This document shows, piece after piece, positions 1 to 64,000 of a stretch of 64,000 bases of DNA. The notes under the pieces are model-generated. The model was not told the DNA's origin. It searched no databases and saw only the letters and a list, made by a program, of their open reading frames with translations. Both the position numbers and the translations under genes were made by a program. Position 1 is the first letter of the stretch. The number at the start of each line of letters is the position of its first letter. Source of the stretch: Narcine bancroftii (lineage: Eukaryota); contig NC_091471.1 of the NCBI RefSeq assembly GCF_036971445.1, positions 70,618,001 to 70,682,000 of the forward strand. Direction: 5' to 3'.

Positions 1-1779
1 GCCACTGTTGGCGCCTTATTTCCTTGTACTGCATGGATTAGGTTAATAAACTTACAGATATTGTCCGTTGTCCGTCTTTTCTTAATAAATCCAGTTTGAT
101 CTAGTTTTACTATTTTTGGTACACAGTCAGCCAATCTGTTTGCTAATAGTTTTGCTATTACCTTATAATTTGAATTAAGTAGAGATATTGGTCTGTATGA
201 TGCTGGTGTTAGTGGATCATTCCCCATCTTTGGTATTACTGTAATTATTGCAGTTTTACTTGAATCTGGCATGTTTTGTGTTTCTTCAATCTGGTTCATT
301 ACTTCCAGGAGAGGAGGAATTAGTAACTCTTTAAATGTTTTATAGAATTCTATTGGGAGTCCGTCCTCCCCAGGCGTTTTATTGTTCGGTAGCTTTTTTA
401 ATATATCTTGTATTTCCTCTATTTCAAATGGTTTTATCAATTTGTTTTGCTCCTCTTCTTGCAATTTCGGTAGTTCAATTTTAGCTAGAAACTTATCTAT
501 TTTGTCTTCTTTCCCATCGTTCTCAGTTCAGTATAATTGCTCGTAGAATTCCTTGAAGTTTTCATTGATCTCTGTTGGGTTATATGTAATTTGTCTGTCC
601 TTTTTCCTTGATGCCAATACTTTTCTTTTAGATTGTTCTGTTTTAAGCTGCCAAGCTAGTATTTTGTGTGTTTTTTCTCGTAGCTCATAATACTTCTGTT
701 CTGTCTTCATTATGTTCTTCTCTACCTTATACGTTTGTACTGTTTCGTATTTTATTTTTTTGTCTGCCAATTCTCTTCTTTTTGTTGTATCTTCCCTTGT
801 TGCTAGTTCTTTTTCTGTACTTACTATTTCCCTTTCCAACTGTTCTATTTCCCGATTGTAGTCCTTCTTCATCTTAGTTACATAACTTATTATCTGCCCT
901 CTGATGAAAGCTTTCATTGCATCCCATAATATAAATTTATCTTTCACTGATTCTGTATTTATTTCAAAATACATTTTAATTTGGCGCTCAATGAATTCTC
1001 TAAAATCCTGTCTTTTAAGTAGCATGGAGTTTAATATCCATCTATATGTTCTTGGTTGGATGTCCTCCAGCTCTATTGCTAATAACAGGGGTGAGTAATC
1101 TGATAACAATCTAGTTTTATATTCTGTTTTCCTAACTTTCCTTTGGATATGGGCTGACAACAGGAGCAGGTCAATCCTTGAGTATGTTTTATGTCTACTC
1201 AAATAATATGAGTATTCCTTCTCCTTTGGGTGTTGTCTCCTCCATATATCCATAAGTTGCATTTCCTGCATTGATTTAACCATAAATTTGGCTACTTTGT
1301 TTTTTTTCTGCTAGTCTTTTGTCCAGTTTTATCCATCTTTGAATCCAAATTAAGGTTAAAGTCCCCTCCTATCAATATATTCCCCTCTGTATTTACAATC
1401 TTCAAAAAAAAATGTTGCATAAACTTTTGATCCTCTTCATTAGGTGCATATATATTGAGCAAATTCCAAAATTCTGAATATATCTGACACTTTATCATTA
1501 CACACCTCCCAGCTGGATCTATTTTTCCTCCTCTATTTTGATTGGTACATTTTTATTGATTAATATAGCTACACCTCTGGCTTTTGAGTTATATGATGCC
1601 GCCGTTACATGCCCTATCCCGTCTCTTCTTAATTTATTGTGTTCCACTTCAGTTAGATGCATTTCCTGCATAAATGCTATATCATTTTTTTCTTTTCTCA
1701 GTAAATTTAATAGCCTCTTCCTTGTGATTTGGTTATGTATTCCATTAATATTTATAGTCATATAGTTCAACATGGCCAT
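1..1779 (-). pseudogene. L1 ORF2 (APE endonuclease + RT), frameshifted and stop-interrupted
   Basis: Track ORFs 1519-1779, 1292-1498 and 528-1283 are consecutive pieces of one L1 ORF2. Confidence 0.9.
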
Positions 1780-3786
1780 TTCATACTTTGTTTACATCTA
1801 ATTTCCACTTCCTCACCACCACCTTTCCCCTTTTCTCCATTTCCATTTCTCAGTTTTCCTTTTTTGAACGCAATATATGACAACATTTCTAAAACATAAA
1901 ATATTTCAACCATTCCCACATCTAAAATTCCCTTAACCCCAAGTGTCCCCCCTCTCTGATTTGCCCCTTGTCCCTTGATGGTCAACCACAACTCCCCTCT
2001 CCATTCGGACTGCAAACTCATTCGCAAGTGTCAACTGATCTCGCAGTGACTGTTATTCTCTCCCACCCAACCCCCTCCAGAAAAGACTTTTATCTTCCCA
2101 TTACAACAAAGCTCCCCCTCATTTGTTCTCTTTTTCTTTTTTATGTTTTATTTATTTATTATCCATTTTATTATTTATATATATATATTTTAACCCCTCC
2201 TCTTCCCCCCCTTCTCCCTTACTTCCCTTTTTTTCCCTCCTTTAGTTCTTACTTATACATTATTTTTTCTTCTTTATATGTAGTTTGTCATCGTTCTTTG
2301 TTCTTGTTACATCTTTTCATCTTTCTTTCTGTCTTGCAGGTGTTCTGCAAATTCTTGTGCTTTCTCCGAATCCACCACAGGATAACTATTTTAAGCACCA
2401 CTGGATATCTTAACATAAATTTATAGCCTTTCTTCCATAGGATCGATTTTGCTGCGTTAAACTCCTTCCTCTTCTTCAGGAGCTCAAAACTTATGTCTGG
2501 GTAGAAATTTTTTTTTGACTTTTGTATTCCAGTAGTTTTTTGTCTTCTCTCATTTTATTCATTGCCTTCTCCAATATATTTTCTCTTTCGTGTATCTCAG
2601 GAATTTTACTAAAACGGATCTTGGTTTTTGTTGTGACTGTGGTTTCGGGGTTAATGTTCTGTGTGCCCTTTCTATTTTCATTCCTTCCTACATTTCTGGC
2701 ATTTGCAGGACCTTTGGGATCCATCCTTTTATTAATTCTTTCATATCTTTGCCTTCTTCATCTTCCTTAAGGCCCACATCTTTATATTGTTTCTCCTACT
2801 ATAGTTTTCCATTATATCCATCTTCTGAGCTAACAAATCCTGTGTTTCTTTAAATTTTTTATCACTTTATTCCAATTTTCTTTTTAAGTTGTTCACTTCC
2901 ATTTCTACCGCCATTACACATTCTTCCACATTTTCTAATCCTTTCCCTATATCTGTTATGACTAGCTCTATTCTACTCACTTTTTCTTCTCTACTTTTCA
3001 TTTTCCTTTTTATTTCACTAAATTCTAGTGTCAACCATTCTTTTAATGCTTTCATATGTTCCTGAAAATTTTTAAAAATCTATGTACTGTCCATTCCTTT
3101 TACCTCCTATTCCTCTGTGCAGAGCTTGGTGTTTTCCTTCTTCTTCTGTGTCTGCTCTTGGGTTTGTGTCTTTTATTTCTCTTCCTTGTATCTGTGTCTC
3201 TTCTGACTTTCTTGTTGAGCTGCTTGTCTCAGTTTGTTGGGTATTTTTTTTTCTATGGTGTCTTGATGTTGGTCCTCTTCTTCAAAAGGGTACACTAGAC
3301 ACATCTGTTGTGTCTCTAGTTTCCTTTTTGTCATTCTCACCCCTCCCATTCCTATCTTCCAGCTGGGAACCATGCTGTCAGGTCTCTCTCAGCTGTTGGT
3401 CCCCCCCTCCTGTCGGTGTTATCTTTGTCATCCACGGTTGTGCACCTCTGTTTGGCTCCGTGAGCCATCTTTGAAGTCCTGCGGTCAGTCGGTCACGATC
3501 CTGCGCGGTCTCCACTAACCTTAGGGAGTGGGCTCCTCTTTCCACGGCGGGTCCCTGTTTTTTCGTGCAGGTAAGGCCTTCACCTTTCTCTTCCGGCATC
3601 TTTCTTTCTTCTTTTCTTCCCGTTGTTTTTGGCTTTTCTTTCTTAGGTGCCATTTTCTCCACACCTTTATTTTTTATTTGTTGTGATTTGTGTGTCTGGG
3701 GCTTTGTTTTTTCTTCACTTTTTCCCTTTTTTCTGGAGAGGGTTGGTATTCTCCTACTGGCCACTACCAAATCACGTGACTTCTCC
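1..3786 (-). mobile_element. L1-clade LINE, 5' portion (5'UTR, ORF1, spacer, ORF2 endonuclease and start of RT); continues beyond window start
   Basis: ORF1 starts MAPKKEKPK at 3653 and ends ~2307, with stops and frameshifts. ORF2 starts at 1779 with APE motifs (TININGI, IAFMQEMHL, NIYAPN, GGDFN, SRIDL, SDYSP), then WDAMKAFIRG and the pre-RT PGEDG and YRPISLLN motifs near 375-175. Confidence 0.93.
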
Positions 3787-3829
3787 TTGTTATTATGTTG
3801 ATGTACTTGAGTTTTGGGTAACCCCAGCA

Positions 3830-6292
3830 GGCAGGGGATTACTATTGTGGGAAAATGGGACATTTCAAACAGGAATGTCCTGAATTAAAGAGGGAAAGGG
3901 ATGTTATCCCTCTGATGAGGGAGGATTAGTCAGATCAGGGGTTTCTTCCTCCCGGGACCCAGCTGGAACCTTTGATAAATTTCCAACAAAGAGGATGCTG
4001 TTTTTCTGATGGACACAGAGGCCACTAGATCATCATTAAACTTTATACCGGAGGGAGTTAGATTCACGAGTCAACAATTAAAGGTATCGGGGTAAAAGGG
4101 GAAGAGTTTTCTGTACCTATTTTAGGAGTCCATTATGATTGGAACGGATCATGAGAAGTGATGTGGCAATTATTACATTCTGGATATTGGGAGTAACCTC
4201 CTGGGTTATAACTGGGGTTTGAAAAGGGGGTAAAATAAAAATGAGTCCTGAAAGGATTAAGGGGATATTGGAACTGCTTCTCCCGAAAACAAAGAAGGAA
4301 CTAAGGATGTTCCTGGAACTGATGGGTTATTGTCGACTGTGGATAGATTCATATGCACAAAAGACTAGAAACTTATACTTCACCTCTAGGATACTTCAAG
4401 AAACAATGCAAAAGTTAGAAATAACATGGGATTTTCATACCCTATGACATCCCCCTTCCTCAGGATGGGTAGAATGAATGAATCAGACATTGTCCAAATT
4501 GGTGCTAGAAACAAAGTTACCTTGGACTAAATGCCTGCCTATAGCATTACTGCGAATCTGAATAACACCTCAAAGGAATGTCGGATTGTCCCCTTATTAG
4601 ATGCTATTCAGACTGCCATTTTTGGGAAGAGAAGGGGAATTGCCTACTGTAGAAGTTACTGACAAATTTCTAAGGAACTATGTATTGGCACTCGTTTTTT
4701 CTTTATTTGTTCTTAGGAAAAAGGGTCTGTTGGCCCAGACACCACCACTCAAATTTGCTGTTCACAAAATACAACCAGGTGATTGGGTTCTGGTTAAGAC
4801 ATGGAAGGATGCCAAGCATCATCCAAGTTGGGAGGGATCATTTCTAACCTGCCTGACAACTGAGACAGTAATAAGAACTGCATAAAAGGTGGACACATCA
4901 CACCAAAGTGAAAGGACCGGTGAGGACTCCTGCTGAGCTGTCAACTTTGCACATACATCCCACCGAAAACCCACTCAAGATCCAGTTGAAAAGACATTGA
5001 TGGTCATTAGAACAGGACTTGGGATAGTTTGTAAAACATAAGTTAAATATTTATGTACAACCCTCCTCCTTTGGTAGAAAGAAACATGAGATGGTCGTGG
5101 ATATGCTGAATAGAGTTGATAATTGGGAACCAGGGTTGGACTGATGGGATTCATAGCCCAGTAAGAAGAGGATTGGAATCCATCGTCAAGTCCTCAGGGC
5201 CAGTAAAGTTCACCATTACCATCCCCGAGAGTTCTAAACTGCAGGTGATACGGTTCGATGCTTGTAGTTTAATAAAATGTGGAAGGATCGAGAGTCAGAG
5301 ATGATATAGTGTTCAGGAGAAATATATGTGTCTTAATAAATATTTCCCCTATTGGAGTGATGTATGGTGGACTACCCAGAAAAACCTACTCGAAAGAGAT
5401 AAATGGGAAAAATTTGGAATGGGGATGAACATCAGTGGAAAGGACCTGTTGGTGCATTGTTTTAGAATAATCGTAGAAGGATCAAAGACTAATCCAACTC
5501 TCAGTACCTTCACAACAATGCCCAAGGTGAAACCCTATACTTCACCTAATGATCCAAATATAGTACAGATAGTAGAGGTAGAGGACCTTAGACAGATGAT
5601 TGAGATTGAGACAGGATATGGGGATACAAATGCCTGGGTAGAATGGGTAAAATATATGGTGAAGAGTTTAAACAGGAGCAATTGCTATGCATGTGCTTCT
5701 GGACGTCTGATAGCACAGATGGTTCCACCTCTGTTGGGGTGGGGTAAAGACAGACAAGAAATGAGGTGCATGATGGCTTTATATCAGGATAGAGAGGCCT
5801 GGGGTAACCAGTCCTGTAAATCTCTGTCCTTGGTGTTCCCTCCTCTGAAGAGGAAGGATGTCCGGATTTCACCGGCATTCTGGGTTGAGTCAAGGAATCA
5901 CACAGCCTGCATTTCAAGACAAGGAAGACAGTTCACAAAGGACCTTGGAAAGCTACAATTATGCACAAAGGTACAAGACATGACAGAGGAGAGGGGAGGG
6001 AACCACTCAGCCTTGAATGTACCTCGAGCAGATCTAAGGTGGTTCTGCGGAGGCAGAATCATTGGACCAATTCTTCCTCCCAATTGGAAAAGCATCTGTG
6101 CAATCATTCAATTGGCCATACCCTTCACCTTGGCATTTGAATGGGGGAAGACAATAGGGATAAAGAAAAGTAAGGAGTTCCTTGGGATGTTTTTCAATAA
6201 CCAAATTTATATTGATTCAATTGGGGTGCCAAGGGGAGAACCTAACGAACTTTAGGCACGCAATCAGATAGCAGCAGGGTTTGAAGTAGTTT
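3830..6292 (+). mobile_element. Internally deleted class I (gamma/epsilon-like) endogenous retrovirus: gag end, pro, RT piece, IN, env
   Basis: Zinc knuckle remnant YYCGKMGHFKQECP (3840-3881) and amber stop 3927-3929. Protease FLMDTEATRSSLN (~4000-4040), RT thumb PKTKKELRMFLELMGYCRLWI, IN C-terminus IQPGDWVLVK..WEGSF, then env. No LTR seen. Confidence 0.9.
5116..6292 (+). pseudogene. env: Retroviral env (SU and start of TM), two in-frame stops, truncated
   Basis: ORFs 5116-5304 and 5326-6255 share a frame. Contains CxxC (CYAC), NHTAC and YIDSIGVPRGEPNEL*ARNQIAAGFE, typical of ERV3/HERV-I-like and fish class-I envs. Confidence 0.88.
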
Positions 6293-6829
6293 AATCAAAG
6301 ATACATGGTAAAAAGAAAAAGGATGGATTGTGAAAAATGGCTGAAGATAATTAAACTAGCACCGCTCTGTGAAGGGTGATGGAATACAAAATATGTAGAT
6401 TAGAGCTTGAAAATAAACAGCACTAACTAGTGGACCCCTTTCTTATCAGAAACTTCAAGTATGAAGGAATCTGGTTCAGACTGACACAGTGATCTAGGCT
6501 ACCCCATAGTCACCATTGTGCTTGTTTAATAAAGACATGAATATTAACTTAGTCACCCCCTCAGGATGGGACTGCCTAATTAACATAACATGCGATGTAT
6601 GATGAGGGAGGGACTGTGTGGTATCTGCAGGGATGGAAGGGAAAAGGGGAAGGTTGTAAGGTATTGAAATTCCATGAAGGTGTGGTGATGTTGAGTGCGG
6701 AACTGAACAAAAGAGTGATGATTCTGGACCTCCGGTGTGACTTGGGACTAAGAGACACCCAGCTCTGCAGACTCAAAACAAAGCTGAACTTGTTCTCCAA
6801 GACTTTGTCTCCAGAGTAGTGATTGTGAA

Positions 6830-7794
6830 CACTTTCTATTTCACACTTAGCTTTAGTATTCACCAAAGAAAAGGACCTTGGTCAAGGTGCATTCAGAGTA
6901 GAACAAGCTCATCTGCTGAGCCATTTTGAGATTAGGACAGAAGAAGTGCTGGATTTTGTTAAAAACATTAAGATTGTTAAGTCCTTAGGGCTGGACAAGA
7001 TATACCCCATGTTGATGTGGGAAGGGATAAAAGAGATAACTGGGGGGTTGGTGATGATCTTTGCTTACTCCTTGGCTACAGGGGAGGTGATGGAGGATTG
7101 GGGAATGGCAAAAATGGTCCCCCTGTTTTAAAAAGTAAAACGGAGAGTCCTGGGAATTATAGACCTGTGATTCTTACGTCAGTGTTGTGCAGACTATTGG
7201 AAAGGATTCATAAGGACAAGATTTATGAGCATTTGGAGAAGTACTGTCTTCTCATGGATAGTGAGCATGGATTTGTGAGGGGAAGGTCATGCCTCATGAG
7301 TCTAATTGATTTTTTTAAGGAGGTAACAAAAGAAATTGATGATGGTACAGTGTATATGGATTTTAGCAAGGCATTTGACAAGGACCCGCATGGGAGAATC
7401 ATTCAGAAAGTCATTGAAGCATGGGATCCATGTAACAGTGGCTGTGTGGAATCAGAATTGGTTTGTCTGTAGAAAGCAGGGAGAAGTAGTGGATGGAAAG
7501 TATTCTACCTAGAGGTCAGTGATTAGTGGAGTTCTGTGGGGATCTGTTCTGGGACGCCTGCTCTTTTTAATTTTTATAAATGACCTTGATGAAGAAGGGG
7601 AAGGATGGGTCAGTAAGTTTATAGATGATATGAAGGTTGGAGTGGCTGTGGATAGTGTTGAAGCTTGTCATAGATTACAACAAGATATAGTCAGGATGCA
7701 GATTTGGGTGGAAGTGGCAGATGGAGTTCAATCCAGTTAAGTGTGAGGCGATGCATTTTGGCAAGTTGAGCACAGGGTTAAAGGTCAGATACTT
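6830..7794 (+). mobile_element. CR1 LINE RT fragment (5' half of a copy split by an L1 insertion)
   Basis: NYRPVILTS, VYMDFSKAFDK, SGVLWGSVLGRLLFLIFINDL, KFIDDMKVG. The sequence resumes at 13526. Confidence 0.92.
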
Positions 7795-10700
7795 TTTTTT
7801 CTTCCTAAATATTTTTATTAATTTTTTTATTTTATATAAGTAAACAGGTATTTAAAGATGTCAGATGTAAAGAAATCAACAGTTATCTAATTTATTTAGT
7901 ACATCTATTATTGAGTACATCTATTAAGTAACAAAACAACTTACAATTTTATCCTGAATATTATATGTTCATTTTCTCCCCATCTCTTGACCCTGTTACC
8001 AAGTTGAAGTTCTATAATTAACATATGCCTTATGCCTGGAGTAATATAACATTTTGGAAGACAGGTTTTATAATAAAACTAGAGGTTCTGAAAGGGTAAA
8101 ACACAGGATTCTGTTGAGACCGTGATTAAGTGAAAAAATACCCAAATGTTGGAGAAAGATAAAGATACATCACCAATGTTTTGGGCCTGACCCTTTCATC
8201 AAGGTGTGGGGGAACATGAAAGATGTTTGAACAAAAGGGGGAAAGGAGGAGAAGGGGTGATGAGGGTGGGAGATGATAGGTGGAGGTGGGGAGGACTGCA
8301 GGAAGTGGGGAGTCTAGGCTCGGTGGAGAAAGAAAGGAAATAGAACTGGAATGATTAGTTAAAGGTTGGGGGGAGGGGGAAAAAGACAAGCTGATTAGTG
8401 GAATACAGTGAACTCAATGTTCATGCCTTGGGATTGGAGAGTGCCGAGACGAAAAATGAGGTGTTGTTCCTCCAATCTGTGGGCCGTCAGGGTGGGGTAG
8501 TGTGAAAGGCCTTGGACAGACATGTGAGCATGAGAATGTGACTCAGATTTGAAATGGTTAGCTACGGTGAGGTCGCTTTTATTGTGGATGGAGAAGAGGT
8601 GCTGGGTGAAGCAATCTCCTAATCTGCAACTGGTCTCTCTGATGTAGAGAAGGCCACAGAGGGTGCATCAGATGCAGTAAATGAGTTCTTTGGAGGTACA
8701 GGTGAAGTGTTGCTTCACCTGAAAGGTCTTTTTGGGACCTTGGACTGCGGTGAGGGAAGAGGTGTGGATGCAAGTATTACACCCTAAAACTACAGTGGAA
8801 GGTGCTGGGGAGGGATAATGGGTGGAGAGGGAAGAGTGCACAAAGGAGTCATAGAGGGAGCAGTCCCTATGGAAGGCTGAGAGGGGAGGAGAAAGAAAAA
8901 CATTTCTGGTGGTGGGGTCCTGTAGTAAGTGCCGTTTATTCCGATTGATAATGTGTTGGATGCGGAGGCTGGTAGGTGGTAGGTGAAGATGAGGGGGATA
9001 CTGTGTTTATTGTTTCTAGGGGCGGGGGCTAGGGCAGGTGAGCATGGAATGGAGGAGAAGTGGGTGAGGGCCGAGTTAATAGTGGTGGAAGGGAAGCCAT
9101 GTTTGTGAAAGAAGGCAGACATTTCAGAGGCTCTGGATTGGTAGACCTCATCTTGGGAGCAGATGCGGCGGAGATGGAGAAATTGAGAGAAGGGGATGGG
9201 GTCCTTGCAGGGGACAGAGTGTGAGGATGAGTAGTCCAGGTAGTTGTGGGAGTTGGAAGCTTTGTAATAAATGTCAGTGGCGAGTCTGTCTCCTGAGTTG
9301 GAGACAGAGAGATCCAGAAAAGGAAAAGTGTCATCGGAGATGGGCCAGGTGAGTTTGATGTCCAGGTGGAATTTGGCCACAAAGTTGATGAAATTGATGA
9401 GTTCCTCGTAAGTGTCTAAGGCCGTCCCGATGTAGTCATTGATGTACCGGAAGAAGAGTTGGGGGGGGGGTCTTGCCTGTGAAAGCTTGTAGCATGTTTT
9501 GCTCCATAAAACCCACAAACAGGCAGGCAGAGCTTGGACCCATGAGGGTACCCACTGGTAGTGGGATGAGTTGAAGAAAAAATTGTTAAGAGTGAGGACA
9601 TTTTCTGCCAGGCAGAGAAGGGTTGTGGTGGAAGGTGACTGCTCAGGTCTGAGGTCCAGGAAAAAGCAAATGCTTTGAGACCTTCTGTGTGGGAAATGGG
9701 TATAAATGGATTGGACATCCATCGTGAAGATGACGTGGTCCGGTTTGGGGAATCTGAAGTCTTGGGGAAGGTGGAGGGTGTGTGAGGTGTCGTGGATGTA
9801 GTTGGGGAGGGATTGAACTGGAGGGGAGTCAAGATAGGATAAAATTAGTTCCGTGGGGCAGGAACAAGCAGAGTCCATGTGTCTGCCTGGATGGTTAGGT
9901 TTGTGTATCTTGAGTCAAAGATAGAAATAGGCAGTGTGAGGATGGGAGACAATGAGGTTGGTGGCCATGGGGGAAGGTGCCCAGAGTCGATGAGGTGAGA
10001 GATGGTGTTGGAGACAGTGGCTTAATGGGTGATAGTGGGGTCCTGTGGGAGGGGTTGATAGGAAGAAGTGTCTGAAAGCTGTTGACTGACCTCAACAAGG
10101 TAGACTACAACTGCACCACACTTGTCTGTGGGTTTGGTAGTGAGGTTAGGGTTGTTGCAGAGAAAGTGTAAGCCAGAGTGTTCTGAGGAGGTGAGGTTGG
10201 AGTAGGAGAGGGCGGTGGTGAAGTTGATATGGTTGATATCCTGCAGGCTGTTGGAGATAAAAAAGATCCAAAGCGCGCAGCTGGCCAGGAGGAGGTATCA
10301 CAGAGGAGGAAGAGGTCCTGAAATGATAGAAAGGGTCTTGGGGGGAGGGTGTTGGGCCCAAAGTAGTGGGCCTGGAGATGGAGGTGATATAAGAAGAGTT
10401 CAGCATTGCGGCGTGCACAGAACTTGTTGAGGTTTGGATGGAGAGGGAGGAAGGTGAGATCTCTGCTGAGGATAGAGCGCTCCACCTCTGAGAGGGGAAG
10501 ATCAGAGGGGATAGTAAAATCCAGACAAGGATCAGAGTTGGATTTGGTATGGTGGAGGGTGTTGGGGAGTGAGGGAGGGTTGGAGAGGTCCAAGGATGGA
10601 GAAGGGAAGAGGGGAGGTTGGAGGAGGGAGGATTGTTAGGGGGAGAAGGGTTGGGGAGAGGAGGGGGTAGGGAACTGCATGGGGGAGAATGGAGGATGAA

Positions 10701-13525
10701 GAGAGAAAGAGAGAGGGGGTGGAGCAGTCTATAGGATCTTTACCTTTCTTTGCAATAAGAGTAATACCAGTTTCATTGAATGACATTGGAAGCTTACCTT
10801 CCTTAAACGAATCAGACAATACAGAACTTAAAAAAGGTGAGGGCAAAGAAGAAAATGATTTATAAAAAAATCCACAGGAAATCTGTTGTGACCTGCTGAT
10901 TTTCTACATTGCAAAGAAGAGATAGTTGCATTTATCTCTATTTGTGATAAAGGTTGATGTAATCTCATTTTGATATCTGGAGAAAGCAAATTTTTAAAAA
11001 TTCTCCATCAAGCTATTGTCATTTTGAAATTCAGAAGTGTAAAGATGGGAATAAAAATTCCTGAATGTGTCATTAACTTTAGAGTGATCCGAAGTAACAT
11101 TACCATCCTCCATTTTAATTTTTGTAATTTGCTGTCTTGCTTCAAATCCTCTCAACTGATTAGCTAACAACTTACCAGATTTATCACTCTGGATATAAAG
11201 CAGACTCTTATTTTTCAAAATTGGTGCTCAGTGGTATGTGTCAAAAAGAGATAAAATTTAGTTTGAAGTTCCACTCACTTTTCATATAATTCTGCGTTTC
11301 TAACTTGACCGTATTGATGATCTATTTCTTTAATTTGATTAACTAATTCCAAGTGTTCTTTATTAGCCCTTCTTTTCATATTCACAGTGTAAGGGATAAT
11401 TTTCCCCTGAAGATAGACTTTCAATGCGTCCCAGACAATCAGTCTGGAGGTTTCTGAAAAAGTATTTGTACTTAAGAAAAAGGTTATCTGCTCCTCCATA
11501 AATTTCACAAAATCACTGTCAATCAATAAAGTTGAATCGAAATGCCAGTGTCTATTTAAGAAAGGCCAGGAAGGGACATAAATAGTGCAATATGGGCATA
11601 ATCAGATATTCATATACTCTTGTAATCACAAGAGCAAGTCAATGGGATTAATTGATTATCAATAAAAAAATAATCAATCCTAGAAAAAAAAGTATGATGA
11701 ACATGTGAAAATAAAGAATACACTCTCCTATTTGGATAAAGAAAACATCATACATCAGGAATACCATAATCTGATAGGAAGGATTGAATAAATAAGGCAG
11801 ACTTACTCACTATTGCAGGATTGGGAGAAGATCAGTCCAACACAGGATCAAGCCAACAATTTCTCCAAGCACAAGAGAGAATGAGTTCAGATCAGGTAAG
11901 GGATAAAAAACAGTTCAAAAAACCTTACATCATCCACATTAGAGCATAAACCTTAGCAAAAACCATCAATTTATTATACAATTTCCCTGAATCAATAATA
12001 TAACTACTGTAAATATCTGATATTACATTGTGATGAACAAAAGAAATATTTTGGTTGATAAGAATTGAGGCCCCCCGGGTTTTGCCAAGAAATAGAGTGA
12101 AAATGCTTCCCCTTCACTGTGCCTTGAGGCAAGAGCTACGAATATGTGTTTCTTGTTAAAAAAAACAATTGCTGTATCATTTATTTGTAGACAACAAATA
12201 ATTTTCCATCTCTTAACAGGATGGTTCAAACCTTTAACATTCCAACTAACAAAATTTAAAGTTATCCATTGTTAATGGTTAGAGAAGTGAGTTGAAAAAC
12301 ACACGTTAACAAAACTCCAGGTGTCGGCCTTGAGGCAAGAACAGACCATACAGCAGATATTAAAATATAAACAATGCACAAGGGACAAATCTTATGGAGT
12401 CTCCAAACACAATAACAACCTTGAAAAGGCCCACTCCCATCCCCCACCCAAAAACAAGTCAGCTGCCAAAGACACCAGCACTAAGCTTATCAAATTAAAC
12501 ATTTTTCACCTCCCAAAAAAGTCATTCCTGTCCTATGTCATAACATCTTGGCTCCAATATTATCATTAAAGCAAAACTCTACAGTCAGAAAACAACATAT
12601 AACTTGAATAGGAATGCAACCATTTTATATATATATATAAACTACTTTTAGAATTTCCTATTCAATTCTATAAAGTATATTATGAAGAAGAAATATAAAC
12701 TGCTACTAAAAAAAACTATAATTTTTTCCCAAATCCCAGACTTTAAAGCAAAATAAAACTCACAAAACAACAGCCCAAATGGGAATATCACCCTATAAAG
12801 TATGACCAAAACAGAGAGAACCAGACAGTCCTCAGCACTGAATACTGTATGACAAAAGCTATAAAGTTTCAAAAAATAATAGTCAAATAGCTTCAGTCAC
12901 CAAGCAGATATTTATAATGGGTACAAATGTAGAAGGGAGACTCTTTATATATTTCCGTGCCTCAACAACTGAATGCAACCACTTCTTGTGTCCACTGGAG
13001 AGTGTGATACGGAGTCATGCAGGATAAAACAGGGAGGGCTTAATCCTCAGTGTCGTTTATGTGATGGTGATGATCGAGCACGGTCTCTGTCCCGGAGCCG
13101 GTTTAGGTACTAAAGAGTGGTGAGCTCCATCAATCTCTCGTGGGGATGGGAGCATCTCCTTCCCTAAAATCTCACATAACAAACCAGAGAAGAATTTTCT
13201 AAGTTGCCCTTTTCAGTAGATTCTGCCAAGCCCAAGATATGCAGATTTTGTTGTCTGCTCTGGCTCTCCAGATCAAGAACTTCAGTCATGAACTTGGAGT
13301 TAGTGTTATATAAGCTGGAGCAAAGATCTTCTAACTCAGTAACACTTTGGCTAAAGCATTCAGCAGTGTGTTCCAGAGATGACAAATGTTGGCCTTTCTC
13401 CTTCACTCATGACTGGATTTGATAGATTTTGACTTCTAACAGGCAAAAAGAAGCTTTGAAGTCAGCAGTCAGCTAATCCAGTAGGGTAGAAATAGCCTCT
13501 TTTGTTAGGCTAGCAGTTGCCTCAT
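7795..13525 (-). mobile_element. 5'-truncated L1 (second family) inserted in CR1; RT region missing, with a Penelope element in its place
   Basis: Poly(T) at 7793-7840 and TSD GGTCAGATACTT at 7783-7794 and 13526-13537. ORF1 piece LESQSRQQNLHILGL (13164-13406), EN start SWNVKGLNHPVKR (~12250), WDALKVYLQG, and ITLIAKKGKDP at ~10740-10770. Confidence 0.88.
8095..10720 (-). mobile_element. Penelope-like retroelement (RT + GIY-YIG endonuclease), degenerate
   Basis: ORF 8790-9878 has FTMDVQSIYT, FFRYINDYIG, FPFLDL and YYKASNSHNYLDYSSSH..IPFSQFLHLRRICS. GIY-YIG remnant FTCTSKELIYCI.C..CGLLYI at ~8600-8720. PLTR with hammerhead-like core at ~8172-8204. Confidence 0.9.
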
Positions 13526-14140
13526 GGTCAGATACTTAACAGTGTAGAAGAACAGAGGGACATTGGGGTCAAAATCCATACATCTCTCAAGGTTGCTGCG
13601 CAGGTTGATAGGCTAGTTAACAAGGCCTATGGGAAGCTGGACTTCATTAGTCTGGGAATAGAGTTCAAAAGTTGAGAGGTCACAATGCAACTCTACAAAT
13701 GTGTGGTGAGACCACACCTAGAATATTATGTTCAGTTGTGGACTCCTAATTGAAGGAAAGATGTGGAAGCTATGGAGAGGGTGCAGAGAAGATTTACCAG
13801 GATGTTGCCTGATTTAGAAAATAAACTTTATGAGGCAAGGTTAGCAGAGCTAAGACTTTTCTCTTTGCAATGAAGGAGGATGAGAGAAGACTGAATAGAG
13901 GTCTACAAGATCTTGAGAGGCATAGATAAGGTAGACAGCCAGTGCCTTTTTCCTAGGGAAACACCAGAGAATATCTGTAAAAAGTGAAGGGAGAAAATTT
14001 AGGGGAGGAAACAGGCACACGGAAGAAAGAAAAATAGAGGTAATGAGGGAGGAAAGTTTCATTGTTTTGATAGAAATGTATAAGTTGGCACAACATCGAA
14101 GGCTGAAGGGCCTCTTCTCTGCTGTAGAATTCTATGTGTC
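13526..14140 (+). mobile_element. CR1 LINE 3' half (continuation of 6830-7794)
   Basis: EEQRDIGV.., VRPHLEYYVQLW, MERVQRRFTRMLP and a CR1-type 3' end (GAAGGGCCT..TGCTGTAGAATTCTATG). Confidence 0.9.
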
Positions 14141-15644
14141 TATCCTTTGAGGGATAGAGTTTAATTTTCATGAAATTGTATACTTGAATTTTCAGACAGT
14201 TATCTGCCATTGTTTGACTGAAAATTTAAAAAGGTTATTCTTAATTTCATAAGTATGTTATTTACCCAGAAAGTAAAATACAGTTGACAATTTGGGTCTG
14301 AGCCCAACTTCTTCAGGACAAGTCAAGAAGTATATTTCCATGACAGACTTGATGCCTACCAAATTATTGTCAATGTTCACAAAAGATTCCTCCACAGATA
14401 TTTTTCCACTTCCTTCAAGGTCTCTCTCTCTCCCTTGTGCTTTATAATATTATCTTCTGTGCATTGTACAAAACCACCTAAAAATAATATTTCATAGGAG
14501 GTCTGAGATTGTCAGGGATAGTAAGAAACTGAAAGGGTCAGGAGGATGATAAGAACAAGTGGAGGAATACATGTCAGTTGGGGAGGTAAAGGGAAGGAGC
14601 TGCTAAGGGATTATATTTTCTCCAGCTCCTCCCAAAATGTATCTAGTAGTGAATCACCCCACCACATCACCCACGATCTCCAATTAAAATAAAGAAAAAG
14701 CTTCTTTTTTTCAATATATCCTTGAATTAATAATGTTATATAAGGTTAAAAACATGTGTAAACAAGTTTGCTTACTTTGTTACAGCTGTATCAGTGTTAT
14801 GCATCAATCTTTTTTCTGTATGTATTATATAAATACTTAATAAAACTATTGAAAAAAAAGAATAAGGTAATGTTCAAAGTCGGAAAGGAGACATTTAGAT
14901 AAAAATGCCATAATGATGTCATAGGTGTGCTTGAGATTAACATTGACAAGTCACATGCAAGACGTGTTTTATCAAAGCAGCATCAATGACAATACACCAA
15001 TATTTAGTGGGGGTGTATCAGGTTTAAAGCCAACCTGATTGTCTGAGAATACATTGATAAGCAAGCCACTTAAACATTTTTTTTAACATGCCTTCTTATG
15101 CCTCTCTGAAATGCTGTGCTTTTTTCTAAAGAAAAATTCATTGAAAATAAAAAACACCTTTGTTCTGTGCCCTTTCACAGTTCTAAAAGTTAAATTAAAT
15201 TCCCTGAAGGTAACAGAATTCTGTATTGCAGATTTATAGGCAAGATCATTTTTAGATGCTCATTAATTTCATGACACTTTAAAAATTATGCCCATGATCT
15301 ATGGAAAAGTATTGCTCATTGTGAATTAATTGAGCTGCAGGTTAGTGGGTGATGAAACCATCACTGGAAGTGTGATTAACGATGTTTGATTTGGAGTGCT
15401 CAAATTCCCATTAATTAGTAAAGTTTAGTATTATGGCTTTCAATCTCATCAATGTCAATATTCAATAAGCATATATCTGCTTCATTGGCATTTTCTCCAA
15501 AAATGGTTGATTGGATTTTACCTGGAAATGGAGCCGCAGAAAAATTGGCAAGAGACATAGGAATCAGAATAATTTGTACATTTATGGCTGAAATCACACT
15601 ATGTAGCAGCAACCATTTATTGCTTTTGATACACTTGGATTATG

Positions 15645-15825
15645 TCTTTGGCTTGGCTTCGCGGATGAAGATTTATGGAGGGGTAATGTCCACGTCAGCT
15701 GCAGGCTCGTTTGTGGCTGACAAGTCCGATGAGGGACAGGCAGACACGGTTGCAGCGGTTGCAAGGAAAAATTGGTTGGTTGGGGTTGGGTGTTGGGTTT
15801 TTCCTCCTTTGTCTTTTGACAGTGA
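15645..15825 (-). mobile_element. RTE-clade LINE 3' fragment, copy 1
   Basis: Near-identical to the 3' ends at 21179, 37933 and 43217; encodes the C-terminal CNRCNRVC..H..C motif. Confidence 0.9.
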
Positions 15826-16149
15826 TTAAACATAAACAACTGATTACTTTCAACTATAATTATTTTCAGATAAAGAGCAGATTAATTAATTTTGATCACT
15901 GCTCATACAACTCAATATAGACCTAGACCTACAACTATTCATTTCCTTTCAAAAGCTCTGCAGCTGGGGAGCCCAGCCTCATTTTCATCCGAAATGTTAA
16001 AGTTGTTAATTATTGGCATGGTGTGTCTGGAATTAGAGCCTTTCTAAATGGGTGGTCACTGGACTGTGGTATTGAGGAACTCAGCCCATCATTATCTCCT
16101 CAAGTATTTCCCACATCAAAGTAGAAATATTGAATTTTCAAGTTTCACA

Positions 16150-16510
16150 TAAACCTTGTCTGCTGTGTTCTCCCCTCTTTCTCCTGTATTTAAGTATGTC
16201 CAACCACTTCCCATAGTTCATTCCCTCTAAGCTGGGCATTTTCCTGGGAACTCTCTTCTGTACCCTTCATAAAGTCTCCATGTCGCACTGTAACCAGAAT
16301 TGCATACAATATTCAAAGTGAAGTATACTTGCTGCAACATAAATTTATTACTCTTGTACTCAATAACCCGTCCAATGAAGTTAGGCATTAAATATGTCTT
16401 CTTTACCACCCTATCTACTTATGAGATCACTTTCAATGAGCTATAGATCTGGACTCCCAGCTCTCTCCACCCATCAATTCATTTTACTCTGCTGCCATTA
16501 TCTGTACACA
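16150..16510 (-). mobile_element. Old CR1 fragment
   Basis: The minus strand matches the CR1 3' region (VDRVVKKTY..FIGRVIEYKS) also seen at 13.6 kb. Confidence 0.65.
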
Positions 16511-17520
16511 TTTCAGAATTAGGTTTATTGACATGAACATGTCACAGCATTTGTTGGTCTGCAGCAGCAGTATTGTGTATTCATGGCTATCCCTCGGGGT
16601 TGAGGACGATGGACATCTTTCCATTTTCCACAGAGTGAAGACACCTGTACAAAGACTTGTTTAATATGTACTTAATGTTACACAAGGTGACAATCCAGAT
16701 GTAAAATTGATACAAAATTACAATTCTGTAAACAAAATATTTAAAAATAAATAATTAGTGCAAAAAGAGAAATTTACCTCATTGTCCTTTCATAAATATG
16801 ATGGCGGTGGGAAGAAGCTGTTTTTATTCCAGTGGATTGTGTGTCTTTAGGCTCCTGTATGATGTTCCTGATGATAGCAGTGAGAAAAGGACATGGCCTG
16901 GCTGGTGAGGGTCCTTGACGATAGAGTCTTGATGATAAGGCAATATGAGCTGCCTGAGGAGATTCTGTATATCACTGAAAACTCTTGAAAACTTCTACAT
17001 GTGTACTGTGGAGAGCATTCTGGCTGGTTGCATCACTGCCTGGTATGGATGAGCCAACTCTCAGGACAAGAATAAACTCCAGAGGGTTGTTAACTTGGTC
17101 TGTGACATCACAGGCACCAGACTTCACTCCATCGAGGACATCTACATGAGGTGGTGTTTTAAAAAAGCAGCCTCTATCCTCAAAGACCCCCACCACCCAG
17201 GCCATGCCACCTTCACTTTGCTACCATCAGGAAAAGGGTACAAGAGCCTAAAGATGAGCACTCAGCAGAAGGGCAGCTTCTTCCCCACTGCCGTCAAATT
17301 CCTGAATAATCAATGAAGCATAGACATTGTCTTACTTTTCATGTGCTATTATTTTTATTTATAGTAATGTTGTAAGATGTTTATAATATGAATGTTTACA
17401 TTGTGACGCTGCCGCAAAACATTGAATTTCATGACTTGTTCATGACAATAAATTCTGATTCTGTTTGCTTTCTTGAGACACCACCTCTTAAAGATGTCCT
17501 TAATGGAGTGAAGACTAATA
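16510..17520. mobile_element. Cluster of Rex/Babar-type LINE 3' fragments in both orientations (main piece 16935-17462 on +)
   Basis: TLENFYMCTVESILAGCITAWYG, KAASILKDPHHPGHATFTLLPSGK, and tail AATAAATTCTGATTCTG. Confidence 0.8.
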
Positions 17521-18964
17521 CCCTTAGATTTGTCTCCCAAAGTGCAACATTTCACACTTTTCTTGATTTAACTCCATTAACTATTTTTTGCCTATATCTA
17601 TAGCTGACCTATGGCCTGTTGAATTCTTTGATGGCCCTCGACAGAGTCCACACCTCCACCAATCTTTGTGTCATCTGCGTAACACTACAAGTCATGGATC
17701 TCCAGCCAATATAAAACTCTTCCACCGTATGATTTAATATTTGTATATTACTCATTTGTTGCTTAGTAATTACATTGAATCTAATCAGCTCAGTAAACTG
17801 GGACAAGTATTATCCTGACTTTTATATCACAAGCTAATTTCTTGAAAGCAATTTCACATTCTTATGTTGTTTTCATCAGGTTTCTATATTTTTATACTGA
17901 TACACTCCTATAAAATCAAACATCACAGGGCACTCTTTAAACTGCCTCACACTTGTCAGCCTCTATTTTTGCAATTTCAGAATCTGAAGAAATGACTGGC
18001 AGAAAGGTGGAAAGTAAAGATTAACATTCTGTGTGTTGAAGGGAAGAGGCAGCACACAACAATTCACAATAGAAAGAATAAAGCCTATAGTTCAAGAGAG
18101 ATTAGTAGTGTCATTGAGATTTATAGCAGAGATACATATTCTTCAGCCCTTCAAGTCCATCTCGATCTGCTTGCCCACCTACATTATTCCCTTTAATCAA
18201 AGAAACAGAAAATAGGAGTAGGACCATTCAAAACGATTTCAGTCACCTGTTCCTGCTCTCTTTCCATGCATCTTGCTTCCTTTAGCCAATAGGATCACAT
18301 GAACCTTTTCAATATTATTTTATTATCAATATTTTATTATCAATCTTCTTTCTTAGCCTTCATTTTCACTTTTTTCCCCTGCTAGTTGATGCCAAGGTCC
18401 ATTTCAAAATGAAAACAAAGTCATCAGTAACACATATACACTTCAAGCGACATCGAAGATATCTAAAAATGCATGTTTACTTCATTAAAGCAATCAACTT
18501 CAGAAAAAAATTCTTAATGAAGTAGGTTTGCTTGTCGCACTAACCCCCATTCTTTTTCATTTGTAAGGATAAATGTTGTTATGTTCAACAATTGTCTCAC
18601 CTGGTCAGGCTCAGATAAAATTTTCAAAAAAGTTCATGATGTCAGTATTGCGAACAGAAGTTCAGCCTGTCTATCCTTGACAGAATGATTATCACATATC
18701 AACGCTCATGGCAACTAAGACTCCTGAAGGGTTAATAAAGGGCTGAATTGCGCCCAGTGAGACCAGGCTTGTGCCACACATACTGGGATTATCATAAGTT
18801 CTGCTGACCTGCAAGAGGCATGGAAGGTACTTTCAAAAGTAGAAGAGTAAACACTGGCAAATTGGACCAGATAAAGGGTGTTGGGTTTGAGAGCAGCTGT
18901 GACACTATCTGGAACAGAATCTGCATGTTAAGGTCATCAGGCAAGTGGAACTCAAGACATTAAG

Positions 18965-19932
18965 GTAGATAATTTATCTAGCGCTGTCCTCAGTTTCCCC
19001 CCTTTCCATAAGAATTTCCTTATTATTTTCTTTAGCTCATTGAAGAATTTCTCTGTTAAGGGAATTGGTAATGATTGAAACAGGTATTGTATCCTTGGGA
19101 AGATATTCATTTTAATGCAATTTACCCTTCCTATCAGTGTTAGTGGTAAATCTTTCCAATGTTCTAAGTCATCTTGTAATTTCCTCATTAATGGTTGATA
19201 ATTTAATTTGTATAGATGGCCTAGATTATTATTTAGTCTAATACCTAAGTATTGGAATGCTTGTGTTTGCCATTTAAATTGTGATTCTTTTTTAAACTTT
19301 GTGAAATCCGCATTATTCATTGGCATTGCTTCACTTTTATTTGCGTTGATCTTGTACCCCGATATTTCTCCATATTCCTTCAATTTCTTATGTAATTCTT
19401 TTATTGATAATTCTGGTTCTGTTAAGTATATGATGTCATCTGCAAATAGACTGATTTTATATACTTGGAAATAGAAGAGAGCCCGAGAGTACAGCAATGG
19501 TACATAGAAATAAAATTCCATTGGAATTTTCCAATTCCATTAGAAAAAATAACATAAAATTTTAAAAATAAAGTCACATTATTTGAACAAATTTGGGAAC
19601 CATACATGGAACACAACAGAGAGGGCCTACCGCGGACCTCCACCCCCTAAAATGACAGAATGAGAAGAAGACGAAATGAACTGACCCAGTGTGTAAAAGT
19701 AGATGACACAATTTTCTTGTTTATTTTCATTGTGTGATGACATTGTTTAATGGGTTTATTGTATTGTGTATGTTGAACATTTAATGTGTTGGGGGGGGTA
19801 GGAGGGAGGGAGGGAAGAGAGGGGGGAAAAGGAGAGAAAATTACACTGTGTATATTCAAGAGGGAAATGTCTGTGTGTATTTTGGTTAATATGGTTCATA
19901 GTGTGAAAAATAAAAAAATAAATTAAAAAAAG
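18965..19932. mobile_element. L1 (same family as 1-3786) with 5' inversion: minus-strand RT piece joined to plus-strand 3' end and A-tail
   Basis: 18965-19465 (-) encodes YKISLFADD..YLGI..FLWKGGK. 19465-19932 (+) is the ORF2 end (FEQIWEPY), a G-rich 3'UTR and an A-rich tail. Confidence 0.85.
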
Positions 19933-20369
19933 AAGATTCAATGCTCAATTTCCAATTTGAATTCAATTGTGGGGTTCCTTTTTGAATAACTTTCATAGTC
20001 TTTGATTTGAAATGAAGGTAGAAGTATTGATTAATTTATCTCTCTGATAAGAATTCTGTCTATTTTTTTGGCCAAACAGCTTCTTTCTTGGTAGTGGGTT
20101 TAGATTTTCCTTTTTTAAAAATAATAAATTATTAATACAATGTAATCAGTTTGATTGAAAATGTGGGGTACCTTGGATCAAATTATATAATCTAAATGTA
20201 ATGTTTCTTTTCGACTCTTTTTACATGAAATTTCAATGTTTAATAAAAATATTGAAAAAGTTTCTTCACAATTTAACAAACTAGGACTAATACAATTCAT
20301 TGTCCTCCTGATATCAATTTAAAGGTTCCCATCACTTATTTTGAAGAAAGAAATAAGGAGATTAGCCCC

Positions 20370-20700
20370 TGTAGTACAGGGAAGTGCTGAAAAAACACAA
20401 CAGGTCACGCAGCATCCATTTGAAGTAAAGGTAACCAATATTTTGGGCGGAGCCCTTCATTCGGAATCAGGAAAAAACATTATGGGTGCAGGGGGGAGGG
20501 GAGGGTGGATGGGGAGGAGCATAAGCTAATGGGTAAGAGGTAACAGGTGGGAGGGTGGAAGCTGAGAAGTGATGGGGAGAGGGCAGAGGGCTAAGAAGGG
20601 TAGCTCTCCAATAGGAGAAGGAAAGGAAAGGGGTGGGAACTGGAGGAAGGGAGACAGAGGTGAAGGAAAGAAAGAGACCAGGGGAAGGGAATACGCTGAA
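20370..20700 (-). mobile_element. Penelope-like element terminal (PLTR) fragment
   Basis: Resembles 8095-8400; degenerate hammerhead core at ~20435-20465 on the minus strand. Confidence 0.75.
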
Positions 20701-20704
20701 TGAT

Positions 20705-21584
20705 TTACAACACTGTACTCGTGTGTTCCTTCGGTATTGTGTTGTTCTCAAACAACTTCAGCCCATTTACGATGGATCTTTTCAGGTCTTATGACACCAT
20801 GCAAAGACTTTTGTGATCAACAGGAATGGAAAAGCTGATACAGTTTCCATTAACATGTTGAAGCCAGCATATATCAATGGTCCACGTTCTTCGTTGGAGC
20901 CAGAGTCAGAGGACTAGTCACATCCTTGCCATTCAGACCATGTGTCACCTGACTTATACTATCCTATAAGGTTGGGGTGAATTGTCAGCTCTCCAGACCA
21001 TTACATAGCGGAACAGTTCCAATCAGTCGTTTCCTTGCATGGTTCAGAGGCTGAGAGGGCAGCTGTCAAAGTCGAATATTTACCTGCATTGGGAGCAGTT
21101 GAGGTCACCATTGATGATGTAAGTGAAGCAACACGCGGGAGTAATAGCGTGCATATGTACAGGTGTTAAGTGTTTGGAAACCCAACACCCAACTCCAACC
21201 AACAAATTTTCCCCTGCAACCGCTGCAACCGTGTCTGCCTGTCCCGCATCGGACTTGTCAGCCACAAACGAGCCTGCAGCTGACGTGGACATTTACCCCT
21301 CCATAAATCTTCGTCCGTGAAGCCAAGCCAAAGAAAAGAAAAAGTGTTTGGATATGGGTGATGGATCTCAGACACAGGAGGAGGAGAGTGAGAGTGTCAG
21401 GATCACCTATGTGGCAGTGAGCCAATGAGAAGTTCAGAGGAGTTTAGCTGGGTGGTGTTTGGGGAGTTGAAGAATACAATGTGGTGTGTCGTGAATAATA
21501 AAGAAAGTTGACTTCATGGGGTGCTAAAAGAAATGAGTGAGCGTATTCTTTATTTGTTTGTGGTAAATCAGTGCTGTTATAACA
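20705..21584 (+). mobile_element. Gypsy remnant: integrase C-terminus (GPY/F-like) and probable 3' LTR
   Basis: LQPIYDGSFQV..KTFVINRNGKADTVSINMLKPAY at ~20755-20875. Purine tract ~21135, AATAAA ~21497, terminus TTATAACA ~21584. Confidence 0.65.
21179..21341 (+). mobile_element. RTE-clade LINE 3' fragment, copy 2, with TSD
   Basis: TSD AAGTGTTTGGA at 21168-21178 and 21342-21352; AAGAA-type tail. Confidence 0.93.
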
Positions 21585-22129
21585 GAAATTGAAGCTGATA
21601 TTGATGCCATCTGGATGGAGAAAATCCCAATATTTTCTTCAATAATTAACCTTCAACAACAGCACAAAAAGACCAAGAGAAACAGATTTTTGCTAGTCAA
21701 GTACCTATTTGCTACAGATAAGATTCTTGATCCAACATTATCAGTGGAGGGCAGTCAATATCACAGGCTAAAACCGCCTACAACTGCTTATAATCATCAG
21801 AACAGGATGATTATTGATGGTTGCACAAAGTTCAATTCAATTTTCATCTCTTTTTGTAATTATGTGGCCTATATCTCTGCTTGCAGCAAGATGAGGACAA
21901 ATTCATGCTGAATATTAAAAATAGCAAGCAATACTTGCAGTCCACAAGAGCTAACTGGTGACTGCCAAGAACAAGAAACTATCTTCAGCCCTTGATATTA
22001 AACAATGTGGCCATTGCTGAATTCTTCACTGTAAATATCCTGAGATCACAATGACCTGAAGTTTTGATTGAACATGTTATAAATACTGTTGCTACAAGAG
22101 CAGGCTAGATATCCTGAGCAGGCCTAGGT

Positions 22130-22900
22130 ATCACCGGGCTTTGGTGATCAAAAGGTAATTGGTTACCGCTCAGGAAGGTTCTTGCTGATTTTCAGAGCGA
22201 TTTGTTGTTCCACAACTGATGTATTTCCATCAGCCACTCAGTGCCTTGCTGATAAAACTTGCCCTGTCAGGATTTTCCAGATGATAACCTCTTTCTTTAA
22301 AGTCACCACAGATTTCCTTTTTGTTTCTCTTTTCCAAGTGAGACATTAGACAGGCAGTCCTCTCCTCTTGCATGAACTACAAGGGCTTTGACCAGGCCAT
22401 CTTCCAAATGGGCTTGCCAGCTTGTCCTGTTCTAGTCCCAGCTACTTTTGCTGGCTGTAACACTGNNNNNNNNNNNNNNNNNNNNNNNNNNNNNNNNNNN
22501 NNNNNNNNNNNNNNNNNNNNNNNNNNNNNNNNNNNNNNNNNNNNNNNNNNNNNNNNNNNNNNNNNNNNNNNNNNNNNNNNNNNNNNNNNNNNNCTCTCTC
22601 TGCTTGCAAAACCACATGACCCTCTCAGAACCGCAAGTTATCTTCCAGACATAGTGGCTCTGACATGCTCTTTCATCTGTTGCCTTTTGTAAAGAACAAT
22701 CCATTAGTGAAGTCTCTTGAGCACTCTTCAAAGCTCTTGCAAAAGCTCTAGAGCTGATATGTCTACCATGGGGCAGAGCTCCAGTATTTTAAATAACATC
22801 TGTTTTAAAGTGTTTGTATGTGACCTACTTTTACAAACATTTCCCAATTTATCTCCCAGAAACATATCTATATATATATATTTATATACTCTCTCACACT
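22130..22900 (-). mobile_element. Probable LTR-type repeat spanning the assembly gap
   Basis: Non-coding, with LTR-like composition and a (CT)n edge at the gap; no coding motifs or defined termini. Confidence 0.35.
22466..22593. other. Assembly gap (128 N)
   Basis: Run of N with CTCTCTC on the right, so probably a collapsed microsatellite. Confidence 0.99.
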
Positions 22901-23474
22901 CTCTCCTCCACAAGTTCACAGTTGTTGTTGTTGTTTGTTCTATTCAAAAATGAACAACACCAACTTTATCAATTCCACCAATACCTGACAGCTCCTTCAT
23001 GTTGAAATATAAAAGAAAGAGTTGCATTGGATCACCAACACTTGCAAGTTCCCCTTCAAGTAACACTTTATCTCAATTTGCTGCTCTTTCTTTATACCTC
23101 AGTCCTGGATTTTTTCCCACCAAGCAGTTGGTTTGGAGTTCCAACTGCAACAGTTCGAGAAGAAAGCTCAAAGCAACTTTCTTCGGGATTATTGGCAGAT
23201 GTTCTTCAAACCAAGACTTTAATGATGATAACCAGGGAACCAGTCCTTGCAATTTATTGTAACTGTTGGGCAGTGTACAGTATTGTTGCTTATGCCAGAC
23301 AAAAGAGAATTTACAATTCCTCTCTTTATTAATACAGCTGCACAAACTCATTCAGTCTTCCCACCACTCTGCCTGATTCTTCATGTTTTGGCTGCCACAG
23401 TGGAACTAGCTCTATGCAATAATCTCAATGAAGTGTCAGCATTACTTCCCAGCACAACATTTATGAGAAGTTAT

Positions 23475-23545
23475 TCTTTTTTTTAATTTTTCACACTATG
23501 AACCATATTAACCAAAATACACACAAACATTTCCCTCTAGAATAT
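23475..23545 (-). mobile_element. Short L1 3' end (same family as 19860-19930)
   Basis: Reverse complement of GGGAAATGT..GTATTTTGGTTAATATGGTTCATAGTGTGAAAAA with a T-tract. Confidence 0.85.
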
Positions 23546-23837
23546 AGAAGTTCACCAGTACTGCACCATCTGCTCAACATTTGGAAGATTCACATAGAAA
23601 GGAAAAAAGCATGGAATCTTCTTTAAGTTTAAACATGACATGATGACACGTGATTATGTGGGGTATTGTCCCTCCATCTGAGTCACACTGCCTGCCTAGG
23701 CATAAGAGAAATAAAAGCTAATACTTGCAGATCAGATCCCATTAAAGTTATGTCATTCTCTCCAACAATACCAAATAAAGCAGATAAGGGAGTAGGTTTA
23801 AAATTAACTTTAAAAAGTGCAGAAAATGTTTGAAATA

Positions 23838-24880
23838 CAGACATTCCCTGGGTTAAATACGAGTTCCGTTACCTAGGTCTGTCTTTAACCCGAACATGTA
23901 TTTAATTCAGAACCAGTACATATGGTCCTTATTTAGAGTCGGTTGGTCAAATGATTATATTTTACCTTTATATGCATATAAAACACTTCCTTATACACTA
24001 CAACATGTTAAACATAATAATACAGTACATAATGGCGTACATAATAATAAATACAGGTAATAATACAGTACTGTACATAATAATAAAAGTAACTACATAT
24101 GGTCATAAAATCATGATTAAAAGTTAACACTCACAGGAAAAGATGATGGAGGGATGGCTACAGTACAGGTACTTTCAATTTCAAATTCTGAATTTCAAGC
24201 CTAGCTCCTTCGCTACCTCCCTCTCTCCCTCTCCCTCCCTTCCTTTCCATCCCTCCCTCTCTCTCCCTGTCCCTCTCTCCCTCTTTCCTCTCCCTCCCTC
24301 TCCCTCTCTCCCTCCCTCCCTCCTCTTTCCCTCTATCCCCTTTCCTCTTTCCTCCTCCATCCCTCTCTCCCCTTTCCTCTTTCCTCCATCTCTCTCTCCC
24401 CTTTCCTCTTTCCTCCTCCATCCCTCTCTCTCCCTCCCTCTTTCCCTTCCTTCTCTCACTCCCCTCCCACTCTCCCTCCCCCTCCCTCCCTCCTTTCCCT
24501 CTCTCCCCCTCGCTATCCTCTCTTGCCCTCCCTCTCTCTCTTCCCCCACATTGGAGCAAGCAGGGTTGGGGGATAACATTGGAGCTAGGGAGGGGGTGGG
24601 AACTGCGACAGAGTAAACAGGGGGTGGTAGCTGTATCAGAGCGAGTGGGGGAGGGGGTGGTGGGGGGGGGGAACCGCGTCAGAGTGGGGTGTGGGAGAGG
24701 TTACACTTTTGAAAAATAAAATTGAAATCAGATAGCTGTCTCTTGAAGAAAAATAATTTAATCTAAATCATAATGACTAGCTCGAACCGGAAATTGATGC
24801 CATTCTACTTCCGGTCGGCTTGCCAGTTCGTAACTATGGGTTATTTGTAAATTGGACCTCTTCAACCCAGGGACTGCCTG
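23838..24880. mobile_element. Non-autonomous Tigger/pogo-type DNA transposon
   Basis: TIRs CAGACATTCCCTGGGTT and AACCCAGGGACTGCCTG (15/17 match), with TA on both flanks. Confidence 0.85.
24215..24548. repeat. Polypyrimidine/polypurine low-complexity tract
   Basis: About 330 bp almost exclusively C/T; source of spurious P/S/L and E/R/G ORFs. Confidence 0.95.
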
Positions 24881-24889
24881 TACTTTGTT

Positions 24890-25795
24890 ACAGTATCTCC
24901 CAAGACTCTGACATGTCTAAAACATATGAATTGTTGCATTTATCACAACGAGGAGATACATCTGTATAAAAATGAGATAGTTTGACTTTGGACATGTGAG
25001 CTCCATGGAGTACTTTAAATTGTAGGAGAGAGTGGTGGGCACATAAAGATGAGGTATTAACCAAATTGAAAATTACATTCCAAGTTTCTTCAAAAATTAA
25101 AAGCTGTAGTTACTATCCCCAGGCTTTTAAATTTTATCTGAAATAGCCTCTCTTATTTCCAACAACATGTAATAAATGTTATATATTGAACTATTATAGA
25201 AAGGTTGTAAATTTAAAATTACATCAATTAAATTCTTATCAGTTCTCTTAGGAAATGTATTTAATTGCGATTGTAAAAAATCTCTAATCTGTACATAACG
25301 AAAAAAATGAGTATTTGGTAGACCGTATTTAACTGAAAGTTGTTCAAAAAAAGTGAGACTCCTCTCAACAAATAAATCTTTAAAATCTTTAAAGCCCAAC
25401 TTATACCATCCTTCAAAAGTTACATCAATCATGAAAGGTTTAAAGAAATAATTTTAAAAAAGGGCTAGAAAGAGAAAATCTCCTTAAACCGTGATGTTTT
25501 CTAAATTATATCCAGACCTCAAAGTATGTTTAACCACTGGATTATTAGTTAATTTATTTAAAAATATAGGAAGTAAGGATCCAAGAAGGGAAATAATACA
25601 ACATTTTGTAACAGAAATGGATACCAGAGAGATCCATATTGGACAGTCCTCACAGTTAATATAATATAACCAAAATGTAAGATTTTGTATTATTGACTGC
25701 CCCATAATAAAACCTAAAGTTTGGTAAGGCTAAATCTCCATTCTTTTTAAGTTTTTGTAAATGGACTTTATTTAGTGGAGGATGTTTATTCTGGA
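24890..25795 (-). mobile_element. L1 ORF2 C-terminal fragment
   Basis: GDLALPNFRFYYGQ, FEQLSVKYGLPNTHFFRYVQIRDF, LQFKVLHG, and CDKC Zn motif. Confidence 0.85.
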
Positions 25796-26214
25796 TAGTG
25801 AAGAATCTTAGATCCCTTCCCCATATTTTTCAGGGTGGGCAAGAAATGCCAAATAAACTTTTACAAACTTGGAGTTACTTTGCAACCACATCTCATTTTC
25901 TCTTGGCTCAAAATTAACAGCCAGTTTGTTAATGAGATCCATTGGTGAAATTACTTCATTCTCTGAAGTAAAGTAACCCATCTCCAGAATCCTATAGTTA
26001 CTTACTAGTTGTGCATGAATTCAACAGTTTTTGGTTTAATATCTCATATATAAAGCTATGGATTGATCCCTCAGTCTACACTGAAGTGACATGTTGGATT
26101 ATCTGGTGAAATCACTGCAGCCAGTGGTGGCATGGAGGAAGATTCAAGGATGAGCTTAAATTCCATGAGCTTAAATTCCATGCAATATCCTTGCTGACCC
26201 CAGGAAACCTCAGA

Positions 26215-26410
26215 CCTTGATGGAGTGAAGTCTGGTGTCTGTGATGTTACAGGCCGGGTTAACAACCTTCTGGAGTTTTTTTCTAATCTGAGCATTAGCA
26301 ACTCTGTACTAGTCAGTGATGCAACCAGCAGAATGCTCTCAATGGTATACCTGATGAATATTTCAAGAGTCTTCGATGAAATACCGAATCTCTTCAAACT
26401 CTTCACTAAA
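26215..26410 (-). mobile_element. Rex/Babar LINE fragment
   Basis: LKRFGISSKTLEIFIRYTIESIL; homologous to 16960-17130. Confidence 0.75.
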
Positions 26411-28934
26411 TATTGCTGCGATTGTTTCATGATTTGTGAATATAGTGTTACTGACCATTCAGAATTCATGCAAAATTTGTAAAACTTGGCAAGTGTATAT
26501 AACAGCACCATGAAGAACCATCAACTAAAATGGCTCTCATTGGAAACTGTACAAAAGCCAGCCATTTTAATATGCATAGATCACAGAAAGTGGTATCGGA
26601 TCTATGGGAACTTTCACAATGGAAGCTACAGAATAACTGCCTGAAAGCCTGCCTTGAAGTTCAGGGAAGGCAAGAATGAGGATATAGGGTGATCTCTGTG
26701 GGTGGACACCCAATCTACCAAATCATCTGCCCTAATCACAATTTGGCCAAATTTACTCCAAGGTGTGAGATCACAGTGGGTAGTTCAGATGCAATTTGTA
26801 CAAAAATACTGCAAACAGTGAAGGAGGTATCAATGACAGTGTTTCCATTCTCCTTAGCACTGAAAACTGAGACTGGCAGGTACTGTGCACAATAATTCGA
26901 TCTCACACACACACTGGACCCTTTAATTGCTGATCCCCGAATGATATACTCCTTATTTTTCTGTGACAGGTCAATAAACAATGCAGGTTGCAGCTAAAAG
27001 CTTCAATTCATACTGACAATTAGGGAAAGGTGCAATGTAAGTACTCTGGTATTGTTGCTGGAAAAATGTCAGATGCACTTTGGTTAATTTTGCACAGAAG
27101 GACCCGGGTTAATTTCTTGATAAATAAAATTTTGCAGGAAAATAATCGGTAATGACATCCATCCCTGGTGCAATCTCTATTATGAGTGATCAGCATTTGG
27201 AACGTGCAATTAGATCCAAATTTTAGCTGAAAAAAAGTCAATAAAACTAAGATGATGATCCTGGGAGGAAGAAATCCTGAACAGACTTATTTTACATTGC
27301 AACATGATTTCTGTCAGAAAACTCAGCCATGATTTTAGTTTCCCAGACTTGCCTGCAAGTCAGCTTGAATCAAATTGACTGTCTGAAATAAGACTGGCTC
27401 ATTCATCTGGAAATGTTGAACCAACAACTATTTAAAACTTAGTACAAGACTAAGTAAAATAGTGACTAAAATGAAAAGCTATCAATTAGATTTATAGGAA
27501 CAAATATCCCAAAAAACTTGAACTGTAATCATTTGGAATCCATCTATTTAACGTTTCCAAAAGATATAGGAAGGACCAGAGTAGAAGGAAACATGGGCTC
27601 CTAAAGTAATTATTTATGGGTTTCTGAAGCCTTTCATAATCTGCCATTTAGTAACTTCATTTCACACTTTTTGAGCAGTATTCATACGTAGTTGCAGTTC
27701 TTAATAACTGAGAGATAGTCTTTGTCATAAACCACAAGTACTAATAATGATGACCAGAAAAATGTCTGTCGCAGATCAAATATAATCCACTACCTCCACC
27801 AGGAAGGCCATGCGCTGCAATTCAATACAAGTGATTTGCAGAACATTACAGAAAATTAGTTCTCATTGTTCTAGGAACACTGAAATAGATTCAGTGGAGA
27901 AAATGTTATTTGTAATTTGGACATAATACAACAAAGCCTTTGTTTTCATTTGCTTATAGCGCAGTAATGTAAATGGATTCAAAATCTATAATTAGCATAC
28001 CAACATGTTCTTAATTTGATGAGAAAGCAACACTGCTCCAAAGACTACTTCCTTAATTATCCATTGAAACTGTCAAATTAAGACCTGAACTTCAATGTGT
28101 GCTCTTCCAAATTGTTTTAGTGAATGGAAGTTCTCAGACCGAGTGGTTAATTTTAACAGAGACTGTGGCACATCTGAACAGCAGAATAGTTCTGCTGTTC
28201 ATCATCCAGATGAAGTGTATCATCCAGGTTTTAGTGTGCTCAGTGCCTTAATATTATGCATGTTCAATGGCCATGAGTGATTCCAAAATATACCTCAAAA
28301 ATTGGAAGAATTTTTAATGATAATCATCTTGATTGAAGTATTAGAAATAATTCACTGCTTGGCAGTAGAAGAATCCAGCTTGGACTATTGCAATATTTCA
28401 CTGCCAGATGTTTCCATTGATACATTTTCATAGACTGCATTCTGGGTAGGATTGTGTCATTATGGTTAGACTCTGTAGATATACTTATAAAAATTAAACC
28501 GTTTTTCCACAGAACTTTGGCCTGGAAATAATACCCATCTATTTATGTGTGCAAGCCAAATTCTTTTGGAAAATTTTATAGCACAACTACTGAGTGCAAG
28601 TAGACTGCAATAATGTTTTGTTTCCAGAATGCAGTTAATGAAGGAGAACTATAAGGTGAAGATGTCAAATACACAAATATTTGAGTTCAAATCTTTTTAC
28701 ATGATATTGTTCAAGTATATATAAACTTTAAATTTAACTTTCTCTTTCAAGAAATAATTTGTTCTCAAGATTGACGAGCCTCCAGATACTCTTTGACATA
28801 ACAGCAAAGGAGAAAATAGTTAAATGAATGTCTAAGGCCATAAAAAAAAACTAAATGTTGAACAAAACAAAATGAACTAAAGGAACCATATCAAGCATTA
28901 GATTTTTGAAACTTTTGGCTGACGTCAAGAAGTT

Positions 28935-29175
28935 TTTTTTAAACATACAGCACAGTAACAGGCCATTCTGCCCATGACTCTGTGCTGCCCAATTTACATC
29001 TAATTAACCTGCACCCTTGGTACATTTCAAATGGTGAGAGGAAACTGGAGCCCCCTGGGAAAAACCATGCAGACACGGAGAGAACGTACAAACACCTTTC
29101 GAACAGTGCAGGATTCGAACCCATATCACAATTGCTGGTGCTGTAAAGGTGATGCGCTAACCACAATGCCAGTCA
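28935..29175 (-). mobile_element. tRNA-derived V-SINE (HE1-like)
   Basis: Minus-strand B-box GGTTCGAATCC, V-domain TTTGTACGTTCTCTCCGTGTCTGCATGG and a CR1-like tail; second copy at 54785-55010. Confidence 0.8.
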
Positions 29176-29486
29176 TGCATCCCCTGTCTAATATTTGACT
29201 GTCATCCTAACTGTTTGCTCTCACCAGCAAATCTATTTAACTGGGGGTGGAGAGGAAGAGGCAGAAGAGAAGAAAAGAGAAGATCAGAAAGAATGAAATA
29301 GAAAGTTAGCAGTTAATTAACTGGACACATTTTGTGGACCATATACGTGATCATGGATTATCTCATTCATTTAGTCCTGGATAAAGAACTCAGATTTACA
29401 ATAAGAATCAAGCAAACGTTTCACTGTTTCCATTAATGATAAAATCCAATGGGCTTAAAGAGATACTGATTAGCATCAAATCAGTA

Positions 29487-29686
29487 AAAACACAAAGCTG
29501 GAGAAACTCAGCAGGTCAGAGACCTTTATATAGTAAAGGTAAAAATTGATGAAGGGCTCAAGCCTGAAACGTTGGTTGTGTATTTTTTAATCTTTGCTAT
29601 ATAAAGGACTCTGCTTGACCTACTAAGTTTCTCCAGCTTTGTATTTTTACTTCAACCAGCGTCTTCAGATTTTCGTGTTTTACTTC
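29487..29686 (+). mobile_element. Penelope-derived hairpin mini-element with minimal hammerhead ribozyme core
   Basis: Inverted arms of ~60 bp; core TTGATGA-A-GGG-CTCAAG-CCT-GAAAC-GTT at 29546-29573. Flanking direct repeat TTAGCAYCAAAYCAGTA at 29470-29486 and 29687-29703. Confidence 0.8.
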
Positions 29687-30128
29687 TTAGCACCAAACCA
29701 GTATTTAATGATTTGCCAAGTATAAATTCCTGTCCCCATAAATCATTGGATTTTCCACTCTAATATGGGCAATTAGAATTATTCATTATTAATTTGTGGG
29801 TTCAAAACACTCTTGAACAGGTCCTTTGAACTGTCATCTTGAACTGCTACAGACCCTTTCATAATGATATTCCCATAAAGCAGTTGTATTGGGAGATATG
29901 TTTGGGCTACATTCCCATGTCAGAATGATGTGTGACTATGAGAGGAAGTTGCAGCTACTGATGTTCTTAAACATCTGCTCTCTGTGCTGTTCTTGGTGGC
30001 AGAGGTTGTGGGTTTGGAAAGTGTTTTTAGAATAGTCTTGGAGAGTAACTGAAGTCCCATGATTTGGTGATGGGGATAAGAGAACATGTAGTGGATTTAA
30101 TGTCTTTCTTAAAGAATATTATTTGGTT

Positions 30129-30327
30129 CGTGGTGCATCATCAATAACTTCAAAAGACGAGACATTAGGTAAAACTGATAGGCTTTTACTAGCCATAGAC
30201 TGTCCTGAACTGGGGAAGGGGCTGTGGGACAGTCACCTTTATTCAGGAATCTGTGGGAGGAGCAGCATGTACAGTCAGCCAAAGAGGCGTGTCTAGACAG
30301 CTAAACATATATACAGTGGTTTACCAC
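30129..30327 (-). mobile_element. Short solo LTR (Gypsy-type)
   Basis: Termini (C)GTGGTG...TACCACA, ~200 bp, resembling the 41838 solo LTR; TSD unclear. Confidence 0.55.
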
Positions 30328-31395
30328 ATTTAGTTAGTTCTTCAAAGTACTAGTACAATTCTTCTACACTTAAGCAGCCCCTAGGGATTGAGAATGTGGC
30401 TTTGGCTTTGTGGGTTCTTAAGCTGATTAACTATGCATGGCTGCCTTGTTTGAGCTCTCTCATATCAACTTTGTCTCCACTCAACTGCCAGCTCCAGTTT
30501 TGGTTAATATGTTTGAAGCATTTTATCATTTCTACAGATTTTGTTTCTATGTTCACGTGGCATTATCCAAATAATTCTGAGTGACTTCTCAAACTTTTGC
30601 TGGCAAACCTAGGTTGGAACATTTCAGTCAAGAACAATAAATATTTGTCTTGGACACAATCTGAGAAATGTTAGCAGCACAGAAATTGAAAAGGAAGGAG
30701 CCTGGCTCATGATTCAGGAAACACACAAAAATTGGACCACAACAATCTTGAATGCACTGGGACATCATTGCACTCTGCACTAACGCTCAATTGAATAACG
30801 CACAAAAATCATCGTACTTTGGACTACAATCCAGATTGAAACAGCATTTGATTACCAATGCTCAAACAGGATCTGAAACATAAAACAAGAAACACACTGC
30901 AGGTCAGACGGCCTTTGTGGCAAGAGAAATAATTATAATCACTGTTTTAGGACTGGATTCCCAAGGGGTCTTGTCCAATTTTGAGCATCTCCTGACACTT
31001 TGCTGTGCAGAATTCAGAGAAGATTGATTTCTTCACTGCAGCAACACATATTTTGGTTGTCACGGAAGAGACAGAGGCAGCAGAGGAGAGGGATTGAGCT
31101 CCTGCGGTTACTCAACTTGTATTCTGGTCTTGAGGTACTGAAATGGGAGAATGGTGTTTATCTCTGCAGAAATTACACATATTTAGAAAAATGAGAGGCA
31201 ATCTTCAAATGAATGATATTTTCATGAGATTAACTGGATAGAAGAAAGAATAATGCTTCCTTCCTCAGGTGTTTAGAACCAGAAATATGGACGGTGCAGT
31301 AAAATGATGCTGTCAAATGACAAATATGATATTCCATGGCTGAGGAAGTGAAAACTGCCTCCTCATCCCCCATATCTTATTTTCTTGTGGTCAAC

Positions 31396-31558
31396 ATGAA
31401 ATGTCCAGAAAGATCTGGCAGGCAGAGTATGGATGATGGAGAGGGGGAGGCAGAGGGATTGGGGCTGTGAAGAGCAAGCCAAAAATCAACCCCAATGAAA
31501 TGTCCAGAAAGATCTGGCAGGCAGAGTATGGACGATGGAGACGGGGAGGCAGAGGGAA
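31396..31558. repeat. Direct duplication (~63 bp unit, 99 bp period)
   Basis: ATGAAATGTCCAGAAAGATCTGGCAGGCAGAGTATGGA..GGGAGGCAGAGGGA at 31396 and 31495. Confidence 0.92.
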
Positions 31559-32079
31559 TCAACTCCACCAGGTCCAAAATAAGAAAAGCCTCCCTGAGGG
31601 AGATTGTCACACAGTGAAGTGACACAGAAGGAAGAATTGAGTCCCCACATAAGAATGTCATGGGAATCTAAACAAAACTCACAGAATGGAAATCATAAAA
31701 ATAAATGGAGGTCTGAGTCCTTTAAGTGAAGTGCCACTCAGCAGGAAACATGGAGATATTGTAGCATGCCACTGAAGTAGATAGCAATTTTTAAAAATTA
31801 TATTCACTGGATAGCAAAATATGAGTGGATTTTATATGTCTGCACATCTGCCTGATTATTATTGAACTATATTGATGTTCATTATTGCAGTCTGCAGAAG
31901 GGTTACATTTGGGTTGCATTGAAGGGGGTTATTTTCCAGACTGTTTATAAAAATCTATCTTCTTTTTAGGGAGTCCTTCATATCTCAGGTGAACAATACC
32001 TGGCTCTCCTGCTTGTCTGGGAAATGTAACTGTGTAGTATGAGCAGGTACATTCCACTGGCTACTGCAACACAGGAAAG

Positions 32080-32260
32080 CCCTGGAGAAACTCAGCAAGT
32101 CAAGCAACATCCATGGAAAGATAAAAAGGCAGTCGACGTTTTAGCCCTGACTCTTTCTTCGGTTGCCTTTTTGCTTTCCATAGATGCTATGTGGTCGGCT
32201 GAGTTTCTCTAGCACTATTGCATTAGATCCCAGCATCTGCAGGTTCCTTGTTTACCTCCA
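32080..32260. mobile_element. Penelope-derived hairpin mini-element
   Basis: CTGGAGAAACTCAGC...GCTGAGTTTCTCTAG inverted arms; GTCGACGTTT is the antisense of the hammerhead AAACGTCGAC segment. Confidence 0.7.
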
Positions 32261-32299
32261 TTGGTTGCTGCCTTCTTCCTGCTGCTCTTCCTGTTCCTG

Positions 32300-33440
32300 C
32301 CATTCTTTTATTTGTAATATGTTATTGATCATTTTAATATATTTAATAATCAATAATCATACCATATACAAAACATCAAGAGAAACCTTCCCTCCATTCC
32401 CCCCCCCTATACAAGTACTATTTAACAGAGAAAGAACAGAGAAAAAGAAACACAAATAAAGGAGCATCTTCTTGTCAGTATGTACAGTAAAACATTTGGA
32501 GACACAATAATACCACAGGGTTAAAATCTTTACAGAAGTTTACTGGCTAGCCAGTAGTGATCGTAACCCTACATTGGCACCACTGAGGTACCTTTATGCT
32601 CTAAATAAGGCTGGCAGATTTTTAGGAAGATGTTATATCCCTTCCTGAGATTGTTTGTGACCTTTTCAAGTGGGATGCAGCTATTAATCTCTAAAGACCA
32701 CCTATCCATGAATAGATGGGAGTCAGACTTTTGTGTTACCGCTATGCACTTCCTGGCCACACACAAGGCAATTTCTGTGAATTTAATTTGAGAAATAGTT
32801 AGTGATCTACCAACCGTGGTAAAGTTCCCCAGAAGACAAAGCTCTTGGTCTACTGGGAAGGTGATTCCTTTGATCTCGGTTAGGATGTCACAGAGGTCGT
32901 AACAGAAGGGCTTCACCTTCGAACAAAGCCAGGTAGAATGTAAAAAGGAACTAACCTCTACACCACACCTAAAAAACATCTCTGATAATTCGGGTTTATA
33001 TTGGTGTAATTTCTATGAGGTGAGGTACAAATGAAGGAAAAAATTATAATGGACCAATCTATACCTGGCATTGATAGTAGCCAACAAACTTCCCTGACAC
33101 AGAACTGAACAGAGTTGTTCAGCAATTGTTTTGTCTAGGTCTTGCTCCCATCCCACCCTAGACTTATGCAAACCTGGCTTTGGGCTCTCACTCATAAATA
33201 AAAAATACATTTTAGAAATAAACATATGCATTTCCTTTATAGAGTAGTTTCTCCTTTCCATTGAGTTCCGTTAGAGTCATTTCAAGGCCCAATTTGACCC
33301 TAAGGAAGGATCGGAACTGAAGGTAACAAAAAAAAAGTATTATTGGACAAATCATATTTCTTATTCTGCTGTTCAAATGACATGAAAAGTCCTTTCTCAT
33401 AACAATCTTCCAGACATTGAATCCCCTTATGACGAATCCA
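32300..33440 (-). mobile_element. L1 ORF2 3' end and tail (third family)
   Basis: INARYRLVHYNF, CG..SFLHSTWLC Zn motif, IAVTQKS, FLKICQPY, T-rich tail ~32305. Confidence 0.85.
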
Positions 33441-33489
33441 ATAATTAAACATTCAATACGAATATGGTTTCAATTTCATAAATTTTTTG

Positions 33490-34510
33490 GTTAGAACAAA
33501 TTTATCTTGTCAAGTCCTATTCCATCTAATTTTTTCATCCAACCATCTAGAATTGATCAAGCTTTTATTATATGGAATATGAAGGGAATAGTATGTTTTT
33601 GCAATTTATGAGCAATTATCGAATAAATATTATTTACCTAGATCACATTTTTTCAGATATCTACAGATTAGGAACTTTTTAAATGCTACTTTATCTACTT
33701 TTCCGATACCACATAAGACTGAAGTTACTGCTAAAATTTTATGTTTAAACCCTTTACAGAAGAGTTTAATAGCAACAATTTATGATTTGATCCTGAAAAT
33801 ATGTCCAGTGATTTCTGACAAAATTAAGAATGAATGGGAAAGAGAACTTCAGATACCTTTACTTAGAGAGACATGGGCGAAAATTCTCAAATTAGTTAAT
33901 ACTTCTTCAATGTGTGCTTAACACTCTTTGATACAGTTTATTGTGGTTCATAGGGCCATATATCCAAGGACAAGTTTTTACTCCTGTGATAAATGTAATT
34001 CTGAGGTGGCTTCCCAGAGTTTTGGTCCTGTCCTTCCCTGAAAAAATACTGGAAAGATATTTTTGATATTATTTCAGCAGTTTTGCTCATTGACCTACAA
34101 CTTCATCCTATTACTGCACTTTTTAGATGAAAAGTTTTGGACTCTGGCCACCTACCTGCTTCAGCTTGTCATGTGATCTCATTTGTTACTTTTATAGCCA
34201 GGAGACCCATTCTACTCCAATGGAAAGACCTTCAACCACCTACTACATTTCAATGATTTTCCCAAAATATAACATGATTAAATTTAGAAAAAAGTACAAG
34301 TGGTACTGTTGAGCCTTCAGTTATATTTGATGAAGCATGGAGGCCATTCATTCAACATTTTCATATGATATAAGTTCATCCCTTCCAAATCCTTTTCATC
34401 TTTTTATTGTGTGAGTGTAGAGGAACAGAATTAACCACAAAACAATTATTTAGTTCTTATGTTTATCAATCTGAAACTTAATTAAAAAATTGAAAAACAA
34501 AGAAAGAAAG
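33490..34510 (+). mobile_element. L1 ORF2 3' end with A-rich tail abutting the Gypsy gag
   Basis: HIFFRYLQIR, KIKNEWERELQ, LIQFIVVHR, CDKC, AWRPF; A-rich end at 34480-34510. Confidence 0.82.
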
Positions 34511-34512
34511 TT

Positions 34513-35552
34513 TTGGATATGATGGGTGAAGATACCTTGGACATCTTTAACAGTTTTCAAATTGATGAAACAGCTTTCATATTGGACACTCTGATGACAA
34601 AAGGTAAGAAGTATTTTGTTCCAAGTAAAAACATCACGTTTGAGAGATTCACGTTTTTCTCCTATGACCAGAAACAAGGTATGAGTTTTGACCAATACTT
34701 AGCCGAGTTTCACACACTGAGTAAGTCCTGTGAATTTGGAGATTTGAAAAATTCACTCGTTAGAGACATGATAGTTTGTGGAATCCAAGATAATGGGCTG
34801 AGAAAAAGACAGTCGCGTGTTGAAGATTTGACTCTGGAAAAGGATGTGACTATGTGTAGGGCAGCAGCGACCACACAAGCACAAGCTAGGGAACTGCACA
34901 AGAGAGGAGCAACAGTTAAGGAGCTTCACAGGAATGACACAATAGTGCATGTGATGAAAATAGCACCAGGGGTTTCCCAAAGTAACAATAGAGCAAAGTG
35001 TTAAACTCAAGCAGCAAATTCAGCAGGTGCGGAGCTAGACATATTCCAAAGATGTGTCCTGCCTATGGAAAGCCCTGCTATAAATGTGGGAAGAAGAATC
35101 ATTTTGCAAAGTGCTGCAAAGCAGGAGATACCAAGAGAAAGGAGCACACAGAGGATGAAGAAATGACGGAATTCCTCGTGAATTTACTGTGGGATGCTGC
35201 TGGTAAAACAAAATGGATCATTCTAGTGACTGTGAATGAGACTAATTCGATTTAAGATCAACACCGGAGCCCAGGTAAATCCGTTATCTATGGACAATTA
35301 CAAAACCCTCACCTTAAGGAGAAAGATTTATCCTGTGAAATTAAAAGTGACAGGCTAAAATGAAGAGAACGTTCCAGTAAAAGGGGCCTATATGTGACTT
35401 TAAAACACAAAGGGTGGCATCTAAAGTCACCGCTACTGATTATAGAAAGGAGAGTACAGCCAATATTAGGTCTGTGTGCATGTGAAGAGCTCAACCTGGT
35501 GCAAAGAATTTTCATAGTGGCTTCACAGACCGAAGATAAGCACACAACACCC
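34513..35552 (+). pseudogene. Gypsy gag-protease remnant
   Basis: ORFs 34513-35004 and 34998-35255, plus protease motif (D>N)TGA at ~35260. Confidence 0.9.
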
Positions 35553-36093
35553 ATGGAATGAAGGATAACTACAATGGAGAAGCGATACCTTAATGTACAG
35601 AGAGAATCAACCTCATTACATGACATGAATGACAAATTGGAAAATGAGTTGGTAAATAAGGATGCCTTCTCATGCCAGCTAGAAGACAAAAATAAACAGT
35701 TACAGGTTCAAATGGAACTTGCTGAACAGCAACTTCAGCAAAAACAATGAAGCGACCAGCAATGTTACCAGAAGTAGAAGCTGAACTTCCCCAGTGAATT
35801 CCAGCTCTGAAAAAGGCTGAAGATCGGCGTGGCAGCTTAGAAGAACGATTGAGACATTTAGAGACTATGTTTGAAGAAAAGAAACAGGAACTGCAAAGGG
35901 CCTGACAGAGAGAGAAATGAATGAAGAACACAATAAGCGACTATCAGACACAATGGACAGATTGTTGACAGAGTCTAATGAGCGACTTCAGCTGCATCTA
36001 AAGGAAAGAATGGCTGCATTACAGGATAAAAATATATTGATGCAAGAATCTGAACTCTTAAGAAAACAACTTGAAGAGTCTCTTCATGATAAG
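35553..36093 (+). pseudogene. PPFIA2: Processed (intronless) fragment of a liprin-alpha coiled coil, closest to PPFIA2 by recalled sequence
   Basis: [104 protein letters not shown], with stops and 1-bp frameshifts. Paralog assignment is uncertain. Confidence 0.9.
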
Positions 36094-36799
36094 AATTTGG
36101 AAAATGCAAAATATCTTCTTTCAACTACAAAACTTAAAGGAGACCCCACACCGTCAGAAGAGGAATTGGCAGTGATGTCGTCCACTGCAGCAGTTGTGGC
36201 TAAGATCGTGAAGCCTGGAATGAAGCTCACAGAGTTGTATCATGGGGATATGTTGAAGCCCAAGATCAATTGCTATTGGCAAAATAGGAAAATAAGAGAG
36301 TGAATAAATTTTTGGATGAAATTGTGAAAGAAGTGGAGATGAAAGCTCTGCTTCTGAAGTGCCAATGTGAAGAATATGAACGTGTGCAAAAATCTGAGGC
36401 AAACCTCTAGGTTAAATTAGAAGATGCCATGAAGGAAATTTGCCATTTACAAAAATGCACTGATGAGGCAAATAAGCATGTTTCATTACTCAACAGGGAG
36501 AATCAGAAATACAAAAGGCAAGTGTCAGGTCTTTCATAGCAGAATTAGGTGCTTTTGACGGAACTAGAAGATGCACGATTAAATCATATTTTACGTGAAG
36601 GTGAAGTTAGTTCTGCTGACATAAGCAGTTCTTCTGACATGATTTCTCAGTATCTGGTGTCTATCGTAATGCTGCTCATGAACTTGCTGATAAACAGGAA
36701 AAGGAAGAGCAGGCGAAACTTCAGCTGAATCTTGCAGATGCCCAGAATGAACTTGAATGACTTAGTGAAACCAGAAGTCATCAGATGCAATGGGTGGAA
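36094..36799 (+). pseudogene. TPR: Processed (intronless) fragment of the nucleoporin TPR N-terminal coiled coil
   Basis: [115 protein letters not shown]. Confidence 0.93.
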
Positions 36800-36880
36800 A
36801 GAGACTAATCACAGAATATAGATAGTTTTTTTCTGTAAACATTGTGTTTGTTTTCGTTTTTTTTTAAAAGGCAAAAGATG

Positions 36881-37065
36881 TGTTATTATGAATCTAAATC
36901 AGAACTACATTTCCCAACATGCAATGTGTGTGGTTGGGCAGAAACTAGAAGTCACATATTATGGGTGTTGTCGCTGGAATTTGGTTGAAGGAGCTCAAGG
37001 AAAATAAAGTCATTTAAGTGTTAAACCAACATTAAGTCATTCTTCTTGAAAGAACAGGCATAACA
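36881..37065 (+). repeat. 3' LTR of the chimeric Gypsy element
   Basis: Follows the purine tract at 36866-36878; TGTTAT...ATAACA inverted termini; AATAAA at ~37003. Confidence 0.75.
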
Positions 37066-37354
37066 AAGGGGATTAAGGTCAATGGGGAACAGGCAGTTAA
37101 GTGGAGCTCAACTTAAGCAAATGTTGCCCAACTCCATTCTTGTTGAAACACCAATTTATTTTTTTACCTAATGTCTTGACCATACTAATATATTCCAGGC
37201 ATGCCCCAAACTCTACAAATCCTGGAGAAGGCATATCAACATCTCAAATTTCTATGAGGTCTGAGGAGATTTGGCATAATAAGATCTTACTGAATCCAAG
37301 AGCAGGCTTAACAGACCAGATGGCCAACTCATTCTCTTGTCCTATATTCTTTGT

Positions 37355-37490
37355 GTGAAGCGCAAAAGTCTGTAAACATTGTGATTGTAGTCAAAATATA
37401 GAAATGCTGGAGAAACTCAGCTGGTCTTGTGGATCAATGGGAAGTAAGGAAGTAAAGTTATATTACCGACGTTTTGGGCCTTAGCCCAAG
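37355..37490 (-). mobile_element. Penelope PLTR fragment
   Basis: GCTGGAGAAACTCAGC..CCGACGTTTTGGGCC, homologous to the other PLTR copies. Confidence 0.7.
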
Positions 37491-37774
37491 TTGTCACATT
37501 TATTTGGGGGCCTATAGACTACTCCCAGTACAGAGATTGTTTCCTTCCTATTTCTGACCTACCCACACTGACTCAGTAGATACTCCCCCCACAGTATCCT
37601 CCATTTCTGTAACTGTATTACCATCCCTGATGAGTAATGCTACTCACCACCCTCCCCCCAACCTTTACCTCCCATCCTATCACTTTTAAAACATCTAAAT
37701 CCCATCCTTGCATCAGCCAAGGCTCCATAAAGGCCACAACATTGTAATTTCATGTACTGATCAATGCTCCAAGT

Positions 37775-38385
37775 CAGTGGTTATCAACCTCTTTCTTTCC
37801 ACTCACATACCACTTTATTCCCTACGCCATAGGTGTTCCATGGTTGCTTAAGGTGGTATGTGGGTGAAAAGAAAAAGTTTGAAACCACTGTTTTAATTGT
37901 ATCTAATTGACTTGTTTTGTGAATGGTTTCATTCTTCTTTGGCTTGGCTTCGCGGACGAAGATTTATGGAGGGGTAAAGTCCACGTCAGCTGCAGGCTCG
38001 TTTGTGGCTGACAAGTCCGATGCGGGACAGGCAGACACGGTTGCAGTGGTTGCAAGGGAAAATTGGTTGGTTGGGTGTTGGGTTTTTCCTCCTTTGTCTT
38101 TTGACAGTGAGGTGGGCTCTGCGGTCTTCTTCAAAGGAGGTTGCTGCCTGCCGAACGGTGAGGTGCCAAGATGCACGGTTTCATAACTCCAAAGGAAATG
38201 GACCAATGACAATTTTTCTCAAGCAAAATATTTTGGTAACAATTGGGTCTAGAGCAGTGATTCTTAACCTTCCCTTCCCACTCACATACCACCTTAAGCA
38301 ATCCCTTACTAATCACAGAGCACTGATGACATAGGGATTACTTAAAGTGGTATGTGAGTGAAAAGAAAAAGGTTGAGAACAACTG
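37775..38385. mobile_element. Composite hAT (Charlie-like) MITE made of two hairpin MITEs plus a spacer
   Basis: Hairpins at 37775-37890 and 38256-38385 with CAGTG(G/A)TT.TCAACC termini. Outer 8-bp TSD CTCCAAGT/CTCTAAGT. Confidence 0.88.
37933..38180 (-). mobile_element. RTE-clade LINE 3' fragment, copy 3
   Basis: GGTTTCAT duplicated on both sides; near-identical to copy 4. Confidence 0.92.
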
Positions 38386-41300
38386 CTCTAAGTGCATCTC
38401 CCTTATTCCTAATACTCCTTGCATTGAAATAGATATATTTCAAACCCTCCGACTGACTACATTTATGCTTCCTCCCATCCCTGTCTGTCCTCACAAACCC
38501 ACAACACATTTCATCATCCTTTATTCTCTACCCTCACATTCTGGTTCCTATCCCCCTGTCAAATTAATTTAAACTCTCCCCACAGCTCTATAAAACCTGC
38601 CCACCAGGATATTGGTCTGTAGTTTCTGTTCTAGAGACCTAAACTATTACTTGTCCCTGTAGATCATCCTCCACAACAGCATCCAAAAATATTAGACATA
38701 TTAGCCACAGGGGTGCTCTGCCGACTGCCTATTCCCCTTCCATCTCCTAACAATCACCCAGTTCTCTGTCTCTTGCCTTTTAAGTGTAACTGTCTCCCTG
38801 TAACTCCTGCTTATCAACCCTTTCTGAATGATCTGGAGTTCATCCAGCTCCAGCTCCAGTTCCTTAACACATAGTGTAAGGAGCTCCAGATGGAATCACT
38901 TCTTGCAGGTGTAGTCATCAGGGGGAAATGGTGCTGTCCCAGATTTCCCACATTCTGCAATTGGAGCATTCCACTGACCTAGCTGCCATCTACACTACCT
39001 ACTCTTTGTTACTATGCAAAGATCTTTCCTGAACTTACCTGTTGTACATCCTCAGCCTCAGTTCACTGAAGCCTTGAAATGCTCTGGGCCACTCCCACAA
39101 TGGCCATTCTGCATGAGCTCTTTATCCATTCTCTTAAAATTTAGATTTATTTTTATTATCTCCCCTAGGCTTTGCCATTCACAAACTCTGCAATCTCCTC
39201 CAGCCTTTCAATACTTTGTTCCTATGTTTCTCCAGTTCTGGCATCTTGTGTTTCACCAATTTTAATAAGTTCTCTAAGGATTGCTACACTTTACCATGTC
39301 AAAAGTTCTGCATAAATGTAGTGGCTAGTACTTTTGGATCAATTTGAGCACTAAACTGTCATGTAGTCAAGATCCAAATAGTTTTGGCAGAACCTGAACT
39401 GAACATTAATGAGGTCATTGTTGAATGGATACTACTTAATGGCACAATTGAAAACCCCTTCACTATTGCTTGGAAAGAGACTCTAATAAATGGCCAGTTT
39501 AGACTTTTGCTGTGTTTGTGAATGTGACATTTGCTGGCAGTTTTGCCTAGTGTCACTCAGATGCCTGTAATGCAGTTACACCAAGCAGTTTAGCCAAAGG
39601 AGTGGCTAATTTTGATGCAGATGGTCGTGGATTGTTGGTTTTGGCTTTTTCTGCGTGAAGAGTAATCCATCACCTATTTATAGGAGGATTGAATTAAATT
39701 AGCTGGACAGTGGCATTTTGATGGAGAAGACTGAGTACTGTGCAACTCTGCAGAATGTTAGCTGGAGATACTTGCATGTAACAGTGTTATTGACTTAGTC
39801 TAACTTCAAGTTAAATACAAGTGATAGTGAAGAGAAGTTTCCTATTTGTTTTATTAGTAATGCAATTTGTCATTTTATCTTTAATGTAGATCACTTTCTG
39901 TAAACTGATCCTGTAATAGTGGTACAAATGATTGTGCATTAGATAACAATTACTCCCAGTTAATTTTACATATATTTTGTACAAATTTAGAAGAAAAAAC
40001 CCCAATTGATCTATTGTTTTCATGTACCATTGCCTTTGACTGGCTTAAAATACTTATTTATTTCCCCATCATTTACAATATACAAAATGAGAAATAAGAA
40101 GATGTACATGGAGCAACCATTCCTTGCACATTGTTATTCCCCCTCAAAGCCATCATTTCCGTACCACAAATAGCATATCATATAACCTAGAAAAAAAAAA
40201 GACCTGGCATCAATTCATGGAACATTTCCAAAGGTACAGCAGCTTGAAGTCATAATGTCAGATGCAGGTAATGAACTAATACTATCCATCCAAGAAAAAT
40301 GAAAAAAAGACATTAGATCGTATTTTTTTAATCAAGTAATCCTTCATAAATAAAATATTTGGCGAAATAAAATAGCCATTTAATAAGTGCAGACATGCAA
40401 TGATTTCAGTTTGAATGCTGCAACTCAATGGAAGAAAAGTGGAAACATTTTCAGGTGGTCAGACTAAAAATGTTTCACAATCAGGGTCTGGTGGATTGTT
40501 TTGAAGATTCTATTCTGCTTTATCACAAAGGAGATGTCTTAAATTGTCATGTGGTAACAGATTCATTATCCCATCTTAATTCAGGCTGTGGTGTTCCATG
40601 TTGGAAAGTTCTTAAATGCATCAGTAATGTTATCCCCTAATAAGTCAGTATACCTCTTTTTGGCCTTGGAAGTGAAAATATTGACTTCACTGAAGTAAAA
40701 CAAGTTCATTCTCTACTTGGGCACAGTGCTGCGAGGCAAATTGACAAGATAAAAACAGGAACTTCAGCAAATCCAACAAGGAACATACCGCATTAATCAG
40801 GAACACAATACGTATTGTTGAATAAAAATGATGCAAAAACTCAGTTACAAGATAAGTATTAGTAACATATGGTTTAAATTTATTAAATGTACAGAGGAAA
40901 GAATAAAGTAGACTTGCTGCTGCACTGTAATTTTTTCAGCAGATTGGGACCAACTGAATTGGGAAGAATCTTAAAACTTTTGCCACAAAGAGTGATTGTT
41001 AATAATATGGAGTATAATCATTACAGCATGGTAAATAGATATGTTGGTGTTCTTAGGTCAAGGTAATTTTATCAAATAATGGAAAAATTGCTAAGATTTT
41101 ATGGAAGCTGTTTTTGAGTAAAGAATTATTAGCCAAAAAAAAAAAAATTTAACATTTCCCATTTGAGTTGCATTGTCCTTCATGCTTTTTGGCAAATTCA
41201 CTACTGGTCTGTCGCTGACCACCGGCTAACCATGGAAGATCTCAACCTGGTCTGAGACTAGAGATATCCAAGCTCCTGCCAAATATCCAAAAGAAACCAA

Positions 41301-41837
41301 GTTGCAGAAATAATTGGATAAAGATGAAAGCTGCAGGACACCGTGATTGATGTCATAAGGAAGCCCATTTCCATTAGTATTGGAAAAGAACACCACTAGC
41401 AAGTGAGGTGAGGAATGGAATGAAATGCTAAATTTGCAAGAAGTATCAAATTAAACAGAGCAACTGAATTCAAGGGTACAGCTGAGAATTACAAAGTGAT
41501 TTTCATGATATATTTAAAACCCACAGGTGACTTCCTCTTCAAAGCAAATGTGAACTACTCTATAGTAGGACATGACAGGCTATACCCATATTCCATAAAT
41601 GGCAATGGCGTCCTGCAATTGCCAAGCAATTGAGTAGTTTTCTCAGATCTTCTTCTTTAGCACATGCAATCAATACACAAAATGTGGATGACACAATCTA
41701 AAAATATCAGAGGACATATTGGAGGACATGATGCTTAAATTACTTGGTATTCTAGTTGAGAAACTACATGCCTTTTTCTGGTTGGTGAAATAGTAGGAAC
41801 AGAATCAATAAAGAATATAAAGCTTTGATAACAAACC

Positions 41838-42118
41838 TGTGGTGGTCCACTACCGGCCTGCTGCAGGAGGCAACCTCTGTACCTGCAGGAGTGTAAGGGG
41901 ACAGGACAACACCTGGCCGGCTGTCAATCAGTCGGCCTGAAGGGATCAAGCCCTGCCTGGTCGGGTGTCAATCACCCTCCGGGATATAAGCCTCCCGAAG
42001 CTCTCTCAGAGTTACTGCAGCTACAGCCAGCCTGGCTCTGTGGAAGTCTTTGTAGATTAAAGCCTGTTGTACAGTCTTTACCTTGTGTGTGTCTGATTCT
42101 GGTTAACAGCGCACCACA
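41838..42118 (+). mobile_element. Solo LTR with 5-bp TSD
   Basis: TGTGGTG...CACCACA termini, TSD AAACC (41833-41837 and 42119-42123), TATA-like GATATAAG ~41983, ATTAAA ~42056. Confidence 0.93.
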
Positions 42119-42304
42119 AAACCCTATTGGTGATAGAAGTGGGCTGAAAGGGAGGAGTGTGGTTGGAGCAAAGGCAAGGAATAAAAATGTTAGAGGAGGT
42201 GAGACTTGTAGTGAGCAACACAAAGACCTTTTTCAGGTAACTGCCATGTTAGCCTCACAGTATGTAGAGATTTTCTATGTAAATAAGGTTGCACATTGTT
42301 CTGG

Positions 42305-42505
42305 AGTACAACACATAAGAGTGCTGGAGAAACTCAGCAGACCACCAAGAATCCATTGGAAGTAAAGCGTAACCTGACAAAGGGCCCAGGCTTGAAATAT
42401 TTCTTCCCCTTTACTTCCTATGGATGCTATGTGGCTTTGCTGAGTTCTTCCAGCAAATCTGTGCATTACACTCAACCTAGCATATTCAGACTTTCTTGTT
42501 TAACT
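42305..42505 (+). mobile_element. Penelope-derived hairpin mini-element
   Basis: GCTGGAGAAACTCAGCA...TGCTGAGTTCTTCCAGC arms; degenerate core CTGACAA-A-GGG-CCCAGG-CTT-GAAAT at 42374-42398. Confidence 0.72.
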
Positions 42506-43054
42506 GCACATTGTCTTTGGAGCCTGATTTAAATTGAATATTTACCCCAAGGGATTTACAAGCCTTTAAAAAACAGGCCAACCCCTGATCTCTCTGTCAG
42601 ACCAATGGTTGTTATGGAACATCGTGTTCAGCAGCTGGTCCATCTGGTCAGCTAACAGGGAATGAAAGGAAGATAGTTCAACATAACACTGCTGTTAATG
42701 TCATTCAAAGTTATGTGTGCTAGCTCTTGACTTACACCCTCTCCCAACTCTCTCCATCCCTTTTTGGTGTCAGAATATTTTGCTGTTGGAAAGAACTGAT
42801 AAAAACTAACTTTTAATCTCCAAAGAAAGATATTTGTGAAAAAATCAGAGGTATGGAAGATAAAAAAAATGCACCAATGTACAAAATATAAAATAAGCTA
42901 CCTTGTGAGAAGAGAATACATGAGGAAAGATCAACATAATACAGATAATTCTTGGAAACTGTAAGCAGGCTTTTCATAACTGCAGTAAAAGGTGAAAACA
43001 TCATTCTATTTAAGAAACAATTTACTGCTGGATGAGCCATTGGGGCATTGAATC

Positions 43055-43895
43055 ATGGAATCATATGTCATAGCATAGAAACAAGGCCTTTGGCCATCAT
43101 ATGACTGGCTATCCATCAAGAACACAAGCATCATTCCTCTCAAATCCCCATCAAAAGTTCCCCTTCTTCCAATTCTCTGCCCTCAACTGTGCAAGGGGCC
43201 ATTTACAGTAGTCAATTCTTCTTCTTTGGCTTGGCTTCGCGGACGAAGATTTATGGAGGGGGTAAAAAGTCCACGTCAGCTGCAGGCTCGTTTGTGGCTG
43301 ACAAGTCCGATGCGGGACAGGCAGACACGGTTGCAGCGGTTGCAGGGGAAAATTGGTTGGTTGGGGTTGGGTGTTGGGTTTTTCCTCCTTTGCCTTTTGT
43401 CAGTGAGGTGGGCTCTGCGGTCTTCTTCAAAGGAGGTTGCTGCCCGCCAAACTGTGAGGCGCCAAGATGCACGGTTTGAGGCATTATCAGCCCACTGACG
43501 GTGGTCAATATGGCAGGCACCAAGAGATTTCTTTAGGCAGTCCTTGTACCTTTTCTTTGGTGCACCTCTGTCACGGTGGCCAGTGGAGAGCTCGCCATAT
43601 AACACGATCTTGGGAAGGCGATGGTCCTCCATTCTGGAGACGTGACCCATCCAGCGCAGCTGGATCTTCAGCAGCGTGGACTCGATGCTGTCGACCTCTG
43701 CCATCTCGAGTACTTCGACGTTAGGGATGAAAGCGCTCCAATGGATGTTGAGGATGGAGCGGAGACAACGCTGGTGGAAGCGTTCTAGGAGCCGTAGGTG
43801 GTGCCGGTAGAGGACCCATGATTCAATTAACCAATAAACAAACACCTATTTACCATCTGGGGGGAAACCAGAGTACTCGGAGGAAATTCATGCCT
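43055..43895 (-). mobile_element. Old V-SINE/HE1-like SINE split by an RTE insertion
   Basis: ATTTACAGTAGTCAATT|AACCAAT...GGAAACCAGAGTACTCGGAGGAAA and a CR1-like tail at 43055-43095. Confidence 0.6.
43217..43825 (-). mobile_element. RTE-clade LINE 3' 600 bp, copy 4, open reading frame intact
   Basis: ORF 43276-43845: ESWVLYRHHLRLLERFHQRCLRSIL..QLRWMGHVSRMEDHRLPKIVLYGEL..RGAPKKRYKD..CNRCNRVCLSRIGLVSH; (AAG)n tail. Confidence 0.95.
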
Positions 43896-46800
43896 TCTGT
43901 GTTTATTGAGGCCTTTATTGCATGGGTGTAACTAATGTCTTAATGCGCTATTTGAAATTTTAACTTCTGTTATGAATGCAGAAAGTATTACATTTTTGAA
44001 AATTTACAGTGGATTTTATTTTTCTTTTAGGAGAACATTGTTTATTACTTTATTCAGTGTGGCCATTGCTGCCACCCAGTACTTGCTGCCCCCTCCTAAA
44101 ATGGCTACCAGGAACCAGTGATTTGTTTGGAATTTTGAATAAAATATATGAAAGCAAAGTTTAAATGATGGTGTTGAGGCTGAAGGACACATTTTTTAAT
44201 TTGAATAATTTGTTTTGCCAACTGGCATTTTTTCAGCTAGTCATGCTTGTGGTGAGAGGTAGAGTTGGTGTCATTGGGAGGAGTGCTCATGGGGTGGGGG
44301 GGGGGGCATAGGTTGAAATTTGTTGAGCTCTAAGATATAACCTGTGACATCTGGCAATAATGTACTATCATGAGCTGAAATCAATCAAGATTCCTTTAAT
44401 CTGGCTGCCAGGGAAGACTAAAACAAAAATACTACAACTAGTTAGCAGTGGTACTGAATTCCCCATATGCTTGGCCTCAACCCTGCTGCCTTGGTTATTT
44501 TAGGATGAGCTTTTAGCCCATAAAAAGAGTACAACAATGTTAAATTTAGACCCCAGCACATCACATTGAGACAAGGGACTGTAAATCTGACTACACTTAA
44601 AATAGATATTGTAAGTTGACTCTGCGTTTGCAACTCACACCTGTTTACCCTGGTGCTACTGATGAACAGGTTACCATCATACACCTCATGTGACAAAGTG
44701 CTGAGAAGGTAGTGATGGGTGGATATGGCCCATAAAATTAATGCCAGCAACTTATATTCAAAGGCCTTGAAGGAGCACAGAGGAAATTCAATGACTTTAC
44801 CCATGACAACCCTTCAGGATTCAAGCAGATTAATACAGTACAGCAACATAGTGGCTTTTCTACCTAATGCTGCTGCTTCCTGTCACTTTTTCCATTTTAC
44901 AGGATACCATAACAAAGTTCAGGGGAGCTTTCAGTCCAAGAGAGTTCTGAAAGCACTGGCATGGTTCATCCAGGTAACAGGTCTGAATCCAATACGCAAC
45001 AAAGCCCCTGCAGGAGCTGATGAGGTACTGATTAAAGATGTACAGGTAGCTAGCTCATCTGTACTTTCAGATACTTCCTTCCTCCTCCTCCTCCTCAAAG
45101 ATGGAGAATCGATCACTGATGACGGTACAGGATACAAAAGTCTCATTTATTCCTATTTCTTCCCAACGTTTGTACATGACTGCTTTCCGGTAAGGAAACT
45201 GTGACCAGGATACCCAGCTAATTATTTTCCCTCCTTGGCCCTGTGTTTATTGAGGTCAGCTGTTGGGCTCCTAAAATGAATTGACTCTTGCCAGCCATGA
45301 ATATCAGCAATTGGAATGATAATGCACTTATGGCCCAGATTTATCTGTTGTAATCATCTCATGTAGCAATAAAAAGACAAACCAATCTGAAAAAAGGACG
45401 TGCTTGATGATGCCTTGTACTGGACTTGCAGAATGGATGAAGATGTAGAATGTTTGCATTGCACACACTTAATTACTTTAAATTCTGTACAGCAACTCTG
45501 CACAGGAATAAATTACTGCTGAGTGTTTCTTCTTTAATGCCACTAATTAAATTACTCTATAGTCTGACCTGCCTGTGGTTATTTCTTAATTGTGTTGGAG
45601 CTTTCTAATTGATTTAAGTGCCTTAAAGAGGGACCTTTCCAGAAACCAGTGATAAGTTCTCCTGAGATGGTAAATATTGCTCCTGAGCCCAATTACTAAA
45701 TTATAACACAATTATGGACACTTAAAGGACAAACAATTATAATAGTTAATTTCAACAATTTTCCATTGAAATATCTCTTTGTATTAGTTGCACAGATGGC
45801 AAGTAAGTGTACCTATTTCCTTAGTTTTTCTCTTTCACTTGGGGAAATGCACTTCTAAACATTACGAGGATGATTACCACAAGCTTCACAATCAAGAATA
45901 CTTCACTTGATTTGTCTGTTCCAACTCCAGTATACCATTTTCTCATGTTAATTACTTCCTACTTTAAAGAAAGGTCAATACTCCTGCATGTGATTACCAG
46001 CTTTGTGGGGTGGTGTGCCTGTTACAAGTGGAATAGTTGACATGCAGTATGCATTACTGAGGTTTAGTAAAATATGACTTGCAATAGTGGTACATCTGTG
46101 AGAAGTAGAGTGAAATGTAATGTACAAACATGGTAGGAAATTTAATACATTCAAGCTTGTTGATGATAAATGTTAAGAGTGTAGATTGTGAAGAGAATAC
46201 TATGAAAATACTTCAGGGGATATAGACAGGTGAAGGGGATGGACAAACACACGGTAGGTCCTCTTTCATTGAAATATAGAAACTTGGGGTATTTACGTTT
46301 AAATGTTGAATGAGTTAAGTGTGTTGAGGTTATCCTAGATTAATCACTTCTGATCCTGAGTTGCAGTGCCTTGCTTAAAACTTCTAAAAGGATTTAGACA
46401 GCATTCCCTGATCATTTTAATGCCTCTTCTTTGCTCTCCAGGAGTATCTGAATGAGCATTTTTTGTCTTTTTGTGTACTGGCTTTGGACAAAATTATTTT
46501 TCATAGATTCTTTCCAATTGATGTAAAAATAAATATGCTTGTACATTATTTCAAAGCTACTCACTAATGTGATAATGAACTAAAGCAAAGTTACATCTGG
46601 GTTGTGGTTCTATATGGTACACAATCCATGCTTGAGTTCTCCATTGTTTGAAGCGATTGTCTAAGAATTTAGTTGGTAATGTCCTCTTCACAGGATAGTC
46701 CATTTCACACTGCCATGTCAGCATGTTGCAATTTGGAAGCCAGAGACAATCTGAAGGTCATGTATCAGAAGTGCAAGGAAATAAATGAATTGAGTTCTGG

Positions 46801-47892
46801 TCAGAGCTACCTGGTGGAGGTTGCAAATTAGACTCTAAAGGGAAAATGCAGGAAAGTGGTTTTCTTACATTGTTGTTAATTAATTTCTATTAGTTGGTTA
46901 TTTTACTTTTGAATTGAAATATCTAAATTTACTGGTCTGAGTATAAATGGATCTGCATATTCTAGCCATTTGATAGCGATGAGCTGTCAGGAAGTCCTCA
47001 GGGTGCTGTGGATTGGGGCATCAAAATCTACCATCTGAAGCTTGACTGCCACTCACAGCCTCCACTGCTTTGTTGGAGCTGTGCTGTCCTGAGGTTAATT
47101 GCAATTGCAAAGCTGCTTGTTTGCAACCAAGATTAAAGTGCAAGGGTGCAAGGACTGGGTTCTGAGAATTGTGAGATAGACTGAGCATAATCTGGCATAT
47201 TATAAATGGGATTTATGGTGGGTGTTTACCATTGTTTAAGACTGTTGCATCTAGAATTTCTCTCTCACTAGAACTGTGTATGGAACCAAGCGTGCTTTAA
47301 ATATGTGAGTACAATGAGAGATTATAATGTTATACAGCAGTAGACCAGCTTGATAAATGCTCCAACACTTATTAATTAGTGAGTTTCTTTTTAAATTCCA
47401 TGTTCTCTGGCCATATTCATTTAGTGCAGAAAAAATTGCTTGCCAAGAACAAAAAAAAGCACCAAAAATAATATGCAGCCACTGAGACATTTTCAGTAAG
47501 TTGCTAAGCAACTAAATGTTTCACCAATGTTGTTAAGGTAAGTAGGGCTTTATCATGAAGGTTTATTGCATGGCAGTACACTTCAAAGATTTAAAATTCA
47601 AATCATGGTGGTCAGAAGAGCTTTGATGATTTATAACTTTATATGCACTTCTGTTAACTTTCTATAATAGGCACTTTTTAAAAGAAAACAGTATACTTGA
47701 AAATGTAACCAGACTTTATTAAACCAGAACTATGAATTCACAAGTAACTAATTGATGGAATACAATCCCTCCAAATCAATATTAAGTTTTTTTTCTTCTG
47801 AATTCTAAATACAATATGAGGAATTACACAAGTTGTGTTTGGTCTGCTATTGCTTCCCAAACTAAATCATAAAATGGTGCCACATTACAACA

Positions 47893-48230
47893 TTGAAAGT
47901 TCAGATTTATTGTCAGAATACATGCATGACATCACAAACAACCCTGAGATTTTTTTTTCCTGTGGGCCAGGCCGAATTTCTACTTATCGGCAGTGCAGAG
48001 AATGACTGTAATCAAAAGATGCATGGCAAAAGAAAGAAATGTAAACAAGAAGAAAGTGCAAATAAACAGTGCGATACAGAAATGAACTATTCAATAACAA
48101 ATAATGTGCAAAGAAAGCATCCTTTTGTTGTTGGAGGAGGGTCTGATGGTGGAGGGATAGCAGATGTTCCTGAACCTGGTGGTCTACCTCTTTCCCTGAT
48201 GGCAGCAGCGAGAACAGATCTACCAATGAT
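47893..48230 (-). mobile_element. Rex/Babar-type LINE 3' end
   Basis: TCAGATTTATTGTCAG tail on +, LFSLLPSG on minus; homologous to 53640-53960. Confidence 0.7.
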
Positions 48231-49216
48231 CACTGAAGTTTATATTATAATTACGTCTAAACTTCTACAGTCTAGAAAATATAAAACATTAGGGGTAATT
48301 TTTGTGTTATTAATGCAATTTTAGTCTAATTATATTAAAGTCTAGTCATATTAAAGTCTAATCTGGAAGGTCGGTGGTTCCTTAAATTTAAGTAACCTTT
48401 AGATGCTAATTTAGTCACAATTGAGACTGAGACAGCAAGCATTACTGCAGCTGTTTTGTTTGGAATTCTATCATACAGAAGAGTTTAGCACATCTTTCAG
48501 TGTCTATATCCAGCCAATGGATATTTCATCAACTGTCATTCTGTATGTTGACTCCTTATTATGGGATATTGTGCACTCCCTGAACTAACGGTCAAACCAT
48601 TTATTAAATAATCATTCCATTGGTGATGTATCGTGATATTTTGGCATAAAGGAAATGATGAATTCAGAGTCTATACTTTTTGTCACTTTTTTCCATCCAT
48701 TTGCATGCTATTTCATTAGAATCATTTTTTTGCTCAGAAGATTATTTTTAAGAGAAAGGCAATTAGTGTCAACAGTCTGTTTACATAAATGTGGAATTCC
48801 ACGAATAGTATTTTCCTACCGCAGTTCTAGAATGGAGTGTGACTCACTGCTCTACTTGCTTTACACTTATGACTCTATGGCTCAGTATGACAACAACACG
48901 GTAGTGGGTTGTATAAAAGGGGTGATGGGTTGTTATACAAGAGGGAGACTGAAACTTAAAATTAAAGATAGTGTAGCGGCAGCTACACTGCTAACTGAAA
49001 TAACACACAACCAGACGGGTTGAGCTTAGTGAGCAGAACTGATTTATTGCAGGCTGCCTGGCTGGCCTTGTACTCCCAGCCCAGACCTGGCTGAGAACCG
49101 CGCTGATGTCACTAGGGTGTCACGTGGGTTCCCAAGTGTGGGCTTCTGAGCCCGGTACCGAGGTTGAAGGGGAAACCCCCGACTGTGCATTTTGGCCGGA
49201 TGCCCCACCGTGCGTG

Positions 49217-52200
49217 TTACAAGCGAGGCCAGTTCGCCTGCCTAATGGCGTGCCGCCACACAGAACCCCAAGAACTGGCGCTGATGTCCTTTATAGTCGG
49301 GCGGCCTTGCTTCTTGGGGTGAGCCACAACTACTGGTTCGGTGGGGTCGAGGTGTGCTAGCTTCAGCCTGTCCACCATAAACAGTTCCCTCCTACCACCG
49401 ATGTCGAGCATGAATGTGGACCCTGAATGCTGGACGACTTTGTATGGCCCTTCATAAGGCCTCTGCAGAGGTGCCGTGGACGGGCCTCGCTGAATAAAAA
49501 TGTACTTGATGGAATGCAGCTTGCTGGGGACGTAAAAGGCCCACGTGCCGTGTCTGGGCAGTGGTGGGGGTGCAATGGAGCCCAAATGGGCCCAGAGGTG
49601 GGGGAGTAGCTCATACGGTGACTGCTGAGGGTTGTGAGGTGCGTTGATGAACTCACTGGGTAGCGCTAGCAGTGCACCGTAGACCAGTTCGGCTGATGAC
49701 GCCTGTAGATCTTGTTTGGGCATCAAGCAGATGCCCAGGAGTATGCAAGGCAATTTGTCCAACCATTCGGGACCAGTGAGGCGGGCCATAGGTGCCGACT
49801 TAAGGTGGCAGTGTAGTCGCTCGACCAGCCCATTGGCCTGCGGGTGATAGGCTGTGGTGCTGTGTAACTCGATCCCCAGCCTGTTAGCGAGCTGTGCCCA
49901 GAGCGCAGATGTGAACTGGGCGCCCCGATCGCTGGTGAGGTGATTTGGGACACCAAACCAGGTGACCCGTGCAACAGCGCTCGGGAGCAGGAGTCCATGG
50001 AGGCATCTGGCATCGGGATCGCCTCGGGCCAACAAGTGGTCCAGTCCACCATCATGAAAAGGTAACGGTTACCCCGAGAAATGGGTAAGGGCCAGACGAT
50101 GTCCACATGAATGTGCCTGAACCATTCCCGGACGTGCTCGAACTCCTGTATGTGCGCTCTAGTGTGCCTGTGCACCTTGGACAGCTAGCAATGGGTGCAG
50201 GTTCTGGCCCAGCCCATGATCTGCTTCCACAGCCCATGCCAGATGAAATGCTCTGCCTTCAAATGGACCGTGGGCCTGATGGAAGGGTGCAAAAGGTCAT
50301 GTATATGGTGGAATACTTGCCTGCGCCTCTGCTGGGGAACCACTGGTCGCAGGGTGCCCATGGAGACATCAGCCAGGATGGTGCTCTCACTGCTAGGAGC
50401 CAGGAGGTCCTGGAACTGCAGGCCCATGATGGCAGTCCTGAAGGCTCATGTCTCCTTCCCAGACTTCTGGTCCCGGGCGAGCTGGTTGAAGTTGAGGCCG
50501 GGTGTCAGCGCGCAGATGGCTGGTTGTGCGAGTGCATCGGCGACCACTTTGTCTTTCCCCGCCCTGTGCCAAATGTCGGTGGAAAACTCTGACACAAAGG
50601 AGAGATGACGCTGCTGGTGGACCGACCAGGGATCCTTTGCCATGGCGAGTGCCTGAGTGAGAGGTTTGTGGTCAGTATAGGTGGTAAAAGTCCTTCCCTC
50701 CAAGAAATAGCAGAAATGCCGCACCGCCAGGTACATGCCCAGTAACTCATGGTCGAAAGCGCTATACTTGCAATCTGGTGGGCAAAATAGCCGGCTGAAG
50801 AACGCCAGTGGCTTCCACTGTCCATTCACTTGCTGCTCCACGATGGCGCCAACAGCTGTGGCAGAGGCATCAACAGAGAGTGCTATATGCAGGTCAGTAT
50901 GTGGGTGGGCGAGCATGGTAGCCTTCGTGAGGGCATCCTTCATGGCATTGAATGCCCTGCAGGCCTCTGGAGTCCAGGCAAGTGTTTTGTGTTTGGCCGC
51001 AATGAAGGCGAAGAGCGGCTGCATGATGCACGCAGCGCCTGGGATGAAATGGTTGTAGAAGTTGACCATACCCGTAAACTCCTGCAGCACCTTGAGGTTG
51101 TCCAGGTGTGGGAACTCCTTGATTGCAGTGACCTTCGTAGCAGCAGGCATGGCTCCTTTGGCCGTGATGGTATGGCCCAGGAACTGCATGGACTCTTTCC
51201 CAAACTGACACTTGGCTGGGTTGATCGTGAGGCCAAAGTCGGCCAGTCGGGAGAAGAGGGAGGGCAGGTGGGCCTTGTGTTGCTCCCGATTCCCGCTGGC
51301 AACCAGGATGTCATCCAAGTAAATGAAGATGAAATCTAAGTCCCTGCCTATTGAGTTCATAAGGCGCTGGAAGGTCTCGGCAGCGTTCTTGAGTCTGAAC
51401 AGCATGCAAAGGAATTCAAAGAAGCCAAAGGGGGTGATTATAGCTGTCTTGGGTATGTCCTCGGGGTGCACCGGGATTTGGTGATACCTGTGCACCAGGT
51501 CGACCTTGGAGAATACCCTCGCACCATGCAGGTTGGCCGTAAAGTCCTGGATGTGAGGGATCGGGTAACGGTCAGGAACTGTCGCCTCATTGAGCTGCTG
51601 GTAGTCTCCGCAGGGGTGCCAGCTGCCAGAGGCTTTTGGGACCAGGTGGAGTAGTGAGGGCCAAGGGCTGTTGGAGCGCTGAATGATCCCCAGCTCCAGC
51701 AGATGCGAAAACTCTGCCTTCGCCACCTGGAGCTTATCCAGCAGGAGCTGGCTTACCTTGGCGTGGACCTTGGGTGGGGATGTGATGGTACAACCTGTGG
51801 CACGGTGAGACAGCAGAGAACTGTGGCTTGAGGAGGGCCAGAAACTTGTCCAAGATACGCTGGAACTCTTCCTTGGGCGTGTTGATCATGGCCATCTGCG
51901 GCTGTTCTGTGTGGGAGGCATTGAGGCAAATGGCCTGAAAGGTACTGGCATCTACCAGGTGCCTACCCCAAATGTCAACCAGGAGCCCGTGGGTGAGGAG
52001 GAAGTCAGCATCCAGAATTGTGGTCGGAAGGGACGAGATGGTGAACCTCCACGAAAACTTGCTGGCTAATCTGGAAGTGGATGGTCTTTTCTCCATATGT
52101 CCAGATTTCTGTTGCATTGGCTGCACGGAGGGGAGGTCCTCGAGGCAGTTTCCTGGACTCGATGGCTGTGGCTGGAATGACGCTGATCTGGGCCCCAGTT

Positions 52201-52267
52201 TCCCTGGAACGAGCAGGGCTGACGACACTTCTGACCTTTGGCTCCCCATCGCTGGAGGTAGAAGCAA
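49217..52267 (-). pseudogene. pol: Gypsy pol (PR remnant-RT-RNaseH-IN), frameshifted
   Basis: Track ORFs 51734-52267, 50446-51726, 50185-50427, 49723-50175 and 49217-50035. Confidence 0.93.
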
Positions 52268-52580
52268 AGGCCCAGAGCAGATGCCTTGCCTCTGGTTATG
52301 TTCTTTGTGGCCCCTGGTGTTCTACTGCCTGTGAGCACCCGCTTGATGGTCCCGAATTTATCTTCCATGGGTGGGTGTTGAACGAGGTGCAGCACACGTT
52401 TGTTGGTCGCCTGGTCCAGGGCAGTGACCACATGGTAGAACCTGTCGTGTCTGGTGGAGGTGAAACTGAGCCTCTGCATGGCTGAACCAGGTCTCTGGCT
52501 CCTGCACCCAAAGATCAGGGAGCTTGATGGCTATAGCACTGACCAAAGGGTCACTCATGTTGGGTTCAAAGGCGTTTGAA

Positions 52581-52596
52581 CCTGTTGGAGTCACCA
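52581..52596 (-). promoter_or_regulatory. Primer-binding site, tRNA-Trp-like
   Basis: TGGTGACTCCAACAGG lies 2 nt downstream of the 5' LTR; the canonical Trp PBS begins TGGTGACCCCGAC. Confidence 0.75.
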
Positions 52597-54289
52597 ATTG
52601 TAGTGGCAGATACACTGCTAACTGAAATAAAACACAACCAGACGGGTTGAGCTCAGTGAGCAGAACTGATTTATTGCAGGCTGCCTGACTGGCCTTATAC
52701 TCCCAGCCCGGACCTTGCTGAGAACCACGCTAGGGGTGCTAACGTCACCAGAGCGTGACGTGGATCCCCAAGCGCGGGCTTCTGAGCCCGGTGCTGAGGT
52801 CGAAGGGGAAATCCCCAATGGCGCCATTTTGGCCGGCTGCCCCGCCGCGTGTGTTACAAGCGGGGCCGGTTCGCCTGCCTAACAGCGTGCCGCCACAGTT
52901 GTATAGTTTTGCTGAATCTATAAAGCATTACTAACTAAAGGAAAAATGATGTACATAAATAAATAGTTTCAATGATCGACAAACAGATATAATGAGCATG
53001 AAAATAGTCGATAAAGAACTCCAAATTTTAAGAAAATTAGTGTTAGCATATAATGTGGAACACCTGATCATTTTCTTGGTAGGGGGTCAGAGTTCTTTTT
53101 TTTTTGTCATTCTGACAACATTGTATGGAAATGTACTTATATTCTTCATTTTCGGCAATCTTGTGTTCTCTATGCAATATGTGCTTGCTATATACAACTC
53201 AATAAAGAGAGAAAACTTGGCTGAATAGGTGTATGATCTATTGATCATTGGGAGATCAGAGGTGGAGAGGATGAGCAAATTTAAGTTCTTGGGAGTCATT
53301 TTCTCGGTGCATCTTTCCTGGACTCAACATACTAATGGCACAGAGAAGAAAGCTCATCAGAGCCTGTACTTCCTCAGGAGTTTGTGGAAGCTTGGTATGA
53401 CATCAGAAACCCTGGCAAATTTCTACAGATACGTGGTGGAAAATGTGCTGACTGGCTGCATCACAGACTGGTATGGGGACACTCACACTACTGAGCATAA
53501 ACACCTGCAAAAGGTATTGGGCACAGCCCAGGACATCAGAGACAATACCCTCCACACCATTTAGAACAACTGCAGGGAATGTTGCAGCTGTAGAAGTGCA
53601 GTAATCATCAAAGTTTCACACCATCCAGTATACACTCTGTTCTCACTGCTGTCATCAGGAAAGAGGTTTAGGTGCCACAAGACTCGCACAACCAGGTACG
53701 GGAACAGCTGCTACCCCTCCACTATCAGGCTCCTCAACAACCAACTCAATCAGGGATTCATTTAAGAACACTTACTTTGCCCTGTATTGATTTTTTTTCC
53801 CTCTCTGTATGGCAGTCACTTTGTTTACATTTCTTTCTTTGTTTAAATGTGTGTAGTTTTGCACTACAAATAAGTGGTAATTCTGCCTCACCCACAGTTA
53901 AAAGAATCTCAGGGTTCTATGTGATGTTATGTATGTACACTGACAATAAATCTGAAATCTGATTTGTTTTGGAGTAACCTTTGGTCAGAGGTATGACCTG
54001 TGTTATATAGGAAAACAGTAAACAGCAATTGTTTTTAAACCCTTCTATGTAATAAATTACAAACAAAAATTCTGTAATTGTCAGTTGTAAATAACCATCC
54101 ATGTTCTGAGACCTAACCAATTTACAAATGCTGGTGACTGCTTGAGAAGGAATTGCAACACATTGTAATTTTTTATGTCCTTTAAAGTGCAATGGCAGTG
54201 TTTTGATTGCTTACCAGGCGAAAAAGCTGACTTTGAGCCAAAAAAAAGGATCTTGTAACCAAAAACATTCAAAAAAATAATATTTGAAG

Positions 54290-54430
54290 GAGGAGAAACA
54301 CAAGGGACTGTAGGTGCTGGAGTCCGAAGCAAAAAAAACCAAGCAGTGAGGCAAACTCAGCGGATTGGGTACTATCGGTGGAGAGGAAAAGAATGGTCAA
54401 AGCTGCAGGTCCGAACCCTTCTCAGGATGT
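54290..54430 (-). mobile_element. Degenerate Penelope PLTR fragment
   Basis: CTGTAGGTGCTGGA..AAACTCAGCGG..CCCTTCTCAGGA, homologous to the other copies. Confidence 0.55.
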
Positions 54431-54784
54431 GGAGGAGGGTTTTTTGAAGAAATATGGATGGAAAGCTTTTGGATGGAATCCCAAAAAGGGAGGAAGGTAT
54501 AGTGGGGTGATGTGACCACGTACGATAAACTGGAGGCAGAGTAACCAAGAATTTAGAGTTTCAAGAAGCAGAAATGCATCTGGGAACATGCGTGTTCAAG
54601 TGGCAAATTAACTTGATAGAGATAAACTTAAGTTGATCATACAAAAACAAAGCAGAGGAGATGATTTCATCTGGTAACTAGGATTGCAAAACATCATGTC
54701 CTGTCATAGTTCTGTAGGATCTTCATTAGGCCACTCTAGGTTTTGAATGAACGTATCTATTAAATAGATTTTTTTCCAAAATTA

Positions 54785-55010
54785 GACATATAGCTCTGAA
54801 ATAGGCCAATTTAACTCTCTGAATCTGTCACCCATTTTTCACCCATTAACATACACCCAGTTTGTTTTTTGAAGGGATTGAGGAAACCAGGGCCCCCAGG
54901 GAAAACCCACGCAGACAAATTCCTTATAGACAGCGCAGGATTCAAACCCAGGTCCAGTCCTGATTGCTGGCGCTGTAAAGGTGTTGCGCTAATCCCTGTG
55001 CCAACCATGC
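54785..55010 (-). mobile_element. V-SINE, second copy
   Basis: Colinear with 28935-29175 (GGAAACC.GG..CCCC.GGGAAAACCCACGCAGAC, GGATTCAAACCC). Confidence 0.8.
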
Positions 55011-56048
55011 TGCCTATATTGTACAAGAATACAATGTATGATGAGGTTAGACAGAGGTTAATGGAGAATGTTTACACAGAGCATAAACAGTGGAATTAGC
55101 TAGTTGAGCCAATTGGCCAGATTCTATTTCCTGCATATGTGTTGTATTTTATGATTTATGCATAGTTCTGAGAGTTTTACATAACACTGAAAGATTGAGA
55201 TCCAAGTTAGTGAGGACAGAAATAACAGAAAAGTTGGATGGATTGAGGCTTGTGGAAGGATGGAAAGTGGAAAGTCTGGAAAATTCTTGTTTGGAGATGA
55301 AAGACATTTCTGAGATTTCAACAACTAAATGGTACTTACCTGAGAACAAGATATCATCAGAAATATTTTGAGACTTTTGGAGAATAGTTAATAATGAATT
55401 TATAAATCTGTTTCTGTTTTTGACTGGGATGACTCTGCCAAGTCTTGTTCATGTGGCATACATTTCTGCATCATGTGGATCCAAAGCATATAAATTAGTA
55501 CTTACTTATAGAAATTAATAATTTAACAAATCCAGTGACACTGTTGAAGAAGACTTGGCTCAATACATGTACCTATCACATGCGAAATTGTAAATGATTA
55601 AATATTCAGCCAAGCCATTTTCCACTTTTAAAATTTCTAATAAGAGGCTAATTATCATTTGATCAACTGTTCACTTGCATCAATTTTAGAGCATATTAGG
55701 CAGCTCAATGTTTGTTTTGCGATAACTTGAACTAAGCAATAATTGTTTTAATTTTCCTACCATAAAATGACTTCCTACCATATTAATTTAATCTTTTTGC
55801 TTCTTCTTTCAATAAGAATAGATCTACTTCTATGTAAAATTTGGCGATTTTTGGAATATTTGTAATTGTAGGTCTGCACTGCCAGAAGCTAAATTGGAAC
55901 TTTCCTGAGCTCATTTCATTTGGGATGCTTAAAGACCAAGCACACATTTGTCCCAACAGCTTAGGATGAATTCTCTTCTAAGTTTTCAAGATGAATGGAT
56001 GCTGTGGTTCTCAAGTCCCAAATTACCTGGTGCATTCCACTCACAGCA

Positions 56049-56117
56049 TACCATTTCTTTACCATTTCTTTACCATTTCTTTACCATTTCTTTACCATTT
56101 CTTTACCATTTCTTTAC
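56049..56117. repeat. Perfect 11-bp tandem repeat (ACCATTTCTTT)x6
   Basis: Six identical head-to-tail units with no spacers. Confidence 0.97.
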
Positions 56118-57589
56118 TTGACACTGTTATTCTGTCATTGGAATCAGAACATTTTTTTAACACCAGAGAAACAGCAGATATGACTACTTTTGATTAAAAA
56201 TAGCTACAGGTTTATGTTGCCAGGTGCTTGACAAAAATAATTGTTATTCTCAACTGTAGATCATTGGAAAATTCATCAGCTGTTGAATGCATCTCTAAAA
56301 ATTAAGAAGTGATGAGATGACATGAAACGGTAGCTGTATTTCCTCAAAGGAGTTTTAGATCATAATTTTCTCCCAATCATCTAGTGCATCCAACATTTGT
56401 GCTGACCACAGGACTTCCATTTCCATTTCCAAACTGTTCTGTTGGCAATCATAGCTGTCCAAAGCAGTTGGCTTTCTTTTTTGTTGTTGTTGTTGCTTCA
56501 GTAAGGGATTAATTAGCCAAGAATCTTGTTGTTGAACTTATTTTCATTGATTCTATTGGAAATCATTTGTGGTGATTTCTGTGAGGAAATAGTCCCAAAA
56601 TACTGCCCTTTCTGAATTACATCAACACATGAAGGGTATGCCAGAAGATGAGTAACATGTACACAATCCTTTCAGCACCTTCAAGAGTATGCTGGATTCT
56701 TCAAAACCTTGTTTTCTATTGCCATCATTTCACTGTCCTTTACACTAATAGTTGAACAGTTGCATATCCATTGTTGAAGTATTTTCTATTTTAAATAATT
56801 TTCCAGCCAGATTTTTCCTGTCCATATTTTGCAGTGAACATTAGAACATCAAGAAATCTCAATTACTCAAGGTAGATCTAATGCATAAATAGCACTGTAC
56901 ATCATGTTGCCATAGAAACACCGTGACACATTATAAATGTGTTTTCACCCACTGGGATTAACAGTGTGAATTGTGCAATTTACTGCTTAAGTGTATTATT
57001 AGGTTATGTTTGTGTTATGTTCTGAAGCATTTTATGAATAGAATTGCAGTTCAGAACTGGAGAAGCTTGGTATTTTTGTTTACTGAATTTAAGGTAGTAT
57101 ATTTTTATCCTAAATTGTACTAAATATTTTGAGTTGAAAGTAAAATTGTGCACGAAACAATGTGCATTGGCATTTGCAGGTTTGCCTTGTTTATTTGTGC
57201 ATCTTCTGCAATGATTTGCATGTAGAAGTGATGTTGATTATGTAATTTGTTGTTTTATTACATAATGATAGGAAATAACTGCAAGACACCCTTGCACCAG
57301 TTAGAAGTAACCCATCATAACTAGTCATGGTGCACTAACTATGGAGGTGACCACTATATACATTTATTGAATGTCCATATTACTAGGAGTCATTGTCTAG
57401 GTTGGTTCATAAGGCAATCCCAAACCCTCATGAATATTTATGGGTAAGACTGGTCCTCAGATTAAAGAGGTATAAACTTAATTACAACACCATTTGGCAG
57501 AAACTGGAAAATGAAGGTTTGGAGTGACTGGTTGAGGGTAAGTCCACACCTCAGTTATGGGTGTCCTTTAAAGGACAGCTGATTAGTGT

Positions 57590-57860
57590 TCAATGAAGCG
57601 CAAAGGACTGAAGACACTATGATTGTAGTATAAACATAGAAATACTCAAGGAACTCACCAGGTGTCGCAGCATCCATAGGAGGTAAAGATATATAACCAA
57701 AGTTTTGGTCCTGAGACCTTCTTCGAGGTATTGGTAAAAGGCAGGCAGGTACCTGAATTAAAAGTCTGGGGAGAAGGAAAGAAAAGGCAAGGGGAGGAGT
57801 ACAGACCAAAGACAAAAGGTGTTAATTGAATATGAATAGGAGGACAGGAGAGAGGAAAGG
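57590..57860 (-). mobile_element. Penelope PLTR fragment
   Basis: Reverse complement of 60100-60360-like sequence, including a degenerate hammerhead core ~57700-57730. Confidence 0.72.
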
Positions 57861-58879
57861 AGGTTAGAGTTCAGGCCTAGTGTATTCCTGTGAGGATGAA
57901 AGATGTATTTCTCTTCATAGAGTTGGAAGTAAAAACATTGCTTCCAAAAGATTCTGTGAGAATTTCCTGAGCAGAAAGCTTCAACCCCTCCAGTCGTTCT
58001 TCTCTGGCCAAGGGAGCTGATGCAGCAGCTCCTGTCTAGTAATATCAGCACAGCTGCTTCTGTGTTGCTTCAAAAATTAAGGCAGCTTTCACTTTAGTCA
58101 TTTGTGAGAAAAAACTGTAACTTCAATAAACCCAAACTCCAATTAAATTGGACCCATTTCACTCTCCTCCTAATAAAACCCTGACCAGCATACAAGGACC
58201 CCTTTAAATAGTTTAAGTGGAACATTTTTTCCTTCTATACAAGCCTGATGTCCTACTCCAAGTCCATTAGGGTAGACTGCATTTGTGCAGTTCTCTGCTG
58301 TAGGACAAGTGTATGATGACTATTGCACAAGGATACTCCCTGCATCAACTGTGTCCATGATATGAATTTATGATGAGAGTTGATTGGCATATACATAAGT
58401 ACAATGTACAGGTTCCAAACAAATTCTTGTTGCAGCTACATAGGAAAGTTATTTCAAAAATATGCTATTACAATATTGCAGATAGATCTCTGGTTGTCCT
58501 AGAGGGGGTTATGGTCAGGGTAGGAAAGGGTTCAAGAGAATTGTTTATACACAAAGGTGCTGGAGAAACCCAGTAGGTCCTTCAATGTCCATGGGAGGCA
58601 AATAACCAATGTTTCCAGTACCTGTTCAGTTTCTCCAGCATCTGCAGACATTCTTGTTTCACTTTGTCTTTTAGCTGTTGGGGGGGGAAAAAAAATCTTG
58701 AACATAGAAGTGCCAGACTTCAGGCTTCTTTACCTTCTGCCTAAAGATAGCAATGAGAAGAGTGGGTGACCAGACTAGTGTCTCACATGTTGGTGCCCAT
58801 GATGGACTAGGGTAAGTCTGTCTCTTTTACTGCCTTCTGTGATCCTAGGCACTCAAATTTCCAAAGCTTGCCAGATCAT

Positions 58880-60360
58880 CAGACATGCCCAGGATGAGGT
58901 CTTCCTTGCCACGTCATTAGTGATTACCTCTTTTTTTCAAACAACATGGCTTCCCCTCTATCACCATCAACTCAGTCCTCATCTGCTTATCCTCCATTAC
59001 TCACATCTGCTCTTGCCCCCTACAACCCCATGAGCCTCACCTACCATCCCACCAACCACACCACCAGCCTCCACATGCAACATATCATCTACCACCATTT
59101 TGGTCATCAACTATGTGATCCAACCACCAGAAATGTATTCCCCTCTCCTCCTTTTTCAGGGACTCCTCTATCTGTGACTCTCTCTTTCATTACTCAACCA
59201 ATCAACCCCTAGGCACTTTCATCTGTAACCGCAGGTAATGCTCCACCTGTGCCCATACCTCCTCCCTCCCCACCATTCAATGCTCCAAGTGAAGCAACAA
59301 TTCATTTGTGACTCAGCAGGGGGCATTATTCTCTGGAGCATAGAAGGTTGAGTGGTGATTCAAAATTATAAGGGGGACAGATAGTCAATGTGGATAGGCT
59401 TTTTCCACTGAGAGTGGGGGAGATTCAAACAAGAGGACATGGATTGCGAGTAAAAGAGGAAAAGATTAGGGGAAATATGAGGTGGAATTTCTTCACGCAG
59501 AGGGTGGTGGGGGTATGGAATGAACTTCCTGCAGTGGTAGTAGGAGTGAGATTGATGTAAATATTCAAGGAAATGTTGGATAGGAATAAGGATGGGATAG
59601 GTGTGGAGGGTTATGGTCCAAATGCGGGTTAGTGGATCTAGGTGGGAGAGGATGTTTGGCATGGACTAGTAGGGCCAAACTGGCCTGTTTCTATGCTGTA
59701 AATGGCTATATGGTTATCTACCAAGTCCAATGCTCCTGTTATGGTCTCCTTTACAATGGAGGGGCTAGATGCAGGCTCTCTGATGTGAACCTTGGCTTTG
59801 CAATAGTGTGGATTTCCCAATGGCCACCATTTCAATTCCTTGCCCTGTTCACTTGTTGACATGTCTGACCGTGGTCTCATGCACTGCTAGACTGAGACCA
59901 CCCGCAAATTGGAGGAACAATAACTCGTATTCCATCTGGGCACCCTCCAACCGGATGGCAATAGGATTGACTTCTCTGGTTTCAGTTGGACCGCACTCCA
60001 TCTTTCCCTACTTCTCCATTCCTCCAGATATCTCTCTCTCTCTCTTCGCTTTCCCCTCTATCTCCTTTCACAGCCAAAATCAACCCCCCCCCCCCCATAA
60101 ATTTGTACCTTTCTTCTCTCTTGTCTTTGAATGATACACAATTAATACCTTTTGTCTGTGTTCCTCCCCCTCTCATTCTTCCCTATTCCCCAGTCTTTTT
60201 AATGCAGATACCCGTCTTCTTTTTACTTTTACCTCGAGGAAGGGCACAGGCCTGAAATATATCTTTATCTCCTATGGACACTGGAAGATCTGCTGAGTTC
60301 CTCCAGCATTTCTGTGGTTTTTTTTAACTACAATCACAGCATCTGCAGGCTTTTGTGTTT
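58880..60360 (+). mobile_element. Penelope-like element 3' part (RT thumb, GIY-YIG, PLTR), interrupted by CR1
   Basis: LTYHPT..MQHIIYHHF..DPTTRNVFPSPP and KQQFICDSAG|YQVQCSCYGLLY; PLTR at 60230-60360. Confidence 0.82.
59326..59717 (+). mobile_element. CR1 3' end inserted in the GIY-YIG domain of the Penelope element
   Basis: SLEHRRL, TRGHGL, NFFTQRVVGVWNELP and GGGCCAAACTGGCCTGTTTCTATGCTGTA tail. Confidence 0.9.
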
Positions 60361-60884
60361 CAGTATCCTTTCCACAGTGCATCAGTGGGTTTCATAGATT
60401 TTTCTAGTATTTGCCAACATACCAGATCTCTTCAAACTCTTTGGAAAGCAGAACGGTTTCCTGAATGCAATGACCTCAGGAGAAGTTCTCTGATATATGG
60501 GATGACCAAGAACTTGAAACTAATGACCCTCTCCACCACTTTCCAACTAATGAAGAGAGGTACGTGGCAATTCAGTGCATTGGCTGGGCAAGGCATGCAA
60601 TACAATTGCATGATTTAAGTGGTGCTCACAGATGTCCCCTGGCACAGCCATTCTTAACCTTTCTTTTGGCTGTGGCCCCTTCGGAGCCCCTTAGTTGATT
60701 TCTTCTGTATTTCTCTCATACCATCTACATCAAAAAAGTTTAAAATATTTACCGTATGTTACTTGAGGTTCAAAGAAAACAAGACATTTATACTGAGCAT
60801 AACAACTGTGGGTTATGATTCCAGAACCGACAAATAGGAAATCATTCTTATTGAACATGTAAGAAAGAAGAAAACATGAACGTA

Positions 60885-61999
60885 CAATACAACTCTGATA
60901 ATAACAAAAAATCGGCCGGATGGGGACTATGTTGGATAAATAGTTTTATCAGAGACCTGGTCATTTTTTAAAAAACAGCACAGTGGCAACTGCGAATCAC
61001 TTTAAGCAACAACAAATAATAAGGGAAGGCTCTTTAAGCATTAAAATAATGTTTAATTTTCACCAATAAATGCTGGCTGCGGCCAATCCTGATACATCTC
61101 ACGTGCTGCAGGAGATCACCGACACAAACCCAACCACCACCGCTGATAACCGAGACCTCTCAACCGTCACCGCTGATCACCGACACCAACTCAACCACCA
61201 CCGCTGATCACTGAGACCTCTCAACCGTCGCTGCCAATCACCGACACCAACCCAATCACCACCATTGCCGATCACCGACACCAGCCCAACCGTCGCCGCT
61301 GATCACCGACACCAACCCAATGATCACCGCCGATCATAAAGACCTCCCAACCGCCAGTGGTGATCACCAACACAAACCCAATGCTGCCACCGATCCCGGA
61401 AAGGTGCTGGTGGAACACTCACTGGTGAGTCGGCAGGCTCCTGTTTACCCAGTCACCAGAGCTCCCAATGCAGGAGTCCCGACTCCAAATCCTACCTAGG
61501 CCTATGCACATGTACACCAGGGAGTCTGGTATATTTGCGGAGTAGTAGTACGAGGGGAGAGTTTGGAATTGGTGACGCCATCCAGTGTGCCAGGGAGGGA
61601 GAGAAGGAGAGGGAATCCCACTGAGCCTGAAGTCCAGCTCTTCCTGGGTGGCTGCTCTCCTTGGTGACATTGGAACAAGGGTTTCTTCTGACTGGTTGCA
61701 GCTGAGAGACAGTGGCACACAGTTTGAGAGGGACAGTTGAAGAGAAAAGTCAATAGAAGAAGGTAAAGAAGAAATGGAATGAGAGAGGAGAGGTAGTTAC
61801 CTGAAACGAGGATGATCATCGTTCTCATTTCCTGTTGAATCATTTTTCAACCTGTGAGGTCAGTTCAGCCCTGAAAAATTTTGGATGAAATAGGATTTCT
61901 GATTTGCTTTGGATATCCTCATTCATCCAAAATGTAAAAATAAATTTGGATAAATGAGGATTTCAGAGAATCTGATTTCAGATAATCAGAGTTGTACTG
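60885..61999. mobile_element. Tigger/pogo-type non-autonomous element nested in the hAT
   Basis: TIRs CAATACAACTCTGATAAT and ATAATCAGAGTTGTACTG, with TA on both flanks. Confidence 0.82.
61112..61395. repeat. GC-rich minisatellite, ~30-bp unit (CCGCTGATCACCGACACCAACCCAACCRYCA), ~9 diverged copies
   Basis: Recurrent GATCACCGACACCAACCCAACC at ~30-bp spacing. Confidence 0.9.
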
Positions 62000-64000
62000 T
62001 ACATATTACAATTAAAAAGGTTCTGAGAGTGCAGTGGCTTGAACACAGCGAGTCATTAGGGAACCTTAAGTATCAGCTAGAGGATGTGAAAATGTAATAA
62101 AAATAACTTTGGAATAATTCTTATAAAATGAAAATTTTAGTGAGAATCTTGAGCTTGATTATATTGTGTAAGGTTTTTGATGTCAGGCTCCAAATTGGAT
62201 GGAGATAGTTGAAAGTCATCTTGTGGAAAAGTCTATTCCTGGATTTTGCCAAGGAAACTACCTTGCTGAATCCACATTCAAGGAAAGGAAATGGAATTGA
62301 AGGAAAGGCAATGGGGGGGAAAAAAATCACTCTGAACTCAAAAATCTTTTTTTTTTAATTGATTGAACGTACGGTGTGCAATTGTGTATCATTCTGAAAA
62401 TCAATCAACTTTTCTTGAATTTCTGCATCAACATCGTGAGCTGTTCCTCAAATAGATCGAATATCGAATCCAGGATATTGAAGTTTAATAGGTCATTAAA
62501 TCTTTCCTGCAGATCTGTGTGTTTCTCGTAAACGACAATGTCATCATCGTTCAGTACCTTTGTGTTGGTATTCGGATTTAGAAATTGTAAAAATGCCCGA
62601 CATCTGATATTGCTCCAATAGACTTTACTTTTTAAGGAAAGAAAGAAATAATTCCTTACTATTAATTGTGTTCATCCTTTAAAGTTCTGTACAATAAATA
62701 AAGTTTTTCAAAGATATCCACCTTTGCATTAACATGTTTTTCTCCATGCTCATTATGAGAAAGAAAGGAAACTGTTGTGTCCCAGAGCAAAACAAAATGA
62801 CAAAGACAATCTCCTTCGGACAGCCATCTCGCCCTCAGTAAGCAGCAGCATCTGGAAATGTTCATCATTTTCTTCACACAGCTGCCAGAGTGCACTGTTT
62901 TGAAGGGGATGTGAAGTTTCTAGTCTTTATAACAATTGACAATTTAAATATCCTCCCGAGTGAGACTAAAGGTATTACATTTTTTTTTCAGGGATGTGAG
63001 GAACCCTCTCTATCTTCCAACCATTGAAATAGCACCATCATTTGCACAGGCAACTATATTTTTGAATGGAAGATTGTTCTCATTGATGTAATTCTTCTTT
63101 GAAAATAGACAGACCATTAGTATATGTTTTAAACCTTCTGGCAAACAAGATCTCTTCCATTAGCTCATTTCCATTCTTGAATCTGGCATAATCTATGAGA
63201 AGAGTGTTGTCCTTTTGCAGTATGTATTTGTCTAATTGGAAAAAATGTCTTGGAATATAATGAAATGAACATTTGTGTTTCAATGCCCTTTGCTATCTCT
63301 TCAAATCTTTGAGAAACAGTGGAATTTTTCAAAGGAATTGCCTGAATACTTACTTTGGCATTTAAGTTCATGACTTCAAATATTATTATGGACACTTATG
63401 GCAAAAATTACATCAATGTTATGAGCATTTCCACTTTTAGCAATCAATTCACTTGTCTTGTGCACTACAAGAAGATGATTTTCTCATATCTGTGACGTTG
63501 GTTTGAGCAGTGGCCTTCTCTCAAAATGATCTTGGAAGTAATCCAAGGGTTTATCTTTCTTTTATATACAGTCTCTAAATGTTGTTTCAGCTTGTTTGGT
63601 CTCGCTTTCATTTGAAAATGTAATCAAACCATTCAGAGAAGGATTTTGGTGGAGATGTAATAAGACTGTAAGGTAAGTCTTCCACTGAATACTGCCGATA
63701 CTTTTTTTGCTGAACAATTCATGGGTAAAATTAATTCTGAAAGTACCAAAAATTAACTATTACAAAATGAAAGTACTTCTTACTAGGGTAATCTCTAAAG
63801 TCAGCTTAATTTTTTTTGGAAATGGTGAACAATATATCCATCACAAATAGTTGAAGCAAACTGAGGGCGCTTGCAGACATGAGAAACATTGAGCAATACC
63901 TTTTGGCCTGCACACTTATTTCCTGGAATTGAAGGTGATAGAATAAACAATGAAAACTATGTCGAAAGCCATTTGTAGCCAACGCTGGTTCCATGTCAGT

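Follow-up and report, generated by a model that had tools for sequence, protein, structure and literature searches.

Spliced PPFIA2 and TPR mRNA fragments in place of the pol domains of a non-autonomous Gypsy family: a decayed copy from Narcine bancroftii and its probable origin by template switching

Introduction

The capture of several genes by LTR elements is already known. Tan et al. (2016; PMC5131818, cited here for its passages on such chimeras) described partial spliced mRNAs within LTR elements, which show microsimilarity at the switch points, are often in frame and have undergone secondary retroposition. For such chimeras, the same source establishes co-packaging and template switching, with later mobilisation in trans. 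One of them, Drosophila CG4799_CG11924_r, joins two parental genes within a single Pao element. These retrocopies are few and young, with 3, 7 and 10 in mosquito, zebrafish and chicken, respectively. Maize Bs1, as described in PMC5131818, is a non-autonomous element that carries fragments of several unlinked genes with shared switch points, partly in frame; it is present in 1-5 copies per genome, and its hybrid protein is made. In vertebrates, HERV-K/FAM8A1 (cited in PMC5131818) is an old LTR element amplified after host mRNA capture. The crocodilian endogenous retroviruses CrocERV29, which carries KIT-ligand, and CrocERV31, which carries nectin3, are likewise old and amplified after capture; according to the account in PMC4299795 used here, they are retroviral, single-gene captures of whole ORFs with 6-9 copies and purifying selection.

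Here, we analyzed a window of 64,000 nucleotides from Narcine bancroftii, which contains a decayed copy of a Gypsy family carrying pieces of PPFIA2 (liprin-alpha-2) and TPR. Like the cases of Tan et al., the family has partial spliced mRNAs within an LTR element, microsimilarity at the switch points, secondary retroposition and in-frame joins, and it shares with CG4799_CG11924_r the presence of two parental genes. In contrast to those few young retrocopies, it is old, accounts for about a third of its Gypsy family, counts hundreds of candidate copies and occurs in other species too. It resembles Bs1 in being non-autonomous, in its unlinked gene fragments, in its shared switch points and in being partly in frame, but it has hundreds of copies, of which the 54 examined are dead, and its parent is present. 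It also differs from the crocodilian retroviruses: it is a Gypsy element lacking env, the two fragments fused to its Gag-protease are internal ones, and selection was not demonstrated. What sets the family apart is a two-gene, in-frame replacement of pol that was amplified to hundreds of copies in a vertebrate, with the parent and intermediates preserved. Our literature search found no report of a Gypsy liprin-TPR element, and "liprin" was absent from the top 20 matches of one query. The main text of a preprint on vertebrate retrocopies (10.64898/2026.06.26.734816) does not contain PPFIA2, TPR, Narcine or "chimeric"; its supplements may list such copies.

Structure of the window copy

A sequence-only reading of this stretch had described the gag, zinc knuckles and protease of a Gypsy element leading into liprin and then TPR, and this order was borne out by protein matches and host exon matches (Table 1). 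The Gypsy part aligns to the fish Gypsy Gag-Pol proteins P0134-P0136, with 61% identity over the N-terminal half of gag. The nearest Gag-Pol proteins to 34511-35552 (P0134-P0138) are from medaka and killifish, at 57-66% identity, and the next matches fall to 37-39%. This closeness hints at a possible horizontal transfer of the Gypsy lineage between bony and cartilaginous fishes. Beyond the position equivalent to 35558, where the chimera has liprin, parent copies continue into reverse transcriptase (RT).

The 3' part of the element had been read as an integrase-like tail (KRLITE) followed by an LTR. The tail is not integrase: in parent copies the pol frame stops immediately before junction 3, so 36800-36865 is 3' untranslated sequence, and an integrase tail at 36800 was ruled out. 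The LTR at 36.8-37.07 kb does belong to the same family as the gag, and parent and chimeric copies carry it on both sides.

The window copy is dead, as the same reading had stated. It holds stops as well as frameshifts near 34965, 35242, 35390, 35740, 35914, 36244 and 36660, including a single frameshift close to the end of gag and two in the protease and linker. When the window was probed with the 5' LTR and leader, the 3' LTR alone matched; the copy is without 5' LTR, primer-binding site (PBS) and leader, and a LINE-like 3' end occupies their place. This LINE-like end, presumably L1/Tx1, gave no Pfam match and matched another repeat at 25.0-25.6 kb by tblastx. A short-read contig is identical to the window copy across junction 3 and may stem from the assembly's own sample.

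Table 1. Features of the window copy (positions in the window) and related loci elsewhere in the genome
Feature	Position	Strand	Remarks
LINE-like 3' end with A-rich tail, outside the element	33200..34510	+	occupies the place of 5' LTR, PBS and leader
gag (capsid region), 5'-truncated	34511..35015	+	weak Pfam Retrotrans_gag; 61% identity to P0134
Nucleocapsid zinc-knuckle region	35016..35125	+	zf-CCHC E 0.0066, below the curated cut-off; aligns to P0134-P0136
Aspartic protease and protease-RT linker	35205..35552	+	aligns to P0134 residues corresponding to Pfam Asp_protease_2
Captured spliced PPFIA2 (liprin-alpha-2) mRNA, residues 311-490, coiled coil, 5 exons	35553..36093	+	
Captured spliced TPR mRNA, residues about 351-605 (mammalian numbering), coiled coil, 6 exons	36091..36799	+	
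3' untranslated tail of the parent, directly after the pol stop codon	36800..36865	+	
Polypurine tract, adjoining the LTR	36866..36878	+	seen in the sequence
3' LTR, 187 bp, TG...CA	36879..37065	+	at both ends of chimeric and parent copies
TPR-only element with longer TPR (12 exons touched), L083	G000:C17:107696000-107704000		
TPR-only element with longer TPR (12 exons touched), L084	C15:196557500-196567000		
TPR-only element with longer TPR (12 exons touched), L095	C17:95852600-95858200		
Liprin/long-TPR recombinant, L082	C22:72152500-72160000		

Captured host sequences

The best protein match of the liprin piece is electric-ray liprin-alpha-2 (P0001), and the PPFIA2 gene of the same genome translates to P0001 at 492 of 493 residues. 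The liprin piece corresponds to five consecutive exons of this gene and the TPR piece to six exons of the TPR gene of the same genome, both at 87-95% nucleotide identity. Mapping to the host genes, as had been proposed, confirmed the loss of introns. For PPFIA2, 10.1 kb of the gene is reduced to 543 nt with four introns absent; for TPR, 5.5 kb is reduced to 768 nt of coding sequence with five introns absent. Of the five TPR exon joins, four can be read in the window copy, and the fifth falls within a 21-nt deletion and is present in other copies. Coiled-coil proteins resemble one another weakly, and an assembly chimera or a chance resemblance of this kind might be invoked. However, such an account is already refuted by the high identity to host exons in their proper order and by the same junctions at dozens of loci and in contigs of other organisms, and we give it practically no weight.

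Both pieces are internal coding fragments without 3' ends. No poly(A) tail or target-site duplication (TSD) of their own was found at the PPFIA2 and TPR inserts; these were the marks by which the sequence-only reading would have recognized separate LINE-made retrocopies. Two LINE-made processed pseudogenes could in principle have entered a Gypsy copy at the DNA level and been multiplied later; LINEs are plentiful in the window, and they are credited with most vertebrate retrocopies in the sections of 10.64898/2026.06.26.734816 consulted. This idea is already contradicted, however, by the internal nature of the fragments, by the exact removal of 2.7 kb of pol between two microhomologies, and by the separate flanks and TSD of each copy, which together make it very improbable.

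Junctions

Each of the three junctions lies on a microhomology. Junction 1 is in the protease-RT linker, at an 8-nt match between the parent and PPFIA2 mRNA; junction 2 is at 6 nt shared by spliced PPFIA2 mRNA and the interior of a TPR exon; and junction 3 is at a 6-7-nt match between TPR and the parent, directly after the parent's pol stop codon. For random joins, the chance of each of these lengths is at most 0.003. The whole coding region for RT, RNase H and integrase (IN) was thus exchanged for the host pieces.

The patterns of junctions 1, 2 and 3 were found in 33, 32 and 37 of 62 loci, respectively, and in none of the 27 parent loci. The liprin piece starts at the identical base in 33 of 49 copies and earlier in none, and the TPR piece ends at the identical base in 37 of 51. 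The genome-wide junction search that had been called for therefore recovered identical junctions in dozens of unlinked copies. Its extension to other species was also positive: junction 1 is spanned by contigs from three other organisms, and a single contig of 924 nt spans junctions 2 and 3. Junctions that are identical across copies and lie on microhomologies of 6-8 nt are as expected for template switching by reverse transcriptase.

The inserts agree with the retrocopies of Tan et al. (PMC5131818) in being intronless partial mRNA copies with microsimilarity at the joins and no poly(A) or TSD of their own, and secondary retroposition with shared switch points, a mark of LTR-mediated retrocopies, was found as well.

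Junction 2 could alternatively have arisen by splicing. In such a scheme, a TPR-bearing element in a PPFIA2 intron, or trans-splicing, would have joined an exon donor to a cryptic TPR acceptor, and the resulting RNA, already with polypurine tract and LTR, would have recombined only once with the parent, as in classical retroviral transduction. The liprin piece does stop where a PPFIA2 exon ends (chance 0.037), a coincidence better accounted for by splicing; on the TPR side the join comes after an AG, and the presence of TPR in both derived forms would be accounted for, with L082 carrying liprin and the long TPR. However, the acceptor would be weak (6 of 12 pyrimidines), and the PPFIA2-TPR match at junction 2 reaches 3 nt into the next PPFIA2 exon. 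The other junctions are all mid-exon microhomologies. Furthermore, no remnant of the family was found in 140 kb of PPFIA2, nor in 50 kb of TPR. We therefore regard splicing as an unlikely source of junction 2, and template switching as the probable one.

The family and its parent

First-look searches of the 3.3-Gb genome gave 258 candidates for liprin, 285 for TPR, 887 for gag-protease and 627 for the RT of the parent; these are not copy numbers, and 40 candidates were scored per search. Exact matches to the tail pattern, counted by eye, numbered 92, with 35 preceded by TPR and 57 by the end of pol. No other cargo in the same backbone was seen among the 92 tail matches or the 27 parent loci. 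For comparison, we used 54 distinct chimeric-type loci and 28 parent-type loci (the 27 of the parent set and the rearranged L050), and five duplicate loci as well as repeated entries were dropped before counting. The double capture by a non-autonomous element was thus upheld, but the earlier reading had missed the hundreds of copies and the living-type parent.

Several forms could be distinguished. Form A is the autonomous parent, LTR-gag-PR-RT-RNase H-IN-LTR, which shares LTR, PBS, gag-protease and tail with the chimera. Form B (three copies) joins gag, before the protease, to a longer TPR piece. The great majority of chimeric copies belong to form C, the double chimera of PPFIA2 and TPR. Form C', found in 11 copies against 24 undeleted ones, is form C lacking 99 nt of liprin. 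Form D is a single copy that combines the 5' half of C with the long TPR of B. At all 15 sites that read either allele, form B has the chimera-type gag allele, and several parent copies carry such alleles too. Forms B and C therefore descend from one parental sub-lineage, although its haplotype is common to some parent copies. A liprin-only element with a longer liprin piece was sought and rejected; the next PPFIA2 exon matches once, in the gene itself, and 0 of 49 copies extend past either junction.

Individual copies show further changes. L092 and L088 are single copies in which a deletion has removed most or all of the liprin piece; that of L092 runs between short repeats at junctions 1 and 2. 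L050 (G000:C23:75524200-75531200) is a parent-type copy that has an inverted LTR-TPR piece on its upstream side and liprin sequence on its downstream side, and represents nesting or rearrangement of family members.

At parent loci, up to about 1200 of the 1250 residues of P0136 are covered. Pfam finds PR, RT, RNase H and IN in this order in P0136, and the Ty3/Gypsy domain order gag-PR-RT-RNase H-IN between LTRs was found in the parent. Its pol stops ~80 nt short of the LTR, too little space for an env. The family does not have the pol and env with an extracellular phase that mark the retroviral class, and its nearest proteins are Gypsy Gag-Pol.

The copies bear the marks of LTR retrotransposition. 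They have paired 187-bp LTRs of the TG...CA type, each pair with different flanks. For 13 LTR pairs whose ends could be read, alignment of the flanks as a 5-bp TSD gave 37 matches among 65 bases, compared with 18.2 in shuffles, and this count was reached in 0 of 5000 shuffles. Downstream of the 5' LTR, 26 of 54 chimeric and 13 of 27 parent loci have a PBS-like site, which is complementary to the 3' end of an intron-containing host tRNA gene (Rfam). Paired LTRs, PBS, polypurine tract and TSD are all present in the parent family; the window copy itself has neither 5' LTR nor PBS. We read the matching tRNA gene as probable Leu(CAA), and ARAGORN labels it Thr. The intron-containing gene lies at G000:C8:93520074 (L128), with a decayed relative at C8:222007705 (L129). 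At C1:167035940 (L127), a tRNA 3' end with encoded CCA resembles a PBS or a retroposed tRNA fragment.

The Mag lineage is described as having short LTRs, a 5-bp TSD, a tRNA-Leu or -Ser PBS and usually one or two ORFs (PMC3286476, in the part cited). The present family is alike in its 187-bp LTR, 5-bp TSD, tRNA-Leu-type PBS and one gag-pol ORF, and the length of the parent, about 4.3-4.7 kb, is in keeping with this lineage. The parent appears to fit a Mag-like Ty3/Gypsy element, placed by features rather than by an RT tree.

Reading frame

In both chimeric and parent copies, every gag-protease interval has a modal length divisible by three. The frame is kept across junction 2 in 31 of 34 copies and over the 100-nt span at junction 1 in 27 of 44. 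Indel events in the inserts are largely private (109 of 139 and 154 of 205). No stop is fixed; the most common one occurs in 21 of 40 copies and one at junction 1 in 3 of 39, and the seven most-shared stops, each in five or more copies, are all at CpG sites. Shared frameshifts are confined to the last ~40 TPR codons, which are shifted by a 19-nt deletion in 13 of 51 copies and by a lengthened A-run in 8 of 12 scored copies. A stop three codons past junction 3, found in 28 of the 35 chimeric copies and in 2 of the 57 parent ones, represents one mutational event.

The claims that both upstream junctions are in frame and that the consensus may be one open ORF were sustained in part. At family level, gag-protease, liprin and most of TPR really form one frame, and only the last ~40 TPR codons depart from it, in some copies. 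Chance may nevertheless have produced it. The null expectation is not one in three, since 6-8-mers common to these coding sequences keep the frame in 41-57% of cases, and given microhomology the chance for junctions 1 and 2 jointly is about 0.25. The C' deletion, the 5' junction of form B and a 252-nt deletion of form B are also in frame. The joint chance that all five propagated junctions and deletions are in frame is 0.004-0.034, for a set chosen after the fact. Selection keeping the fusion frame may be suggested by these figures, and they are suggestive only.

Selection and age

In the proposed comparison of nonsynonymous and synonymous changes with the parent genes, private substitutions are neutral (N/S 3.8-4.1 versus 2.5-3.1 expected), and mid-frequency changes are 6 synonymous to 10 nonsynonymous (p 0.11). 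Fixed differences between the copies and the host are 25 synonymous and 5 nonsynonymous, a ratio that fits host evolution and leaves no separable selection. Since their synonymous rate of about 0.075 equals the terminal branch length (0.072), and since in the one cluster of nonsynonymous differences the residues of the window copy are closer to whale shark than to the present host, the fixed differences are likely host changes since capture. Shared TPR differences, being mostly later host changes, were uninformative as a test of single versus double TPR capture. The codon positions of shared gag variants (19, 6 and 16) were set aside, as CpG decay likely confounds them.

All copies examined (54 of roughly 260) are dead, and the longest stop-free stretch is 275 codons out of about 840. 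A functional chimeric retrogene of the Bs1 type, with intact ORF and purifying selection, was not found among these 54, and no annotated Gag-liprin-TPR protein was among the homology search matches, the latter being weak evidence.

A functional passenger might nevertheless have driven the burst. The TPR piece would then act as a nuclear-basket decoy or docking tag that eases the export of unspliced RNA or access to the nucleus. The L458 and M489 positions of TPR are needed for NUP153 binding and for the retention of an unspliced retroviral reporter RNA by TPR (PMC3258255, in the results cited), and both are included in residues 351-605. TPR is present in every derived form, the five propagated junctions are in frame, and the stop past junction 3 is in most chimeric and few parent copies, though it is one mutational event. 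However, none of the private, mid-frequency or fixed changes gives a separable selection signal, and one third of the liprin piece is lost in 11 of 35 scored copies. In addition, the host has a residue other than Met at the 489 position, and a random 255-residue piece would cover both residues about 1 time in 10. We consider it improbable that the Gypsy element captured a NUP153-binding coiled coil whose protease-released decoy, extended by liprin, explains growth to a third of the family. If true, the TPR decoy would be a retrotransposon-encoded anti-restriction factor whose source was the very restriction factor that it opposes.

A tree built from 47 copies has the shape of a star, with terminal branches of 0.072 and internal branches of 0.003. 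The copies therefore arose in one burst, by quick amplification after capture, and there is almost no internal branch on which selection could be tested. LTR-LTR distances range from 0.08 to 0.34, with a median of 0.22 (26 pairs). On an assumed, unsourced rate of 1-2 x 10^-9 per site per year, the age would be roughly 35-110 million years, and the contigs of other organisms that bridge the junctions are consistent with it.

Putative mechanism and significance

After weighing these data, we consider that the window most probably holds a decayed member of a non-autonomous Gypsy family whose RT, RNase H and integrase gave way to spliced PPFIA2 and TPR via template switching, and which spread in trans. 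That the mechanism known from other LTR chimeras applied here is inferred from the anatomy of the family. The TPR mRNA might have been captured first, giving the rare gag-TPR form. Co-packaged parent RNA, TPR-bearing RNA and PPFIA2 mRNA would then have recombined into gag-protease-liprin-TPR-tail. This order of events is not fixed, being weakened by the reading of the TPR differences as later host changes and by the chimera-type gag alleles in parent copies. As Mag-like gag-pol is one ORF, the founder is predicted to have encoded a Gag-protease-passenger protein of ~840 residues, with the passenger in the place where RT began and likely cleaved off. The autonomous parent likely supplied, in trans, the enzymes that copied the chimera to a few hundred sites.

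The frame itself was most likely kept by a mixture of chance and benefits in cis, namely its own Gag and protease and a stop near the normal place, rather than by a function of the passenger. Long 3' UTRs trigger nonsense-mediated decay, against which a retrovirus needs a stability element (PMC5031192, in the portion cited), and a stop near the normal place would let the RNA escape such decay. Because of this decay, and because frameshifts are tolerated only near the end, we think that the frame may have benefited the RNA and Gag/protease. Form B, which has no protease, stayed rare.

If this origin is right, a Gypsy element and not a LINE made several hundred retrocopies of two vertebrate genes at once, and oncogene-style transduction was replayed in nature without a virus. 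The parent, the TPR-only form, the recombinant and the deletion subfamily are all still readable, and the copies form a large sample for testing whether passenger frames are kept for RNA stability, for Gag/protease in cis or for a passenger protein. Catalogues of cartilaginous-fish retrocopies that credit LINEs may be inflated by amplified LTR chimeras of this kind. The copies also keep an old state of TPR and PPFIA2 mRNA and could date the event across rays.

Other features of the window

The window is repeat-dense and has no obvious host exon. A second Gypsy element at 49200-52500 (-) is GC-rich and better preserved, with RT and RNase H matches in a 479-codon stretch. At 5305-6252 (+), a stop-free stretch of 316 codons gave no Pfam match; it resembles a retroviral envelope fragment. 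Fragments of retroelements lie at 1-3900 (-), 6981-7469 (+), 8793-9914 (-), 18955-19539 (-), 37930-38180 and 43220-43845 and are, judged by resemblance, presumably L1/Tx1-, CR1-, Penelope- and RTE-like. Two copies of a short inverted-repeat (MITE-like) element were found at 37775-37895 and 38250-38385, and the same element also lies beside another copy of the family, L006.
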